This document shows, piece after piece, positions 1 through 56,995 of a stretch of DNA of 56,995 nucleotides. This DNA comes from an uncultured Verrucomicrobiales bacterium (GTDB lineage Bacteria > Verrucomicrobiota > Verrucomicrobiia > Verrucomicrobiales > DEV007). Every line of letters starts with the position of its first letter. Position 1 is the stretch's first letter. The stretch spans positions 1 through 56,995 of the forward strand of contig CALKOM010000024.1 in NCBI GenBank assembly GCA_938091905.1, written 5' to 3'. The notes beneath the pieces are model-generated. The model had not been told where the DNA came from, ran no database searches, and worked only from the letters and a program-made list of their open reading frames with translations. The position numbers were made by a program, and so were the translations under genes.

Positions 1-2333
1 GTCGTCCGGAACAGGCCGGCGTGGTTGTACATCTCAAAGGGGAGGCCGAGCGGGTCCATCTTCTCATGACAGGTCCAACAGTATTTCTCTCGTGTGACGC
101 GCATGCGCTCGCGAAGGGTGGTCTTGGGCTCGTCCGGCAGCATGGCGTCCACGGTGATGGGCACATCGGGAATGCCGCCACCTAACAAGCGTTCACGGAT
201 CCAACGACCACGATGGATGGCATGATTGTCCATGGCATCGGAGTGCGAGACGAGCCAGGCGGGATGGGTCAGGATGCCCATGCGCTGGCCTTCCGGAGCG
301 CTGGCCAGGACGCGTTCGGGTTTCATGGAGCCATTGCCGAAGGAACGACGGCTGACCCTGGCAAAGATCTCGGGGCCTAACAGGTTCGCTTCGGCAACAT
401 CGACATTGCCTCGGTTGGGTCTCCTCTTGGTTCCTCGTTCGATTCGCTTCTTCACGCCAGCCAATTGCCTCTTGCGTTTGTCCAGAGACTTCTTGACCTG
501 CCTATCATCAGGACTGCTCTCCAAGCTGGTCTCAAGCTCAGCGACCTCGTTCTCTAACGTTTTAGCTTCAGTAAGGTCTTTCTTCGCATGCTCCTTGTCC
601 GCTTGCTTCTGCGCGACAAGCGCGACGCGTCTCTCCTCTTCGGTATGTCTCCGTCCGAAGTAAGTGTTGTCGGCCTTGGTCACGACCACTTGCTGAGTGG
701 TGAGCAACTCTTTGAGGACATCTTTGTCGCCTTCGAGAATGAGTTCGATCAGTCGATCCGTGCTCGCGGTCGCGTCAAACATGGCGCGGTAGTGTCCATT
801 GCCTCGGCTGGAGGCACCCGTATTCGCTAACGCGTTGGTGTCTTTGCAAATGTAGCCAGCGAGGTCGTGATCGAAGTAGTCGCGGAAGAAACGCAGGATT
901 CGCGGCTTCCTTAGACTGTCGTCGTTTAACATGCGGCCGACTTCGCGTTCCACGTCATTGCGCGTTCGCATGCGTCCTTCAACGATTGCTTGGCGAAGTG
1001 TCTCGTCGGGTTTGATGTAGCGCAGGGCGTGGTTCAGGGCCAGACCTAGCTCCCAATCCTGAAGCATGACGCGGCCGTGTTCGTCGGGCTTGCCGACTTC
1101 AGCCAACTCCGACCGGAATAGTGCATCGCGGTCGAGAAAGATGGCCGAAAGGCCCATGATGATGCCGTCTTCTCTGCCGACCTTGACAATGGAGTCCTTG
1201 ACGACATGGAGGTAGTCGTTGGATTCTTTCGTCGTGGGCGAGCGGAATGTTAGGGAATCAAATAGGTAGTCAACCGCAGCACGCAGGCGCTCGTCGGTGA
1301 CCTCAGTGTCAGGAAATTTCGACAAGTCGTAGACCGGAGTCAGCGGGCGCGTGACCTTCGTGCTATAGACCAGTGCTGTGGGCAGGCCACGGATGTCGCC
1401 CTCCATTTCGTAGGACTTTGGGTCGTCGGTGATCTGCTCTGGATTGGCGAGGCTCAACGGGCCGTTCGCCATGTAGCGAAGAATGTCCTCTGCCTTCCCG
1501 AGGATCTGCGTCGCCTCGGCGCTGTTGACAGTGTAAAAGTTAGGATAGTTCTCAAAGCCGTGCTTGCGTGCCGAAGAGAGGACCGCTGGCACGCTCTTGA
1601 CCGAGGTGGCGTAGGCCACGGTACCACCCTGCCACTTGATGATCCTGTCTGTCCCGAAGTAGAGCTTGAGCTCACCGCCGTGGTTGGTGGGAACGACATC
1701 GCCGCGAGTGCGCTGCCCAGGCTTCTTGGGATCGAACTTCGGCTCGGTGTTGATCAGTTCATTGAGGCGCGTGATGTGTTCCTGTGGCGTCACCCGCCAG
1801 ATGCGCGCTGGCGAGGACGTTGGCGCGATCCGAATGCCTTCGGGGAGGGGGCCAAAGAGGAGGTCATGATCGACAAAGTTGCCTTTGTTAGGATCGAGGT
1901 GGGCCTGGAAGCCACCCTTGTCCTCCATCTCGCGTTGCAGCTCGTTGACGACCCAATCGGAGAATCGCAGTCTCTCAACAATGTCAGGCTGCGATTGCTT
2001 CTTGGGCGGCATTTCCTGGAGCGTGACTTGAGCCCAGACCGACTTCCATACGGCTACGTTGGTTTCGTCTAGTGGTCCCAAATCGAGCAGCGAGAGATTG
2101 CCCTTGGCCGTGACATCGTCGTGGCATTCGAAACAATGCTTTTCCAAGAAGCCCTGGGCGAAGTCTTTGAATTCCCCGCGGATGGGCTCGCCGGGCGTGT
2201 AGGTGTCGGCAATGGCCGTGCCGAGTAGGGCAGCAACGGTTGCCGTCAGCAAGGCGAAGTAGCACGGGTTTGTAACCCGTGTCGTTTGGGGGAACACGGG
2301 TTGCAAACCCGTGCTACGTTCATGTACGTTCAT
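1..2333 (-). CDS. DUF1588-family (PSCyt/DUF1592-type) c-type cytochrome protein; 3' end runs off the window
   Basis: Absent from the ORF track because its stop lies outside the window. Manual translation from ATG 2333 gives [73 protein letters not shown] (signal peptide plus CxxCH). The same frame at the left edge reads [34 protein letters not shown]...[22 protein letters not shown], a DUF1588-like segment with a second CxxCH. The middle was not checked codon by codon. Partner DUF1552 gene is nearby. Confidence 0.85.
2259..2317. repeat. REP doublet (REPIN) 1, GTAG-type
   Basis: GTAGCACGGGTTTGTAACCCGTG (2259-2281, +) and GTAGCACGGGTTTGCAACCCGTG (2317-2295, -) are inverted about a 13-bp spacer. 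Each unit is GTAG plus an 8-bp stem (CACGGGTT/AACCCGTG) with a 3-nt loop. Confidence 0.93.
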
Positions 2334-3022
2334 TGTTGTTCGTCTTTGAAATCCCATCCGCATTCCCGCCAAGTTTCACTAACCCAACGCCTATCGTCTC
2401 CTTGTCCAAGATTCGCTTTGGCAGGATTCTTCCCGATGTATTGTAAACATTGCCAAAGATGCTCGGGTTCTCTGACGATCCGATCATAGCTTTCCTCCTG
2501 CCAAAAAGCACCAGATTTCCCGGACTCTGCATTGATCTTGCGAGCGCTTTCACGTTTGATGCTCCTTAAGATTTGTTCCAAGGAATAGTCTCCTAGCGGT
2601 CGAAGCAATGTGTGCACGTGATTTGGCATCACGACAAATGCGCCAGTCTCATGACGCTTCATGTGAAAGTAGAGCAGTGCGTCATGAACAATCTTGCGAT
2701 TGGAGTCATTCCGTAATACGCAGCTGCCTAATCGCTGATCAAGCCAACCTTCTGACTTCTTCATTACCATCTTGGCGTGCTGTTTCCAGAGTTCGTCCTG
2801 ATTGGACGGCCAGTTTTTCAGTTCTTGAGCCAATGTATCACGTAAAGATTTCAATTCGTTGAGTTTTGATTTTGGGAGCGAATCAACGAGGCGAAAGGTT
2901 ACGAAATAGGTGGCTCCTTGTTGCCTCCAATGGGGGAGGTTGCGTTCGTAGAGTTGGATCTCTCCATCAGGATCCAACCCTTGAAATTCAGGCGGCGGAT
3001 CTAGGAAGAAGTGACCTTTCAT
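2330..3022 (-). CDS. REP-associated tyrosine transposase (RAYT; IS200/IS605 Y1 HUH superfamily)
   Basis: Motifs [22 protein letters not shown] (HUH), [12 protein letters not shown] and QYIGKNP (catalytic Tyr). Flanked on both sides by REP doublets. Confidence 0.93.
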
Positions 3023-3040
3023 TCATTGATAAATCGTCGC

Positions 3041-3104
3041 ATGGCACGGGTTTGTAGCCCGTGGGTGTGTGGGGGGGGAACCACGGGTTGCAAACCCGTG
3101 CTAC
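3041..3104. repeat. REP doublet (REPIN) 2
   Basis: Degenerate ATGGCACGGGTTTGTAGCCCGTG (3041-3063, +) and exact GTAGCACGGGTTTGCAACCCGTG (3104-3082, -), with an 18-bp G-rich spacer resembling that of doublet 1. Confidence 0.92.
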
Positions 3105-3117
3105 GCTACGTGACACA

Positions 3118-4440
3118 TCACACCAGAAGCTCTTTGAGAGGACCGCTGCCGGTGTCGAACTTCTTGGCGAGCTTCTCGCTCATGTTGAAGCGCTCGCACT
3201 CAATGCCGGAAGCGCGAAGGATGGTTGCGTAGAGGGCATTGATAGGGCGCTTGCCGTCCAGTTGCGTGAACCGACCGGTCTTGAAGGCGCCGTTTGCATT
3301 GCCGAGAAGCATCACAGGCCAATTGGCCCCGTTGGTGTGCTGCTTGTCGGCGTTGTTACTTGTGTAGACGATCAGCGTGTTGTCCATCATGGTGCCGCTG
3401 CCTTCGGGCACTTTTTCCAATTCCTCCATGAGCTTCACTAACATGCGGCTGTTGTATTGGCGGATCTTGATCCAGATCGGATTGTCTGGCTGTTTCATGT
3501 GACCGAGGTTGTGCCCTTGCTGCTCGATGCCCAGACCCTTCCACGCGCCGAAGATCTCGCCACGGCCTGAACCAACGGTGAGTACATTCGTGATGCCTGA
3601 CTTCAGCGCGGAGATGCCGAGGTCCAGGAGAATGTCGTGCCAGTCGGTCTCGAATTCGGGTGTGGTATAACGGTCGTCCACCTCGGGTGCAAACGTGCGA
3701 AGATGGTCAGAGACATTGCCGAGACGGTCACGCAGACCGTTGATGTCATGGAAGCCCTGCACGTACTGCGCGTAGCGTTCTTTGTCAGGGCCTGGTAGCA
3801 CAGCTCCCTTGGCGGCTGCCAACTGCTCGATGCGATCGAACATGCTGGACCGAGCCTCATGTTGCTTGCGGATGTCACCCTGGGAAATCCCGCCGTAGAG
3901 CATCTGATAGAGATGATTCGGGTTGGAGTGCATGAAGATCGGCTGGCCCGCGCCGCTGGCAGAAAGGTTGGCGACCGTGGGCTTGCCCCGCATGTTCTCC
4001 ATGGAATCCATGCCAATGCACAGATGAGGTAAGAGCGTTTCCGGCAGGACCTTGCTCAGTTCGTAGTCGATGGTGGGTCCGCTAGGAGGGACGCCATCGC
4101 TTCCACGATAGCCGCCGAGCGCGCCAAAGAAGGCGCTGTGTGCGGGGCTGGTGTGGAGGCCGTGCAAACCGTTGATGATGTGGAGACGTTCCCTGAAGGG
4201 CTCCAATGCCTCAATGGGCTCGGGCAGCTTTGCTGTGGCCAGCGAGCCGTTGTTAGCCATTCCCGTTGGGACACACGTAGCCGGGTCGAAGCCTTGATTC
4301 TGCATGAAGAAGATCACGCGTTTCGGACCACCGGAACCAATAGAAGCCGCTCGGCTGATTCCCGGGAAGATGGAGGATCCCAGAGCGGTGCCGGCGCTGG
4401 CAGCCATTCCCTTGAGCAGATTTCTACGATTCAAATGCAT
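3118..4440 (-). CDS. DUF1552 family protein
   Basis: N-terminal NRRNLLK (Tat-like), [29 protein letters not shown] and [16 protein letters not shown]...H...WPVMLLG are typical of DUF1552. Usual partner of DUF1588/1592 genes. Confidence 0.85.
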
Positions 4441-4569
4441 ACCGTCCTAAGAAACCCCAGTAGATCACAAACGAACTCGAAAAAACAGCGCAGGGTCAGG
4501 GAGATCTAGCTCCGACTGGCAGTCGAAGCGGTAGAAGGTGGCGAGGAGGGCTTCGATTGCCAATCGACG

Positions 4570-5979
4570 CTACATTGGGGCGATTCGTTCGCTGCCCACA
4601 TCGGTGGTTAGCATCACGTGGCTATTGAAGCTCTCAAGGATGAGTTCATTCTTTAAAGTCTCTGACTTGGGGTCATCCCATAGGTTGTGGTGCTCCCACG
4701 GATCGGTTTCCAGGTCGAAGAGTTCGCCAAGATTGTCTCGGTGGTAGATCACAAGTTTGTGTTTCTTGGTACGATGCATGGTTGCATACGACGCACGCCC
4801 CCCCGTGTTCGTGAATGAGCCGTCCAGAGCGTCAAAGTATTCGGAACGCACACTGTCGCGATGGTGATCGTTTGGAGCCTCTCCGACAAGAATGGGGCGT
4901 AGACTCATGCCTTGAAAGTAAGAGGGCTGTTCGACTCCGGCGAAATCGAGGATGGTCGCACTCATGTCTAACAGTTCAACGAGTGCGCCGCTCTGGACGG
5001 AGTTCGCTACCGTGCCTGGACAATTGAACACAAGGGGCACGCGGACGAGACCTTCGTAGAAGCGACAGCCTTTGAAGAGGAGGCCGTGGTCTGCTAACGA
5101 TTCACCATGGTCGCTGGTGAAAATGATGATCGTGTTCTCACGTTGACCCGTCCGGTCAAGGTGCTCGACGATACGTGCGAACTGGTCGTCGATGAGCGAG
5201 ATCATGGCGTAGTAGAGCGCCTGCGTTTTTCTAGCATTGATCTCTTCAGGTGTCTTGGCCTCCGTTTGAAAGTCGACGGCCGTGAGTTTCTGCTGAGCCT
5301 CAAGGTCACTCGACTTGAAATGAGGGCCAGGCATGGAGTTTGGATCGAAGCGGTCGGCGTAAGACTTTGGTGGGATAAACGGTGGATGTGGATCGTAAGG
5401 ATTGATATTGAGCATCCATGGTTTGTCCTGGCAATGAGCCGAGTCCAGGAACTCGATCGCCCTCTCAGTAGCCCATGTGGTCTGGTGAAATTCAGACGGC
5501 ACGCGATCCTCACTTTTCCTCATGGCCTCTAAATCTCCACCACGATCCCGGACCCAGTCAGCGTAGTCGTGGCCTTCCTTCCAGTCGTCTCTCGGCGCGT
5601 GGCTGAACTTCCAAAAGGCAAATCCATCGTCGAGCCTTGGCTCGGTCCGATGGCCGGCACTTTGGAGATGAAACTTGCCAATCAGGCCGCAGTGGTATCC
5701 GGCATCGGCGACGAGTTTACTGATAAGGGGAGGGCAACCATCGAGCGAGGCATTGCCGTTTCTAGTGTTATGCGCACGGCTCGGATACAGACCCGTCATG
5801 AAACTGGTGCGACTTGGTGTGCAGATGGGACTCTGACAGTAAACATGAGTGAAGGCGGTGCCGCTTTCGACAAGCGAGTCAATCGCCGGAGTGCGCACAT
5901 GAGAATTGCCCAAGGCGCCGATGGTGTCGAAGCGTTGTTGGTCGGTGCAGTACCACAGGATGTTAGGTTGACGGGTCAT
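4570..5979 (-). CDS. Sulfatase (Cys-type), no signal peptide
   Basis: PNILW..DQQR, CTPSR, GKFHL, DPHPP, FTSDHG motifs. The catalytic domain starts at residue 5. Confidence 0.95.
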   Translation of the reverse strand: MTRQPNILWYCTDQQRFDTIGALGNSHVRTPAIDSLVESGTAFTHVYCQSPICTPSRTSFMTGLYPSRAHNTRNGNASLDGCPPLISKLVADAGYHCGLIGKFHLQSAGHRTEPRLDDGFAFWKFSHAPRDDWKEGHDYADWVRDRGGDLEAMRKSEDRVPSEFHQTTWATERAIEFLDSAHCQDKPWMLNINPYDPHPPFIPPKSYADRFDPNSMPGPHFKSSDLEAQQKLTAVDFQTEAKTPEEINARKTQALYYAMISLIDDQFARIVEHLDRTGQRENTIIIFTSDHGESLADHGLLFKGCRFYEGLVRVPLVFNCPGTVANSVQSGALVELLDMSATILDFAGVEQPSYFQGMSLRPILVGEAPNDHHRDSVRSEYFDALDGSFTNTGGRASYATMHRTKKHKLVIYHRDNLGELFDLETDPWEHHNLWDDPKSETLKNELILESFNSHVMLTTDVGSERIAPM

Positions 5980-6001
5980 GTTTGATGTTGGATGGGGGTG
6001 G

Positions 6002-7459
6002 TTACGAAGCGTTTAAATGAATTTGCCTCTGTTGGCGGTAGGACCAAATAGATAGCAGAACGGCAAAGATGAGAAAGGTTAGGGAACCTGGACGAGTGAC
6101 TAAGGGCCACCAAGAGCCTCCTGAACTCATTAGTCCCGTGATCATTGATTCCTCGCCGAGTGGAGCTAGAATGAATCCGATGACAAAGGGAGCCAGAGGT
6201 ACACGCCAGCGCTCTAATAGGAAGCCGACCACGCCAAATCCTATCATGACCCAAACATCGAAGAAACGATTGGCGAGGCCGAACGAGCCCAGAACACAGA
6301 AAGCAGCGACAACGGGCACAAGGTAGTGATGGCGCACGGAGGCGAGGCGGGCAATCCAACGAGCCGAAAGAAGCATGATGCCGAGCATCGCGACATTGGC
6401 CCACAGATACGTGGAGATGATGGTGCTGACAATCTGAGGGTCATTTGCAAATAGCATGGGGCCAGGCTGCAAACCGTGGATCACAAACGCACCGAGGAGG
6501 ATGGCGTCGATCACACTGCCAGGAATTCCCAGAGCGATGAGGGGAACGAGGGCGCCTCCGACCGTGGCGTTATTCGCAGATTCGGAGGCAACGATTCCCT
6601 CATCGCATCCCTTCCCAAATTTATCTGGCGTTTGCGAGCTGCCGCGGGCTGTCGAATAGGCAATCAGGGAGCCAATATTCGCGCCGATGCCGGGGAGAAT
6701 GCCAACACCTGTCCCAATCACACCCGATCGCAAGAGATTGAGGCCTTGCGCTTTCCAAGTTCTCCACTTGATCAGCATTGAATCGCTGATTCTCGTGGTT
6801 TGCACCAGCTCATCTGCCGGAGCTAACAGGCGGCTGAGGGCGAAAAGTCCTATCAGAACAGTAAGAGGCTTGAAGCCGTCGTCAAAGGCACTCATGCCAA
6901 ATGTCAGTCGCAATTCGCCAGTGGCTGGGGCGGTGCCGGGCAAAGCGCAAAGGATGCCAAGACAGCATGAAAGTATACCGAGTGTCAATGACTTGCCGCT
7001 GACGCCAGCGACGAGCACAAGCGCCATGAGAACAAGAGAAAAGTAATCAAATGGGCCAAGCAACGTTGATAGGCTAGCAATCGGCTTTGCTAGGCAAGCC
7101 AGGGCAGCCCACGATAGCAATCCACCGATGAAAGATGCGCCGATTCCTAAGGAAAGAGCACGGCCTCCCCTGCCTGACTGGGTCATTGGGTAGCCATCGA
7201 GCGTGGTGATGACGGAGGCCGGTGTGCCGGGCATTCGCAGTAATGTGGCGGTGATCAGTCCGCCGCTGACGGAGCCGACGTACATGGCAACTAAAAGCGT
7301 TAGGGCTGCTTGACCATCCATGCTGAAAGTAAGTGGCACCGTAAGCGAGATTAGCATGGCTCCAGTGAGCCCTGGAATGGCGCCAACGGTGATGCCAAGG
7401 GCGACACCCAGGATAGCGAGAGCCATCAGTCCAGGTTGGCTCATGATGTGGAAAACCAT
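6002..7459 (-). CDS. tctA: Tripartite tricarboxylate transporter large permease TctA
   Basis: GAIPGL, MPGTPASVITTLDGYPM, GILPGIG, ESANNA, LGIPGS and GLQPGP motifs; polytopic hydrophobic protein. Confidence 0.95.
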   Translation of the reverse strand: MVFHIMSQPGLMALAILGVALGITVGAIPGLTGAMLISLTVPLTFSMDGQAALTLLVAMYVGSVSGGLITATLLRMPGTPASVITTLDGYPMTQSGRGGRALSLGIGASFIGGLLSWAALACLAKPIASLSTLLGPFDYFSLVLMALVLVAGVSGKSLTLGILSCCLGILCALPGTAPATGELRLTFGMSAFDDGFKPLTVLIGLFALSRLLAPADELVQTTRISDSMLIKWRTWKAQGLNLLRSGVIGTGVGILPGIGANIGSLIAYSTARGSSQTPDKFGKGCDEGIVASESANNATVGGALVPLIALGIPGSVIDAILLGAFVIHGLQPGPMLFANDPQIVSTIISTYLWANVAMLGIMLLSARWIARLASVRHHYLVPVVAAFCVLGSFGLANRFFDVWVMIGFGVVGFLLERWRVPLAPFVIGFILAPLGEESMITGLMSSGGSWWPLVTRPGSLTFLIFAVLLSIWSYRQQRQIHLNAS

Positions 7460-7461
7460 GT

Positions 7462-8778
7462 TTAGGGAAGATCGATGACGAGCAGTTTAGTGAATATCAA
7501 AGAACAGGCCCAACCCAGGCCTATACCCGTGACCACAAGTCGCGTGGTGGTTCTCCAAGAGCGCGCTCCCGCGGCCCTTCCCATCAAGGGGATAAATGCG
7601 GCTGTGGCGAACGCGTAAGGTAGCCCAAAGATCTGCATTGCTAGCACATAAGCAACGAGTGCTCCCACGCAGAAAGTGAGGGTTGTCCAAGCCGATTTAC
7701 TGGCATGGGCAGGTGAAGGGGCTTTCCGTTGGAAAGATGTCCAGACCGCCAGGAGCACCATTAAGAATGTGAGAGCGAGTGTCCACGGCACAAGATTTGG
7801 AAGGCCATCGAACGTCACCAAAGCAACGTCTTGAAAATCGGTTTCTCGGTTAGCAAGGTGGTTACGCAGAGCTTTGTCTCGCAGGAACAATGGCTGGATC
7901 TTCAACTCCTCTAATTTGTTTTGCACGTAGCCTGTTGCCATAGCCGCTTCAAGAACATCGGCGATCATGTCGATCGCTGCATTTGGCGTCGATTTCGGAG
8001 CCCACCAATATTGGACATGTCTCATGATGACATCGAAACCTTGCTCACGGGCAGTAGGAATCTCGGGTGCTTCTGGGAGCCGCGCCGCTCCTAGATAGGC
8101 GATGGCCCGAACACCGTTCTCTCGGAAATTTGAATACTCCGCGAGTGAAAAGGGGGTCACGTCAATGTGGCCGCCAATCAGGTCATTGAATCTCTTGGTG
8201 CCCCCGCCACTAGCGACATATCGAAACTTTCCAGCGTTCTCTTTTCTAGCAGTTTCCAATTTACGGCCAACGAAATGAGTTGGTGTACCTTGTGCCATGC
8301 CAAACCTTATTTTCTCAGGCTGACTTCCAGCCGTGGCCATCAGTTCGGAGAGATTGCTGAATGGAGAATCCTCCAGAACACAAACGACCAAGTTCGATTG
8401 CCCCGTAGCAGCGATGGCTCGAAACGCTTCCGGCCCGTAGGTAGTTCGCCCCGCATACTTCGAGGATAGGATGCCTTCGTGAAGACAGAGAATAGTGTGG
8501 CCGTCTGCAGTCGCTTGGCGAGCGCGTCGGCTGCCTATTGTGCCCCCTGCTCCGGGAACGTTGATGACTACTAGCGGTTGCGCTAATAATTGTTCATCTC
8601 GAACTGCTTTCTGTATGATCCTAACGAAGCTGTCGCTGCCACCTCCTGCAGGAAAAGGTACCACAACTTTGATAGGTTTTCCTGGATAAGAATCCACGGC
8701 GTCGCTCGCGCTGTCGAAACATCCGGGGAGAATGAGCAAGCCTAACGTGAAGACAACGAAGATCACAAGGTGACGCAT
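7462..8778 (-). CDS. TTT substrate-binding protein TctC fused to a C-terminal TctB-like membrane domain
   Basis: Lipobox LILPGC, YPGKPIKVVVPFPAGGGSD, NVPGAGGTIG and DGHTIL (Bug/TctC). The last ~110 aa carry about four hydrophobic helices ending IFTKLLVIDLP (TctB-like). Start at 8778 is preferred over 8835. Confidence 0.88.
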   Translation of the reverse strand: MRHLVIFVVFTLGLLILPGCFDSASDAVDSYPGKPIKVVVPFPAGGGSDSFVRIIQKAVRDEQLLAQPLVVINVPGAGGTIGSRRARQATADGHTILCLHEGILSSKYAGRTTYGPEAFRAIAATGQSNLVVCVLEDSPFSNLSELMATAGSQPEKIRFGMAQGTPTHFVGRKLETARKENAGKFRYVASGGGTKRFNDLIGGHIDVTPFSLAEYSNFRENGVRAIAYLGAARLPEAPEIPTAREQGFDVIMRHVQYWWAPKSTPNAAIDMIADVLEAAMATGYVQNKLEELKIQPLFLRDKALRNHLANRETDFQDVALVTFDGLPNLVPWTLALTFLMVLLAVWTSFQRKAPSPAHASKSAWTTLTFCVGALVAYVLAMQIFGLPYAFATAAFIPLMGRAAGARSWRTTTRLVVTGIGLGWACSLIFTKLLVIDLP

Positions 8779-8880
8779 CAATGAATAACGAATGTGTGGT
8801 CGTTTGCTTGCCGTCATTCGGTAGGAAAGATTCATTTCGAGCTTTAGAGAGAAATTCTCGTAGTCCCAAAGGGACTTTTA

Positions 8881-10320
8881 CTAAGATCTAGGTTTGTTAG
8901 GTGCGAGGTCGGAGCGTTGGGGCTGTGGATCGAAGAAGCGTGCATTTTCACCCGCGTGGTCGTGGTCACCGATGTCCTTTCGAGCGCGGTTGATCAGAGT
9001 CATGAGTTCGGCGACGACCTGCGGATGATCGTCGGCAAGGTTGTTAGATTCGGAGATGTCGGCGTCAAGGTCGAACAGCATTGGGTCCTCAATGGCGATC
9101 GCGTCTTCGGGTTTGCTGTAGTGCACCCACATCTTGTCTGCCGGTCGAGGGACATGCAGCTTCCAGCGTCCGGCCCGCACGGCCTCAAGTCGCGTCCGAC
9201 GGTAGAAGTAGAACGCCTCTGTTGGGCTCTTCGCTCCAGGGGTGGCGTGGAGGAGATCGCGGATGTCGTGGCCATCGATCACACGATCGTTCGGAACCGA
9301 TGCCCCAGCGAGCTTGGCAAAGGTCGGCAGTAAATCCATGGTCGAGGCGACTTCGTCACACTCGGTGCCCGCAGGAACCTTGTTAGGTGCACGAATGATG
9401 AAAGGGACGCGCAATCCTCCCTCCCAGGTAGACGTTTTCGCGCCCCGTAGTGGGGATGCGGATCCTCCGTGGGCTTCCGCATCCTTGCCGATGCGTTTGA
9501 GATGCCCCTTACTACGACCGAGATACCACGGCCCATTGTCGCTAGTAAAGATGACGTAGGTCGACTGGTCGAGGCCTTGCTCCGTCAGTGTATTAAGGAT
9601 CCGTCCAACGTTTGCGTCGATTTCTTCGATGACATCGCCATAGATTCCATTAGCAGACTTGCCTTTGAACGGCTTGGAAGCATCCAATAAGACGTGTGGC
9701 ATGGTATGGGCGAGATAGACAAAGAAGGGCTGATCCTTGTTGCGCTTGATGAAGGCGATGGACTCGTCCGTGTAGCGTTTGGTTAGTGTGCTCATGTCAG
9801 CCCTCTTCTCGATCATTTCCTCGTTGCGGATGAGGTGAACCACGGAGTCGTTGCTAGATGGGGTGCCGAAGAAATAATCGAAGCCTTGATGCTTCGGCAG
9901 AAGTTCCGGTGTGTAGCCGAGCTGAGAATGCCCGGCTAGGTCCCACTTCCCAAAAGCCGCCGTTGCGTATCCAGCCTCCTTCAGCACCTCGGCAATGGTG
10001 ATCTCCTTCGAATGCAGATGAGGGTGCGTTTCAACGACGTTGTCTTTGATCGCGACCCGCAGTGGGTAGCAACCGGTCATCAACGCTGCCCGTGACGGAC
10101 CGCAGACTGTCTGGGCGTAAAAGCTGGTTAGCCGCCTGCCTTCCTTTGCCATCTGGTCAAAGTGTGGCGTCCTGATCGTTTTCGAGCCGAAACACGAGAG
10201 GTCGCCGTAACCCAAGTCGTCGGCGAAGATAAGAACGATATTTGGTTTCGCGGCGACGGCCTGCATGGAGAAGCAGAACGTGACGAGTATGCTGAGGATG
10301 GCAGCAATAACGGAGGGCAT
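8881..10320 (-). CDS. Sulfatase (arylsulfatase A-like), secreted
   Basis: Signal peptide from ATG 10320 (MPSVIAAIL...AVA), KPNIVLIFADDLGYGD, CGPSR, SDNGP, EGGLRVP. The upstream extension to 10566 does not look coding. Confidence 0.93.
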   Translation of the reverse strand: MPSVIAAILSILVTFCFSMQAVAAKPNIVLIFADDLGYGDLSCFGSKTIRTPHFDQMAKEGRRLTSFYAQTVCGPSRAALMTGCYPLRVAIKDNVVETHPHLHSKEITIAEVLKEAGYATAAFGKWDLAGHSQLGYTPELLPKHQGFDYFFGTPSSNDSVVHLIRNEEMIEKRADMSTLTKRYTDESIAFIKRNKDQPFFVYLAHTMPHVLLDASKPFKGKSANGIYGDVIEEIDANVGRILNTLTEQGLDQSTYVIFTSDNGPWYLGRSKGHLKRIGKDAEAHGGSASPLRGAKTSTWEGGLRVPFIIRAPNKVPAGTECDEVASTMDLLPTFAKLAGASVPNDRVIDGHDIRDLLHATPGAKSPTEAFYFYRRTRLEAVRAGRWKLHVPRPADKMWVHYSKPEDAIAIEDPMLFDLDADISESNNLADDHPQVVAELMTLINRARKDIGDHDHAGENARFFDPQPQRSDLAPNKPRS

Positions 10321-10889
10321 CGGAAGATGATCGCAGAACACATTGAAAGAAGCGAAACAATTGGCAATGGCGTATAGAATGCCGTCGCGGTGTTGGGCTC
10401 CTTGCCGTGAAGAATAACGCGCTTCTTGTGTGGATGAATCAAAGTCTTGAGACCGATAGCATTCTTGGTGATTCGTCCTCGCAACGTCTTGCCAAATAAT
10501 CTGGCCGCATGAGGGAACGGTGAGAAGGATCATCCATTGTGGCGACGGGTCCTGCGCGCCTCCCAATTTGAAAGAGTGTTTCGGGAGTAGGGTGAAGTGG
10601 TTGTATGCTGTAAAGGATCGGCTTCGTGGTTGGGCTTCAATCGCCTGCTACGATCGGTTGGTCGTTCAAAGCATGGCAACATGGGGAGCCGAACTTAGAT
10701 CAAGAAAGCTATTGTTGCGATGAACTGGCTTCCAAGGTCGAGTTGTGCTCTTGCCCTGATGGCTTGAAGTTTACCGTCAGTGGTGCCAGGATTTAGTGCC
10801 ACGGCAGATGAGATTCCGATTCGATTAAGAACGTTATCTGGGTTGTTACCGTGACAGGTTTTCACCAATACGATGGCCCAAAGGAGGCC

Positions 10890-12452
10890 TCATTCCTTTG
10901 CGGAATCTCTGGCTCTCTTTCTACCGCGCTGCTTCCCAGGGCTTATCGATTCTGGAGGTGTCAGTCCGTCGTCTGGCTGATCTGAAAAACGGTAGGGATC
11001 ATGGTGACGACGCATTTCGGCGAGGAGAAGCTGCTCCATTTCTCTACGCTTGCCGTCATGTGCAGGGTCTTCCGCCAAGTTTGTCTGTTTGGCATTCGGA
11101 ATGAACGATGTTAGTATTCTAACGCTTTCTGATTGGTGCTGCGGCAGGAGTTCGTCTGGATTCTCAGCAAGATTGAAGAGCTGGGTTTCGCTGACCTTGT
11201 CTTTGGTGGATTCGTATCGGATTAGCTTCCAGTTCCCCTTTTTTACACAACGGATTCCTGGCTTTGCTCCACCTGAGTAGGCGCCGTAGAGGACCTCTCG
11301 CGTGACGTCTTTTTCACCGATGAGTACGGATTTGAAGCTGTCACCTTCATTTGTCTTCGGCGCATCAATCGCGGCGAGATCGCAAAGCGTGGCGAGGACA
11401 TCAAGGAGGTAGACATTGCCCAGCGCGCGCGAACCAGGCTTGATGTCAGGGCCCTTGACGATCAATGGCACACGCCAAGTGTGCTCGTAGAGGTTCTGTT
11501 TCCCTTGGAGTCCATGGCGACCGATGGCCATGCCGTGGTCAGCCGTATAGACAATGTAGGTGTTGTCCAATTCGCCCATGGCTTCCAATTTTTCTAACAC
11601 ATAACCTATTTGAATATCAATATTTTCGCTACACGCGAACTCCCGGCCTAGCTCATTGCGGATGGTGGCTTCGTCACGATTTCCCCAGACACCTTTCACA
11701 CGTGTCTCATCGCGCACGTTGAGGTTGGTGTTATCAAACGGGTGGGCGGGAAGGTAACTCTTTGGGAGGGGAGGCTGTTTAGGATTGAGGGCAGGCTTGG
11801 TCTTGGGGTCGTTGTGGTTCACGGCCCCATACTTGGCGAGTAACTCAGGCTTCCCATTGCGGGTGTCATGTGGGTGTGAGAATCCGAAGTAGATCAAGAA
11901 TGGATCGGCATCTTTCGACGCTTCGCGTTCGTTGAGATAGTCGAGCACTTGCTTGCCGTGCCAACCACTGCCTGTCTCGTCCGTCTCGCCACGTTTGGTT
12001 GCATCGCGAACGATGGTAAACTTGGCGTTGGCTGCTGCGTAGCTGTTGCCTCTCTTACAAGTGCGCATGGTGTCATAGCCCGCTGCGTTGAACACGGCGG
12101 CCATGGTGTGGTCTGCTAGATCGGCTGGGACGTGTGTCGAACGAGCATTTTTTCTCCGTGGCAGATGCCAGAGTGTCCGGCCTGACATGACCATGTGGCG
12201 TGACGGCGTGCAGACAGCGCCGCTCCAGGAGCCCATATGATAGGCACCATCGAAGACCATGCCCTCTTTGGCCAAGCGATCGATCGCCGGTGTTTGCAGG
12301 GACGATTCGGGATCGTAGATTTTTAGATCGAAGGGCGATTGGTCATCAGCAATGATGAAGAGGATGTTAGGTCTTTCGGCTCCTGTAGCAGCGAGGAGAG
12401 CGCTTAGGGAACAGAGGAGATTCCAGATGTAGATTTTTCTTAGAATAAACAT
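10890..12452 (-). CDS. Sulfatase, secreted
   Basis: Signal peptide, RPNILFIIADD, CTPSR, HPHD, TADHG, GKQNLYE. Confidence 0.94.
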   Translation of the reverse strand: MFILRKIYIWNLLCSLSALLAATGAERPNILFIIADDQSPFDLKIYDPESSLQTPAIDRLAKEGMVFDGAYHMGSWSGAVCTPSRHMVMSGRTLWHLPRRKNARSTHVPADLADHTMAAVFNAAGYDTMRTCKRGNSYAAANAKFTIVRDATKRGETDETGSGWHGKQVLDYLNEREASKDADPFLIYFGFSHPHDTRNGKPELLAKYGAVNHNDPKTKPALNPKQPPLPKSYLPAHPFDNTNLNVRDETRVKGVWGNRDEATIRNELGREFACSENIDIQIGYVLEKLEAMGELDNTYIVYTADHGMAIGRHGLQGKQNLYEHTWRVPLIVKGPDIKPGSRALGNVYLLDVLATLCDLAAIDAPKTNEGDSFKSVLIGEKDVTREVLYGAYSGGAKPGIRCVKKGNWKLIRYESTKDKVSETQLFNLAENPDELLPQHQSESVRILTSFIPNAKQTNLAEDPAHDGKRREMEQLLLAEMRRHHDPYRFSDQPDDGLTPPESISPGKQRGRKRARDSAKE

Positions 12453-12613
12453 GTGTTTGTCTATGATCTCCAGTTTCGGTTTTCACTACCTACTTCTCTT
12501 GCTGATGGTATTCCCTCGTATTGTCTGCATAGGAAATGGCAACGCAGAAGAGGAGAACTACTGGGATGGTAGTTAATCTTACGTTGGATCTTGGGGTGCT
12601 GACCCAATTGGTC

Positions 12614-15600
12614 TTACTGCGCAGTCACCTTGAGACGTCCGTAGAGTGTTGGGGAATTGGCGCTGACAGGATTAACCGAGCGCATGACGACCGATTCCTG
12701 TGTGCCGTCAATCGCCGACTTCGACTGCGTGACGAGTCCGTCGCTTGCCCATGTTATTAAGTCTTTGCTAGTTTCTAGTGAAATGGTGGCGCCTGCAGTG
12801 TTGACCCGACTGACATACGTGACGGTGAAGAAAGTATCAATAGCTCCGTCCACTTCGAATTCGCCGGTTGAGGTGGTTAGGTATTCCCCGGGCGCATTGC
12901 CCTTCTTGGGATCGGTCGCCATGACATACTCGATGATGTTGGCCAACTGATCACTGTCATCATCAGCAAGGAGATCGGTGACGCCGTTCTCTGTCTGCCA
13001 TGCGCTCAATCCGCTAGGCTGTGGATTTCCTCCGCCGCCACTGATGGCAGCGCCGGCAGTCCAGTTGCCGCTATTGCTATAATTCTCGTCAATCTGGGAT
13101 GCTGACAGTTTCAGCGAGGATCCTTGGCCGTCGGCTTCTACTGGCCATGGTTCTTTATCGTTGTAACGAATGCTCACGAGTTCTTGGCCAGCGGCATCGG
13201 TGAGTGTGAGGCGCTCTCCGCTGTCATCCAGCTTGCCGCCGTATTCACCGATGACAGGATGGTCAGCGCCGTAGCGAGCCTCAAAGCCGGCTCGACTGCG
13301 TACGAGAATTGCGGTGGCTCCTGCTGCGAGAGTCTTCTCGGATAGGGTATCGAAATCAAAGCTGATTCCATTGGTGAATTGAATTCCAGCCAGGTCTGCC
13401 GGTTGATCGCCGGTGTTTGCTAGGATGATATATTCAAAGACACTGGCACTCGTGTAGCCGGCAGCGCGTTCGGCATCCGTTGGCGATGTGGGATGATACA
13501 TGATCTCTGTGATTCGGAGTTTGTCCGCTCCAACGGAAAAGGTGGCCTCATTGAGGGCAGACCATGTTATCCCGCCGAAGATGCTTTTGCTATAAAAGCG
13601 TGCCTTGACCGTCATGGTTTGGTCGATCGTGATTGGATCAGCGTATGCCACAGCACTATCGCTAATCTCGATTGCACCATTTTCATTGTAGGTAAATGGA
13701 TCCGAGCCATCGGTGGTGTAGAACATCTTGGAGGCGGGTTCCATCGTCAGTTGGAAGCCGCTGGATACGCTGCCGCCATGCTGATTGAATGCGGGAGGCA
13801 TCTTGCTTGGGAACAGGTCCCTATCTTCAAACTGTTGCAGAACGATTCCGGTCCGCTGAGTGAGATAAGTGTCTAACATCCACTCACGCTCGCCTCGCCA
13901 TTCTTCGATGGTGTGCGGAGTGCTGGAATTGTCATCACCCCAACGCGCGGTTTCCGCGTAGATGGCCATTTCGACTTCATCGGCGACCGACTGATAGAAA
14001 GGTCTGGTCTTCTCAGGTGATAAAATGCCTCCGTTATGAAACAGACGATGAGTGCGGTCTGCCCAGGCCACCTGAAACCACAGTAGATCTCTTAACGCGG
14101 CGTAGGGTTCTCCCACCCATTGGGTGTTGCGAGGCGAATTCATGTTGAGAGGAGAGCGGCTGCGATTGTTGCCCATCGTATTCTCAAAGTCCCACATGTA
14201 GTGCTTAAAGCCGGTACTCTCCTCGGTATTGAGGCGTCCGAACCAGAAGTTCTTGTTAGGCCAGTCCCAGTTGCCGCCCCAGAAATTCATGATCATATAG
14301 TCAATATAGTGGTCCTGATCGAGATACACTTTGAGATTAGGATTACGTGTTCCGTCAGGATTGAGTCCTTGTAGCGCCATGTAGTCAGCGTGGGTTTCGG
14401 CGCCTTTGGCATCGCGGACGTACTGTTGCCAGTCGCGTAGCCCGCTATTGTTAGGGTCGTTGCCATTCTCAGCTCCACCCGCGTTCTTCACGTCGCCGGA
14501 ATTTATAGAATCCCAATCACCGGCTTCGCCGCCATAGTAGGATGCCGAGAAATCTTCGTTTGGGCGCTGCGCTAGATTGTACAATCCCCAGTAGACGCCA
14601 TTGATGTAGAGATGCTGAAAGCCTCCTTGATTAGAATGATAACCTGCTTCGTGTGCCAAGCGCCGCCCAAATTCGTCACGGGTGTATTGAACCGTGGTTC
14701 CGGCAGCGCCCCAGGCATAGCCATCATTGGCCCCGGCACGAAAGATGATGGTATCAAAGTCTGAGACGGCACCTGGACGATTGACGATATCATGGCGAAG
14801 GCGCTCGACGCCGTATTCATTTTTGAAGAGCAATCGGAATGATTTCTTGTCCGTTAGGCTATAGTTGCGGAATGCTCCACCTTGAAGGCGCACACCGCAA
14901 TCGACTTGGAACTTGGAACTGCCGTCTGGGTTGATCCACTCAAAGGAGATCGGCCTTTCCCACTCAATGCCATGGCTGGTCGAATTCGTATAGATCCCCT
15001 TTGAACCGAAGAAGTCTGAGACATCTCCCACAAATGAAATCGTGGGAAGGAACCGGAGAGAGTCGATCATCTTGTCCGCATTGGGACCTGTAATCCGAGG
15101 ATCCATTTCATAGTCAGACCGATGGCTTCCCCATCTCTCGGGAAATCCGTCAGGCTGATCTGATTGATTCACGACATCGTTGTGAAAGATGTAGGTATGG
15201 GTGTCTGTGTTGGTGCTCTGCCAGCCGGATTTCTTGGCGATAGCCCTGACTACGGTGGTCGTCGGAATCGTTAAAGGCTCAGTGTATTCTTCAGCAGGAT
15301 TGAAGAGCGAACCTTTGGCAGGATCGGTGCCATCGATGGAGTAGAATATCGTCGCTCCGGCGGTTTCGGTCGTGATTTCCAACACGAAAGACTCATCGTA
15401 GAAGCCGCGGTTCACACTGAACTTCGTGTCAGCCACAAACCCGTCAATCCCACTTTCATTGGCTTCGCTTGGTGTGGCCTCTTGAAAAAACTGGAGTTCC
15501 TCGTTGAAGAAGCCGTAAGAAACGTCTCCGCGTTGCTCCGGGTAGGTGAACTCACTCAGGATGGTGCCATCTGGAGCGGAGAGGGCGAGATACTCACCAC

Positions 15601-15931
15601 CGCCATTGAGTTCGAAATTCGAGTGCAATTCACCGCTGGTGCGGTCTTTGTTAGATGCAAAGACGATCAGATAGCCTTTCGACTCAATCGTGACTTCCGG
15701 GAATGACCATTTCTGCAACATCTCTTGGTCATCGGTGAGCCCGTAACCTGCGAGCGCCACAGCAGCATCATCGGGATTGTAGATTTCAATCCAGTCGGGT
15801 GTGTCGCCATCGGCGTCGGCAGGAGCGTCGCTCCCGCTCGCCATGAATTCAGTAATGATGGGAGTCGCTTGAACTGCGGCCAGGGGAAGCATGAACGCAG
15901 TGAGCAGGGAAAGGTACGATTGAGGTTTCAT
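12614..15931 (-). CDS. Secreted lamin-tail domain / CotH kinase family protein
   Basis: Signal peptide; LTD (ITEFMA..DWIEIYNP); FN3-associated YSIDGTDP; CotH motifs HLYINGVYWGLYN, NWDWPNKN and MWDFE; second LTD (ITEIMYHP). Start at 15931 or 15940. Confidence 0.9.
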   Translation of the reverse strand: MKPQSYLSLLTAFMLPLAAVQATPIITEFMASGSDAPADADGDTPDWIEIYNPDDAAVALAGYGLTDDQEMLQKWSFPEVTIESKGYLIVFASNKDRTSGELHSNFELNGGGEYLALSAPDGTILSEFTYPEQRGDVSYGFFNEELQFFQEATPSEANESGIDGFVADTKFSVNRGFYDESFVLEITTETAGATIFYSIDGTDPAKGSLFNPAEEYTEPLTIPTTTVVRAIAKKSGWQSTNTDTHTYIFHNDVVNQSDQPDGFPERWGSHRSDYEMDPRITGPNADKMIDSLRFLPTISFVGDVSDFFGSKGIYTNSTSHGIEWERPISFEWINPDGSSKFQVDCGVRLQGGAFRNYSLTDKKSFRLLFKNEYGVERLRHDIVNRPGAVSDFDTIIFRAGANDGYAWGAAGTTVQYTRDEFGRRLAHEAGYHSNQGGFQHLYINGVYWGLYNLAQRPNEDFSASYYGGEAGDWDSINSGDVKNAGGAENGNDPNNSGLRDWQQYVRDAKGAETHADYMALQGLNPDGTRNPNLKVYLDQDHYIDYMIMNFWGGNWDWPNKNFWFGRLNTEESTGFKHYMWDFENTMGNNRSRSPLNMNSPRNTQWVGEPYAALRDLLWFQVAWADRTHRLFHNGGILSPEKTRPFYQSVADEVEMAIYAETARWGDDNSSTPHTIEEWRGEREWMLDTYLTQRTGIVLQQFEDRDLFPSKMPPAFNQHGGSVSSGFQLTMEPASKMFYTTDGSDPFTYNENGAIEISDSAVAYADPITIDQTMTVKARFYSKSIFGGITWSALNEATFSVGADKLRITEIMYHPTSPTDAERAAGYTSASVFEYIILANTGDQPADLAGIQFTNGISFDFDTLSEKTLAAGATAILVRSRAGFEARYGADHPVIGEYGGKLDDSGERLTLTDAAGQELVSIRYNDKEPWPVEADGQGSSLKLSASQIDENYSNSGNWTAGAAISGGGGNPQPSGLSAWQTENGVTDLLADDDSDQLANIIEYVMATDPKKGNAPGEYLTTSTGEFEVDGAIDTFFTVTYVSRVNTAGATISLETSKDLITWASDGLVTQSKSAIDGTQESVVMRSVNPVSANSPTLYGRLKVTAQ

Positions 15932-16139
15932 GAGAAACATGTTGGTTTGATTGAGGGCGAACGAAAGCAAATGATTGAAAAGTTAAACCGGGGAGCTGAG
16001 GCGCGGGTGCGGGGGGCATCAGCACACCTAGCCTTCAATACCCAATATATGGCTTTGGTTACCAAATTACTAGAGCCGTTTGCATTTGGATAAATGTCTC
16101 AGCGAGAAGAAAGAAACACTTGGGTGTCACCATCTGGCT

Positions 16140-17624
16140 CTAACGCTTCTTGAGGGGCGCTTTCTCTTTCGCTTTCCGGCGGCTCAGGTTTCTTTGATGG
16201 GGTGCCTGCAGTCGATCTTTGTCAATCAGCTTGCGGTCGTAGATTTCCCCGGGACGAATCGGGGAGTGCGCCGCCTCCGTGAGCTTGATTAGCTTCTTAA
16301 GCCGTTCGGGGTGATCTGCGGCGAGGTTGGTTTGTTCTTCGGCATCGGTGCTCAGGTTATACAATTCCCAGTCGCCCTTGTTGCGTCGATAGGCTTTCCA
16401 GTTCTGTTGCCGGACAGCCTTCTGACCCGCGTATTCCCAGTAGAGGTGATCGTGCTGGGCTTGCGCGCCGCCTTTGCCCGTCAGTGTTGGGAGAAAAGAA
16501 ATCCCATCGGTATTGGGGCACGTCGCCCTTGTTGCCTCAGCTAGGGTCGGCATCACGTCTGGATGGTATAGCAAATGGTCGCTGACAGACCCCGCATTGA
16601 TTCTGCCGGGCCAGCGGACGAGATAAGGCACTTTTAGACCGCCCTCATAGAGCGAACCTTTGCCCGCGCGAAATCGCTCACCGTTGGCAGGGTTTAGATT
16701 CGGGCCGAAGAATCCGTGAGGGCGTTCGTCGGACTTGAAGTAATCCTGCCCACCGTTGTCACCGCAGAGGAAGACAAGCGTCTTTTCATCCAATGTGAGC
16801 TCTTTCAGAAGCGCGATGATCTCTCCGAGTTGGTGGTCTACCATGTGCATATAGGCTGCATAGACCCGTGCATCACGATCGGTCTGTTGCCCGGCTTTCC
16901 ACGGTTTGTCTTTAAACAACTTCCAGGAGGGATCGTCTTCATCGATTCCCCAAAGCCCATGCGGTGGCGTCCATGGCAGGTAACAGAAGAAAGATCGGTC
17001 TTTGTTGGCTCGAATGAATCGGAGGGACTCCTGAAAGATTTCGGTCTGTGCGTGCGTGTCGCCTTCGTAGAAGCTCAAGCCGTCATTGCCAGCGAGCAGA
17101 ACCTCCTCGCTGTTTCGAATCAGATAGCTCGGATAGAACGTGTGGGCATGCACTTGGTCGTAGTAGCCGAAGAATTCATCAAAGCCATGCTTCTCCGGAA
17201 CGCCCGAGGTGCTGCGTCCACCAATGCCCCACTTCCCAAAGCCTCCTGTGGCGTAGCCCAGCGGTTTCAGCATGCTAGCCAAGGTGGGTTCATCCTCGCG
17301 GATCGGAGCAAAGCCGTTGTTCGAGCGGATCGACGTGTGGCCAGAATGCAATCCTGTTAGTAAGACGCACCGAGTCGGCCCGCAGACAGGCGCCCCGGCA
17401 TACGCATTGGTGAAACGCATGCCCTCGGCTGCAAATTGATCAATGTGAGGCGTGAGCAGATCAGGGTGGCCCATGTGGCCAGACTCGAAATACCCCCATT
17501 CATCCAGCATAAGATAAATGATGTTCGGTGGGGGTGCCGCCGAACGCGCTTGGTGAAGGACACCGAGCAGTGCGCACAGTGCTAGCAGGATTATTTCCTG
17601 CCTACTTGATTGGGGTGAGGTCAT
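16140..17624 (-). CDS. Sulfatase (arylsulfatase), secreted
   Basis: PNIIYLMLDEWGY, CGPTR, GKWG, GDNG, KGSLYEGG. Confidence 0.94.
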   Translation of the reverse strand: MTSPQSSRQEIILLALCALLGVLHQARSAAPPPNIIYLMLDEWGYFESGHMGHPDLLTPHIDQFAAEGMRFTNAYAGAPVCGPTRCVLLTGLHSGHTSIRSNNGFAPIREDEPTLASMLKPLGYATGGFGKWGIGGRSTSGVPEKHGFDEFFGYYDQVHAHTFYPSYLIRNSEEVLLAGNDGLSFYEGDTHAQTEIFQESLRFIRANKDRSFFCYLPWTPPHGLWGIDEDDPSWKLFKDKPWKAGQQTDRDARVYAAYMHMVDHQLGEIIALLKELTLDEKTLVFLCGDNGGQDYFKSDERPHGFFGPNLNPANGERFRAGKGSLYEGGLKVPYLVRWPGRINAGSVSDHLLYHPDVMPTLAEATRATCPNTDGISFLPTLTGKGGAQAQHDHLYWEYAGQKAVRQQNWKAYRRNKGDWELYNLSTDAEEQTNLAADHPERLKKLIKLTEAAHSPIRPGEIYDRKLIDKDRLQAPHQRNLSRRKAKEKAPLKKR

Positions 17625-17630
17625 TGGTGA

Positions 17631-19412
17631 CTACTCGAGCCAGTTGACGACGGTGTAGTAGGCACCCACTTCTCCATCCGTGAGTTTAAAGACGGGCGCG
17701 AGCGTGTAAGATCCCTTCTTAAGTTCGGCTTCGAACGAAACTTCAGCTGCATCTTGTGCAACGGGCTTGGTTTCCAAATCCTTGCCGTCAATGCGCAGCG
17801 TTCCATGGGTAGCATCGATCGCTTCCCCAGGAACGACGCGGAAGGCCTTGGAGGTGCCTGGCACGTTCTTTCCAGCAGGTAAAGAAGCGTTGATAGCGGC
17901 TCCTGATTCTGCTGGCCACCGGCGAAGGGAAATACGGTAATTGCCATCGCGCACGACTTTGACCGCCCAGTGCCCCATGTGCTTGGGATTGTCTTTCTCT
18001 TGTGACCGTTTAGCGCTGCGGATGGAGCCCTGATGCCAAGGCGGGTAGATCTTCTGGATCCAGTCGTGCGCTGTTAGAGTCACTTCGGGATGATCTGGGT
18101 GACCGAGGTAGATCTCCGTGGTCTGGGAGAAGGTGGGTTCAAGCTCGGCCCACCATTCCTCATAGAAGGCGCGCATCTTCGCGACAACTTCCGGGTGATC
18201 AGCGGCGATGTCGTTTCTCTGTCCGGGGTCAGCGGCGATCTCGTAGAGCTCCTCGCCCTTAATGAGCCGCCACTTCTTCGACATGACGGCAGAACCACGC
18301 CATTTGATAGGGGCACGCACACGCTGGGAGTCTGAAATAACGAAGCGATTCGGCCACAATACCTTCTCTTTGCTTGGATCGAGTAACTTTGCGATGGATA
18401 GGCCGTCGAACTTCACGGTCTCTGGCTTCTTTACTCCAGTCAGCTCTAACAACGTCGGAACGATGTCGACCATGTGTGTCAGTTCATTAACCTCGTGCTT
18501 CTTGTCCAGGCCGCCCGCAGGCCAGTGGACAAAGAAAGGGACTCGGTGGCCTCCGTCATACGGACTGCCTTTCCCCGCTTTCATGCCAGCGTTGTAGATC
18601 TTGGTGCCAGCGGCGGACCCGTTGTCGGTGGTGAAGATGAAGATGGTATCTTTTTCGATGCCTAGCGATTTCACCAATTCGCGTGTCTTGCCGATGTTAT
18701 CATCAATGTTAGTGATCATGCCATAGAATGCAGCGATCTTGTCAGATTGATCCTTGTACATGTCCAAATACTTCTGCGGCGTATGAAGAGGAGAATGAGG
18801 CGCGTTGAGCGAGATGTAGGCGAGGAAAGGCTTTTCGTCCTTGGCGCAGTTGGAGATGAAGGAGTTGGCCTGCTCGAAGAACACATCGGTGCAGAAACCT
18901 TTAGCGGGGACGATCTTTCCGTTGTGGAAATAGGAACCGTCGAAGTAGGCATTGTCCCAGACGTCTGGAGTCTGACCAACACCGCCACCGCCGTGCCGGT
19001 AAACCTCCGTGAAGCCGCGATCTTCCGGTCGGTAGGGGTAGTTGTCCCCGAGATGCCATTTGCCGAACATGCCAGTCTGGTAGCCACCATCCATAAACAT
19101 CTGGCCGATGGTGACCTCGTTCTCGCGAAGCATGGAGCGACCCATGATCGTATGCCAGACACCGGTACGGTTTGTCCAATGCCCCGTCAGGAGAGAGCAG
19201 CGGGTAGGCGAGCAGGTTGGTCCTACATGGTAATCACTCAAGCCGGAGGACTCGGAGGCAAGCTTATCGATATGAGGCGTTTTGATAATGGGGTTCCCCG
19301 TGCAGCCGAGGTCGCCGTATCCCTGATCATCAGTGATGACAAAGACGATATTGGTCGGGGCTGCTGCAAGGAGTCCTGCCGTGAGAATGTAGAAGAGAAA
19401 TGTTCGGGTCAT
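17631..19412 (-). CDS. Arylsulfatase with C-terminal extension, secreted
   Basis: NIVFVITDDQGYGD, CSPTR, GKWHLG, APHSP, TDNG. Confidence 0.95.
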   Translation of the reverse strand: MTRTFLFYILTAGLLAAAPTNIVFVITDDQGYGDLGCTGNPIIKTPHIDKLASESSGLSDYHVGPTCSPTRCSLLTGHWTNRTGVWHTIMGRSMLRENEVTIGQMFMDGGYQTGMFGKWHLGDNYPYRPEDRGFTEVYRHGGGGVGQTPDVWDNAYFDGSYFHNGKIVPAKGFCTDVFFEQANSFISNCAKDEKPFLAYISLNAPHSPLHTPQKYLDMYKDQSDKIAAFYGMITNIDDNIGKTRELVKSLGIEKDTIFIFTTDNGSAAGTKIYNAGMKAGKGSPYDGGHRVPFFVHWPAGGLDKKHEVNELTHMVDIVPTLLELTGVKKPETVKFDGLSIAKLLDPSKEKVLWPNRFVISDSQRVRAPIKWRGSAVMSKKWRLIKGEELYEIAADPGQRNDIAADHPEVVAKMRAFYEEWWAELEPTFSQTTEIYLGHPDHPEVTLTAHDWIQKIYPPWHQGSIRSAKRSQEKDNPKHMGHWAVKVVRDGNYRISLRRWPAESGAAINASLPAGKNVPGTSKAFRVVPGEAIDATHGTLRIDGKDLETKPVAQDAAEVSFEAELKKGSYTLAPVFKLTDGEVGAYYTVVNWLE

Positions 19413-19417
19413 GAAGG

Positions 19418-20983
19418 CTAGAGCTTAGGTTCTGAAGTATTCTTCTTGGTCAAGGATTTGAAGTGTTCGCTCGTGATCCACTCAAGGTCTTTCCAGTAGC
19501 CGGTGTCGTTTGGTTGGACTGGGCCTTCCGTGGTGCGTCCTCTGGTGATGATCTGGTTGATCTGTTGTGTCATGCGATCGACCACCTTCGGGTGCTGTTT
19601 GGCAACGTCTTTCTCCTCTGCCTTATCTTCGGCGAGTTGATAGAGTTCTGCGGGGCGTTCCTTACCAGGTAGGATCAGCTTCCAGTTACCCTCTGTGATG
19701 GCATAGCGGCGATTATTTCCGTGGTTGATCAGAGGCAAACGCTGATGCTTGTGGTTTGGGTCGCATAGCACAGCGGCGAAGCTTTGGCTGTCTTCTCCGG
19801 CATTCGCCGGCAATGAGGCCTCGACTAATTCGGCAAAGGTCGCTAACAGATCCACTTGCCCAACCGCACGGTCACACTGTCGCGAAGGTTCCACGATTCC
19901 ATCGGGCCAGCGTAGGAGCATGGGAACACGGTGCCCGCCTTCATAGACGGACCGTTTGCCTTCTCGATAGCCGCCTCTGCTGTCATGCGCATGAGTTTTA
20001 AGGCTTTGCTTCCAGCGATTCTCAGGACCGTTGTCACTGGTGAAGACGATCAGGGTATTCTGATCGAGTTTCTTTGTTTCAAGGAAATTTAAGATCCTCC
20101 CCACGTGGTGATCGGTCTCAATCAGGAATTCACCATAAGCGCCGCATTTGCCTTGCCCATGAAACTCGGGCAGCGGGCAGACGGGATAGTGTGGCGACGT
20201 GTAAGGGAGATAGAGAAAGAATGGCTTTCCATTCTTCGCCTCGGCGGCCTTGCTGTTCATCCACTCGATTGCTTTGTCCGTGAAGCGGGTGAGGCATTGG
20301 TTATCGATAAAGTCGGGCGCGATCTCGAAGCCTTCACGGTTAAGTGCTTTCTGGGTCTCTGCTGGTGCCGCGTCATAGGGCGGCATGATACGATAGTCTG
20401 ACGCTCGTTTGTTCGGCTTCTTATTGGAGTAGAGGGTTGGTGGGACTGCGGCGTGCCTGCCTTCGAACCATGCTAGAATGCCATAATTCAATGAGGCTGG
20501 GATGCCGTAGAAGTAGTCAAACCCCTTGTCCAACGGCATGTCCTGGACGGGTTGAGACCAGTCACGGTTCTCGGGAGTTCCCGGGAAATCCATGCCGAGG
20601 TGCCACTTGCCGACCATGGCTGTGTGGTAGCCTTGGTCATGTAAGAGCGATGCTAGAGTTGTGCGGCCGTCTGAAATCAAGCACGCTTTCTCCGCACCAA
20701 ACACGCCCGTCTTCAGATGGGTTCGCCATGCGTATCGACCTGTAAGCAAGCCATAGCGAGAAGGCGTGCAGACAGAGTCTGAGCTGTGGGCGTTGGTGAA
20801 CGAGATGCCTTCTTTGGCCAAACGATCCAAGTTGGGTGTTTGGAACTTAGCGTCGGGGTTCAACGCAGAGACATCACCGTAGCCTTGGTCATCCGTGTAG
20901 ATCACGACGATGTTAGGTTTGGCCGCGAACGCCACCGGCGATGCTAGGATGATCGCGAGGCCAATGGAGAGTAGGTGTTTCAT
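19418..20983 (-). CDS. Arylsulfatase, secreted
   Basis: Signal peptide MKHLLSIGLAIILASPVAFA, DDQGYGD, CTPSR, GKWHLG. ATGA overlap with the upstream sulfatase. Confidence 0.95.
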   Translation of the reverse strand: MKHLLSIGLAIILASPVAFAAKPNIVVIYTDDQGYGDVSALNPDAKFQTPNLDRLAKEGISFTNAHSSDSVCTPSRYGLLTGRYAWRTHLKTGVFGAEKACLISDGRTTLASLLHDQGYHTAMVGKWHLGMDFPGTPENRDWSQPVQDMPLDKGFDYFYGIPASLNYGILAWFEGRHAAVPPTLYSNKKPNKRASDYRIMPPYDAAPAETQKALNREGFEIAPDFIDNQCLTRFTDKAIEWMNSKAAEAKNGKPFFLYLPYTSPHYPVCPLPEFHGQGKCGAYGEFLIETDHHVGRILNFLETKKLDQNTLIVFTSDNGPENRWKQSLKTHAHDSRGGYREGKRSVYEGGHRVPMLLRWPDGIVEPSRQCDRAVGQVDLLATFAELVEASLPANAGEDSQSFAAVLCDPNHKHQRLPLINHGNNRRYAITEGNWKLILPGKERPAELYQLAEDKAEEKDVAKQHPKVVDRMTQQINQIITRGRTTEGPVQPNDTGYWKDLEWITSEHFKSLTKKNTSEPKL

Positions 20984-22482
20984 TTCTTGCTCTTCCAAAG
21001 TACGATCTTGTCGATGTCATTCTTGGCCGGTGAGCCTTCCGTGCTGCGACCGCGCTCGATATCTGAGGTGAGTTGTGCCAGTAACTTTGCCGCAATCTCA
21101 GGCTTGGATGCGTAGAGGTTGGTGGTTTCGCCAGGATCAGCTTCCATGTCATAGAGCTGAGCTTCCGGACTGCCCGCAGGAACTTTGTTCTCTCTTGGGG
21201 CGGTCCAACCACCAGAGCCACGGGCTAGCAGTAACTTCCATTTGTCCTGACGATAGGCAAAGCATCCGTCGATCGAATGATGGATGACGCCGACGCGCGA
21301 TGATATAATCGGCTCACCACGAAGGGCGGCTTTGAAACTGACGCTGTCCTCACCGGCTCCGTCTGGAACTTTGGCTCCGATGAGATCAGCGCACGTGGCC
21401 ATGAGGTCTGCTTGGCAAATTAGCTGATCAGACGTCGACTGGGGTTGGATGACTTTGGGCCACCGGGCAATGAAGGGAACGCGATGCCCGCCATCCCAGA
21501 GGTCGGCTTTCGATCCCCGGAGAAGGGCGCTGGGATAATGACCCTTCTTCTCAAGTTCATCAATTCCAGCAGCATTGGAACAGCCGTTGTCCGTTGTGAA
21601 GATCACGAGCGTGTTTTCACTAAACCCCGCGTCATCGATCGCCTGAACGATATCACCAACAATGGCGTCCGTTTGCATGACAAAGTCACCATACTTGCCA
21701 AGTGGGCTCTTACCTTGCCATTCTTTGGACGGCAAGATGGGTGTGTGTGGTGAGGTGAAGGCGACGTAGGCGAAGAAGGGTTTGGAGGCTTTCTGTCGGG
21801 AAATGAATTCCACAGCTTTCTTCCCGATCATGGGTAAGACGTCGATTGCTTCGAAATCAGGTTCGGCAGGGCCTTTGCGGTGGAAAGCCTTGGTCGCCGT
21901 GGCTTCCCCAACGAAGCGATCATTCTCGATGTAGATGTAGGGCGTCATGTCAAGAGAGGCTGAGATCCCATGAAAGTAGTCGAACCCGCGATCGACCGGA
22001 CCGTTCTTGACCTTACCTTTCCAGTCGATGTTCTTGGGGTGGTGGCCTTTGGTGCGGGTATCGTCTGTGAACGGCATGTCCAGCCCCAGATGCCATTTGC
22101 CGATTGCTCCCGTTGTGTAGCCCTGCTGTTTCAAGAATCCCGCAACGGTAAGACGATCTTTGGCGATCAAAGGTTCACCGAAGCCGTAGAGAACGCTTTT
22201 CTGGAGATGCGTTCGCCAGTTATAGCGTCCTGTCAGAATTGCGTAGCGTGTCGGCGTGCAGACAGACGACGTCGAGTGGGCATCCGTAAAGGTCATGCCT
22301 TGCTCAGCTAGCTTGTCGATGGCTGGCGTGGCGATCTTGCCTCTCTCAGGATTGAGGCATTGGGCATCGCCATAGCCGAAGTCATCGGCGAGGATGAAGA
22401 CAACGTTGGGATTCGAGGCGTCTTGAGCGCCCAAAACTGAAAGCAGTGTTAGATAGAGGGCGAGGTTTAGTAGTGGCTTCAT
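20980..22482 (-). CDS. Arylsulfatase, secreted
   Basis: Signal peptide, ILADDFGYGD, CTPTR, GKWHLG, GGHRVP. Confidence 0.95.
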   Translation of the reverse strand: MKPLLNLALYLTLLSVLGAQDASNPNVVFILADDFGYGDAQCLNPERGKIATPAIDKLAEQGMTFTDAHSTSSVCTPTRYAILTGRYNWRTHLQKSVLYGFGEPLIAKDRLTVAGFLKQQGYTTGAIGKWHLGLDMPFTDDTRTKGHHPKNIDWKGKVKNGPVDRGFDYFHGISASLDMTPYIYIENDRFVGEATATKAFHRKGPAEPDFEAIDVLPMIGKKAVEFISRQKASKPFFAYVAFTSPHTPILPSKEWQGKSPLGKYGDFVMQTDAIVGDIVQAIDDAGFSENTLVIFTTDNGCSNAAGIDELEKKGHYPSALLRGSKADLWDGGHRVPFIARWPKVIQPQSTSDQLICQADLMATCADLIGAKVPDGAGEDSVSFKAALRGEPIISSRVGVIHHSIDGCFAYRQDKWKLLLARGSGGWTAPRENKVPAGSPEAQLYDMEADPGETTNLYASKPEIAAKLLAQLTSDIERGRSTEGSPAKNDIDKIVLWKSKK

Positions 22483-22945
22483 GATTGGTTCAGCGGATGT
22501 TCTTTCAGAAGTTCCTTGGTTGACATGAACAGGAGGCGATCTGGGTTCGCATCGCGGATGGCTTTGACAGCGCTAGGCTGAATAGCCGCAGCGTTGTTGT
22601 CAAAGGTGTTGCGTACGAAGGTGAGAACCGAGGCTATTTCCTCATCATTCAACAGGCTCCCGAAAGGCGTCATCGGTAATTGGCCGTCGTGCCCCTTTCC
22701 GTTGATCTCTAATGGGCCAATGAGGCCATAGAGGGAGAGTTTGATCAGGCGATCCTGGTCGCCGTTGACTCAGGGGCTTTTCAGGATCGAGGGAAAGGCG
22801 GGATCAAAGCCCTTGCCGTCCGCTTGGTGAAAGTTGGTGCAATGGCCTTCCCGGAAATAGATTTCCTGGCCTTCAAGGAAGAGTGCCTTTCCATTCGCAG
22901 CGAGGTGAGCAGGCGCAGGCTTGGCCACGAATTCGTTGGCCGGAC
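22479..22945 (-). pseudogene. Remnant C-terminal cytochrome c domain (PVC-type heme-binding protein)
   Basis: Manual translation: ...EFVAKPAPAHLAANGKALFLEGQEIYFREGHCTNFHQADGKGFDPAFPSILKSP*VNGDQDRLIKLSLYGLIGPLEINGKGHDGQLPMTPFGSLLNDEEIASVLTFVRNTFDN. CxxCH is degraded to CTNFH (22841-22827), there is an in-frame TGA at 22772-22770 where Trp is usual, and no 5' part is present. Confidence 0.85.
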
Positions 22946-23872
22946 GGCTGGAGACGATTTTGTTGTGGCGTTCCTATAACTCCATGCGCTCCTAACGATC
23001 CATCCTTGGAGGCGAACTTACTAACTTGGCTGCACTCGCCTGAGGCCAACTTTGATGTAGCGACCGGCGTGTGGGCAGATTCCAGCGGCAAAGGTAACAA
23101 CGCCGTAGCTGCAACGGACATTGGTTACACCGCGGGGGAGCCCTCATCTGGGGATGCCTTTGGGCAATCAGTATCCACCTTGAAGTTTACTGCGGATGCG
23201 ATGGACTTGAAGATCGTCGCCTTATACAAACGCACGATGATCGGAACAAATGCCAGTATCGTTCGGCCTGTGGGCTTTGGCTCGTTGATCAATGGAGAAA
23301 TCGCAGACAACTTCAATCTAGGTACTGACCCCTCCATTCGGAAAGACAATGGCCCAATTGGTTCGGGCACCTACACTGTCGGACATCCGGACGATGCCTT
23401 CTCGATTCGGAGCGCACCAATGAATGAGTCTGGCCTGAATGAGTGGTTCAATGTCTCGGGAGAGCCTGTGCATGCGCTTGTTGATACTCAGGTCCCCTAC
23501 GTCACAGGCACCGACAACTTTTATTTGGGTGACCTGTGTGTGAGTGGTGACGCTGATATCGAGATTGCGCAGGTAGCCGTCTACACCATCGCACTGACTG
23601 AATCGCAGATCATGGGCTTGTCGGCCGGCGTTCTCGATAGGATTGACAATGGCATGACCGGTGGTGGCGGCACGGCAGAAATCACGGGCGTGTCTCGGAG
23701 TGCAGTAGGCGTATCGTTGGTATTGCCTGAAGGCACCACTTACGACATCGAGTATTCTCTCGACCTGATCAATTGGGATCTTATAGCCTACGACGTGACC
23801 GGATCCTACGATGACACAGACGTCACCCGCGCCGCTGCGGCGAATGGCTTTTACCGTGGAATCTTGAAGTGA
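22883..23872 (+). pseudogene. Probably 5'-truncated extracellular beta-rich (LamG/lectin-like) protein with Verrucomicrobia-type C-terminal domain
   Basis: From ~22990 it reads LLTWL...ATGVWADSSGKGNNA...DIEIAQVAVY..ALT, with C-terminal YDIEYSLDLINW...GFYRG. The first ~35 codons overlap the cytochrome remnant on the other strand and give no signal peptide. Confidence 0.55.
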
Positions 23873-23955
23873 TATTAAATTGAAGTCATGGAGTTTACTT
23901 CATGTGGAAAGCAACGCCTGGCGTTGCTTTCATTTTTTTAGAATCCAGAAATGTT

Positions 23956-26900
23956 ATGATTTCACAAGGTATGGGCCGGAAAGTGTTGGGGCTATGGCAC
24001 TTGGCGCTGGTGGCTGCTTGTTCGGGTCTGTCTCTAGCCAATCCGATTATTTCAGAATTTGCGGCTTCACCCGCAGAAGGTCTTGTCGATTCGGACGGCG
24101 ACGCCTCTGATTGGATTGAGCTGAGCAACCACGAGTCAGATTCGGTTGATTTGTCCGGCTATTATCTGTCCGATGATGTCGCGACACCAACCAAGTGGCA
24201 GTTCCCCGAGGGGGTCATGCTAAGTGCCGATGGCTATTTGCTAGTCTTTGCCTCAGGCAAGGATCGCGTCAGTCCGGTGGAGGAATTGCACACTAATTTC
24301 CGCCTAGCCAGCGGAGGCGAGTCTCTGGGGCTGTTCGCTCCTGATGGTGTCACCGTTGTTCACGAATATCAGCCAAGCTATCCCAGGCAATTTTCTGGGG
24401 TCAGCTACGGCATTAATGGCGATTCCGAGGGTTATTTCAACCACCCGTCTCCAGGAGAGGCCAACACGCCCTTGTCTTACATCGGCATTGTTGCGGATAC
24501 TCGGTTCAGCGTGGACCGAGGCTTCTTTGATGACCCTATTCAGGTCGATATCACGACGAGCACGGAAGGCGCTGCCATTTATTACACGACGGATGGAAGC
24601 AAGCCGGATCTTGGGACGATATTCTCGGGTCCTAACGGAACGCTTGTTGAAGGGCCAGTGGTTATTGATAAGACGACCGTCCTTCGAGCGGCAGCATTCA
24701 AGGATGACTTTCAACCTTCAAACACGGATACTCAGTCGTATATCTTCATTGAAGATGTGATCCGACAGCCGGATCAACCCGAAGGCGCACCCGAACGTTG
24801 GGGGACGCGAGTGACGGACTACGAGATGGATCCGAGAGTGGTCGATGATACCGCCTATTCGAAAGATCTGCGAAAGGGCTTTCAAGATATCCGAAGCATG
24901 TCGCTCGTCGTTGAATCCGATGACTTCTTCGGTAGAAGCGACGGTATCTATGCGAATCCGCAGCAAGATGGTCGCGAGTGGGAGCGTGAGATTTCGATGG
25001 AATTGATCAATCCTGATGGCAGCCCAGGATTTCAGATCGATTGTGGAATTCGCATTCATGGGAATGGGTCGCGAAGCCCGGGTGGTCAACCGAAGCACGG
25101 CTTTCGGGTGGAGTTTCGTGGAGACTATGGAGAGGGTACCTTAAAGTATCCGCTCTTTCCTGAATCTCCCGTGACGGAGTTTGATAATCTCATCCTACGT
25201 TCGCAGAATGCCCATGGCTGGACACGGAGTTCACAGATCTCAAATAACGTGGGCACCAGTGAACGTGAACAGTCGCAATACATTCGTGATAGCTTTGCTA
25301 GAGATTTGCACACGGCCATGGGACATCAAGGAGGTGAAGCCACGTTTGTTCATCTCTTCATCAATGGCTTATACTGGGGACTCTACAACCCGGTGGAGTA
25401 TCCCCGCGAGTTTCATGGCGAGCAACACTTCGGCGGCAGCCCGGAAGATTACGATTCGATTAATCGCAGGCCTGTTGCAAATGGTGGCAAAGGGTCTCAT
25501 GCGATTGACGGCACCAAAGACGCCTGGGCCGCTATGCAAGAGCTGGCGGACTCTGGTCTGGAAACGCCGGAGAAACTCGCTGCCATGCAAGAGCACATGG
25601 ATTTGGACAATCTCATCGACTACATGCTTGTCCACCAATACTTGGGAAGCCGGGACGGACCGGAAGTGTTTCACTCTAATAACATGCGCGCCCTCCGTCG
25701 TACTCGGGGGGAAACTCCAGGTCAGTGGCAATGTTATCTATGGGACATGGAGGCAAGTATGTTTGAAATTAATGTCACGCGAAACATCAATGTTGACGAC
25801 CCTGACACGTTGGTGAGGGTCTATACGAAACTTCGAGAGAATCCGGAGTTTCTCATGCGCTATGGCGATCACGTGCATCGTCATTTCTTCAATGATGGCA
25901 TCATGACACCTGGGCCGGCGGCGGCTTTGTGGGAGAAGCGCGCTAGAGAAATTTTTAATGCTATCGTTGGTGAATCGGCACGTTGGGGTGACTTTCGGCG
26001 GTCAAGTCGGCCCTTCACTAGGGACGCTGAATGGATGGACGAAAGGATGCGTTTGTTAAATGAATATTTCCCATCGCGGGCGCGGTTTCTTGTCAGGGAG
26101 TTTAAGGAAAACGGACTCTACCCAGAAACCATTGCTCCGCATTTCAACCAGCACGGCGGTGAAGTAGAGGCAGGTTTCATCCTCACCATGGAAGCGGGAA
26201 CGATCTTCTCGCCACAGCCTGGCAACTTCTACTACACCCTTGATGGGACGGACCCAAGGCTTCCAGGCGGTGGGCTCTCCGCGTCCGCTATTCTCAATGA
26301 AAGCGGCGTCGCACTCACCACCAGCACCACCGTTAAAGTCCGCTTGAGAGATGGTGATGCTTGGAGCGCTTTGAATGAGGCCTTCTTCTATGTCGATGCT
26401 CTACCCGCGAGTGGCGATAACATCGTTATCAGTGAGATTATGTATCATCCGGCAGAGGAATCTGATGCCGAGTATATCGAACTGCAGAATATGAGCGATC
26501 AACGTGTTCATCTACGGGGACTGCACTTACAAAGGGTGGGTGGCGAAGGCGTTGAGTTCAGTTTTGATCAATCAGAGCTGGCTCCGGGAGAAGTCTTGTT
26601 AGTGGTGAGAGACCCTGAAGCATTTGCTCGCGCTCACGGCGATGATGTCGCGCTCGAAGGCGTCTGGTCTGGTGGGTCTCTGAGCAACAACGGGGAAACC
26701 ATCACGTTGAAACACAACCGCACGACGTTATCGATAATCCACTACAATGATAGTAATTCATGGCCAGTGGAGGCGGATGGCCAAGGCATGAGCCTGACAC
26801 GAAACGGTTCTGAATGGCAGGCTTCAGTGCCGTCTCCTGGAGTGACAACCCCTTCGCAAGGGCCACCGCCCGAGACCTTCAGGATCTCGTCGATCACGCG

Positions 26901-27090
26901 AACGGAGGGAATGGTTCTCATACAATGGCCAATGGTGGAAGGGGCGACGGATCAGGTAGAGTTTAGTCAGACGCTCGACGGCATTTGGGAAGTAAGAGAG
27001 ATGCTTTCTTCTAGTGAAGGACTTTTCGAAGAGGCTATTGGTCGTTCCGGAGACGGCTTCTATAGAGTGGTTCGAACCCCGACACCGTGA
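23956..27090 (+). CDS. Secreted lamin-tail domain / CotH kinase family protein (paralogue of 12614..15931)
   Basis: Signal peptide; ISEFAA..DWIELSN; VADTRFSVDRGFF; HLFINGLYWGLYN; LWDME; AIVGESARWGD; ISEIMYHP. Start at 23956 or 23971. Confidence 0.9.
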   Translation: MISQGMGRKVLGLWHLALVAACSGLSLANPIISEFAASPAEGLVDSDGDASDWIELSNHESDSVDLSGYYLSDDVATPTKWQFPEGVMLSADGYLLVFASGKDRVSPVEELHTNFRLASGGESLGLFAPDGVTVVHEYQPSYPRQFSGVSYGINGDSEGYFNHPSPGEANTPLSYIGIVADTRFSVDRGFFDDPIQVDITTSTEGAAIYYTTDGSKPDLGTIFSGPNGTLVEGPVVIDKTTVLRAAAFKDDFQPSNTDTQSYIFIEDVIRQPDQPEGAPERWGTRVTDYEMDPRVVDDTAYSKDLRKGFQDIRSMSLVVESDDFFGRSDGIYANPQQDGREWEREISMELINPDGSPGFQIDCGIRIHGNGSRSPGGQPKHGFRVEFRGDYGEGTLKYPLFPESPVTEFDNLILRSQNAHGWTRSSQISNNVGTSEREQSQYIRDSFARDLHTAMGHQGGEATFVHLFINGLYWGLYNPVEYPREFHGEQHFGGSPEDYDSINRRPVANGGKGSHAIDGTKDAWAAMQELADSGLETPEKLAAMQEHMDLDNLIDYMLVHQYLGSRDGPEVFHSNNMRALRRTRGETPGQWQCYLWDMEASMFEINVTRNINVDDPDTLVRVYTKLRENPEFLMRYGDHVHRHFFNDGIMTPGPAAALWEKRAREIFNAIVGESARWGDFRRSSRPFTRDAEWMDERMRLLNEYFPSRARFLVREFKENGLYPETIAPHFNQHGGEVEAGFILTMEAGTIFSPQPGNFYYTLDGTDPRLPGGGLSASAILNESGVALTTSTTVKVRLRDGDAWSALNEAFFYVDALPASGDNIVISEIMYHPAEESDAEYIELQNMSDQRVHLRGLHLQRVGGEGVEFSFDQSELAPGEVLLVVRDPEAFARAHGDDVALEGVWSGGSLSNNGETITLKHNRTTLSIIHYNDSNSWPVEADGQGMSLTRNGSEWQASVPSPGVTTPSQGPPPETFRISSITRTEGMVLIQWPMVEGATDQVEFSQTLDGIWEVREMLSSSEGLFEEAIGRSGDGFYRVVRTPTP

Positions 27091-27436
27091 TCACCTACGT
27101 AGAATCTTGAAGCAACTCACGACATCTGTTGGAATCGAGGAAAGTGATGTTTTCTAAAATCGTTCACTGATCACAGGCCCGTTTTGAGAACTGACCGTTC
27201 CAGTGTCATGAAATTACCCTCAAGTCGAACTATTGTATTGATAGGATCATGTGTCTGACTCAGGGCAGCCTGGGCACAAATGTCGAAACAACCCTGCTGA
27301 TATAGCCTCTGAGCCCTAACTCCCTCAGACTCTTCGTTTAAGTGACTATGAGGCTCCCTTTTTTAAGTGAGTATCTGTTGCGGATTCCTCACCGAAACTT
27401 CGCATGATTCATTAGCCCGACTAGACTCGTCCCGCC

Positions 27437-29158
27437 ATGTTTGCTGCCCTCGCTTTCAGAATCCACCGGTTTCAGCAATCACGGCTCGCCTACGTTCTGA
27501 GTTTCCTACTTATCACGCTCCAACGGTCACCGGTCATTACGTATTTGGCGAAGTTCCAACAGATGCTCGGCAAGCCGATCGTTCAAGTCGCTCGGGTAGG
27601 AGTGCCATTGGTAGCCTACATTGGTGGAACGCACGCGGTGACCGGTGCGACTGGGGTGATTCCTGCTGGCGGTTCCGCCAATCCTGCGGAAGCTGTAGTT
27701 GGTGAGAGCTTTGTGTGGGTCTTTCGTGCCACCGGCAATGACGTGCATGCGAACTCGTATTCAGTGAATGGTTTACCCGCAGGTATGGAGAAATCCCAAC
27801 AAATACTCAATGGCGGTGTGAGTAGCTTCGCCGGCGTGCCAGAGGAAGTCGGGACTTTCGCCGTGGAGATCATTGCTTGGCGTCGGGAGAATCAGAGAGG
27901 AACGAGAACTCCCGCCTATGAGCTCACCTTAAATGTTGTTCCAGGAGACCCGCCGACCATTGCCGCACAACCAGAGGGCGGCGTGTTTGATCTCGGTGCT
28001 GATGTAAGACTCGGAGTCACAGCTGAAGGTCATGGGCTTCACTATCGCTGGCACAGGGATGATGAGAAAATTTCGAGCACAGTTAAAGCTTGGATTGATG
28101 AAAATACCGCTCGGCGCGTTCTCGTGCCGACTGAAGATCTGGGGCGGAGTTGGCGTAGTGATCTTGAGTTCGATGACAGCGCGTGGTTGTCCGGTTCTGG
28201 AGGCATTGGTTATGAACGTTCCACCGATGACATTTTAGCCCCATTTATTGGCATTGATGTGGAATCAGAGGCGTTCAATAAACGCACGTCGACGATGGTG
28301 CGCATTCCATTTGAACTGAGTGAGGATGACCTTGATCGGCTTAACGATCTCAAGCTGCGTGTCCAGTATGACGATGGTTTCATCGCCTTCCTGAACGGCA
28401 GTTCCGTTGCTAGTGTGAATGCGCCTTCGTCGCTCTTTCTTTCCTGGAATTCGAAAGCCACTGATAGTCACGGTGATGCTGCAGCAGTCGAGTTTGTGGA
28501 AATCGATCTCAGTGAGCACGTGGATTCGTTGAAAATCGGACCGAACTTGCTGGCCATTCAGGCGCTCAATGAATCTGCAAATAGCTCCGGCTATTTGCTC
28601 AACGTGGAATTGTTAGGTGGTCGTAATGTGGATAGTCCTGTTCTTGAGCTCACTGATCTCACAGAGGCGGATACGGGAGGCTATACGGTTGAGGTCTCAA
28701 ATAGTTCCGGGAGTCTGGTCAGTGAAACGGCAAAGATTGCCATTAGTGGGTCAGGTGCCTCGGGCTATATCGCTTGGATGGAACGGCATTGGCCAGACGC
28801 CCCGAACATCGAAGCGACTGCCGAGGCTCAAGATCCAGACGCTGATGGTCTTATCAACCTCTTTGAGTATTACTATGATAGTAATCCGCTGAAGGCTGAT
28901 TCTTCGGCTGCGCCTACCGCTGTCATGAAGCGCATCGGTAAGGGCAAACAGGTCGTTGTGAGATTCCCGTCAGGCGTGGCAACGGACTACGCTCCGATCT
29001 ACGAAATCAGTAATGATTTGCAGGCGGACACGTGGCAAGTTCTTGAGAACGGTATCGATGGTGTGGAAATCGAAAGTAGCGACCTGAAATCAATTATTCG
29101 GCTTCCAGTGAACGAAACGAGCCGCTATATAAGGCTAAGGCTTCAATTGAGCCAGTGA
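27437..29158 (+). CDS. Extracellular Ig-like / beta-sandwich domain protein
   Basis: GLPAG putative-Ig motif, PPTIAAQP...LHYRWH...DTGGYTVEVSNSSG (Ig fold) with an inserted YDDGFIAFLNG domain, and DPDADGLINLFEY acidic motif. Start uncertain. Confidence 0.8.
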   Translation: MFAALAFRIHRFQQSRLAYVLSFLLITLQRSPVITYLAKFQQMLGKPIVQVARVGVPLVAYIGGTHAVTGATGVIPAGGSANPAEAVVGESFVWVFRATGNDVHANSYSVNGLPAGMEKSQQILNGGVSSFAGVPEEVGTFAVEIIAWRRENQRGTRTPAYELTLNVVPGDPPTIAAQPEGGVFDLGADVRLGVTAEGHGLHYRWHRDDEKISSTVKAWIDENTARRVLVPTEDLGRSWRSDLEFDDSAWLSGSGGIGYERSTDDILAPFIGIDVESEAFNKRTSTMVRIPFELSEDDLDRLNDLKLRVQYDDGFIAFLNGSSVASVNAPSSLFLSWNSKATDSHGDAAAVEFVEIDLSEHVDSLKIGPNLLAIQALNESANSSGYLLNVELLGGRNVDSPVLELTDLTEADTGGYTVEVSNSSGSLVSETAKIAISGSGASGYIAWMERHWPDAPNIEATAEAQDPDADGLINLFEYYYDSNPLKADSSAAPTAVMKRIGKGKQVVVRFPSGVATDYAPIYEISNDLQADTWQVLENGIDGVEIESSDLKSIIRLPVNETSRYIRLRLQLSQ

Positions 29159-29259
29159 ACTTCAAGGTCTTATGAAGGCAGGGACTACCGCCATCATCCT
29201 GTTGAGACAATGCTTCGAGCCCTATTCACCCACACATTCTGCTAATTACCTCTATTGAT

Positions 29260-31203
29260 ATGAATACCTTGTTAAAAATACTTATGGCCATTGGCCTGAT
29301 CACCGCGACTACCATGGCTCAGCGCGATTTCGTAAGTGGGAATAATGAGCGCATCGAGCCTGAAGATCTAGACTTCGAGATGGGAGTGGCAGCCATTCCG
29401 GATAGAGCCCTGTTCGAGAAGTTGTCTTATCAAGGTCCCGATGCAGGACGAGACTCCTACTTGGCCGGAATAGAGTTTGTGAAGTTCATTTTAGCGACAC
29501 CCGAGACCACAGGAGGCAAGGTCTATTTCATGAACACCAAGAATTACAAAGGCCACCCGCCATTCATGGGTGAGGTCGGGTTGAGCCGAGGCCGCGGTCG
29601 ACCAAGTGGCGTGCGTGGAGCCATATGCTACATGCCACGCTTGAAGGCTCCGAACGGTGATTCTGGCCTCTACATCTTCGACTTTCAACCTCGCGACTCC
29701 TACACGTTCGAGGAAATCCAATCCTATCATGCTACCTTGGTTGCGAGGGCTCCGATGCTCAAAGGTAAACTCGCGTTTCATCCGTTAGAAGGAAATCTTG
29801 ATCAGTATGAGACGGATAAGACCAAGTACGAGGCGGCAAAGTTGCCAGTCTATTTGGACTCTGACAAGCGTACGAATATTGTCTACCTTCCTCTGAATCT
29901 GGGTGAGTCGTTTGGGCTTCTTCGTATCATGGATGAAGACACTCGTCCTTCTCCTCGCGATATTGTCATCTGCAAGACTTTGCCGAATCAAATGCCAAGG
30001 ATGGCTGGCGTGATTTCTGAGGTGCGCCAGACACCGCTCTCTCATGTGAATCTGCGCGCTATCCAAGACAAAGTCCCCAACGCGTATATCAATGGGGCTC
30101 TCGACAAGGAAGCTATCATGTCACTTGTTGGCAAACTGGTAAGTTATCAGGTCACGTCCCAGGGATACAAGTTACGTGAAGCTACCAAGGCCGAAGTCGA
30201 CAACCATTTCGAGGCCATCCGACCTGCCGAAGGCCAATCGCCCAAGCGTGATCTTTCCGTGGATAAGATCAGTCCGCTCAAAGACATCAAGTTCGATCAG
30301 TCGGGAAGTTTCGGTGTCAAGACGGCCAATTTGGCTGCCCTGAGCACCTTCAAGTTTCCTGAAGGCACTGTCCCGGACGGGTTTGGCATCCCATTCCATT
30401 TCTATGATGCTTTCATGAAGCACAATGACTTCTACGCCAGGGCAGACAAGTTGATCAATGATACCGAGTTAAAAGAGAAGCGTCGCGAATTGGAACGCGC
30501 CTTAAAGAAGTTCCGCAAAGCCATTGAAGGCGGCGACATGCCAGACGAATTGAATACAGCCCTAGCCAAGCTTCAAAAATCTTACCCAGCCAAGCAATCG
30601 ATTCGCTGTCGTTCTAGCACCAACAATGAAGACCTGCCTGGCTTTAGCGGTGCGGGTCTCTACGATTCCTTTACCCATAAGCCCGACGAAGGCCACCTCT
30701 CCAATACCGTCCAACAGGTGTTCGCTAGTCTATGGAATTTCCGCGCCTTCGAAGAGCGCGAATTTTACCGTATCGATCACAAGGCTGCTGCTATGGGGGT
30801 GCTCGTACATCCCAACTTCAAAGGCGAGAAGGCCAACGGCGTCGCCGTGACTGAAGACGTGCTCTACGAATCCCAAGGGTTCTACTATCTCAACACCCAG
30901 ATCGGTGAAGACCTGGTCACGAACCCCGACGAAGATTCTAGCCCGGAAGAACTTTTGTTAGGTTGGTACGAAAGAGATGGCCAAGAGATTGTTCGCGCTT
31001 CCAAGGAAGCATCGAAAGGAAAGTCGCTTCTGAGCGACGAGCACCTCACCCAATTACGGGACCACCTAGGGACGGTTCACAGCCAATTTGCCAAGCTCTA
31101 CGAGCGCGACCCTGATGACCTGAAGTTCGCCATGGAGATCGAGTTCAAGATCGACAAGGCCGACAAGCTCGTCATCAAACAGGCAAGACCCTGGGTGTTT
31201 TGA
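29260..31203 (+). CDS. Exported PEP/pyruvate-binding (PPDK_N) dikinase-like protein with phospho-His domain N-terminal to the ATP-grasp domain
   Basis: Signal peptide MNTLLKILMAIGLITATTMA; His motif AGVISEVRQTPLSHVNLRA (H262); nucleotide-binding motifs GVKTANL, VPDGFGIPF, RSSTNNEDLPGFSGAGLYDS, VFASLWN, MEIEFK and IKQARP. Confidence 0.88.
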   Translation: MNTLLKILMAIGLITATTMAQRDFVSGNNERIEPEDLDFEMGVAAIPDRALFEKLSYQGPDAGRDSYLAGIEFVKFILATPETTGGKVYFMNTKNYKGHPPFMGEVGLSRGRGRPSGVRGAICYMPRLKAPNGDSGLYIFDFQPRDSYTFEEIQSYHATLVARAPMLKGKLAFHPLEGNLDQYETDKTKYEAAKLPVYLDSDKRTNIVYLPLNLGESFGLLRIMDEDTRPSPRDIVICKTLPNQMPRMAGVISEVRQTPLSHVNLRAIQDKVPNAYINGALDKEAIMSLVGKLVSYQVTSQGYKLREATKAEVDNHFEAIRPAEGQSPKRDLSVDKISPLKDIKFDQSGSFGVKTANLAALSTFKFPEGTVPDGFGIPFHFYDAFMKHNDFYARADKLINDTELKEKRRELERALKKFRKAIEGGDMPDELNTALAKLQKSYPAKQSIRCRSSTNNEDLPGFSGAGLYDSFTHKPDEGHLSNTVQQVFASLWNFRAFEEREFYRIDHKAAAMGVLVHPNFKGEKANGVAVTEDVLYESQGFYYLNTQIGEDLVTNPDEDSSPEELLLGWYERDGQEIVRASKEASKGKSLLSDEHLTQLRDHLGTVHSQFAKLYERDPDDLKFAMEIEFKIDKADKLVIKQARPWVF

Positions 31204-31218
31204 AGAGCTGCGTTCCTG

Positions 31219-31989
31219 CTAATCTGTCTCTTTGATTCGGAGGTTTCGAAACAGGACCTTACCCGCTTTTGCCTTGTGGACCTGAAGTCCGAAGAAGCCC
31301 TTGCCGTAGGTGCCGTCGTCTACCCAATGGGCTGCAGGGATGCCGTTTACCCAGGTCTTCACAACATTCCCCTGGGCTTGGATTGTCAGGCGGTTCCATC
31401 CCGTGGGATCGATCGCTCTCCGAATTGCTTGATGTTCTTTCAGCCAAAGCGGGTAGAAATAGCCGCCGCATGATTGTCCGTATACACCGCCAGACCATCC
31501 GCGATCTCCTTCAATTCCTTCCATCTCGGCCTGTGGCCCATACACCTCGATGCGATCTTTCTTCTCTCTCGCTGCCGCGCGGAACATCACGCCCGAGTTG
31601 AGATTGACCTCCCATTTCAGTTCGCAGGTGAAGACGAAATCGGTGAAGTCCGCCTTGTCCGTGCAGAGATAGGTGCTTGGTGTGCCTGGAACGCAGGTCC
31701 CGACGATCACGCCATCCTTTACCTCGAAAGTCGCATTGCCACCTTTCGGCGTCCATCCTGAAAGATCTTTACCGTTGAAGAGTTCCACGGAGCCATCGCC
31801 TAGGCTCGGTTCCTTGTCTTCATTCAACAACATCTCTTCCGCTTTCGGGGCGTTCTTCTGCTTCTTGTACTTCTCATGCCAATCGCCCTGGCTGGGGTCG
31901 AGTGTTCCGGCCCCAGCAGTCATGCCTCCTAGCAGGGATGATACACCTGCTAGGGCTATGATTAGCTTTGCGAGTTGATGGATTCTCAT
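31219..31989 (-). CDS. DUF1080 (3-keto-disaccharide hydrolase-like) protein, secreted
   Basis: LFNGKDLSGW, NSGVMFR, GWNRLTI, GFFGLQVH, VLFRNLRIKE. Confidence 0.92.
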   Translation of the reverse strand: MRIHQLAKLIIALAGVSSLLGGMTAGAGTLDPSQGDWHEKYKKQKNAPKAEEMLLNEDKEPSLGDGSVELFNGKDLSGWTPKGGNATFEVKDGVIVGTCVPGTPSTYLCTDKADFTDFVFTCELKWEVNLNSGVMFRAAAREKKDRIEVYGPQAEMEGIEGDRGWSGGVYGQSCGGYFYPLWLKEHQAIRRAIDPTGWNRLTIQAQGNVVKTWVNGIPAAHWVDDGTYGKGFFGLQVHKAKAGKVLFRNLRIKETD

Positions 31990-32021
31990 CGGTCAATCAG
32001 GCGATTTCGTGCAATGTGAAT

Positions 32022-32900
32022 TTACGCTTCGTTCTTGAGCGTCTCGAACAACTCCAGGCCCTCAGCAGGCTTGAGACCGTCGTGAACCACGCCGCTCACG
32101 GCTTTGATCATGGCGACTGGTGCTTCTGACTGAAATACATTGCGGCCCATATCGACCCCCGCAGCGCCGCATTGGATCGCATTGTAAGCCATTTCTAGGG
32201 CCTCGATCTCGGGGAGCTTTTTGCCACCGGCGATGACAACCGGCACAGGTGTTGCGGCGACGACGTTCTCAAAACCTTCCGTGTAGTAGGTTTTGACAAT
32301 GCTGGCACCGTTCTCGGCACCCACTCGGGAAGCGAGGCCAAAGTAACGGGCGTCGCGAGCCATGTCTTTGCCAACTGCGGTGACGCACATGACCGGGATA
32401 TCGTATTTGTTTCCGAGGTCTACCAATCGGCTGAAGTTGGCGATGGTTTTGGATTCGGTAGCCGCGTCGCCGATGGAGATCATGGCAGCAAGGGCGGAGG
32501 CGTTCATGCTGATCATTTCTTCTTCGCCGAGCAAGACGTTGTGATTCATTTCTGTTAGGATCGTCGTGCCAGTGTCAGCTCGTAGGCAGACAGGCTGCGT
32601 GTTCTCCGCTGGGATCATGGTGCGGATAGTCCCACGGCAACCCATGAGACAATCGGCATGCTCTGCAAGAGGCGCGATGTTCAAGTCGATGCGCTCAAGA
32701 CCAGATGTAGGACCCATGAGGAAACCGTGGTCGAAGGCCAGCATAACGGTGCGACCTGACTTGCGGTTAAAGATCCGTGACATGCGGTTCTTGAGGCCCC
32801 AGGGCATGCTGTTCATGCCTTTGAGATAGAACTTGCTCGTGTCTGCGGGTGAATTGAGGCCGAAGTTGTCGCCGTCTCTGATGTCATCTAGGTCTGCCAT
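32022..32900 (-). CDS. lsrF: LsrF-like class I aldolase/thiolase
   Basis: N-terminus MADLDDIRDG...WGLKNRMSRIFN.KSGRTVMLAFDHG and VKTYY, IAGGKKLPE, GVDMGRNVFQS closely resemble enterobacterial LsrF. Confidence 0.9.
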   Translation of the reverse strand: MADLDDIRDGDNFGLNSPADTSKFYLKGMNSMPWGLKNRMSRIFNRKSGRTVMLAFDHGFLMGPTSGLERIDLNIAPLAEHADCLMGCRGTIRTMIPAENTQPVCLRADTGTTILTEMNHNVLLGEEEMISMNASALAAMISIGDAATESKTIANFSRLVDLGNKYDIPVMCVTAVGKDMARDARYFGLASRVGAENGASIVKTYYTEGFENVVAATPVPVVIAGGKKLPEIEALEMAYNAIQCGAAGVDMGRNVFQSEAPVAMIKAVSGVVHDGLKPAEGLELFETLKNEA

Positions 32901-33624
32901 GTGTCTTGATTAGTTTATGGTTAGTATTAAATCGTTGGTTAGGAATCTAAAGCGCGGGCAATCAGTTTCATGCCTGGCCAAAGACGAGGGATGACTCCGC
33001 TTCGGTGACTCGCTCAGTCACCTGACGTAGCATCGCTTTGGCCTGGGACTGATAGAATTTGGTGAATGGCATTGTCATGAATTGGTGACTCGCGACCGTT
33101 CATAAAACATCTTTTCAACCTTAGGAGTTTGGTGATGTCTTTGAACGCCTGATCTGTATTGGATCAAGCGAGGCTTGTCCTCGTATGCTTACGTGACAAT
33201 CACTCATTTCAATCTAATTTTAGCCTTTCTAGACGGAAAACATGCCTACTTGCGAGATTATCAGTTCTGGGCCTGATCGATCAGCCCACAAGGTGTTCGG
33301 CGAGCGCGTGGTCATGCTGCCAGAGGTCACGTAGGAAGCCTCACTACGAGGTTCTCTGAGCTGTAGTTATGGGGGGTGCAGCGACCCAAGGATCCATGCT
33401 GGAGGTTCGGAGGCTCCACCTTCATACGTCTGCTAACATATTCTTCTAAGCCTCCGCGAGACCCGGCTCCTGGCCCACCCGTACCTTTAATTTCGTGACA
33501 CTTGTACCAGACTACGTTCGATACGGATGCGCATGATGTCTTGCCCATTTATCAGCTGCCGGTGTTTTCGAACCACACAACAAATGAAAGATGGCCATCA
33601 CGCTAACGAAGAAGTTGGCCAGGC

Positions 33625-33795
33625 TTAGATGATTCATCCTATTGTGAGATGATTTCTAGCGAGGCGAGCAGGGCGGAATTGGAAAGAGCTGCCAAGGAGA
33701 TTGGATTTCGTTCGCTGTTCCAAGAAGCGCTGGAGCAATGTGCTTTAGGTCATGTTGGCTATTCTGTTGCCATGGACTTGAACAAGGCTTGGTAG
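33625..33795 (+). pseudogene. Possible remnant 3' end of a PilB/GspE-type assembly ATPase
   Basis: Manual translation LDDSSYCEMISSEASRAELERAAKEIGFRSLFQEALEQCALGHVGYSVAMDLNKAW* resembles the PilB/GspE C-terminal pattern (I...AS..EL...A...G..L....LE....G). It converges on two pilin genes. Confidence 0.45.
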
Positions 33796-33846
33796 AGCTC
33801 TGTCCTTGGCTTTGGAGGGCTGTCAAAGTTCTGAATACTTCCAAGC

Positions 33847-34491
33847 CTATTTTTTCTTCTTCTTGGAATTGCCATTCCCGTTCCCGTTGGAATTGCCGTT
33901 TCCTCCCTCATCATCAATATCACCGGAAGGATCGTCTTCACCATTGGGTTCACCGTGCCCTTGGCCTGGATTACTTACATCAACACCGTCGTCATTGTTT
34001 CCGTGCCCGTTGTTGCCGTTGGGATTGCAGTTGCTGTTAAGGCAATTTCCGTTGTTGCATGTGATATCGTCACCTGGGTCATCTGGAGTTGTATCTTCAT
34101 CTGCTGTCAATTCAGCTAGGCTGACAGCATTTCTAACATCGTCTTAAAAGTCGAAGGTGTCGTATGGAGGGGCCGCAGCATATTCTTCTAGTGAAGCCTC
34201 CGCGCTTTCGATATTCAGGAACGGCTTAATGAGATCAAAACGAGCTCCATCATCATCCTGTGCGTTGTCCCACTTTGACTTCGCGTAGGGGGCAGAGCGA
34301 TAGAAGAGGACCTGAGCAGCCGTCAGTGCATCCGCTTTGGAACGTGCTTCTGCATAGGCGTTGGCAGAGGTGAAGTTGCGAACCACTGGGTAGGACAATG
34401 CCGAGATCACCCCGATGATTGAGACGACGAGGAGTGACTCAACCATGGAGTATCCATGGTTTCTGGGCCTCTCAAACTTAAGGAATTTCAT
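33847..34491 (-). pseudogene. Type IV pilin-like protein with Asn/Gly/Asp-rich tail, split by an in-frame TAA
   Basis: Class III leader MKFLKFERPRNHG|YSMVESLLVVSIIGVISAL. TAA at 34146-34144 is followed in the same frame by DDVRNAVSLAELTADED...NNGHGNNDDGVDVSNPGQG...KKKK*. It could alternatively be an intact 115-aa pilin ending at 34144. Confidence 0.7.
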
Positions 34492-34964
34492 AGCGAATTG
34501 CTGATTTGTAGATTGCCAACTGAACAGGTGAACTGCCATCGATCTTGACACTGAAGTCATCGATTAAGTGCTGAGCTACAAGGTAGTCGTAGGGATCCTG
34601 GCTTGGAGGAATATCCATCTCGAAACCAATTTCGTGAGGGTCCATGGTGCCATCCCCATCGGTATCGATAAATAGCCCTGCGCCCTGGGTTAACTTTTCA
34701 CACACATCCGAGACGGTGGCGGGGGCATTCTGGCTTCCAAGGCTATCGATATTCGTGGCGACACTTCCAGCGCGGTGCGCTTCTCGGAGTATGGAGTTCA
34801 TGTGGTGCAGGTTTGACTTCAGCACACTGAGCTTTGAGGACTCCGTGACATTGCTGACCAAAGGAACTGCGATCGCCCCGATGATGCTTATTAAAACGAG
34901 AGAGAGAATGGCCTCAAAACTGAGAGAAGGCCTTTCGTGATCTGAGGAGAATTGCGACGGGCAT
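34478..34964 (-). pseudogene. Type IV pilin-like protein with +1 frameshift in the N-methylation motif
   Basis: ATG 34964 reads MPVAILLRSRKAFSQF* (CAG TTT TGA). Removing one T at 34919-34916 gives RSRKA|FSQFEAILSLVLISIIGAIAVPLVSNV, joining ORF 34478..34861, which has no upstream start of its own. Confidence 0.75.
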
Positions 34965-35399
34965 TCATGGCGACGATAGGATGTTCCATATTGCTGTTGT
35001 AATTTTCATAAAAAATTGTGAAGTGTCCCGACCTCTAGAAGAAGGGCTGGTCCTTCCCGATATCTAGAAATCAATAGCTAACCTACCTTAGAGGATGGGA
35101 TCTGGGAGTACTGAGAATCGGTCCGAGGAGGGATTTGCTCTGTCCCTGCATTTGGTTTCCGTGTTGTCTCCGTTGGATTCTAGGAGCCGATGTTGACCTT
35201 CGATGAACAGGTAGACGTTTCGACATGCCGATTGGTTGAGTTGGCCCAGCATGTTGCTTGGTTTGGAGACAGCTACCGGCATGCGGATTTCAATCTGATT
35301 GTGCTGGCTGTACAGCGACGAGGGTGTAGGTCGGAAGGGATGCTCAAGGAAAGTAAGGATACACACCCGTGGCTAATACTCTAACTTTGCATTGATGTG

Positions 35400-36053
35400 A
35401 TGAAAGTCCTAGTTCTTGTCAGTGGTGGGATGGATTCGGCCGTTGCCCTTCATGAAGCGGAAGCCGAGCATGAGGTTGTTGCGGGACTGAGTTTTGACTA
35501 TGGGGCGAAGCACAACCATCGCGAGATTCCCTTCGCCAAGAAGCATTGTGACTCCTTTGGCATTCGGCATGAGGTGATTGACCTGAGATTTATGAATACG
35601 CATTTCGAGAGCGCGTTGTTGCGATCTGGCGAGGCGGTTCCCGATGGACACTATGAGGAATCGATCATGAAGCAGACGGTGGTTCCGTTTCGAAATGGGA
35701 TCATGTTATCGGTTGCGGCGGGACTTGCTGAAAGTCGAGGTGCGGAAGGGCTCGTTATCGCGGCGCATTCAGGGGACCATGCGATTTATCCCGATTGTCG
35801 TGAGAGCTTTATGAAAGCGATGGGAGATGCGATTCAGTTAGGTACTTACGCGGAGATGAACCTGCTCAGGCCATTCATCAATCTTCGCAAAGAGGACATT
35901 GCTGTGCGGGGGGAGGTGCTAGGTATCGACTTTTCTCAGACCTGGTCCTGCTACAAGGGTGGTGAGAAGCATTGTGGGTCGTGTGGCACTTGTGTCGAGC
36001 GGAAGGAGGCCTTTGCGCTAGCGGGAATGGCCGATCCCACGCAGTATGATTGA
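35400..36053 (+). CDS. queC: 7-cyano-7-deazaguanine synthase
   Basis: SGGMDS, VPFRN, YPDCR, TWSCY, HCGSCGTCVER. Confidence 0.97.
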   Translation: MKVLVLVSGGMDSAVALHEAEAEHEVVAGLSFDYGAKHNHREIPFAKKHCDSFGIRHEVIDLRFMNTHFESALLRSGEAVPDGHYEESIMKQTVVPFRNGIMLSVAAGLAESRGAEGLVIAAHSGDHAIYPDCRESFMKAMGDAIQLGTYAEMNLLRPFINLRKEDIAVRGEVLGIDFSQTWSCYKGGEKHCGSCGTCVERKEAFALAGMADPTQYD

Positions 36054-36055
36054 GC

Positions 36056-36751
36056 ATGCGTATTTCGGAGATCTTCTATTCGATTCAAGGTGAGGGGGAA
36101 CTCACTGGCGTGCCATCTGTATTTGTGCGGACGACAGGATGTAACCTGCGCTGTCGCTGGTGCGATACGAAGTATGCTTCATGGGATCCATCGGGGGAGG
36201 AAATGGCTTTATCGGAAATACTGGCCTACGTGAAGGCGCGGGCTGCCAATCATGTGGTGTTGACAGGCGGGGAGCCGATGGTGGCCAAAGGCGTTTCTGA
36301 GCTGGCTCAGGCGCTCAAGGATCAGAACCAGCATGTGACTATTGAGACAGCGGCGACTGTCTCGCCGGATGGTATTGTGTGTGATCTGGCATCGTTGAGT
36401 CCGAAGTTGAGTAACTCGACGCCAGGGAGTGGCGAGATTGAGTCAGGCTGGATTGAGCAACATGAGGCGAGGCGGCTACGCCTTGACGTGATCGATGCTT
36501 GGATGGCTCAGTACAATTATCAATTGAAGTTTGTCGTGGCGTCGCAAACAGATCTCAAGGAAATTGACGACTTGTTAGGTATGCTTAAGATCACGCCGGT
36601 GCCGCACAAAGTACTGCTCATGCCAGAGGGCGTAACGACGGAGTCACTGAAGGAGCGCGATGCGATGCTTGTAGAGCATTGCAAGCAACGTGGGTTTCGC
36701 TATTGCCGTCGATTGCATGTGGATCTCTTTGGCAATACGCCCGGGACCTAA
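36056..36751 (+). CDS. queE: 7-carboxy-7-deazaguanine synthase (radical SAM)
   Basis: EIFYSIQGEG, CNLRCRWCDT, LTGGEP, SPK, RLH. Adjacent to queC. Confidence 0.96.
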   Translation: MRISEIFYSIQGEGELTGVPSVFVRTTGCNLRCRWCDTKYASWDPSGEEMALSEILAYVKARAANHVVLTGGEPMVAKGVSELAQALKDQNQHVTIETAATVSPDGIVCDLASLSPKLSNSTPGSGEIESGWIEQHEARRLRLDVIDAWMAQYNYQLKFVVASQTDLKEIDDLLGMLKITPVPHKVLLMPEGVTTESLKERDAMLVEHCKQRGFRYCRRLHVDLFGNTPGT

Positions 36752-37230
36752 TCGTGTGTTGGTTGTTTCTCTTCTTGGGACAAGAGCAGGAAGCAAGCGA
36801 CTGCGAGACTGAACCACAGCACGCGTGAAGCAATGGCGAAGGTAAGGTCACTTGTAGCAGCGGGGCCTCCGAAGCAGCCACAGTCGACTTCCAATCCGCG
36901 AGCCCGGACAGAAGAGAGCGCCGCGATGAACATAGCCAACATTGTCGCTGCCGAGATGGTGCCGCCTAGGCCAGTCCAGGGGAGGAGCAGGGCAATGCCT
37001 GTGAGGCATTCAAGCCAGGGGAGTCCCATAGCGACCCAAGCATTCCATGGATCGTCCATTAGCTGGAGCGCTCTCACGTGAAATACGAATTGTTGCGGGT
37101 CGATCAATTTACCTTCGGCGCGAACAAATCCACCCTCGGCCCAGACCCAGCCGCCTATCGAGGCGGTGAGAAAGAGGTAGGCGAGGAAAAGGCGAACTCC
37201 CCAAAGAAAGACCGGTTTGGCTAGGCGCAT
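36748..37230 (-). CDS. MauE/DoxX family membrane protein
   Basis: LPWLE...G..LL and RGLEVDCGCFG motifs; four hydrophobic segments. Confidence 0.88.
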   Translation of the reverse strand: MRLAKPVFLWGVRLFLAYLFLTASIGGWVWAEGGFVRAEGKLIDPQQFVFHVRALQLMDDPWNAWVAMGLPWLECLTGIALLLPWTGLGGTISAATMLAMFIAALSSVRARGLEVDCGCFGGPAATSDLTFAIASRVLWFSLAVACFLLLSQEEKQPTHD

Positions 37231-37382
37231 GCGGCGTCAGTGTGCTTGGTTGACGGGACGATGCCAATAGTCGTTCATGAGTAGTGAACATTTGCATGAA
37301 CAATGGAGTCTGAGAAGGCGTCTCCTTTCCAGGATTTGCCCTTGCCTGACTGGGCGGTGGGCTCTTTAAAGGAGAAATAAGC

Positions 37383-38462
37383 ATGAGCAACCTGAGACAA
37401 ACCTTGATCTGCCTGGGTCTAAGCCAACTCCTGGTGAGTTGTGGCCTCTTTCGTGATGGTGACGACGTGTTTGAGAATCCGACGAACAACGCTGCTCGGG
37501 TCCAAGAGAATCGACGAACGGAGGTACCTCGCACACCTGCTAGCCTCCGGAACGGATTCGCCGACGGCATGGCTGCGACGGTAAACGGCAAAGTTGTGAC
37601 CCGTTCGGAGGTCCGGGGAACGGTGAGTCGTGAAGCGTTCTTACTTCAGCAGCAGGTGTTGAGTCCATCAGAGCGAAAGAAGCGCCTGAGCCAATTGGAG
37701 AAAGAGGGCTTGGACGCCCTCATCGATCGCAAGTTGATCCTGGCAGAGTATAACAAACGCGGCTATCCGGTCAGAGCTAAGGATGTGGATACCCAGATCA
37801 ATTACCGCGTGCGCGAACAATTTGGTGGGGATCGGAACAAATTCGTCGAAGCTCTACGACAGGCGGGTATTACGATGCGAAAGTTTCGTAGCGACCAAGA
37901 AGACACGATCAAGATCTTGCGGATGAAGCAGGCCATTGCCCAGGACAAGACGCGAACGCCTTCCACTCAAGAAGTCCAGAGCTACTATAACGAGAATATC
38001 AATGATTACCGTGACGAAGGTACGGTGAGTATGCGCACCCTGACGATTCCAAAGCAGGATCGTCGTGATCCAATGGCCTCTCCAAAGAGTCAGCGTCTGC
38101 TGGCTCAAGACATTCACCGTCAGCTCAAGAGAGGCTCAAACTTCGCGACACTAGCAAAGAAATACTCTCGTGATAGTGCTGCACGTGATGGTGGCAACCG
38201 AGGGATCATCGATAAACAGACGCTGCAGCCTCTTCTTACGATGAATGCTTATAATCTGAAGGCGGGGGAGACTAGTGAGATCATCGAGGACCAGCGGAAC
38301 TACTACATTCTGAAGGTGGACTCACGTCAGTATGGAAAAGCTCAGCCTTTGAGTGAAGTGCAAGAGGGAATCGAGAAGACCCTGGTTGCTGGGCAGAAAG
38401 AGAAGGTCGTGGAAACATGGGTCGCAAGCCTGCGTGAGCGAGCCCTGATCAACACCTACTGA
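37383..38462 (+). CDS. SurA/PpiC-type peptidyl-prolyl isomerase (lipoprotein)
   Basis: Lipobox LLVSC, AATVNGKVVTRSEV (SurA_N), FATLAKKYSRDS...GGNRG (parvulin). Confidence 0.9.
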   Translation: MSNLRQTLICLGLSQLLVSCGLFRDGDDVFENPTNNAARVQENRRTEVPRTPASLRNGFADGMAATVNGKVVTRSEVRGTVSREAFLLQQQVLSPSERKKRLSQLEKEGLDALIDRKLILAEYNKRGYPVRAKDVDTQINYRVREQFGGDRNKFVEALRQAGITMRKFRSDQEDTIKILRMKQAIAQDKTRTPSTQEVQSYYNENINDYRDEGTVSMRTLTIPKQDRRDPMASPKSQRLLAQDIHRQLKRGSNFATLAKKYSRDSAARDGGNRGIIDKQTLQPLLTMNAYNLKAGETSEIIEDQRNYYILKVDSRQYGKAQPLSEVQEGIEKTLVAGQKEKVVETWVASLRERALINTY

Positions 38463-38469
38463 GTGCGGC

Positions 38470-40500
38470 CTACCAGATCTTGACTCGTTGGTCCGGGCTT
38501 AGATAGAGACGATCGCCCGTTTTCAGTGCAAACGCTTCATAGAAGGCGGGCACATTTTTCATCACACCGTTAACTCGATACTCTGCCGGCGAATGTGGAT
38601 CTGTCACTAATCGTTTGCGTAGTTCTTCCTCGCGATACTTGCCCCGGAAACACTGGGCCCAGCCGATGAAGAAACGTTGGTCACCTTCGAGGCCATCAAT
38701 GACTGGGGGCTGCGTTCCATTCAAAGCGAGCTGGTAGGCGTTGTGGGCCACCGTGATGCCGGCTAGATCGCCGATATTCTCTCCAAGGGTAAAGGCACCA
38801 TTCACCGCCATCTTCTCAAGAGGGGTGTAGGCATTGAACTGATCGACAAGGCCAGAGGCGCGTTCTTTGAAGCGCTTAGCGTCTGCCTCCGTCCACCAAT
38901 CGCGGAGGTTCCCGTTGCCGTCATACTTGCGGCCTTGGTCATCAAATCCGTGGCTAATCTCGTGGCCGATAACCCCTCCGATGGCGCCGTAGTTGATCGC
39001 GTCATCTGCATCCACATCAAAGAAAGGAGGTTGGAGAATCGCGGCGGGAAACACGATTTCATTGCCTTCGGGATTGTAATAGGCGTTTACGGTTTGCGGC
39101 GTCATGAACCACTCGTTCTTATCCACGGGCTGGCCTAACTTGTCTAAATTGCGCTGATGCTCAAACTCGGTAGCTCTGACAAGGTTGCCAAAGAGATCGC
39201 CTGGCTTGATCTCCAAAGCGCTGTAGTCACGCCAAACATCAGGGTAACCAATCTTGGTCGTAAACTTGGACAGCTTCTCTTGGGCTTGTGCTTTTGTCTC
39301 GGCGCTCATCCACTCCAGGCCATCGATGCCCACCTTGAACGCGCGCATGAGGTTGTTGACGAGTCCGACCATACGTTCTTTGGCCTCGGGCTTGAAATGG
39401 CGCTCGACATATAGCTTCCCTAACATCTCTCCCATGGAGCCACCTACGGCAGAAACTGCCCGTTTCCAACGTGGACGATTGGCTTCCACGCCGCTCAGGG
39501 TCTTTCCATAGAACTCGAAGTTCCGGTCGACGAACGCCTTGCTCAAGTAGGAAGCGGCATCACTGACCACATGGAAGCGCATGTAGTGTTTCCACGTGTC
39601 TAGAGGGGTGTCTGCGAGGATCTTTGGGAGTGCCGCGAAGTAGGTGGGTTGGCGAATGATGACATGGCCACTGCCAGGTAAATCCGCGCCCTTTGCGTAG
39701 GCGGCCCACGGCCAATCGGGGAATTCTTTGTCGAGGGCGCTCCACGCGTATTTGTTGTAGGTCTTCTCCCGATCGCGACTTTGCACACGAGACCATTGGG
39801 ATTCAGCTAGTCTCTTCTCTAAGGAGACGATGGCCGTGGCTGCTTTGTCTGCATCTGGCGTATCGACGAGATTGAGCATGTCCTCTATGAATGTGAGGTA
39901 AGCTTTGCGGGTAGTCTCAAATTTCTCGCTGTCGTTGAGATAGTAGTCACGGTCCGGCAAGCCGAGGCCGGACTGCGTGAGTTTGATAATGTACTCGTCA
40001 GACTTCTTGGAATCCTGATCCACGTAGGCTCCGATCGGTGAAGAGATGTTGTGGGTTTGGAGGTGGCCGAGGTGTTGCACGGCTGCGGCCTTCGAATCGA
40101 GATTGGCTATAGCTGCAAGATCGTTCGCGATGGGCTTTGCGCCGAGTGCTTCGACCGCAGCTTCGTCCATGAAGCTACTGTAGAGATCGCCGACTTTCTG
40201 CCCTTCCGATCCAGGGGCCTGCTTCTTTGCGGACACTTCCTGAATGATGGTACGCAAGTTCAGCTCGGCTTGGTCGGCGAGCTCAGAGAATGAGGCGTAG
40301 CGCGATTTGTCTTCGGGAATGGGGGTTTTCTTTAGCCAGGTTCCGTTCACATGGCGAAAGAAGTCGTCTTGAGCGCGTACGCCTTTGTCAAAGTTGCCTA
40401 GCTCAACGCCGGACCTTGGCTCTGCGTCGAGAGCACTTGCGGTAACTAACAAGAATACGGGAATAGATCGAAACAAGTCCATGTGGTAAGATAATGCCAA
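38470..40500 (-). CDS. M13 family metalloendopeptidase (PepO-like)
   Basis: QDDFFRHVNG.W, VNAYY, HEISHGFDDQG, GENIGD, DPHSP. Start may be 40482. Confidence 0.96.
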   Translation of the reverse strand: MALSYHMDLFRSIPVFLLVTASALDAEPRSGVELGNFDKGVRAQDDFFRHVNGTWLKKTPIPEDKSRYASFSELADQAELNLRTIIQEVSAKKQAPGSEGQKVGDLYSSFMDEAAVEALGAKPIANDLAAIANLDSKAAAVQHLGHLQTHNISSPIGAYVDQDSKKSDEYIIKLTQSGLGLPDRDYYLNDSEKFETTRKAYLTFIEDMLNLVDTPDADKAATAIVSLEKRLAESQWSRVQSRDREKTYNKYAWSALDKEFPDWPWAAYAKGADLPGSGHVIIRQPTYFAALPKILADTPLDTWKHYMRFHVVSDAASYLSKAFVDRNFEFYGKTLSGVEANRPRWKRAVSAVGGSMGEMLGKLYVERHFKPEAKERMVGLVNNLMRAFKVGIDGLEWMSAETKAQAQEKLSKFTTKIGYPDVWRDYSALEIKPGDLFGNLVRATEFEHQRNLDKLGQPVDKNEWFMTPQTVNAYYNPEGNEIVFPAAILQPPFFDVDADDAINYGAIGGVIGHEISHGFDDQGRKYDGNGNLRDWWTEADAKRFKERASGLVDQFNAYTPLEKMAVNGAFTLGENIGDLAGITVAHNAYQLALNGTQPPVIDGLEGDQRFFIGWAQCFRGKYREEELRKRLVTDPHSPAEYRVNGVMKNVPAFYEAFALKTGDRLYLSPDQRVKIW

Positions 40501-40671
40501 GGCCCCTGTTGTAAAGCAAGTCGAGCGGTGGCCGGACCGCTATGCCCGAATCTTTCGCTGGATCCGTTCATCGTCATTCTAATAGAGCTGCGATGAACGA
40601 CTTCTATCAGTACCTTGCCGGACGGAATCACTCGAGGCCTGGTCCGATGGGTTGGTCTTCTTTGACGTTTC

Positions 40672-43027
40672 TCAAATCGAAGGGAGCGGCGTTCTGATCC
40701 ACGAGAGTTCTATAGAGCTCCTGCTCTCGGGGGATTTGTTTCGGGTCTGACGGAGGTAGGATCTCGTAACGTCAGGATGAGCGAGAAGAACTTTCTTTGC
40801 AGTGAGGTGCTCGGCGTCCGAGCCGTGTTCGAAGGTTGTAGTTAGTTGATCTAGATGAACTTTCAGCTTTGGCAGTGAGTCGACAATCAGTGGCACCTTA
40901 TGAAAGGTCATGCCTATGCGGACGAGTTTGTCGAGCTTCGGTTCGATGGTGATGGGGAAACATGGCATCATACATTGCTTGAGGGACGACATACGTGCAG
41001 AGCATGCCGGGTGTGCCTAACAGATCATCCTTCCACGTTTCAACGATAGCGTCTGCTTCTTGAAATGTCATGCCAGCGTTCTGCCACTGTCGGCGACAAG
41101 CCTGAAGGATCTGCGTTGGAGAACGAACATCGTCAAATTCCGTCACCTCAATCTTTTGGATTCTCGTTACTCCTCCGCCGAATTGCTGAGCCCATCCGAT
41201 ACGATAGTGCCCATTGTCATCGAGAATAGCGGCCAGGCTCACTTGATAGCCTTCAGCGTTAGAGACGTTCCCTGCCTCTTGTGATTTTGCGCCCAACGTG
41301 CGGTGAGACGACCATTGTTGTGAGCCAAAGCCAAGGGTGCCCCTGCTTGTGCCGTGGCTTCATAGAAGAGGAACCGTTCATTGCCGCCTGTCGTTTTCAA
41401 ATACCGAGAAGGCACCTTTCGTATTTGAGACCACCAATGACCGTCTTTGGGTTTTGGAAGACCGATGGGAGGGCTGGTCGCATGCAATGTCATCTTCCAG
41501 TCCAGCCCGTGCAGTCGCTCGGAGTCGGCTTGCATCAATCGCTTGTAGTAGCTCATCCGGGTTTCCTTCCGATGCAATTGATGAGGTTTCAGATAGTAGG
41601 TTAGCGGAACTCCCAATGGCGTCTCCACGCTGACACTGATCGGTTGGCCTTCTTCGCCGCCGTAGACGTGAATTACGGGTGTGTCCCACATTCCGGTCGA
41701 ACGAAGGTTGGTCGCCAAATGCTCTGGGCGCTCGACGAATTTTGGCAAGTGATCGAGCAGCGCACTCGGCGGGCCCAACTGGCCCAATCCTCCCGGGCTT
41801 CACATCGATTTCGGATCATCGATCTTGATCGAACTCTCTCCAATGACTTGCACGCCCCATTCGTGCACGATCAGGGGCCCGACTCGCGCAGGCTTCCCAA
41901 GCGAGGGGGCTTTGGCTTCTTTGGAAGGCTCGCGGTAGTCGACCCAGTCTATCAGAGTGTCCACATGGAGATGTGAGACCTCCCACTTGAGTGACTTCGT
42001 GGTCCACCATCTAAAACGATTCTCGTGATCGTTCAGGGCGAGATAGCTGGATGTGGCTATTCTCTGCCGCGCCTCTTGCTTGCCAATCTTATCGTTCTGA
42101 TAGAGAATGTCTGGGTTGTTCTCGCCGTAAGTGTATCCAAACTGACGTTGTGTGGCGGAGAATTCATTCGAAATCTTATGGCGTTGATACGGCGCGTAGC
42201 TTCTTTGCACGACGTCGATGGCAAAGTCTCCAAGACCGCCAGCGTCATAGACGATGTTTTCAACGGGATCTCGATACAACGAGTAGCTAATGGCCAGCGT
42301 AGGATTGCTTAGCCCAAAGCCTTCTTCGGTATCGGTAGGATCGCCAGGATCCAGTTCTGGGATCGATACGATTTCATCGACTTTCCCTCCGATTGTTACC
42401 GTGACTAACTTTGAATTGGTCTGCGACATAAGGATGGTCTCATTGTCTAACCAAATTGCTGCTGGCTTGGGAAATGAAGAGGAAGAGCAGATCATCCGGC
42501 ATTGAAGCGGGATTCGAGTGAGCACCCCGTTGGCGACGCTGATGAATCGGGGGCTAGGCAGCATGCCATGATTGCCCTGAAATAGACGCGAGCCGTCAGG
42601 ATATAGAATGCCAATCCTTGAACTATCAGTCTCGAACACGAGGCTTTCTTGTCCCGCCGTGAACTGAAAACTCGTTACAGGAAAGGCTCCCTTCTCGTTG
42701 TATCGGTGACTGATGGAGATGGCGCTTGCATCAACGACCCCTAGCAGCGAACCGCTGTTTTGACGAATGACTTCTTCTCCCACGAGAGTCAATGACAAGG
42801 CCATCGCTTGAAATGGCGTAACGCTGATCGACAATCAGTTCGGAGAACCGACTAAGCACACGGAACTTGTCGTTCAGCATGAGAAGGGCTTCTCGGTTCA
42901 CTTCCTTCCCGTTTAAAAAGTCTGAATGCCAGAGTTGATCCGTCGATATCCGAGGAACATTCTCCACCCAGTAAAGGGAGGCATCGAGATCAGGTGCCGC
43001 TAGTGTCATGGGCACCTTGGCCAGCAT
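40672..43027 (-). pseudogene. Multiply disrupted gene of an uncharacterised family with a VHEWG...TPV...ERFLFY domain
   Basis: Consecutive fragments join into one sequence: LIVHEWG...KSM*SPGG (in-frame TGA 41802-41800)...LPKFV...DTPVIHVY...ERFLFYEA, frameshift ~41300, GMTFQEADAIVETW...YVVPQAMYDAMFP, frameshift ~40955, ITIEPKLDKLVRIG. The link to the 42731..43027 fragment is less certain. Confidence 0.7.
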
Positions 43028-43817
43028 GGACTACCAGCACGCGCATCATCGGCTAACTAAGGTCTTGACCGATTTCTTTGGCTTAATGATAGGTCGGTCT
43101 ATCGTTAACGTAAATAGCGTTGATACGAGGCGTTCGGGGAGGTTTACCCTCGCGCATCAGGATATTACAGTTTCAAGAAGTCTCCATCGATATGAGCTTT
43201 GCGAGAAAAGAAGGTGCGCAGTCGCTGCGACCTACATCATGTGCAAAGTTCCTCAGGCGGATAGGACGCGCAGGGTAGACTAAATCTATAGTTTGGAAGC
43301 GCCTCAGGAAACTTCAGTTCTTTCAAACTTGAATATAGCTATGATAGTTTCGGGTGCTGATATGGCCCAATTATTAGTGGTGTCAGGACGAAGGCAGTAA
43401 TTTTACTGCGTTCTTTGACCTCTCGATGAAAGTCAGAATGTTTCAGCATGACACTGGGATTCTTGGGCTCGCAGAGGTCATCGACGTGACGGGCTTTCGA
43501 AGTGGCATTGTCGTTTCATGGATACATCACGACCGCGCAAGCACAGGCGAGTATCAAAGTTGCATCAAGAAAGGCGATCGTTCGATCGAGTGAAACGGCA
43601 ACACGGCTGGTGTCACCGGCCTATTGATGGTCCAATCTCGGCTCTACTTGAACAGTGGCTTAGCCTGGACCTCCGCTACTTGGCGCTCTGGGAAAGCCGT
43701 TCGAGGCGATCTGCGAGTTGATCTGGCTTCGCGAAGGTGGCCTTCCTTCGGAGCTTGATCACGAGAGGAACGCCGTTCGAGCTAGTTGGAGTGTCGTGCT
43801 TCGACTTGAACCACAAT

Positions 43818-44066
43818 TTATTGGAGCGCCGACTTCCAGTGAAACGGCCGCGCCGGAACTCTCGTCTTGGCGGGTTTAGCAGAATGGGGACTTCGATCTC
43901 TGGCTCCAGATTGGCTTTCGGGATCTTTCTTGCTGGAAGCTGGTTCGCAGGTGATGGCGTTCGTGCATAAGGGACATGGACCAGTCACGGACTCACTGGA
44001 AGAAATTTTGACCACGAGTCTGTAGTTGCAGTGTGGACATTGAAACGAGGTGTTGGCATTCTCCAT
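43818..44066 (-). CDS. Small zinc-ribbon protein (possibly truncated)
   Basis: FQCPHC...GPCPLC at the N-terminus followed by a low-complexity linker; AT-rich upstream region. Confidence 0.5.
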   Translation of the reverse strand: MENANTSFQCPHCNYRLVVKISSSESVTGPCPLCTNAITCEPASSKKDPESQSGARDRSPHSAKPAKTRVPARPFHWKSALQ

Positions 44067-44154
44067 GAAAACCCCACTTCGAAATTTTATTCATAATTAT
44101 CAATATTATGATATCAAATGCAATGAAATTTTGGGAAATAGAGCGATTAAATAC

Positions 44155-44188
44155 AAAGAGCCGCCCCGATTTCTCAGAACGGCTCTTT
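44155..44188 (-). terminator. Rho-independent terminator
   Basis: Minus-strand RNA AAAGAGCCGUUCUGA-GAAA-UCGGGGCGGCUCUUU forms a 15-bp stem with three G-U pairs (which pair only on this strand) and a GAAA loop, followed by a U-rich tail. It lies 42 nt after the stop at 44230. Confidence 0.8.
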
Positions 44189-44229
44189 CATGAGGGGTAA
44201 ATTAAGCCCCTTGAATGTTTGGGATCGGA

Positions 44230-44778
44230 TTATTCCGAGTCTGAAACGGATACTTTGGCCAAATTATCATCTGGAGTAGCGGCAAACTTCTTAGCGCACT
44301 TGCCGCAGCAGACGCCGACTTGGAAGGAGACGATAGCATGTGACTCAGCGTCGATATCCTTGTCACTGAATGGGCACTTGTCGTTGGCTGCCTTGTCCAT
44401 GACCACCTTTTCGCCATGCTTCGCCGCATCGAACTTCGATTCGCATTTTTCGCAGCAGACGCCGACTTTGGCGCCCCTGAAGTCAACTGTGGTGGCTCCA
44501 TCGACGTCTTTTCCGCTCAATGGGCACTTGCTGTTCACATGGCTTGCCTTGATCCCTGCGATCTTTTTAAGGTGCTTGCCTGGCTTGTCTTGGAGCTTGG
44601 CTTTGCATTTGTCACAGCAGACACCTACCACCTTCGTGTAGGTAACCACCTGCTCAGCATCGATGTCTTCCCCGCTGTAAGGACAGACCTTGTTTATCGG
44701 CTTTGAGACTTCCTCGGCGGTGACACTGAACAGTGCTGAAGCGAGGAACGTGAGGGTAAGGAGAATCGACTGCTGCAT
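44230..44778 (-). CDS. Secreted Cys-rich protein with three YHS/TRASH-like repeats
   Basis: Signal peptide plus three copies of N-x2-CP-x-S...GVCC-x-KC-x2-K. Confidence 0.85.
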   Translation of the reverse strand: MQQSILLTLTFLASALFSVTAEEVSKPINKVCPYSGEDIDAEQVVTYTKVVGVCCDKCKAKLQDKPGKHLKKIAGIKASHVNSKCPLSGKDVDGATTVDFRGAKVGVCCEKCESKFDAAKHGEKVVMDKAANDKCPFSDKDIDAESHAIVSFQVGVCCGKCAKKFAATPDDNLAKVSVSDSE

Positions 44779-44911
44779 GAATGGTATTTTATTTACTTTG
44801 GTAGTATAGGAGTTTTGGATTATCTGGCAATCCTTTGTTTAGCCTGTGAGAAAGAGGCGAGAGTGAGTTTCCCATTGATTCAGATGCCGGCCGGCTTATA
44901 CCACAAGCTCC

Positions 44912-45976
44912 ATGGCCGCCAACGAGTTCTCTGATCGTCGCCTGAGCGATCTTCACATAGCGGAGAATACCCCGCTTCCATCACCAAAAACCCTGTTTGA
45001 CGAAGTCACCCGTACGGCGCCGCAGGCTACTGTGGTCTTCAAGGCGCGTGAGGCGATCCAGCAAATTCTCTCGGGCGAGGACAAGCGATTCCTGCTCGTG
45101 GTGGGGCCTTGCTCGATCCACGATGTGAAAGCTGGTCGCGAGTATGCGGAGCGGCTCGCAGCCCTTGCCCAGGAGGTGGAGGATCGTATGCTCTTGGTCA
45201 TGCGGGTCTACTTCGAGAAACCGCGGACGACGGTTGGCTGGAAGGGGTTGATCATGGACCCTCGGTTGGATGACTCCAGCGATATCCAAACGGGCCTCCG
45301 GGAGGCGCGAAAGTTTCTCTGTGAAGTGCTCGATCTTGGAGTGCCGACGGCGACTGAGTTGTTAGATCCCATCACGCCGCAGTATATTGCGGATCTCATT
45401 TGCTGGTCTGCCATTGGTGCACGTACAACCGAATCGCAGACGCATCGGCAAATGGCCTCGGGCTTATCGATGCCGTTGGGCTTTAAGAATGCGACCTCTG
45501 GTTCCATTGCTGCTGCGGTGAATGCAATCAATGCGGCTACCCAACCACAAACCTTTCTCGGAGTGAATCGAGACGGTGTGGCCTCTTCGGTCACCACGCA
45601 CGGAAACCCCCATTGTCACATCATTCTACGTGGTGGCTCGGAAGGGCCTAACTACGATTCGGGTTCAGTGGCTGCGGCTATTGCGCGTTTAGAAGAGAGC
45701 GGTGTGTCCAAGGCGATCATGGTGGATGCTAGCCATGCAAATTCTAACAAAGATCATCGACTGCAGCCGGAAGTCTTTGAGAATGTCATCGACCAACGGG
45801 TGAAGGGAAATGGTTGGATTGTCGCCGGGATGCTCGAGAGTAACCTGGAAGCCGGGGCGCAATCGCTGAGCGGACCATTAGAAACACTTACCTATGGCAA
45901 ATCCATCACAGATAAGTGCATTGATTGGGAAACGACAGAACGTGTCGTTAAGGCTGCGTATGAGAAGCTTAGTTAG
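44912..45976 (+). CDS. 3-deoxy-7-phosphoheptulonate (DAHP) synthase, class I alpha (AroF/G/H type)
   Basis: GPCSIHD, RVYFEKPRTTVGWKG, IGARTTESQTHR, DASHANS, SITDKCIDW. Confidence 0.97.
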   Translation: MAANEFSDRRLSDLHIAENTPLPSPKTLFDEVTRTAPQATVVFKAREAIQQILSGEDKRFLLVVGPCSIHDVKAGREYAERLAALAQEVEDRMLLVMRVYFEKPRTTVGWKGLIMDPRLDDSSDIQTGLREARKFLCEVLDLGVPTATELLDPITPQYIADLICWSAIGARTTESQTHRQMASGLSMPLGFKNATSGSIAAAVNAINAATQPQTFLGVNRDGVASSVTTHGNPHCHIILRGGSEGPNYDSGSVAAAIARLEESGVSKAIMVDASHANSNKDHRLQPEVFENVIDQRVKGNGWIVAGMLESNLEAGAQSLSGPLETLTYGKSITDKCIDWETTERVVKAAYEKLS

Positions 45977-45997
45977 CGAACGTTGAGACGAACGAAC

Positions 45998-46486
45998 ATG
46001 TCAGACAACAACGACAAACTCGAGGAGGCGATGCGCAATCCGCAGAACCTTGGTGAGCTGGATGAGGCGGATGCGGTAGGTACCGTGGGCAGTCCGGATT
46101 GTGGTGACATGCTACGCATGTGGGTGAAGTTCAAAGAGGAGGATGGCAAGCAGGTTATTGATAAGGCGACTTTTCAGAGCTTTGGCTGCCAGACAGCGAT
46201 TGCGGTAGCTAGTGTGGCGACGGAGATGATCAAGGGCAAGACGGTCACGGAGGCGCTTGCCATGGACTCGACAATGTTATCGGAACCTCTCGGACCGCTT
46301 CCGCCGATGAAGATTCACTGTGGGCAACTGGTGGAAAGTGCTCTTAAAGATGCTTTGGGCACGGATAAGTCGCCCTCAATAGAAGCTCAGGAGCCACAAG
46401 GGCAGATGGCGGCTTCTCTGGTCGATGCCATTCCGCAGGACGATTCTAACAAAGGGAAAATCAAGATTGTTCCTTTGGAGGGCTAG
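45998..46486 (+). CDS. IscU/NifU-like Fe-S scaffold protein
   Basis: NPQNLG, GSPDCGDML, FGCQTAIA and PPMKIHC retain the three Cys ligands. Confidence 0.92.
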   Translation: MSDNNDKLEEAMRNPQNLGELDEADAVGTVGSPDCGDMLRMWVKFKEEDGKQVIDKATFQSFGCQTAIAVASVATEMIKGKTVTEALAMDSTMLSEPLGPLPPMKIHCGQLVESALKDALGTDKSPSIEAQEPQGQMAASLVDAIPQDDSNKGKIKIVPLEG

Positions 46487-46498
46487 TATTATTTACAG

Positions 46499-47647
46499 AT
46501 GAGAGAGCATCGGGTTGGAATCATCATGAACGGCGTCACCGGGCGCATGGGAACGAATCAGCACCTGCTTCGTTCTATCGCTGCGATCATAGAGCAAGGC
46601 GGTTTGCAATTGGGGGCTAACGAAGTCATTGTTCCTGATCCGATCTTGGTCGGTCGCAATGAAGACAAGCTCAAGGCGCTTTGCAAACGTGCTGGCGTGA
46701 AGAAATGGAGCACCGATCTTGACGCTGTTCTTGCAGACGACGCCTATGAAATCTACTTCGACTCGCAGACGACGGGGCGGCGTGCTGATGGCGTGCGCAA
46801 TGCTGTTAAGGCTGGAAAGAGTATTTACTGTGAGAAGCCTAGTGCGGTGAACTCAAAGACGGCACTGGAACTGTATCAGCTCTGCCAAGATGCTGGTATC
46901 AAGAACGGGGTCGTGCAGGACAAACTATGGCTTCCGGGCATGCTCAAGGTGAAACGTCTCTTCGAGAATGGCTTCTTTGGCGATCTTCTTTCGGTGCGTG
47001 GTGAGTTTGGTTACTGGGTTTTCGAAGGCCATACCATCCCTGCGCAGCGTCCCTCCTGGAACTACCGCAAAGAGGATGATGGAGGCATCATAGTGGACAT
47101 GCTTTGTCATTGGCGCTATGTGCTCGACCATCTTTTCGGCAAAGTGAAGTCTGTCTCGTGTTTGGGAGCCACTCACATTCTGGAACGCATCGATGAGCAA
47201 GGCAAGCCTTACAAATGCACAGCAGATGATTCGGCCTACGCGACATTCGAACTCGAGAATGGTGTCATTGCCCATTTCAACTCTTCATGGAATGTCCGTG
47301 TTCGGCGAGATGATCTGCTCACGCTCCAGATCGACGGGTCGAAGGGCTCTGCCGTAGCAGGGCTTCGTGATGTGAAGATTCAGCACTACGGGAATACGCC
47401 TAAGCCTATTTGGAATCCTGACATTGCGCAGCCGATCGATTTTTTTGAGGGATGGGCGGAGGTTCCTGAGCAGGAGGTCTATGACAACGCCTTCAAAGTG
47501 CAATGGGAAATGTTTTTGAGGCATGTGGTCAAGGACGAGCCTTTCCCCTTTACGTTGCTTGAAGGGGCCAAAGGTGTGCAGCTTGCAGAGTTGGGCATTC
47601 AGAGCTGGGAAGAACGGCGCTGGGTTGACGTGCCAGATCTTGATTGA
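46499..47647 (+). CDS. Gfo/Idh/MocA family oxidoreductase
   Basis: GIIMNGVTGRMG, IYCEKP, QDKLWLPG, GGIIVDMLCHW. Confidence 0.93.
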   Translation: MREHRVGIIMNGVTGRMGTNQHLLRSIAAIIEQGGLQLGANEVIVPDPILVGRNEDKLKALCKRAGVKKWSTDLDAVLADDAYEIYFDSQTTGRRADGVRNAVKAGKSIYCEKPSAVNSKTALELYQLCQDAGIKNGVVQDKLWLPGMLKVKRLFENGFFGDLLSVRGEFGYWVFEGHTIPAQRPSWNYRKEDDGGIIVDMLCHWRYVLDHLFGKVKSVSCLGATHILERIDEQGKPYKCTADDSAYATFELENGVIAHFNSSWNVRVRRDDLLTLQIDGSKGSAVAGLRDVKIQHYGNTPKPIWNPDIAQPIDFFEGWAEVPEQEVYDNAFKVQWEMFLRHVVKDEPFPFTLLEGAKGVQLAELGIQSWEERRWVDVPDLD

Positions 47648-47650
47648 GCC

Positions 47651-48421
47651 ATGGCTCCTGTGGCATTCATTACAGGTGGCACTCGAGGTATCGGCCTGGG
47701 GATTGCTAAGAAGTTTGCGGCTGAAGGCTATGACCTTGCGATCAATGGCGTGCGTGATGAGGCTTCGGTATCTGCCGTTCTCGACGAGGTTCGTGCGAGC
47801 GGTCAGCGGGTAGTTTACTGTCAGGGCGATGTGAGCGATCTTGCTTATCACGCCACGATGGTCAAGCGAGCGGTGGCTGAACTTGGATACATCAATGTGC
47901 TCGTCAATAATGCCGGTGTTGCTCCTCAGGTGCGTGCGGACGTGCTCGAAATGAGTGAGGAAAGCTGGGAGCGAGTCATGGGGATCAACCTTAAAGGAAA
48001 TGTCTTCCTTGCTCAGCACGTTGCGAACTATTTCCTCACACAGCGTAATTCAGATCCTGATTTCCCTGCCTGCATCGTAAACATCAATAGTGTCTCCGCC
48101 ACGATGGTGAGTGTTAATCGTGCGGAATACTGCGTTTCGAAAGCTGGCCTCGCAATGGCGACCCAACTATTTGCTGTTCGGTTAGGCCCTGAGAACATTC
48201 CTGTGTATGAGGTGCGACCTGGCGTCACGCGCAGCGACATGACCGCCGGAGTGGAAGAAAAATACGACAGGCTCATTGCAGATGGGCTCTGTCCTCAGCC
48301 ACGCTGGGGTGAGCCTGAGGATGTCGCCAAGGCAGTGGCTTCGCTAGTGAAAGGAGACTTCTCCTACAGCAGTGGCCATGTGTTCTCGATCGATGGCGGG
48401 ATGACCATTCAGCGTCTTTAG
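47651..48421 (+). CDS. Short-chain dehydrogenase/reductase (3-ketoacyl-ACP reductase-like)
   Basis: TGGTRGIG, NNAG, YCVSK, IDGG. Confidence 0.94.
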   Translation: MAPVAFITGGTRGIGLGIAKKFAAEGYDLAINGVRDEASVSAVLDEVRASGQRVVYCQGDVSDLAYHATMVKRAVAELGYINVLVNNAGVAPQVRADVLEMSEESWERVMGINLKGNVFLAQHVANYFLTQRNSDPDFPACIVNINSVSATMVSVNRAEYCVSKAGLAMATQLFAVRLGPENIPVYEVRPGVTRSDMTAGVEEKYDRLIADGLCPQPRWGEPEDVAKAVASLVKGDFSYSSGHVFSIDGGMTIQRL

Positions 48422-49518
48422 CGCTTGCGCCCTGACCGTTCCCACAGCTTGTCCTTGCTTTCTTTGGCGCCGGAGTCTTCTTCCTTGTCATTCTCTCGGC
48501 CGAAGATGATCGAATTTGGATCCTCTTTCAGTTGGGCGGCGAGTTGTTCAATTTCTTCGGCCATCTTGCTGAAGTCTTTCAGGGTGTTTGTCAAATCAGC
48601 AGGAACCTCTTTGCTGGATTCTACCAGCTCGTAAAGGCTGTCGATGGTATCTGTAAGCGCTTGGAAAGTTTCTTCGGCTGAGGCGACTGCACTACTGAGC
48701 GTGTCGTTGCCTAATTGTTCCTTGACGTTCTTGACCAGTTCTTTGATTTCCTTCGTTGCTTCGGCTGCGGCGTCCGCGGCTTCGGAGAAGGACGTGAGCG
48801 CTTCGTCGAATTTGGGAGATTCCATACGAGCTTGAAAGGACTCGATCGCCTCATTCATCCCTTTGACCTCAAACTGCGTCAATTTTTCATTCACGTTGTC
48901 TAACAACTTGTTCAAGCCCTCTACAACGCCTTTGAAATCGGCGTTGCTGATGTTGTTCACCACGCTCAAAAGGTCGTTCGTTGCTTGAGCCATCTGTGAG
49001 GGCATGGTCGGAATGACCCGGTACTCGACGCCCCGATAGATGAAGGGTTCGAGCGCTTCTTCTCCCTCGGCATCGTCGTGGTAATCTAAGTTTACCTGGA
49101 GAATACCCGTGATGAGATTGCTGATTCCTAAGGTCGCCCGGAGTCCGTCATCGATCTGCTCGTGGTAGAGATCGTCTTCACGGAAATCCATGTTCACCCC
49201 AAGATCGTTGGAGAGTCGGTCCACATCCACTTCAATGATCACCGGTATCAGTGGCTTTGTGCCGGCCTCACCTTCGGCTGAGTTTTGTTGGAAGCGCAGG
49301 AGGATCCGCTTCACTTCGCCTATAGGCACGCCCTTGAGTTTCACCTTGGAGCCGATTTGCATGCCATCCACGGCATCTTCAAAGAAGCAAACCAACGCGA
49401 CACGGTCACCGCCGAACCAGCGGCCCGAGCCAAAGAGCACGATGGAGGCAATCGCGATGGCGAGGGCTCCAATCACAAAGGCCCCGATGGCGGTAGGGTT
49501 GAGGCGACGTTTCTTCAT
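48418..49518 (-). CDS. MlaD/MCE family protein
   Basis: N-terminal TM helix, VDGMQIGSKVKLKGVPIGEV, coiled coil, DPNSIIFG. Confidence 0.93.
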   Translation of the reverse strand: MKKRRLNPTAIGAFVIGALAIAIASIVLFGSGRWFGGDRVALVCFFEDAVDGMQIGSKVKLKGVPIGEVKRILLRFQQNSAEGEAGTKPLIPVIIEVDVDRLSNDLGVNMDFREDDLYHEQIDDGLRATLGISNLITGILQVNLDYHDDAEGEEALEPFIYRGVEYRVIPTMPSQMAQATNDLLSVVNNISNADFKGVVEGLNKLLDNVNEKLTQFEVKGMNEAIESFQARMESPKFDEALTSFSEAADAAAEATKEIKELVKNVKEQLGNDTLSSAVASAEETFQALTDTIDSLYELVESSKEVPADLTNTLKDFSKMAEEIEQLAAQLKEDPNSIIFGRENDKEEDSGAKESKDKLWERSGRKR

Positions 49519-50294
49519 TTGGTCTTCACTAGTGGAGTTGCGTGGCGACGCAGGAATTCCCTTACCCTCTCATCGTCTGCGGACTCTGCCAACTCCTTCG
49601 GGTGACCTTCTGCCGTGATGCGCCTCGTGTCCACATCCAGATAAATACAATGATCGCTGATGGCAAAGATGCTAGCAAGCTCGTGCGTGACCATGACGAT
49701 CGTCGCGCCTAGGCTGTCACGAAGCTGGAGAATGAGATCGTCAAGTCGCGCAGAGCTGATCGGATCGAGGCCAGCGGAAGGCTCGTCGAAGAATAGAATG
49801 TCAGGATCCAAAGCCATAGCACGCGCGAGTGCGGCGCGTTTCCGCATGCCACCGCTGATCTCAGCAGGATAGTAATCTTCGAAACCGTTCAGTCCTACGA
49901 GCGCGAGTTTGAACGAGGCGACCTCGCGAATGGTCGCTTTGGACAGAGATGTGTACTGCTCTAGCGGAAGGGCGATATTCTCTGCCAGTGTCATTGAACC
50001 CCAAAGGGCGCCAGCTTGATAGAGGACGCCAAACGATTGCCGCATGGAGTCGCGCTCCTCCACGCTGATATCCGTAAACCGCTCACCTTCATAAAAGATC
50101 TCCCCTTGAGAGGGTTCGATCAACCCGATAAGATGCTTCATGAGGGTGCTCTTTCCACAGCCGCTCCCTCCCATGATGACAAAGATCTCACCTCGTTTCA
50201 CCTCGAAGTTCATTTCCTTCATGATGACACGAGTGCCGTAGGCCATTGTCAGGTCGCGCACGGCAATGCGCGCTTCGTCGTCGGCGGAATTCAT
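49515..50294 (-). CDS. MlaF-like ABC ATPase
   Basis: GGSGCGKST, ISGGMRKRAALARA, FFDEPSAGLDP, VTHE. Start ATG 50294 overlaps the mlaE-like stop (ATGA). Confidence 0.95.
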   Translation of the reverse strand: MNSADDEARIAVRDLTMAYGTRVIMKEMNFEVKRGEIFVIMGGSGCGKSTLMKHLIGLIEPSQGEIFYEGERFTDISVEERDSMRQSFGVLYQAGALWGSMTLAENIALPLEQYTSLSKATIREVASFKLALVGLNGFEDYYPAEISGGMRKRAALARAMALDPDILFFDEPSAGLDPISSARLDDLILQLRDSLGATIVMVTHELASIFAISDHCIYLDVDTRRITAEGHPKELAESADDERVREFLRRHATPLVKTK

Positions 50295-51409
50295 ATCTTG
50301 AGGATCTCGCAGAGCACAGCAAAGATTGCGTCTGCCACGACGATAAGGGTGATACTCAGAACCACGGCGCGAGTGGCGGCGTGACCCACTGCAGCGGCGT
50401 CCTTGCCGCAGTGCAGGCCTTGCACACAGCCACAAGCGGCGATGATAAAGCCAAAGACCATGCTCTTGGCCAGGCCGATACTAATGTCCCGTGTCGTTAC
50501 GATAGTCTGCGTTTCAAAGAGATACTGCGTGTAGGAGATGTCCAACATGCTATTTCCAATGACCGCTCCACCAAAGTAGCCTAACAAATTAGCGTAGAGC
50601 GTGAGGAGGGGCATCATCAAGGTCAATGCCAGGACGCGCGGCAGTGCTAACATATCCACAGGCTGAAAGCCGAATGTTGCTAGAGCGTCAATTTCTTCGG
50701 ATACCTTCATCGTGCCTAGATGCGCGGCAAAGGCAGCCCCACTTCTTCCTGACATGATCATGCTCGTCATGAGAGACGCCATTTCACGACTCATGGCCAA
50801 ACCGACGAGATCAGCCACATAGAGATCAGCACCAAAGACGCGAAGCTGGACGGCACCGACAAACGCAAGGATGAGCCCCGTGAGGAAGGCGAGCAGGCCG
50901 ACGATGGGCAGGGCGCGGAATCCTGTATCGCCGAGCAAGACGATGAATTCGCGCAAACGAAAGGTCTTAGGATGGCGGAGCGTTCGCAGAGCGGCAATCA
51001 AGGTCTCGCCGCAGAACGCCAGAGCGACCTTGCCGGCGTCTATCAACGCGACGGCTTGTCGTCCGGCACGCGCTACGAAATTCGGCCTTTCAGGCGGCTG
51101 AGCCTCTTGCTCTGGCACGGCTCGCGCAAGCAAGACGAGCTTGGCGATGCGGTCTGGCACCGCACTTAGATCAACGTGCACGCCGTGATCGTCCGCCTCG
51201 TCTGCCAGGCTCGTGATGGTCATGGCCAGGCTGGTATCCACGGCCGTTGCCTGCTCGGCCTCAAATCGAAGCTCGCCATTCTTCGGCACCAGCGTTGCCA
51301 CGTCGTGTTCCGGCATCGTGTCCATTGTCCAGCGTCCCGTGAATGCCAGAGCCGTCACGCCGTGCTCTGGCGTGGTCGCGAGGATCTGGGGCTGGGAATT
51401 CTCCGGCAC
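50291..51409 (-). CDS. MlaE-like ABC permease with N-terminal STAS-like domain
   Basis: GRSGAAFAAHLGTMKVSEEIDAL, PRVLAL, VGHAATRAVV. Confidence 0.94.
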   Translation of the reverse strand: MPENSQPQILATTPEHGVTALAFTGRWTMDTMPEHDVATLVPKNGELRFEAEQATAVDTSLAMTITSLADEADDHGVHVDLSAVPDRIAKLVLLARAVPEQEAQPPERPNFVARAGRQAVALIDAGKVALAFCGETLIAALRTLRHPKTFRLREFIVLLGDTGFRALPIVGLLAFLTGLILAFVGAVQLRVFGADLYVADLVGLAMSREMASLMTSMIMSGRSGAAFAAHLGTMKVSEEIDALATFGFQPVDMLALPRVLALTLMMPLLTLYANLLGYFGGAVIGNSMLDISYTQYLFETQTIVTTRDISIGLAKSMVFGFIIAACGCVQGLHCGKDAAAVGHAATRAVVLSITLIVVADAIFAVLCEILKI

Positions 51410-51543
51410 GACTCTAGTCTAGTGCCGCCCGCAGTCATGACAAGGGCGGCCATGGACTTGTAAGGAACCGTCGTGATCACGCTAATTCCCTTCGTTGCGC
51501 TGGAGAATCTCGCTAGACTCACTCGCGGGAACGTTATGCGACG

Positions 51544-53691
51544 ATGAAACCAATTCTCTTAATACCAGTAGCAGGACTCGCCTTCGGGCTCGGCATGGGC
51601 GTGGACCGTGGCTTAATGAGCACGGCAACGAAACCAAGCAAGGAGGGTGTTAGTTCCGAGAACGGGCAAGTTGCTGCCGAGAGCTCTATTCTCGATGCCG
51701 GGCCAGCCAACTCGAGCCGATTAGCAACGGGATCCTCCCAACCAGTTTCGGGTGTGCGCCTACCTCGTGGCGGTGATATCACGATCGACGAACTCTTGAG
51801 CCTGACGGGTTCACCGATGGGGCCGCGCATGTCATCTACAGTCGAGCTGTATCAGCGACTTTCTAGCATGAGTGCGAGCTCGCTCAAATCTCTAGCCGAG
51901 GAGCTTGAAGGCTCGCCTCAGATGCCCACCATGTATCAAGCAAGGCGCCAAGTCTTCTCGGCACTGGCGGAAGTCCACCCAGAGGCAGCCTGGCAACTGG
52001 CCAAGAATTCAAAGAATCAACAGACCAAGCAGCAGCTCTATCCCATGCTCTTCGCCTCCGTGGCTCAAGAGGATCTTGCCAAAGCGAAAGAGATGCTGGC
52101 TGAGATTACGAATCCGCAGCTCCGTGCGGCAGCGTCTCAGGGTTTTATGAATTCGAGTATCTTGGAGACGGAGCCGGATTTTCTTCTCAAGATCGCTAAA
52201 GACGCGGGCGAGCAGGGCCATTGGCAATACCATTCGCTCTTTTCAGGGTGGGCTGCGAAAGATCCCAACGCGGCGAGCAAAGCGTTCGAGAAGCTCAGCC
52301 CACAGGCACAGACAAACGCCGCCAATGGCGTGGCCTATTCTTGGGCCGCCGAAGACCCAGACGCTGCCTTCGCCTGGGCGAGCACCCTAGAGAACCTTCA
52401 GGCACGTCAGAATGCGTTGTCGGCAGTAGTACAAGCCCTGGCAGTCCAAAATCCGCAGAAAGCGATTGATTACTGTGAGTCCCTTCCTAACGGAGCGACT
52501 AAGCAACAGGCTTTGCAGAATGTGGCTCAGAGCTACTTCCAGACAGACACCGAAGCCGCCATCGAGTGGATTGGCACGCTCTCCTCGAGCGATCGTAGCA
52601 AAGCCTTGTCAGGATCACTCTATCAACTTGCCCAGACCGATCCAGAAGCAGCGGCAAAGCTCTTTGAGGACACTCCCATGAGCAACAATCTCAGCCATCA
52701 AGCCCAACAGATTGCTAACGGTCTCGCACAGAAAAGCATGGATCGAGCCATCGAATGGGTCGAGACGTTGCCGAATGGCCAGACCAGAACGAACGCGGTA
52801 TCTGGCTTGCTGCAAACGTGGGCGCAGACCGACCCCGCAGCGGCCGCTGCCTACTTGGACAAACAAGGGCTCAATCAACGCAATTCGCACTTGGGTAGTA
52901 ACATACTCTCACCATGGATTGTGCAGGACAAAGAGGCGGCATTGGATTGGGTACTGTCTCACGAGAATCCGAGCGTGCAGCAGAACCTAGTGAGCAATTT
53001 GATGGGGTCGTGGGCGCACCAAGATCCCCAGGGGGCCATGGAGTTTCTTGGAACATTGGAGGACCCTGAGTTGAAGAAGAACGCCGCCCGAAACCTTATC
53101 AGTAGCTTGGGCTATCAGGATCCAGACACCACTCTCGAATGGATTCGCCAGCAAAGCGGGGATGAGCAGCCTGGTTATGTCGCCAACATGCTCTCAAGAA
53201 TTGCCCACAATGACCACGTTCGCGCCGTCGAAATCTACCAAGAGTTTCTGCCGACCCTGACAGAAGAGCAGCGCAACGGAGAATTCTCTTCGGCCGCGTC
53301 TAATATCGTGTCGAATTGGGGGCAGTTTGAACCCAAAGCGGCGGGAGACTGGGCTCTCGCCCTGCCCGAAGGACAGGCGCGGAATCAAGCCGTCTCGAGC
53401 CTGGCCAATAGCTGGCTGCGCAATGATTCCATGGCCGCCTCGGAATGGATCGGTGATCTACCTGCTGGACCGATGCGTGATCAAGCTATCCAACCACTCG
53501 TTCGGACCATTCAGGAGGATGATCCCGAAGCCGCCTTCGCCTGGGCCCTCACCGTTAGTGAGAATAACCAGAAGCAGAACCTCTTGCGCAATGTTGTTAG
53601 CCGGTGGTCCAAATCTGATCCTGATGCGGTAGCCTTCGCCGTGCAGTCTGCCGATCTTCCAGAAGAGATGGCCGGGCGAATTCTTCCGTGA
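51544..53691 (+). CDS. Hypothetical helical-repeat protein
   Basis: N-terminal hydrophobic anchor followed by many ~30-35 aa repeats W-x3-DP-x2-A-x2-W-x3-L. Confidence 0.85.
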   Translation: MKPILLIPVAGLAFGLGMGVDRGLMSTATKPSKEGVSSENGQVAAESSILDAGPANSSRLATGSSQPVSGVRLPRGGDITIDELLSLTGSPMGPRMSSTVELYQRLSSMSASSLKSLAEELEGSPQMPTMYQARRQVFSALAEVHPEAAWQLAKNSKNQQTKQQLYPMLFASVAQEDLAKAKEMLAEITNPQLRAAASQGFMNSSILETEPDFLLKIAKDAGEQGHWQYHSLFSGWAAKDPNAASKAFEKLSPQAQTNAANGVAYSWAAEDPDAAFAWASTLENLQARQNALSAVVQALAVQNPQKAIDYCESLPNGATKQQALQNVAQSYFQTDTEAAIEWIGTLSSSDRSKALSGSLYQLAQTDPEAAAKLFEDTPMSNNLSHQAQQIANGLAQKSMDRAIEWVETLPNGQTRTNAVSGLLQTWAQTDPAAAAAYLDKQGLNQRNSHLGSNILSPWIVQDKEAALDWVLSHENPSVQQNLVSNLMGSWAHQDPQGAMEFLGTLEDPELKKNAARNLISSLGYQDPDTTLEWIRQQSGDEQPGYVANMLSRIAHNDHVRAVEIYQEFLPTLTEEQRNGEFSSAASNIVSNWGQFEPKAAGDWALALPEGQARNQAVSSLANSWLRNDSMAASEWIGDLPAGPMRDQAIQPLVRTIQEDDPEAAFAWALTVSENNQKQNLLRNVVSRWSKSDPDAVAFAVQSADLPEEMAGRILP

Positions 53692-53747
53692 GAAATAGAG
53701 TAGGGTGGTCATTTTAGTCGTGACCGAAACGGGAAGCCCTAGCCACT

Positions 53748-55277
53748 TTACGGGCGTTGTGCGTCTTTCTGAAACCTTTCCCAAAGGGAATCCCATTGCT
53801 TGGCCAATTCAGCTGCTTTGTCAGGCTTCTCTCCGGCAATGTCCTTCGTTTCAGCCCGATCCTTTGAAAGATCATAGAGTTCCCAGGGCTTGTCTTTGAC
53901 CGCAACGAGTTTCCAATCGCCTCGCCGAATGGCGCGATTGCCTTCGTGCATCCACCATAGTTCGCGTGACGCTTTAGGCGTCTCGAATAGGCCGATTCCT
54001 GGGCGCGTTGGCTTCTCGATACCTGCTAAGTCGAGAATGGTTGGTACGAGGTCGATGACATGGGAAGGCCAATCAATGGTTGGACGCTTCTCGACGGTGG
54101 TGGGCCAGCGGGCGATGAAGGGTGTGGCGATCCCACCTTCGTGGACCCAGGTCTTGTGTTTGCGAAAGGGGGTATTACAAGTCGTCGACCAACCCGGTCC
54201 CAAGCAGAGATAGGTCGCGGCGGAACCTGGTGCAGCCTTTGGGTCGTGACCATCAGCGCGGACCATGATCTCGGCGCTGGCACCATTGTCAGAGAGAAAC
54301 ACGATGAGGGTGTTCTCATAGGCCTTCATGGTCTTCAGTTGATCGATGACGCGACCAATCTCGCGATCCATGCGATCAATCATGGCCGCGTGAATGGCCA
54401 TCTTGGTGGCTTGAAAGGCTTGTTGATCGTCAGTTAGTGTTGACCAAGGGACCGGCCGATTCACTTCGCCGGGACCGAGAATTTCCAGGGCTTCAGGGAA
54501 GTCGTAGGGTGGTCCTAGATCAAGTTCTACCGGCGCTAGGTCGGCATTGCGAGGGAGTCCAAGGGTTTGCTGGCGCTGCCACCGTTCTTTCCGAACCTGG
54601 TCCCATCCCGCGTCGTAGCGGGTTTCGTAGCGCGCGATGTCTTCGGGTAAGGCGTGAAGTGGAAAGTGAGGCGCGGCAAAGGCAATATACTGAAAGAATG
54701 GCCGATCTGAGAAATGCTCGGCGTGATCGCGGAGTTGATTGATGGCGTGGTCGGCTACCGCGACTGTCCCGTAGTAACCAGACTCAAGTTCAATGGGAGG
54801 CAGTTTCTTGTCGTCCTGATAGTGAATCTGAGGATTAAAGAAGCGGCTTTGATCTTTAAGATAGTAGGAATGATCAAAGCCCTGAGCGACGGGCATGCCA
54901 TCGAGGTGCCATTTACCAGAATGATAGGATCGGTAGTTCTTGGGCTTGAGTAGAGTTGGCAACAAAGGGGCCCATAGTGGACGCTTTCCGCCACCGCCGC
55001 TCTTCACTCCGGGCACCGAGTCTCGCCGGATTTGTTGAGGATAATACCCTGTCAGAATAGCGGCGCGGCTGGGCCAGCATCGCGCTGTATTGTAGAACTG
55101 GGTAAGACGTGAACCTTCCTTCGCCAGCGCATCCAGATTCGGAGTCGCGATCTCGCTACCATAACAGCCCAAGTCTGAGAATCCGAGGTCGTCGGCAAGA
55201 ATTAAAAGAACGTTAGTGGGTGTAGCTGTCGCAACAATGTTGACCAGGCCAAGGCAAGCGAGAAGTAAGCGCCACAT
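53748..55277 (-). CDS. Arylsulfatase, secreted
   Basis: ADDLGFSDLGCYG, CWPSR, GKWHL, APHFPLHA, SDNG, HEGGIATP. Confidence 0.95.
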   Translation of the reverse strand: MWRLLLACLGLVNIVATATPTNVLLILADDLGFSDLGCYGSEIATPNLDALAKEGSRLTQFYNTARCWPSRAAILTGYYPQQIRRDSVPGVKSGGGGKRPLWAPLLPTLLKPKNYRSYHSGKWHLDGMPVAQGFDHSYYLKDQSRFFNPQIHYQDDKKLPPIELESGYYGTVAVADHAINQLRDHAEHFSDRPFFQYIAFAAPHFPLHALPEDIARYETRYDAGWDQVRKERWQRQQTLGLPRNADLAPVELDLGPPYDFPEALEILGPGEVNRPVPWSTLTDDQQAFQATKMAIHAAMIDRMDREIGRVIDQLKTMKAYENTLIVFLSDNGASAEIMVRADGHDPKAAPGSAATYLCLGPGWSTTCNTPFRKHKTWVHEGGIATPFIARWPTTVEKRPTIDWPSHVIDLVPTILDLAGIEKPTRPGIGLFETPKASRELWWMHEGNRAIRRGDWKLVAVKDKPWELYDLSKDRAETKDIAGEKPDKAAELAKQWDSLWERFQKDAQRP

Positions 55278-55385
55278 TCACCAGCTATAAACGAAATGAA
55301 CCGGGTTCGTCGAGTCTCAGTATCGTCAGCAGAAATGTAGGGGTCACTCTGCTTTAAGAAACTACCCTGTTACCCGCTCGACTTG

Positions 55386-56995
55386 CTATTGTTCAGACAA
55401 CCTAAAGTAAGCTTCTTTAGGATCGTTGCCCACGGGGTGATTGATTGCACTCCCAGTTCCGGAGAACGTCTGGAACTCTGTCCAGGTCGCCGGCCGCAGA
55501 GTCAGTGATCGCTCGATTATGTAGTTCTTGTCGGCCTCGCTTTGAAACTCCAGCGCTCCCGAACTCGGCCCGGTTCTTTGAATTGTCAGACCCGCGCGAG
55601 CGCCTCCGGGGCTATCAATAGCCCCTCCCACGCTGCCTACCATGCCATCAAGACAAAGACTCTCTTCATCAAGTTCGGTGAGTTGCACCTCAATGGTGGT
55701 CGGCGTGAACTCCGGCGTGAGCCCTACCATGCTTACCGTGGCATTGGAGGAAGGTAAAGTCGCATTGGTACTCGCTAAATTGATGGCCGCCGTGGTCACG
55801 ACAGCATCCTCAAAAACCGGGCTGCCACCGCCGGCCATCAAGTCGTCGGTTACTTTGAACGTGTCTAGTTGATGAGTAATTTCATTAAACGACGAGAAGA
55901 CGGCTCCGTCCTGCTTTTGGGCGATCGCTGGAATCACCGTAGCACTACTTGCCATATCGGGATACTTTCTCCAGACAAAGCCATCCAACTGGTGACTCGC
56001 AGATCCGAACGTCAGCCCCGTTTTTGGATCTTCATCGGCCCCGATGAGTGTCAGAAATAATTTGTTCTTCCCAGCAAAGGTGGCTGGGACAAGCGAAGAC
56101 TGACCTTCCACATCAACAGAAACACTTCGTTCGAGAGCGCCGTTACCACCCACGAGTGTCATGACACCGTTGATCTTCGTACTGATCCCACTCCCTTGAA
56201 TCTGTGAGCCCACGAGAATTGTCTTTCCGTTAGGCAGTTCTGTGCTGTAACTCAGGATCGCATTGGTGAAACGGCGGCCCCAGACGGGATTGCCAGCTTG
56301 GTTGAGCTTGTAAAGCGCGGCGCTGGATTGTGGGTTCATGGGATTGCTCGAATCTGTATTGAAAGACGACAGGTAGATAGAAGATTCCGAGGCGATGACG
56401 TCGGGGGCAGTGGCACCGCTAAAGCCAGTATAGGTACGCGACCATTGCATGGCGCCAGCGCTGCTCACGCTAACTAGGATAATCTGGTGGCCTGCCATTA
56501 AGCTGGCACCTGCGATAGCGATGTTGGATTTTGTCACTGTGATGATAAACGCATTCGCTGTCGCAGTGACCGAGGAAGTGCGAGACTCTTCGGGGCCAAG
56601 AATGCTAGAGGGGGGCAATCCGCTAAACGCTGCCGAACTGAAGTTCTTGCCCCAGTCCAATTGCCCATCGTTACCCACAACAAAGACTTCCACACTCCCA
56701 TCGAACGCTTGCATGACCACGGTGCGCCCATCACGTAGGCCGAATAACTTGGTTTCCTCGCTCGTGATTGGCGTTTGCACTTCATAGGCTGGAGTAAGGT
56801 CAGCCGCAGTATCGAAAGCTCCAAAGACAAGCATGCCATCGTCAGGGCGTTCTCCATAGGCGCTGACTTGATTATCCACGGCACTGACATTGAAAGTTAG
56901 GTCAGGCTCGCCCGCATAGACCTTCCATTGAGTCAGGCCAGTCGCGTCAAGGGAGATGAGTGAGTCCCTTGAGCCATCATCCGTATTGGAGCTTC
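55386..56995 (-). CDS. Extracellular beta-repeat protein; 5' end beyond the window
   Basis: The frame stays open from 56879 to the window edge (SSNTDDGSRDSLISLDATGLTQWKVY...). Repeated G-x2-x-W-x-R/K propeller-like motifs; C-terminal YIIERSLTL..TW...AYFRL. Confidence 0.8.
   Translation of the reverse strand, partial: SSNTDDGSRDSLISLDATGLTQWKVYAGEPDLTFNVSAVDNQVSAYGERPDDGMLVFGAFDTAADLTPAYEVQTPITSEETKLFGLRDGRTVVMQAFDGSVEVFVVGNDGQLDWGKNFSSAAFSGLPPSSILGPEESRTSSVTATANAFIITVTKSNIAIAGASLMAGHQIILVSVSSAGAMQWSRTYTGFSGATAPDVIASESSIYLSSFNTDSSNPMNPQSSAALYKLNQAGNPVWGRRFTNAILSYSTELPNGKTILVGSQIQGSGISTKINGVMTLVGGNGALERSVSVDVEGQSSLVPATFAGKNKLFLTLIGADEDPKTGLTFGSASHQLDGFVWRKYPDMASSATVIPAIAQKQDGAVFSSFNEITHQLDTFKVTDDLMAGGGSPVFEDAVVTTAAINLASTNATLPSSNATVSMVGLTPEFTPTTIEVQLTELDEESLCLDGMVGSVGGAIDSPGGARAGLTIQRTGPSSGALEFQSEADKNYIIERSLTLRPATWTEFQTFSGTGSAINHPVGNDPKEAYFRLSEQ

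Follow-up and report, generated by a model that had tools for sequence, protein, structure and literature searches.

The closest described systems are REPtrons, which in the accounts of PMC6006769 and PMC3116915 comprise a gene for an HUH-tyrosine transposase, flanked on either side by inverted GTAG REP doublets, and copies of the REP elsewhere in the genome; Table 1 of PMC6006769 assigns to the TnpA-Y1 subclass 2.7 the motifs [ND]HVH, WQ and YI[LR][NQ]NP together with long REPs. REPs are normally extragenic, though in-frame GTAG REPs have been published: Di Nocera et al. (2013, PMC3733652) describe GTAG REP dimers read as 20–30 in-frame residues, most numerous in Opitutus terrae (Verrucomicrobia), and caution that N-terminal REPs are in many cases misannotated and do not code. 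Repeats joined to the 5′ ends of genes have been reviewed as well, among them a Neisseria REP2 that supplies a translational start (Delihas, 2011, PMC3184786).

Here we analyzed a window of 56,995 nucleotides (the whole stretch of DNA studied, contig CALKOM010000024.1 of an uncultured Verrucomicrobiales bacterium), in which a REP-RAYT-REP cassette lies inside a conserved gene pair. An overlap of stop and start codons in the form ATGA is a geometry of translational coupling. A preliminary description of the locus, which was right that REPs normally lie outside genes, had proposed that a REP doublet alone was inserted after the second codon of a gene and that a 10-bp duplication rescued the reading frame. 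The comparisons reported below argue instead, with reasonable probability, for the insertion of the whole cassette.

Organization of the Locus

All features lie on the minus strand, in the order DUF1552 gene, REP doublet, RAYT gene, REP doublet and a cytochrome-c/DUF1592/DUF1588 gene that runs off the contig end. The DUF1552 (HXXSHH) gene (3118–4440; Pfam PF07586, E = 2e-33) is the upstream partner in a conserved two-gene unit, and the GTG on its stop codon (3119–3121), from which translation now gives a 6-codon peptide, is the likely ancestral start of the second gene. The whole cassette (3104–2259) is situated between this GTG and the h-region of a predicted signal peptide. Its left flank is a GTAG REP doublet (3041–3104) whose 3′ arm is degenerate; strain comparison revealed a 1-nt indel polymorphism in the spacer, at 3070, and no reading frame through this doublet is conserved in the window species. 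A 7-codon mini-ORF (3041–3019), common to the window and the metagenome locus L141, begins in the degenerate arm, and its stop overlaps the RAYT start.

The RAYT (TnpA-REP) gene (2330–3022) encodes 230 amino acids. An ATG (2331–2333) overlaps its stop codon (2332–2330) as ATGA and is likely the present start of the downstream gene; the hairpin of the second GTAG REP doublet (2259–2317) follows 16 nt on. This doublet, the right flank of the cassette, has 59 nt and lies in frame as codons 6–25. After it come the retained h- and c-regions of the predicted Sec signal peptide (2208–2258, F26–A42, with A-I-A before D43), recognized by hydropathy and by alignment to G005, an allele without the cassette. 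The downstream gene (1–2333) has the Pfam architecture PSCyt1-PSD4-PSCyt3 (cytochrome c/DUF1592/DUF1588), and in other strains its product has 877 amino acids and the frame is unbroken. According to PMC5615132, the function of this DUF1588-type family is not known, and its members are predicted to be periplasmic or cytoplasmic.

The RAYT and Its REP Family

The RAYT protein carries the HUH motif and the catalytic tyrosine of its class (NHVH at residues 134–137, FWQ at 173–175 and YIGKNP at 195–200). It scored above the cut-off of Pfam Y1_Tnp and reached 78 bits with NF047646 (cut-off 80, E = 7e-22). As in a REPtron, GT[AG]G-tagged REPs are found on both sides of the gene (3104–3041 and 2317–2259 in reading direction). 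The downstream doublet consists of inverted REPs with 24-nt arms that are 96% complementary, and the RNA fold of 2360–2240 has −49.2 kcal/mol, with none of 200 shuffles equally stable; the doublet thus forms the hairpin expected of a REP or REPIN (z = −5.8). By a comparison of motifs only, the protein resembles the TnpA-Y1 subclass 2.7 in [ND]HVH and WQ and differs from it in YIGKNP, which stands in place of YI[LR][NQ]NP. Identification as an IS200/IS605 insertion sequence was rejected, as NF033573 gave 24.6 bits against a cut-off of 55 and the other two matches in the window genome are 43 and 36% identical.

The cassette REP is present in 7 of 134 genomes of the family, and its copy number is low for a REP family, with only 4 matches in the window genome (3 of them at this locus) and 12 in G028, a genome from another genus. 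A tandem pair on another contig of the window genome (C72:1562–1620) represents the only other copies there; the same genome holds two more distant RAYT-like genes (C95:55185–55829 and C109:14820–15428) and a second REP family. In G089 (L221, C37:73964–74500), each unit of a tandem array of ~170-nt units contains a close variant of the cassette REP.

A tagged doublet starts between −4 and +57 of the RAYT stop in 19 of 28 family RAYTs, compared to 4 of 1400 shuffles. As a doublet past the stop is usual for these RAYTs, the simplest view of the doublet at 2317 is that it forms the right flank of the cassette, with ATGAAC 2323 inside the cassette. An RTG is found on the RAYT stop in 8 of the 28 family RAYTs and in 13 of 60 metagenome RAYT-like loci. 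A built-in outward start as a general property of such cassettes was rejected, since none of 11 inspected loci reads through the flanking doublet into a long gene. Among the other RAYT matches, L188 and L194 each have an apparent secreted-protein gene whose start lies on the RAYT-like stop, without an intervening REP doublet, and L145, L146 and several more are RAYT-like domains inside long open frames of about 900–1600 amino acids. L224 (G004) and L226 (G150), whose genomes are assigned to different genera, have identical-looking REP flanks and neighbor ORF starts, through either recent transfer or binning overlap.

The Ancestral Junction

Orthologous loci were collected from 61 related genomes and from a scan of one genome per species. 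Both genes were present at ≥65% identity in 90 loci (loci below 65% were dropped), and removal of 6 duplicate junctions left 84 distinct ones. In 65 of these 84 the start codon of the cytochrome-c/DUF1588 gene overlaps the stop of DUF1552 (61 at −4, 4 at −1). The distance from start to CxxCH is 43–56 residues in 61 of the 65 overlap-start orthologues, and K or R occurs within residues 2–6 in 61 of the 65. The allele of G005, from the same genus and without the cassette, matches the window at 98% identity in the final 83 nt of DUF1552, after which it continues with VKKRAFTLALTAISLLGTA; its protein start past the DUF1552 stop reads VKKRA-F, and by eye the h-region of the window aligns with it from the sixth residue on. 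The orthologue starts together with the empty allele make GTG 3121, which now opens only six codons, the likely old start of the downstream gene, with the whole cassette between it and the h-region. The proposal that the doublet alone entered after codon 2 of a retained start is not supported by this likely ancestral arrangement.

The junction of the two genes has received other inserts. At L004/L093 (G029) the remnant of an unrelated RAYT, with a REP doublet of another kind, lies at the same post-DUF1552 position, upstream of a retained normal start; the same hexamer flanks both sides of the insert, which represents an independent landing. Planctomycete loci (L046, L055, L058, L066, L068, L075, L089, L085, and L097) contain inserts of 200–1700 nt, several with hairpin repeats; a normal-looking start follows the insert, and those of L085 and L097 carry an ORF of no assigned identity. 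At the Planctomycete loci L051, L067, L096, and L065 a different GTAG REP is found, of which each genome holds 1–6 copies matching the pattern exactly; it lies in frame within the n-region in three of the genomes and between genes in the fourth. The DUF1552/DUF1588 junction looks like a recurrent landing site. Beside the cassette, the 3′ part of DUF1552 (3274–3481 and 3118–3200) shows dense synonymous differences between strains (dS 0.16, against 0.03 in the downstream gene), and this, with the 98% identity to G005 over the last 83 nt, may indicate recombination.

A Sister Allele in Another Genus

G028 carries the same cassette at the same site, with identities of 83% for the gene, 73% for the RAYT and about 90% for DUF1552, and in a quick tree of 82 rows its allele and that of the window are sisters (SH-aLRT 87). 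Measured from the WDF motif, the G028 RAYT stops three codons earlier, at a non-homologous position, and yet its stop overlaps an in-frame ATG. From there the frame crosses a 59-nt doublet, whose arms are near-identical and whose spacer is unrelated, passes through 72 nt more with a degenerate REP, and reaches the h-region. The 10-nt repeat is absent, and TTGAAT is found where the window has ATGAAC.

The three segments measure 30/59/51 nt in the window and 24/59/114 nt in G028, and the differences of 6, 0, and 63 nt are all multiples of 3. By our own estimate neutral change would preserve the frame in this way about once in nine cases, with stops and the ATG left uncounted, and shared ancestry limits the weight of this figure. 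The two known cassette lineages do share ancestry, so the frame may be inherited, and the frame used here is easily open through REP arms. A simple 10-nt duplication alone cannot convert the 24-nt spacing of G028 to the 30 nt of the window. A DNA search of 401 genomes of the order found the cassette in the window genome (G000) and G028 and in no third lineage; a protein search with residues 1–70 returned 4 proteins, only 2 of them REP-coded.

In G028, an open frame of 257 amino acids runs from the old GTG at the end of DUF1552 across the upstream doublet, where GTAG has become GCAG and an in-frame stop is lost, into the RAYT. In the window species this read-through is blocked, by two stops in the window allele and by a frameshifting indel in others.

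Start Codon and Signal Peptide

ATG 2333 is the only accessible start among the candidates: its opening energy is 4.4 kcal/mol, compared to 19.8 for ATG 2323, 29.8 for GTG 2297, 32.5 for TTG 2306 and 34.2 for TTG 2252, and its rank was stable across footprints from +10 to +19. The coordinates and arithmetic first given for the 59-nt doublet (2317–2259) were confirmed, as ATG 2323 opens 25 codons and then meets a stop, while ATG 2333 is in frame with 25 residues ahead of FALL, 20 of them REP-coded. GTG 2297 was rejected as a start, being GCG in 3 of 4 spanning runs and buried in the hairpin. Between the doublet and the CxxCH motif, no in-frame ATG or GTG was found in the window genome or in G028.

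CxxCH proteins need export for haem attachment, and the signal peptide should therefore matter. By script and by eye, the predicted peptide has a hydrophobic h-region and an A-x-A site (A-I-A before D43); the best 12-residue hydropathy was 2.33 by script, within the orthologue range of 1.3–3.1. The predicted n-region has 25 residues with two R and one E, a net charge of only about +1. Long n-regions occur naturally, as 4 of the 65 orthologues have 74–90 residues. Three of these, from Planctomycetes, contain a different dispersed GTAG REP in frame past the old start; one has a good downstream ATG, one a plausible TTG, and L051 alone offers no other candidate start.

It is likely that the gene is translated from ATG 2333, with coupling to the RAYT stop and a REP-coded n-region. 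Overlaps of an RTG with a stop, followed by a long open frame, are common in the window genome (179 of 359 pairs). The hairpin begins 12 nt past the RAYT stop in the window and 15 nt past it in G028. According to PMC12306157, which cites an earlier study, E. coli ribosomes are stalled by a hairpin ≤15 nt away, and at this distance it could lower coupling at the RAYT stop.

Alternatively, the REP might be non-coding, with translation from TTG 2252 (a TTG also in G028), the doublet acting as an RNA element and the upstream open frame being incidental. The published caution about frequent misannotation of N-terminal REPs (PMC3733652) applies here, both genomes have in-frame TTGs past the last REP, the one in the G028 h-region opens at a moderate 12.1 kcal/mol, and gene callers picked TTG 2252 in 4 of 15 cluster members among those listed. 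We nevertheless consider this unlikely. TTG 2252 lies 7 nt from the stem and requires 33–35 kcal/mol to open; it would give a 15-residue signal without a basic residue, only 39 residues ahead of CxxCH, where all 65 overlap-start orthologues have at least 43, and TTG starts only 2 of 65 genes in this family. Nor would it account for the length differences between the two genera, which preserve the frame.

The Repeat at the RAYT Stop

What had been described as a 10-bp duplication is a 9-nt exact match with a period of 10 nt (2315–2333; copies 2333–2325 and 2323–2315, the tenth base being C in one and G in the other), and its second copy overlaps the REP, taking in its first three bases. A comparable repeat occurred in 85 of 20,000 random 60-nt windows of the genome and at 3 of 97 other RAYT 3′ ends, and because of this rarity it is probably a real duplication. 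Without it, a start on the RAYT stop would miss the frame of the gene, in agreement with the idea of a frame rescue, yet G028 keeps the frame without any such repeat. The duplication also would have shifted the start outside the hairpin.

The initial proposal corresponds to an order in which a RAYT landed upstream of a retained MN start at 2323, the doublet then inserted after codon 2, and the duplication restored the frame, with translation from 2333. The duplication does exceed chance, 18 of 61 overlap-start orthologues have N as their second residue, a start reading MN-FALL would lie 43 residues from CxxCH, the orthologue minimum, and L004 offers a precedent in its unrelated RAYT remnant upstream of a retained start, at the same junction and with the same hexamer on both sides. 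This sequence of events is still quite unlikely in our view. A doublet just after the stop is the normal flank of a RAYT (in the 19 of 28 and 4 of 1400 shuffles mentioned above), and ATG 2323 lies in the RAYT’s own frame and is a TTG in G028; ATGAAC 2323 is thus most simply cassette sequence and not the original start of the gene. The reconstructed start would have no K or R in residues 2–6, where 61 of 65 orthologues carry one. G028 has the cassette, no ATG at the homologous place and an intact gene. Finally, the REP-excised alleles that had been suggested as a test did not appear, as neither excision joints nor empty alleles were found in the contigs of 8 sequencing runs (X8, X10–X16), in which rare variants are dropped.

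Selection and Strain Variation

The downstream gene is under purifying selection: in the mature region dN/dS was 0.155 against strain L141 (16 synonymous and 8 nonsynonymous changes) and 0.095 against G028, and 7 of the 8 listed differences between X11 and the window in this region are synonymous. The REP-coded peptide varies between strains (V13A in 4 of 10, V20G in 1 of 10). The RAYT differs from that of L141 by 8 nonsynonymous changes and 1 synonymous change (Fisher p = 0.007 against the 8 and 16 of the downstream gene), and its pattern of change within the species shows no departure from neutral (p = 0.69). R44G occurs in 7 of 14 listed variants covering the residue, and R44 is invariant in 29 of 29 other homologues; the window RAYT has R97 in place of a G that is present in 26 of 29 homologues. 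Between genera, the RAYT dN/dS of 0.04 is unreliable as dS is saturated at 4.4.

The open chain from GTG through RAYT to gene in G028, and the drift of the RAYT protein with a constant stop, suggest that the RAYT might have become a domesticated ribosome relay, retained not as an enzyme but for the place of its stop and its open frame, since it would bring ribosomes over the cassette from the old start to the new; we regard this as a doubtful possibility. On paper the G028 chain is complete, from the old GTG through the RAYT to the stop-overlapping ATG, the second doublet and the gene, and all 15 listed RAYT variants share the stop position while the protein drifts, including R44G. However, the upstream link is broken in the window species, G028 is a single assembly, a nonsense mutation would not be expected among only about ten changes, and clustering would hide truncated variants.

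The insertion could also have largely silenced the gene, which would then be decaying and too weakly transcribed or translated to matter. There are two strong hairpins no more than 15 nt from upstream stops, and RNA-library contigs of two studies end at 2343 and 2350, just ahead of the doublet, a weak hint in this direction. Silencing is very unlikely, however, given the dN/dS values within the species and between genera and the unbroken 877-residue frame, and RNA-library contigs cover 1900–2117 inside the gene as well. Fragments in two RNA libraries that match stretches of the RAYT and the downstream gene may reflect transcription; in both of two RNA runs, no contig bridged the downstream doublet.

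The downstream junction was spanned by contigs of 4 of the 8 runs (X8, X10, X11, and X13) and by the metagenome locus L141, with no indel in 2259–2333, and is apparently fixed among the strains seen. For the runs with a word share of 63–82% (X10, X11, X12, and X14), the lower share reflects strain differences or coverage gaps. An assembly artefact, conceivable in a metagenome-type assembly of 212 contigs in which repeats can mis-assemble, is refuted for the junction and for the duplication within it by independent strains that share the identical junction and differ from the window by 3–29 substitutions in the stretches compared or by about 2% overall.

Discussion

On balance we favor the insertion of a whole REP-RAYT-REP cassette, after which the gene would have restarted on the RAYT stop and the REP would be read as a cleaved n-region. 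This reading, which is reasonably probable, builds on the anatomy of the cassette, the overlapping start in most orthologues, the matching cassette and ATGA overlap of G028, and the purifying selection on the gene. A single ancestral insertion would have removed or displaced the short basic n-region. As RAYTs of this family often end in RTGA, only the frame would have had to match, and in the window lineage the duplication of 10-nt period would have set it and put the start just outside the hairpin. Ribosomes finishing the RAYT would restart at the stop-overlapping ATG 2333, and the elongating ribosome may then unwind the REP hairpin. With the predicted signal of 42 residues cleaved after A-I-A, the REP-coded residues would be absent from the mature periplasmic c-type cytochrome.

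If this is true, even the overlap of a stop and a start codon, where an operon leaves the least room, can receive a mobile cassette, and the downstream gene can be kept working through the cassette’s own stop as a new coupling point. It would also give a concrete reason for a RAYT gene to persist after constraint on its protein has ended, which bears on why single-copy RAYT genes stay. We found no report of a gene re-coupled through a RAYT stop in the open-access literature, searched by titles and the beginnings of abstracts and with most subscription journals outside its range.

Compared with the REPtrons described in PMC6006769 and PMC3116915, the locus has the same HUH-tyrosine transposase gene, the inverted GTAG REP doublets on both sides and a few matches to the REP elsewhere in the genome; it differs in lying inside a coupled gene pair, where it parts a gene from its likely start, and in the very low number of REP copies (4 in the genome). 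Like the intragenic GTAG REPs of PMC3733652 and the Rickettsia RPE inserts as described there, the REP dimer would add 20–30 in-frame residues at the N-terminus; those are inserts in an existing frame, whereas in the window the start itself would be new and come from the transposase stop. With the Neisseria REP2 (Delihas, 2011, PMC3184786) it would share a repeat-associated sequence that gives a chromosomal gene its start, but the start in the window is placed beyond the REP, where the cognate transposase gene ends, and such a start is no general trait of the cassette family. A REP-coded signal peptide by itself is ordinary, and the new part is the re-coupling through the transposase stop. The 4-nt ATGA overlap has the same geometry as that of the ancestral DUF1552/DUF1588 pair; unlike in ordinary ATGA coupling, the upstream partner is now the gene of a mobile element, and 16 nt further on comes a hairpin of about −49 kcal/mol.

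Follow-up and report, generated by a model that had tools for sequence, protein, structure and literature searches.

The gene under study in the window (the whole stretch of 56,995 nucleotides that was analysed) codes for a predicted exported protein of the His-swivel dikinase family and has the same orientation as the two genes in front of it (Table 1).

Table 1. Features of the dikinase locus (positions in the window; aa, amino acids of the dikinase)
Feature	Position	Strand	Evidence
LTD-Fn3-CotH-LTD kinase gene, two genes upstream of the dikinase gene (context only)	23902..27090	+	Pfam
Ig/beta-sandwich protein gene, without kinase domain, between the CotH and dikinase genes (context only)	27437..29158	+	Pfam
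His-swivel dikinase-family gene, predicted exported 647-aa protein	29260..31203	+	ORF, Pfam, model, structural matches
Sec/SPI signal peptide (predicted), aa 1-20, with Q21 as the likely first residue of the mature protein	29260..29319	+	sequence, hydrophobicity heuristic
Alpha/beta front domain, aa ~30-205, putative acceptor site; K75 (29482-29484) and H99 (29554-29556) conserved	29347..29874	+	model, conservation
Phospho-histidine swivel domain, aa 206-325, with H262 (30043-30045)	29875..30234	+	VIA, PF22973
C-terminal ATP-grasp domain, aa 333-647	30256..31200	+	PF01326, VIA, alignment

In the Pfam scan of the 647-aa protein, PPDK_N (PF01326) was the only match (aa 350-644, E 3.4e-30); a pyruvate-binding barrel (PF02896) is lacking. 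The dikinase motifs TPLSHVNLRA, which contains H262, and RSSTNNEDLPGFSGAGLYDS, which spans R451 to S470, are both present, and the order of His domain and ATP domain is visible in the structure model (pLDDT 90.3) as well as in the structural matches. The layout given by the first-pass annotation, a His domain followed by a C-terminal ATP-grasp domain without a pyruvate barrel, agrees with all of these data; the N-terminal domain that it described is present as well, with a size of ~175 aa (30-205) instead of ~210. The N-terminus, MNTLLKILMAIGLITATTMA followed by Q, is signal-peptide-like, whereby neither a lipobox nor a twin-Arg motif occurs in aa 1-20, and the mature chain of 627 aa has no membrane segment. 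Promoter and terminator scans at the locus stayed at chance level. Short RNA contigs from four seawater metatranscriptomes match parts of the gene; DNA carry-over is a possible source of them, and they were left out of the evidence.

A search against NCBIfam gave 14 matches, every one far under its own cut-off, with PEP synthase as the best. The gene could in principle be a mis-annotated or split cytoplasmic PEP synthase, in line with this best match and with the host genome, where canonical PPS/PPDK was not seen and all six PF01326 matches are members of the dikinase family. However, the match reaches only 86.9 bits against a cut-off of 598, the barrel is absent, the one PF02896 match of the host genome lies on another contig, and signal peptides and surface anchors are conserved in the family. 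Furthermore, a grouping of the family with PEP synthases was rejected by a tree test (p-AU 0.0096), as the first-pass annotation had anticipated, and we regard this reading as extremely improbable.

The swivel domain matched the corresponding domains of 2e28 (VIA Z 10.6), 2wqd (Z 10.1) and 2fm4 (Z 8.6). Its H262, earlier named as the phospho-histidine, is indeed kept in all 113 close homologues, in all 281 aligned modules that reach this position (from 262 longer proteins) and in each of 12 family members, most of them distant; the 80 related loci were left uncounted, since the motif itself had been the search pattern and the count would be circular. The closest solved structure to the ATP-grasp domain is RPH (5hv1, VIA Z 28.5, rmsd 2.6), and an alignment to 5hv6 placed K354, R451 and S470 on RPH K22, R117 and T136, which are catalytic residues according to PMC4844700. 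These three residues, together with E626, E628, Q641 and R643, are invariant in 113/113 close homologues. The protein thus has the hallmarks of the His-swivel dikinase superfamily, namely an ATP-grasp domain with equivalents of K22, R117 and T136 and a swivel domain with a conserved His.

At E ≤ 1e-30 the dikinase family comprises 1,611 clusters. Export was scored with our own hydrophobicity heuristic on the N-termini, by which 110 of 119 close homologues are signal-bearing compared to 1 of 120 Streptomyces relatives, and a cleavage site of a small residue followed by Q is found in 108 of the 119. Among 41 family proteins scanned, there were fusions to SLH (2), CWB2 (3) and T9SS tail (3) modules, RTX repeats, FN3, cadherin and PKD; among 13 more, there were FG-GAP/dockerin fusions, as well as EF-hands on VTC-linked members. 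The family is therefore likely exported and often embedded in surface-anchored proteins, as these sequence features suggest, which bears out the export proposed earlier. A phage collection gave two weak ATP-grasp matches only. No description of the family was found in the main texts of the open literature that was searched; PPDK_N domains, which may or may not belong to this family, are mentioned for giant proteins of Omnitrophota in one preprint (10.1101/2023.11.21.568195).

The front domain was modelled with a pLDDT of 92 as an alpha/beta domain. K75 and H99 are each kept in 113/113 close homologues and, in the aligned family modules of longer proteins, in 260/269 and 269/273, respectively; one further invariance count for the pair is partly circular, as the K..H pattern had chosen 66 of the 72 sequences, and then 42 after thinning. 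Pfam families matched at most 2 of 76 members each, Foldseek gave no match at E ≤ 0.001 and VIA none at Z ≥ 5 (best Z 4.8), Atlas scores did not exceed 0.80, and a 42-sequence profile found only partial hairpin matches in the PDB. Thus, the front domain had no fold match in these searches; it may be a new fold, which is not proven by this.

The conserved pair could also mean that ATP itself is the target, and that His262~P reacts with water at the Lys75/His99 site, with ATP -> AMP + 2 Pi as the net reaction and phosphate scavenging or ATP quenching as the outcome. An extracytoplasmic ATP supply would therefore not be needed, and the ATP-source problem would disappear. In favour of such an ecto-nucleotidase, StGWD1 loses ~80% of its ATP to such a reaction in vitro (PMC13553574), the gene is mostly without a conserved partner, its product sits on long surface stalks, and the human phosphohistidine phosphatase PHPT1 (2nmm), whose site uses Lys21 and His53 (PMC4817053), is among the structural matches of the front domain. 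However, the latter match is at noise level (VIA Z 3.3, rmsd 5.1, 88 aligned, rank 23), the PHPT1 family PF05005 matched no dikinase-family gene in five genomes, and PHPT1 was not recovered from the PDB by the 42-sequence profile; a PHPT1-like front domain found no support in these comparisons. A three-domain relay would moreover be elaborate for mere hydrolysis, and K75 and H99 also occur in cytoplasmic sisters from biosynthetic operons, which are unlikely to waste ATP. Overall, we consider an ecto-nucleotidase quite unlikely.

The His domain leads to the glucan water dikinases. PF22973 (GWD1_pHisD) matches 62 of 72 family His domains; the window protein scores 17.2 bits, under the curated cut-off of 27, compared to 97-172 bits for GWDs. 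In hhalign, the His domain was closer to GWD (P 92, E 5.9e-7) than to PPS/PPDK/RPH (P 26). Both trees, which included GWD but no PWD sequences, placed the reverse-order (His-before-ATP) dikinases on one side, with the family among them (moderate support of 87/92 in one tree), whereby the His-domain tree carried a long-branch warning and deep nodes of a quick mixture-model tree were unresolved (support 44). The GWD clade (100/100) leaves out the dikinase family, and a sister relation was tolerated (p-AU 0.128). In 301 Acidobacteriota genomes the PF22973 profile gave no matches, with a control that was silent as well. The GWD-like domain order and His domain of the first-pass annotation were thus supported, and the GWD motifs that it had named were found in fetched GWD1 sequences. 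An identity as GWD was rejected, since glucan modules are missing, the His domain scores below the GWD cut-off and the clades are separate.

These relations matter for the glycan acceptor that was originally suggested. An exported dikinase that phosphorylates a polysaccharide, either an own envelope glycan or an algal one, as GWD does with starch, would fit the GWD-like domain order, the His-domain similarity and the common side of the reverse-order dikinases in both trees, and also the 126 sulfatase matches of the host genome and the CotH-VTC-DUF4956 trio that is described beside pel loci. However, the starch-binding modules Ig_N_CWD1 (PF23166) and CBM20 were absent from the window protein and from the 54 family proteins scanned, which showed just one weak F5/8 and two LamG domains, and the front domain is unlike the central domain of GWD. 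Furthermore, true bacterial GWD1 genes adjoin glycogen genes, and no glycan-enzyme neighbour recurring across phyla was present among the 80 related loci. By profile comparison, RPH-like (E 5.7e-40) and PPS (1.1e-23) domains are both closer to the ATP domain than GWD is (4.6e-16). A glycan acceptor thus found little favour and appears unlikely, although it is the alternative that we take most seriously.

The nearest sister group consists of Streptomyces 'PEP/pyruvate-binding domain' proteins (e.g. WP_331760287.1; hhalign P 99.9, trees 96/88 and 86/86), whose front domain is a weak match, with a conditional E of 4e-5, a full E of 0.18 and an hhalign probability of 0.5-2%. Their genes sit in ATP-grasp-dikinase-MFS operons, and no characterisation of them was found in the literature.

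Regarding the neighbourhood, the dikinase had been described as part of a module with exported kinases in a sulfatase island. Upstream there is indeed a CotH kinase gene; the Ig/beta-sandwich neighbour has no kinase domain. In the flanks fetched for 80 related loci, CotH occurs at two, which come from a single MAG and have it 5-6 kb downstream; it is beside none of five orthologues in congeners and near one of eight dikinase-family loci in the host genome; the Ig/beta-sandwich gene lies upstream of the orthologue in one of the five congeners. The host genome contains 70 CotH matches. The chance level for a CotH-like ORF at ≤2.2 kb is 5.1% (89 of 1,760 long ORFs), and for one at ≤8 kb it is 11.8% (207), as estimated with our own CotH profile (61 ORFs) on an ORF set that contains spurious frames. 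A CotH-Ig-dikinase module was therefore not upheld. The sulfatases, with eight matches on the window contig, are near 14/80 related loci, in taxa that are rich in sulfatases anyway, and were not accepted as a functional link.

A different association was found at other loci. At 9 of the 80 loci, which belong to two phyla (Planctomycetota and Acidobacteriota) and show two gene orders, VTC and DUF4956 genes lie directly upstream of the dikinase; such a directly adjacent pair is missing at the other 71. The order DUF4956-VTC-dikinase occurs, for instance, in Stieleria marina K23_9. There is no VTC gene near the window dikinase; the two VTC-DUF4956 pairs of the host genome are on other contigs. 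Among 301 Planctomycetota genomes, VTC is present in 16 of the 18 with the dikinase family compared to 66 of the 283 without (raw counts, uncorrected for kinship or genome size), and in 6 of the 18 the two are adjacent. A published study (10.1101/768473) describes a trio of CotH, polyP polymerase and DUF4956 flanking pel polysaccharide loci; this pel context would suit a glycan acceptor equally. CotH was found at 0/5 fetched dikinase-VTC loci compared to 10/20 other VTC loci, which were hand-picked for long contigs. Thus, the dikinase takes the CotH slot beside VTC-DUF4956 in other genomes.

This adjacency would also suit an enzyme that handles polyphosphate, with exported polyP as donor or acceptor downstream of a putative VTC-DUF4956 synthesis and export system, as would the EF-hands on VTC-linked members, the genes of HlyD or TolC type that adjoin 6 of the 14 VTC loci with flanks scanned, and the conserved cationic site of K75 and H99. 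However, all nucleotide-site residues are kept, and most family members, including the window gene, are away from VTC. Generating ATP from AMP, Pi and polyP via His~P would also be uphill. We consider this role distinctly improbable.

Taken together, the window protein is very probably an exported, active His-relay enzyme, as predicted from its sequence and model. Of the points on which the first-pass annotation could have failed, those tested came out in its favour: homologues carry predicted signal peptides, H262 is conserved and the protein does not group with PEP synthases. By analogy to PPDK, RPH and GWD chemistry, ATP + H2O would be converted to AMP + Pi + His~P with the beta-phosphate parked on H262, and the swivel domain would carry this phosphate from the ATP site to the Lys75/His99 site of the front domain. 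The latter would be the acceptor site because of its position, which is that of the GWD central domain, and its conserved K75/H99 pair. Its target would be part of the cell envelope and other than starch. A proteinaceous target is suggested by the CotH slot that the enzyme fills and by the ATP-grasp amide ligases with which its cytoplasmic sisters are paired; phosphoryl energy outside the cytoplasm may come from the VTC-DUF4956 system. The whole proposal of an exported His relay with a K75/H99 site that would act on an envelope target other than starch, in the first place a protein or peptide, is a tentative one that falls a little short of an even chance. Rather speculative is the wider idea of a second, CotH-independent extracellular phosphorylation, in which secreted and surface-anchored His-relay dikinases with a new fold of the acceptor domain, from the same reverse-order lineage as the starch dikinases, would swap with CotH as the output of a VTC-DUF4956 polyP export that fuels phosphorylation outside the cell's cytoplasm.

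The His-swivel dikinases of the cited literature act on intracellular substrates, whereas the family described here is predicted to be exported and surface-anchored. With more than 1,000 clusters, it would imply that marine PVC bacteria, Poribacteria and others have a phosphate chemistry in their envelope that has gone unrecognised, and it makes the question of the phosphoryl donor for extracytoplasmic kinases testable. The window member is a good test protein, as it is a single gene with a high-confidence model and clear mutants (H262, K354, K75, H99). As a candidate bacterial sister lineage of GWD with a different acceptor domain, the family also bears on the origin of starch phosphorylation.

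Among known systems, GWD1 and PWD share with the dikinase the order of acceptor domain, His swivel and ATP-grasp, and the SH-x-x-x-R-A and EDL-x-G-x-x-GAGLYDS motifs of GWD1 are similar in the family. However, the GWD central domain is all-helical with 20 helices (StGWD1, PMC13553574) and ~440 aa, compared to a 175-aa alpha/beta front domain, and the dikinase lacks CBM45-type Ig domains, is predicted to be exported and has half the length of GWD. PEP synthase (TIGR01418) and PPDK have homologous ATP-grasp and swivel folds, but the dikinase differs by the missing barrel, the reversed order, the predicted export and the rejected tree grouping. The dikinase keeps the equivalents of RPH K22/R117/T136, and in both enzymes a dedicated acceptor domain replaces the pyruvate barrel, whereas in RPH the ATP domain comes first and the His domain last, and the acceptor domains are unrelated. 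His-swivel kinases with acceptors other than pyruvate, such as RPH, TalE and HpeHI, are known as cytoplasmic enzymes. The Streptomyces sisters have the same three-domain order, the TPLSH motif and the K/H pair in the front domain, but differ in the near absence of signal peptides and in their biosynthetic-cluster context. ATP-grasp and dikinase genes are paired there as in TalD/TalE; TalE, a dikinase-like enzyme, phosphorylates a dipeptide according to PMC6482885. Finally, CotH is of the protein-kinase type and has no sequence relation to the dikinase, but like the dikinase, for which this is predicted, it is an exported phosphotransferase and occupies the same slot beside VTC-DUF4956.

The 647-aa product contains both motifs quoted in the first-pass annotation. 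Its sole Pfam match is PPDK_N at residues 350-644, and its 14 NCBIfam matches concern the ATP-grasp domain only and all lie far under their cut-offs. The AlphaFold model (113 sequences; pLDDT 90.3, pTM 0.84) comprises three domains. In structure comparisons of this model, residues 208-320 resembled phospho-His swivel domains (2e28, Z 10.6; enzyme I, Z 10.1; PPDK, Z 8.6) and residues 333-647 rifampin phosphotransferase (RPH) 5hv1 (Z 28.5, rmsd 2.6, 289 aligned), which bears out the proposed GWD-like layout with the His domain before the ATP domain. K22, R117 and T136 of RPH, whose roles are described in PMC4844700, align with K354, R451 and S470 (numbering offset by a construct tag). In an alignment of the query with 112 of the 120 best matches listed (a self cluster, three partial and four other sequences were omitted), all 113 sequences keep H262 and the ATP-site residues unchanged, and H262 is also present in all 281 aligned segments covering this position from 262 longer proteins, so that the predicted conservation of the histidine held.

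Coordinates of features in the window, the source genome (G000) and fetched loci (L)
Feature	Location	Strand	Remark
Predicted exported dikinase-family ORF, 647 aa	window 29260-31203	+	ORF call
Seven sulfatases in a run	window 4570-22482	-	
Fused TctC-TctB tricarboxylate transporter gene (run also has TctA)	window 7462-8835		within sulfatase run
Second CotH	window 12614-15970		within sulfatase run
Ig/beta-sandwich protein	window 27437-29158		unusually long N-terminal leader (~70 aa)
Its orthologue in a relative's genome (G609)	L151:2547-4313		leader in common
VTC-DUF4956 pair	G000:C134:59181-61944	-	followed by gene resembling HlyD-type adaptors, which occur beside other VTC loci
VTC-DUF4956 pair	G000:C57:32950-43701		divergent from two CotH genes
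PhoD-type phosphatase	L052:10329-11687		directly 3' of one congener's dikinase orthologue; 1/80 loci scanned
Intron-free bacterial-type operon	L195:788-8997	-	glycogen debranching-like gene, full GWD1 (two PF23166; PF22973 at 126 bits), second GWD/PWD-like dikinase (N-terminal TIM-barrel-like domain)
ATP-grasp/reverse-order dikinase/MFS cluster, widespread in Streptomyces	L096:4127-8807; L261:1-3872; L097		with PAS-HTH regulator

Export had been proposed from a signal peptide. A heuristic (9-residue hydrophobicity window of at least 2.0 within the first 50 aa) was positive for 110/119 close homologues, for 186/262 longer family proteins and for 1/120 Streptomyces relatives. Among the 119, a small-residue|Q site follows the hydrophobic stretch in 108, lipobox-like N-termini occur in four and twin-Arg signals in none; no membrane-spanning stretch was found in the mature chain of the window protein. 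Moreover, 41 scanned proteins include fusions of the module with SLH, CWB2, T9SS tails, RTX repeats, FN3, cadherin and PKD domains, and 13 further ones include fusions with FG-GAP repeats, dockerin-like tails and EF-hands; these surface-domain fusions support the predicted export independently.

A word-seeded search yielded 3,739 proteins at E<=0.001 (7,996 scored) and a full profile search 1,611 clusters at E<=1e-30, many top matches of the latter being 700-3,800-aa proteins that hold the complete module. The distribution across genomes is patchy: the family occurs in 5/301 Verrucomicrobiota genomes including the source genome, in 18/301 Planctomycetota genomes and in 14/31 genomes of the relatives set, all five congeners among them, with further records from Poribacteria, Acidobacteriota, Gammaproteobacteria and Chloroflexota. 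Among named relatives, Verrucomicrobiales MAGs are the closest. The source genome (window contig C24; 6.19 Mb, 95% complete) carries four full-length or near-full-length and four partial copies. The seven other loci lie on contigs C9 (EF-hand-like repeats), C125 (additional N-terminal module), C89 (distant subfamily, NAHVAIL motif), C155 (divided between two frames) and C94, C101 and C74 (partial). A Planctomycetota subfamily of ~1,800 aa (L292, L293, L294, L297), with as many as four copies per genome, combines FG-GAP repeats, the dikinase module and a dockerin-like tail, and the giant proteins P0122, P0123 and P0272-P0288 score roughly double one module, as would be expected if each chain held two dikinase modules.

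PEP synthase identity is very unlikely: the best NCBIfam match, PEP synthase, reached 86.9 bits against a cut-off of 598, and in the ATP-grasp tree (34 of 70 extracted sequences, LG+G4) grouping the family with PPS was rejected (p-AU 0.0096), as the first-pass annotation had anticipated. No canonical PEP synthase or PPDK was found in the source genome. For comparison with real GWDs, metagenome contigs were scanned with the GWD motif quoted in the first-pass annotation (97 loci); this recovered 16 long ORFs with 97-172 bits on PF22973, 12 of them with GWD1's Ig domain (plant, algal and bacterial labels inferred from sequence and context). At L182 an amylase-like gene adjoins GWD1, and PMC6260743 already mentions bacterial GWDs proper. 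In a Pfam scan, 62/72 family His domains matched GWD1_pHisD (best E 2.4e-6) and the PEP-utilisers mobile domain was listed for none; the window protein itself scored 17.2 bits, below the cut-off of 27. Profile comparison of the family's His domain gave P 92 with GWD versus 26 with PPS/PPDK/RPH and 99.5 with a Streptomyces group; for the ATP domain, only one of five groups was more distant than GWD. In the ATP-grasp tree the family forms a clade (99/98) with the Streptomyces group as sister (86/86), and family, Streptomyces and GWD stand on one side versus PPS, PPDK and RPH-like sequences (87/92, not starred); constraining the family with GWD alone was not rejected (p-AU 0.128). A His-domain tree (39 rows), carrying a long-branch warning, agrees, and a quick mixture-model tree (54 rows) did not resolve the deep nodes. 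The family thus probably shares ancestry with GWD. Membership fails, the window protein being without starch-binding modules and having an alpha/beta front domain.

The Streptomyces proteins, with identical domain order and TPLSH motif, surfaced in plasmid searches. One of them as seed gave 1,148 matches, of which the best 120 all measure 665-682 aa and are from Streptomyces wherever named. Since these sisters share the His-before-ATP order, that order is not peculiar to glucan enzymes. At three loci read, the gene row is ATP-grasp protein, dikinase and MFS transporter, and the product is probably a phosphorylated small molecule; a literature search found no papers on these clusters.

The front domain, modelled separately with pLDDT 92, has no Pfam family and no Foldseek match at E<=0.001; VIA, comparing 48,161 chains, matched none at Z>=5. 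When the Streptomyces front domain was searched, the top three of ~24,000 sequences were family members, a weak match (E 0.18-1.5). K75 and H99 are kept in 113/113 close homologues and, in longer family proteins, in 260/269 and 269/273, respectively; they are the sole invariant columns among 42 diverse front domains, a partly circular result as the K..H pattern was used for selection. We infer that they form a catalytic acceptor site. A weak structural match to the phosphohistidine phosphatase PHPT1 (Z 3.3), for which PMC4817053 describes Lys21/His53, is a lead; profile searches gave this relationship no support. Water as the final acceptor is considered improbable.

The proposed CotH-Ig-dikinase module did not withstand comparison, CotH lying near 2/80 related loci, 1/8 family loci in the source genome and 0/5 congeners' orthologues (9-20 kb fetched; Ig gene upstream in 1/5). 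CotH matches number 70 in the source genome, chiefly in frames of 900-2,500 aa, and sulfatase matches 126; of its long ORFs, 5.1% are as near a CotH as the window's dikinase gene. The recurring neighbours are instead VTC and DUF4956, directly upstream in 9/80 loci, in the order DUF4956-VTC-dikinase in four Planctomycetota and VTC-DUF4956-dikinase in five Acidobacteriota loci. Among 301 evenly drawn Planctomycetota genomes, VTC occurs in 16/18 family-positive versus 66/283 other genomes (Fisher p 2.7e-8, ignoring kinship and genome size), adjacent to the dikinase in 6/18, the seed genome being one. Five fetched dikinase-VTC loci contain the trio and lack CotH; four other dikinase loci lack VTC, and no VTC lies near the window's dikinase gene. 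Among 20 other VTC loci, hand-picked for long contigs, CotH lies within ~6 kb in ten and a dikinase in none. According to 10.1101/768473, Gram-positive pel loci carry CotH, polyphosphate polymerase and DUF4956 as an accessory set. The VTC link suggests a pointer to a phosphoryl source outside the cytoplasm; polyphosphate as the acceptor is regarded as quite improbable.

A protein or peptide acceptor is tentatively favoured over a glycan, the acceptor first put forward, which seems less likely, because the dikinase fills CotH's slot and the sisters' partners are peptide ligases, two independent clues, both from gene context. Most likely, the window protein is exported by Sec; by analogy with PPDK, RPH and GWD, it would then convert ATP to AMP, Pi and His262~P, and the swivel would carry the phosphate to the K75/H99 site. 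Searches of a mostly open-access literature found no published description of the family; new here are trees that include real GWDs, a cytoplasmic sister group in Streptomyces, the conservation of K75 and H99, the rejection of a local CotH module and the counted VTC link.

The window protein, a predicted enzyme, has the GWD-like layout; its front domain is alpha/beta, whereas the central domain of StGWD1 consists of 20 helices (PMC13553574). By gene pairing, the sisters' ATP-grasp and dikinase genes can be likened to TalD/TalE, in which, according to PMC6482885, a dipeptide is phosphorylated by a PPDK-like enzyme.
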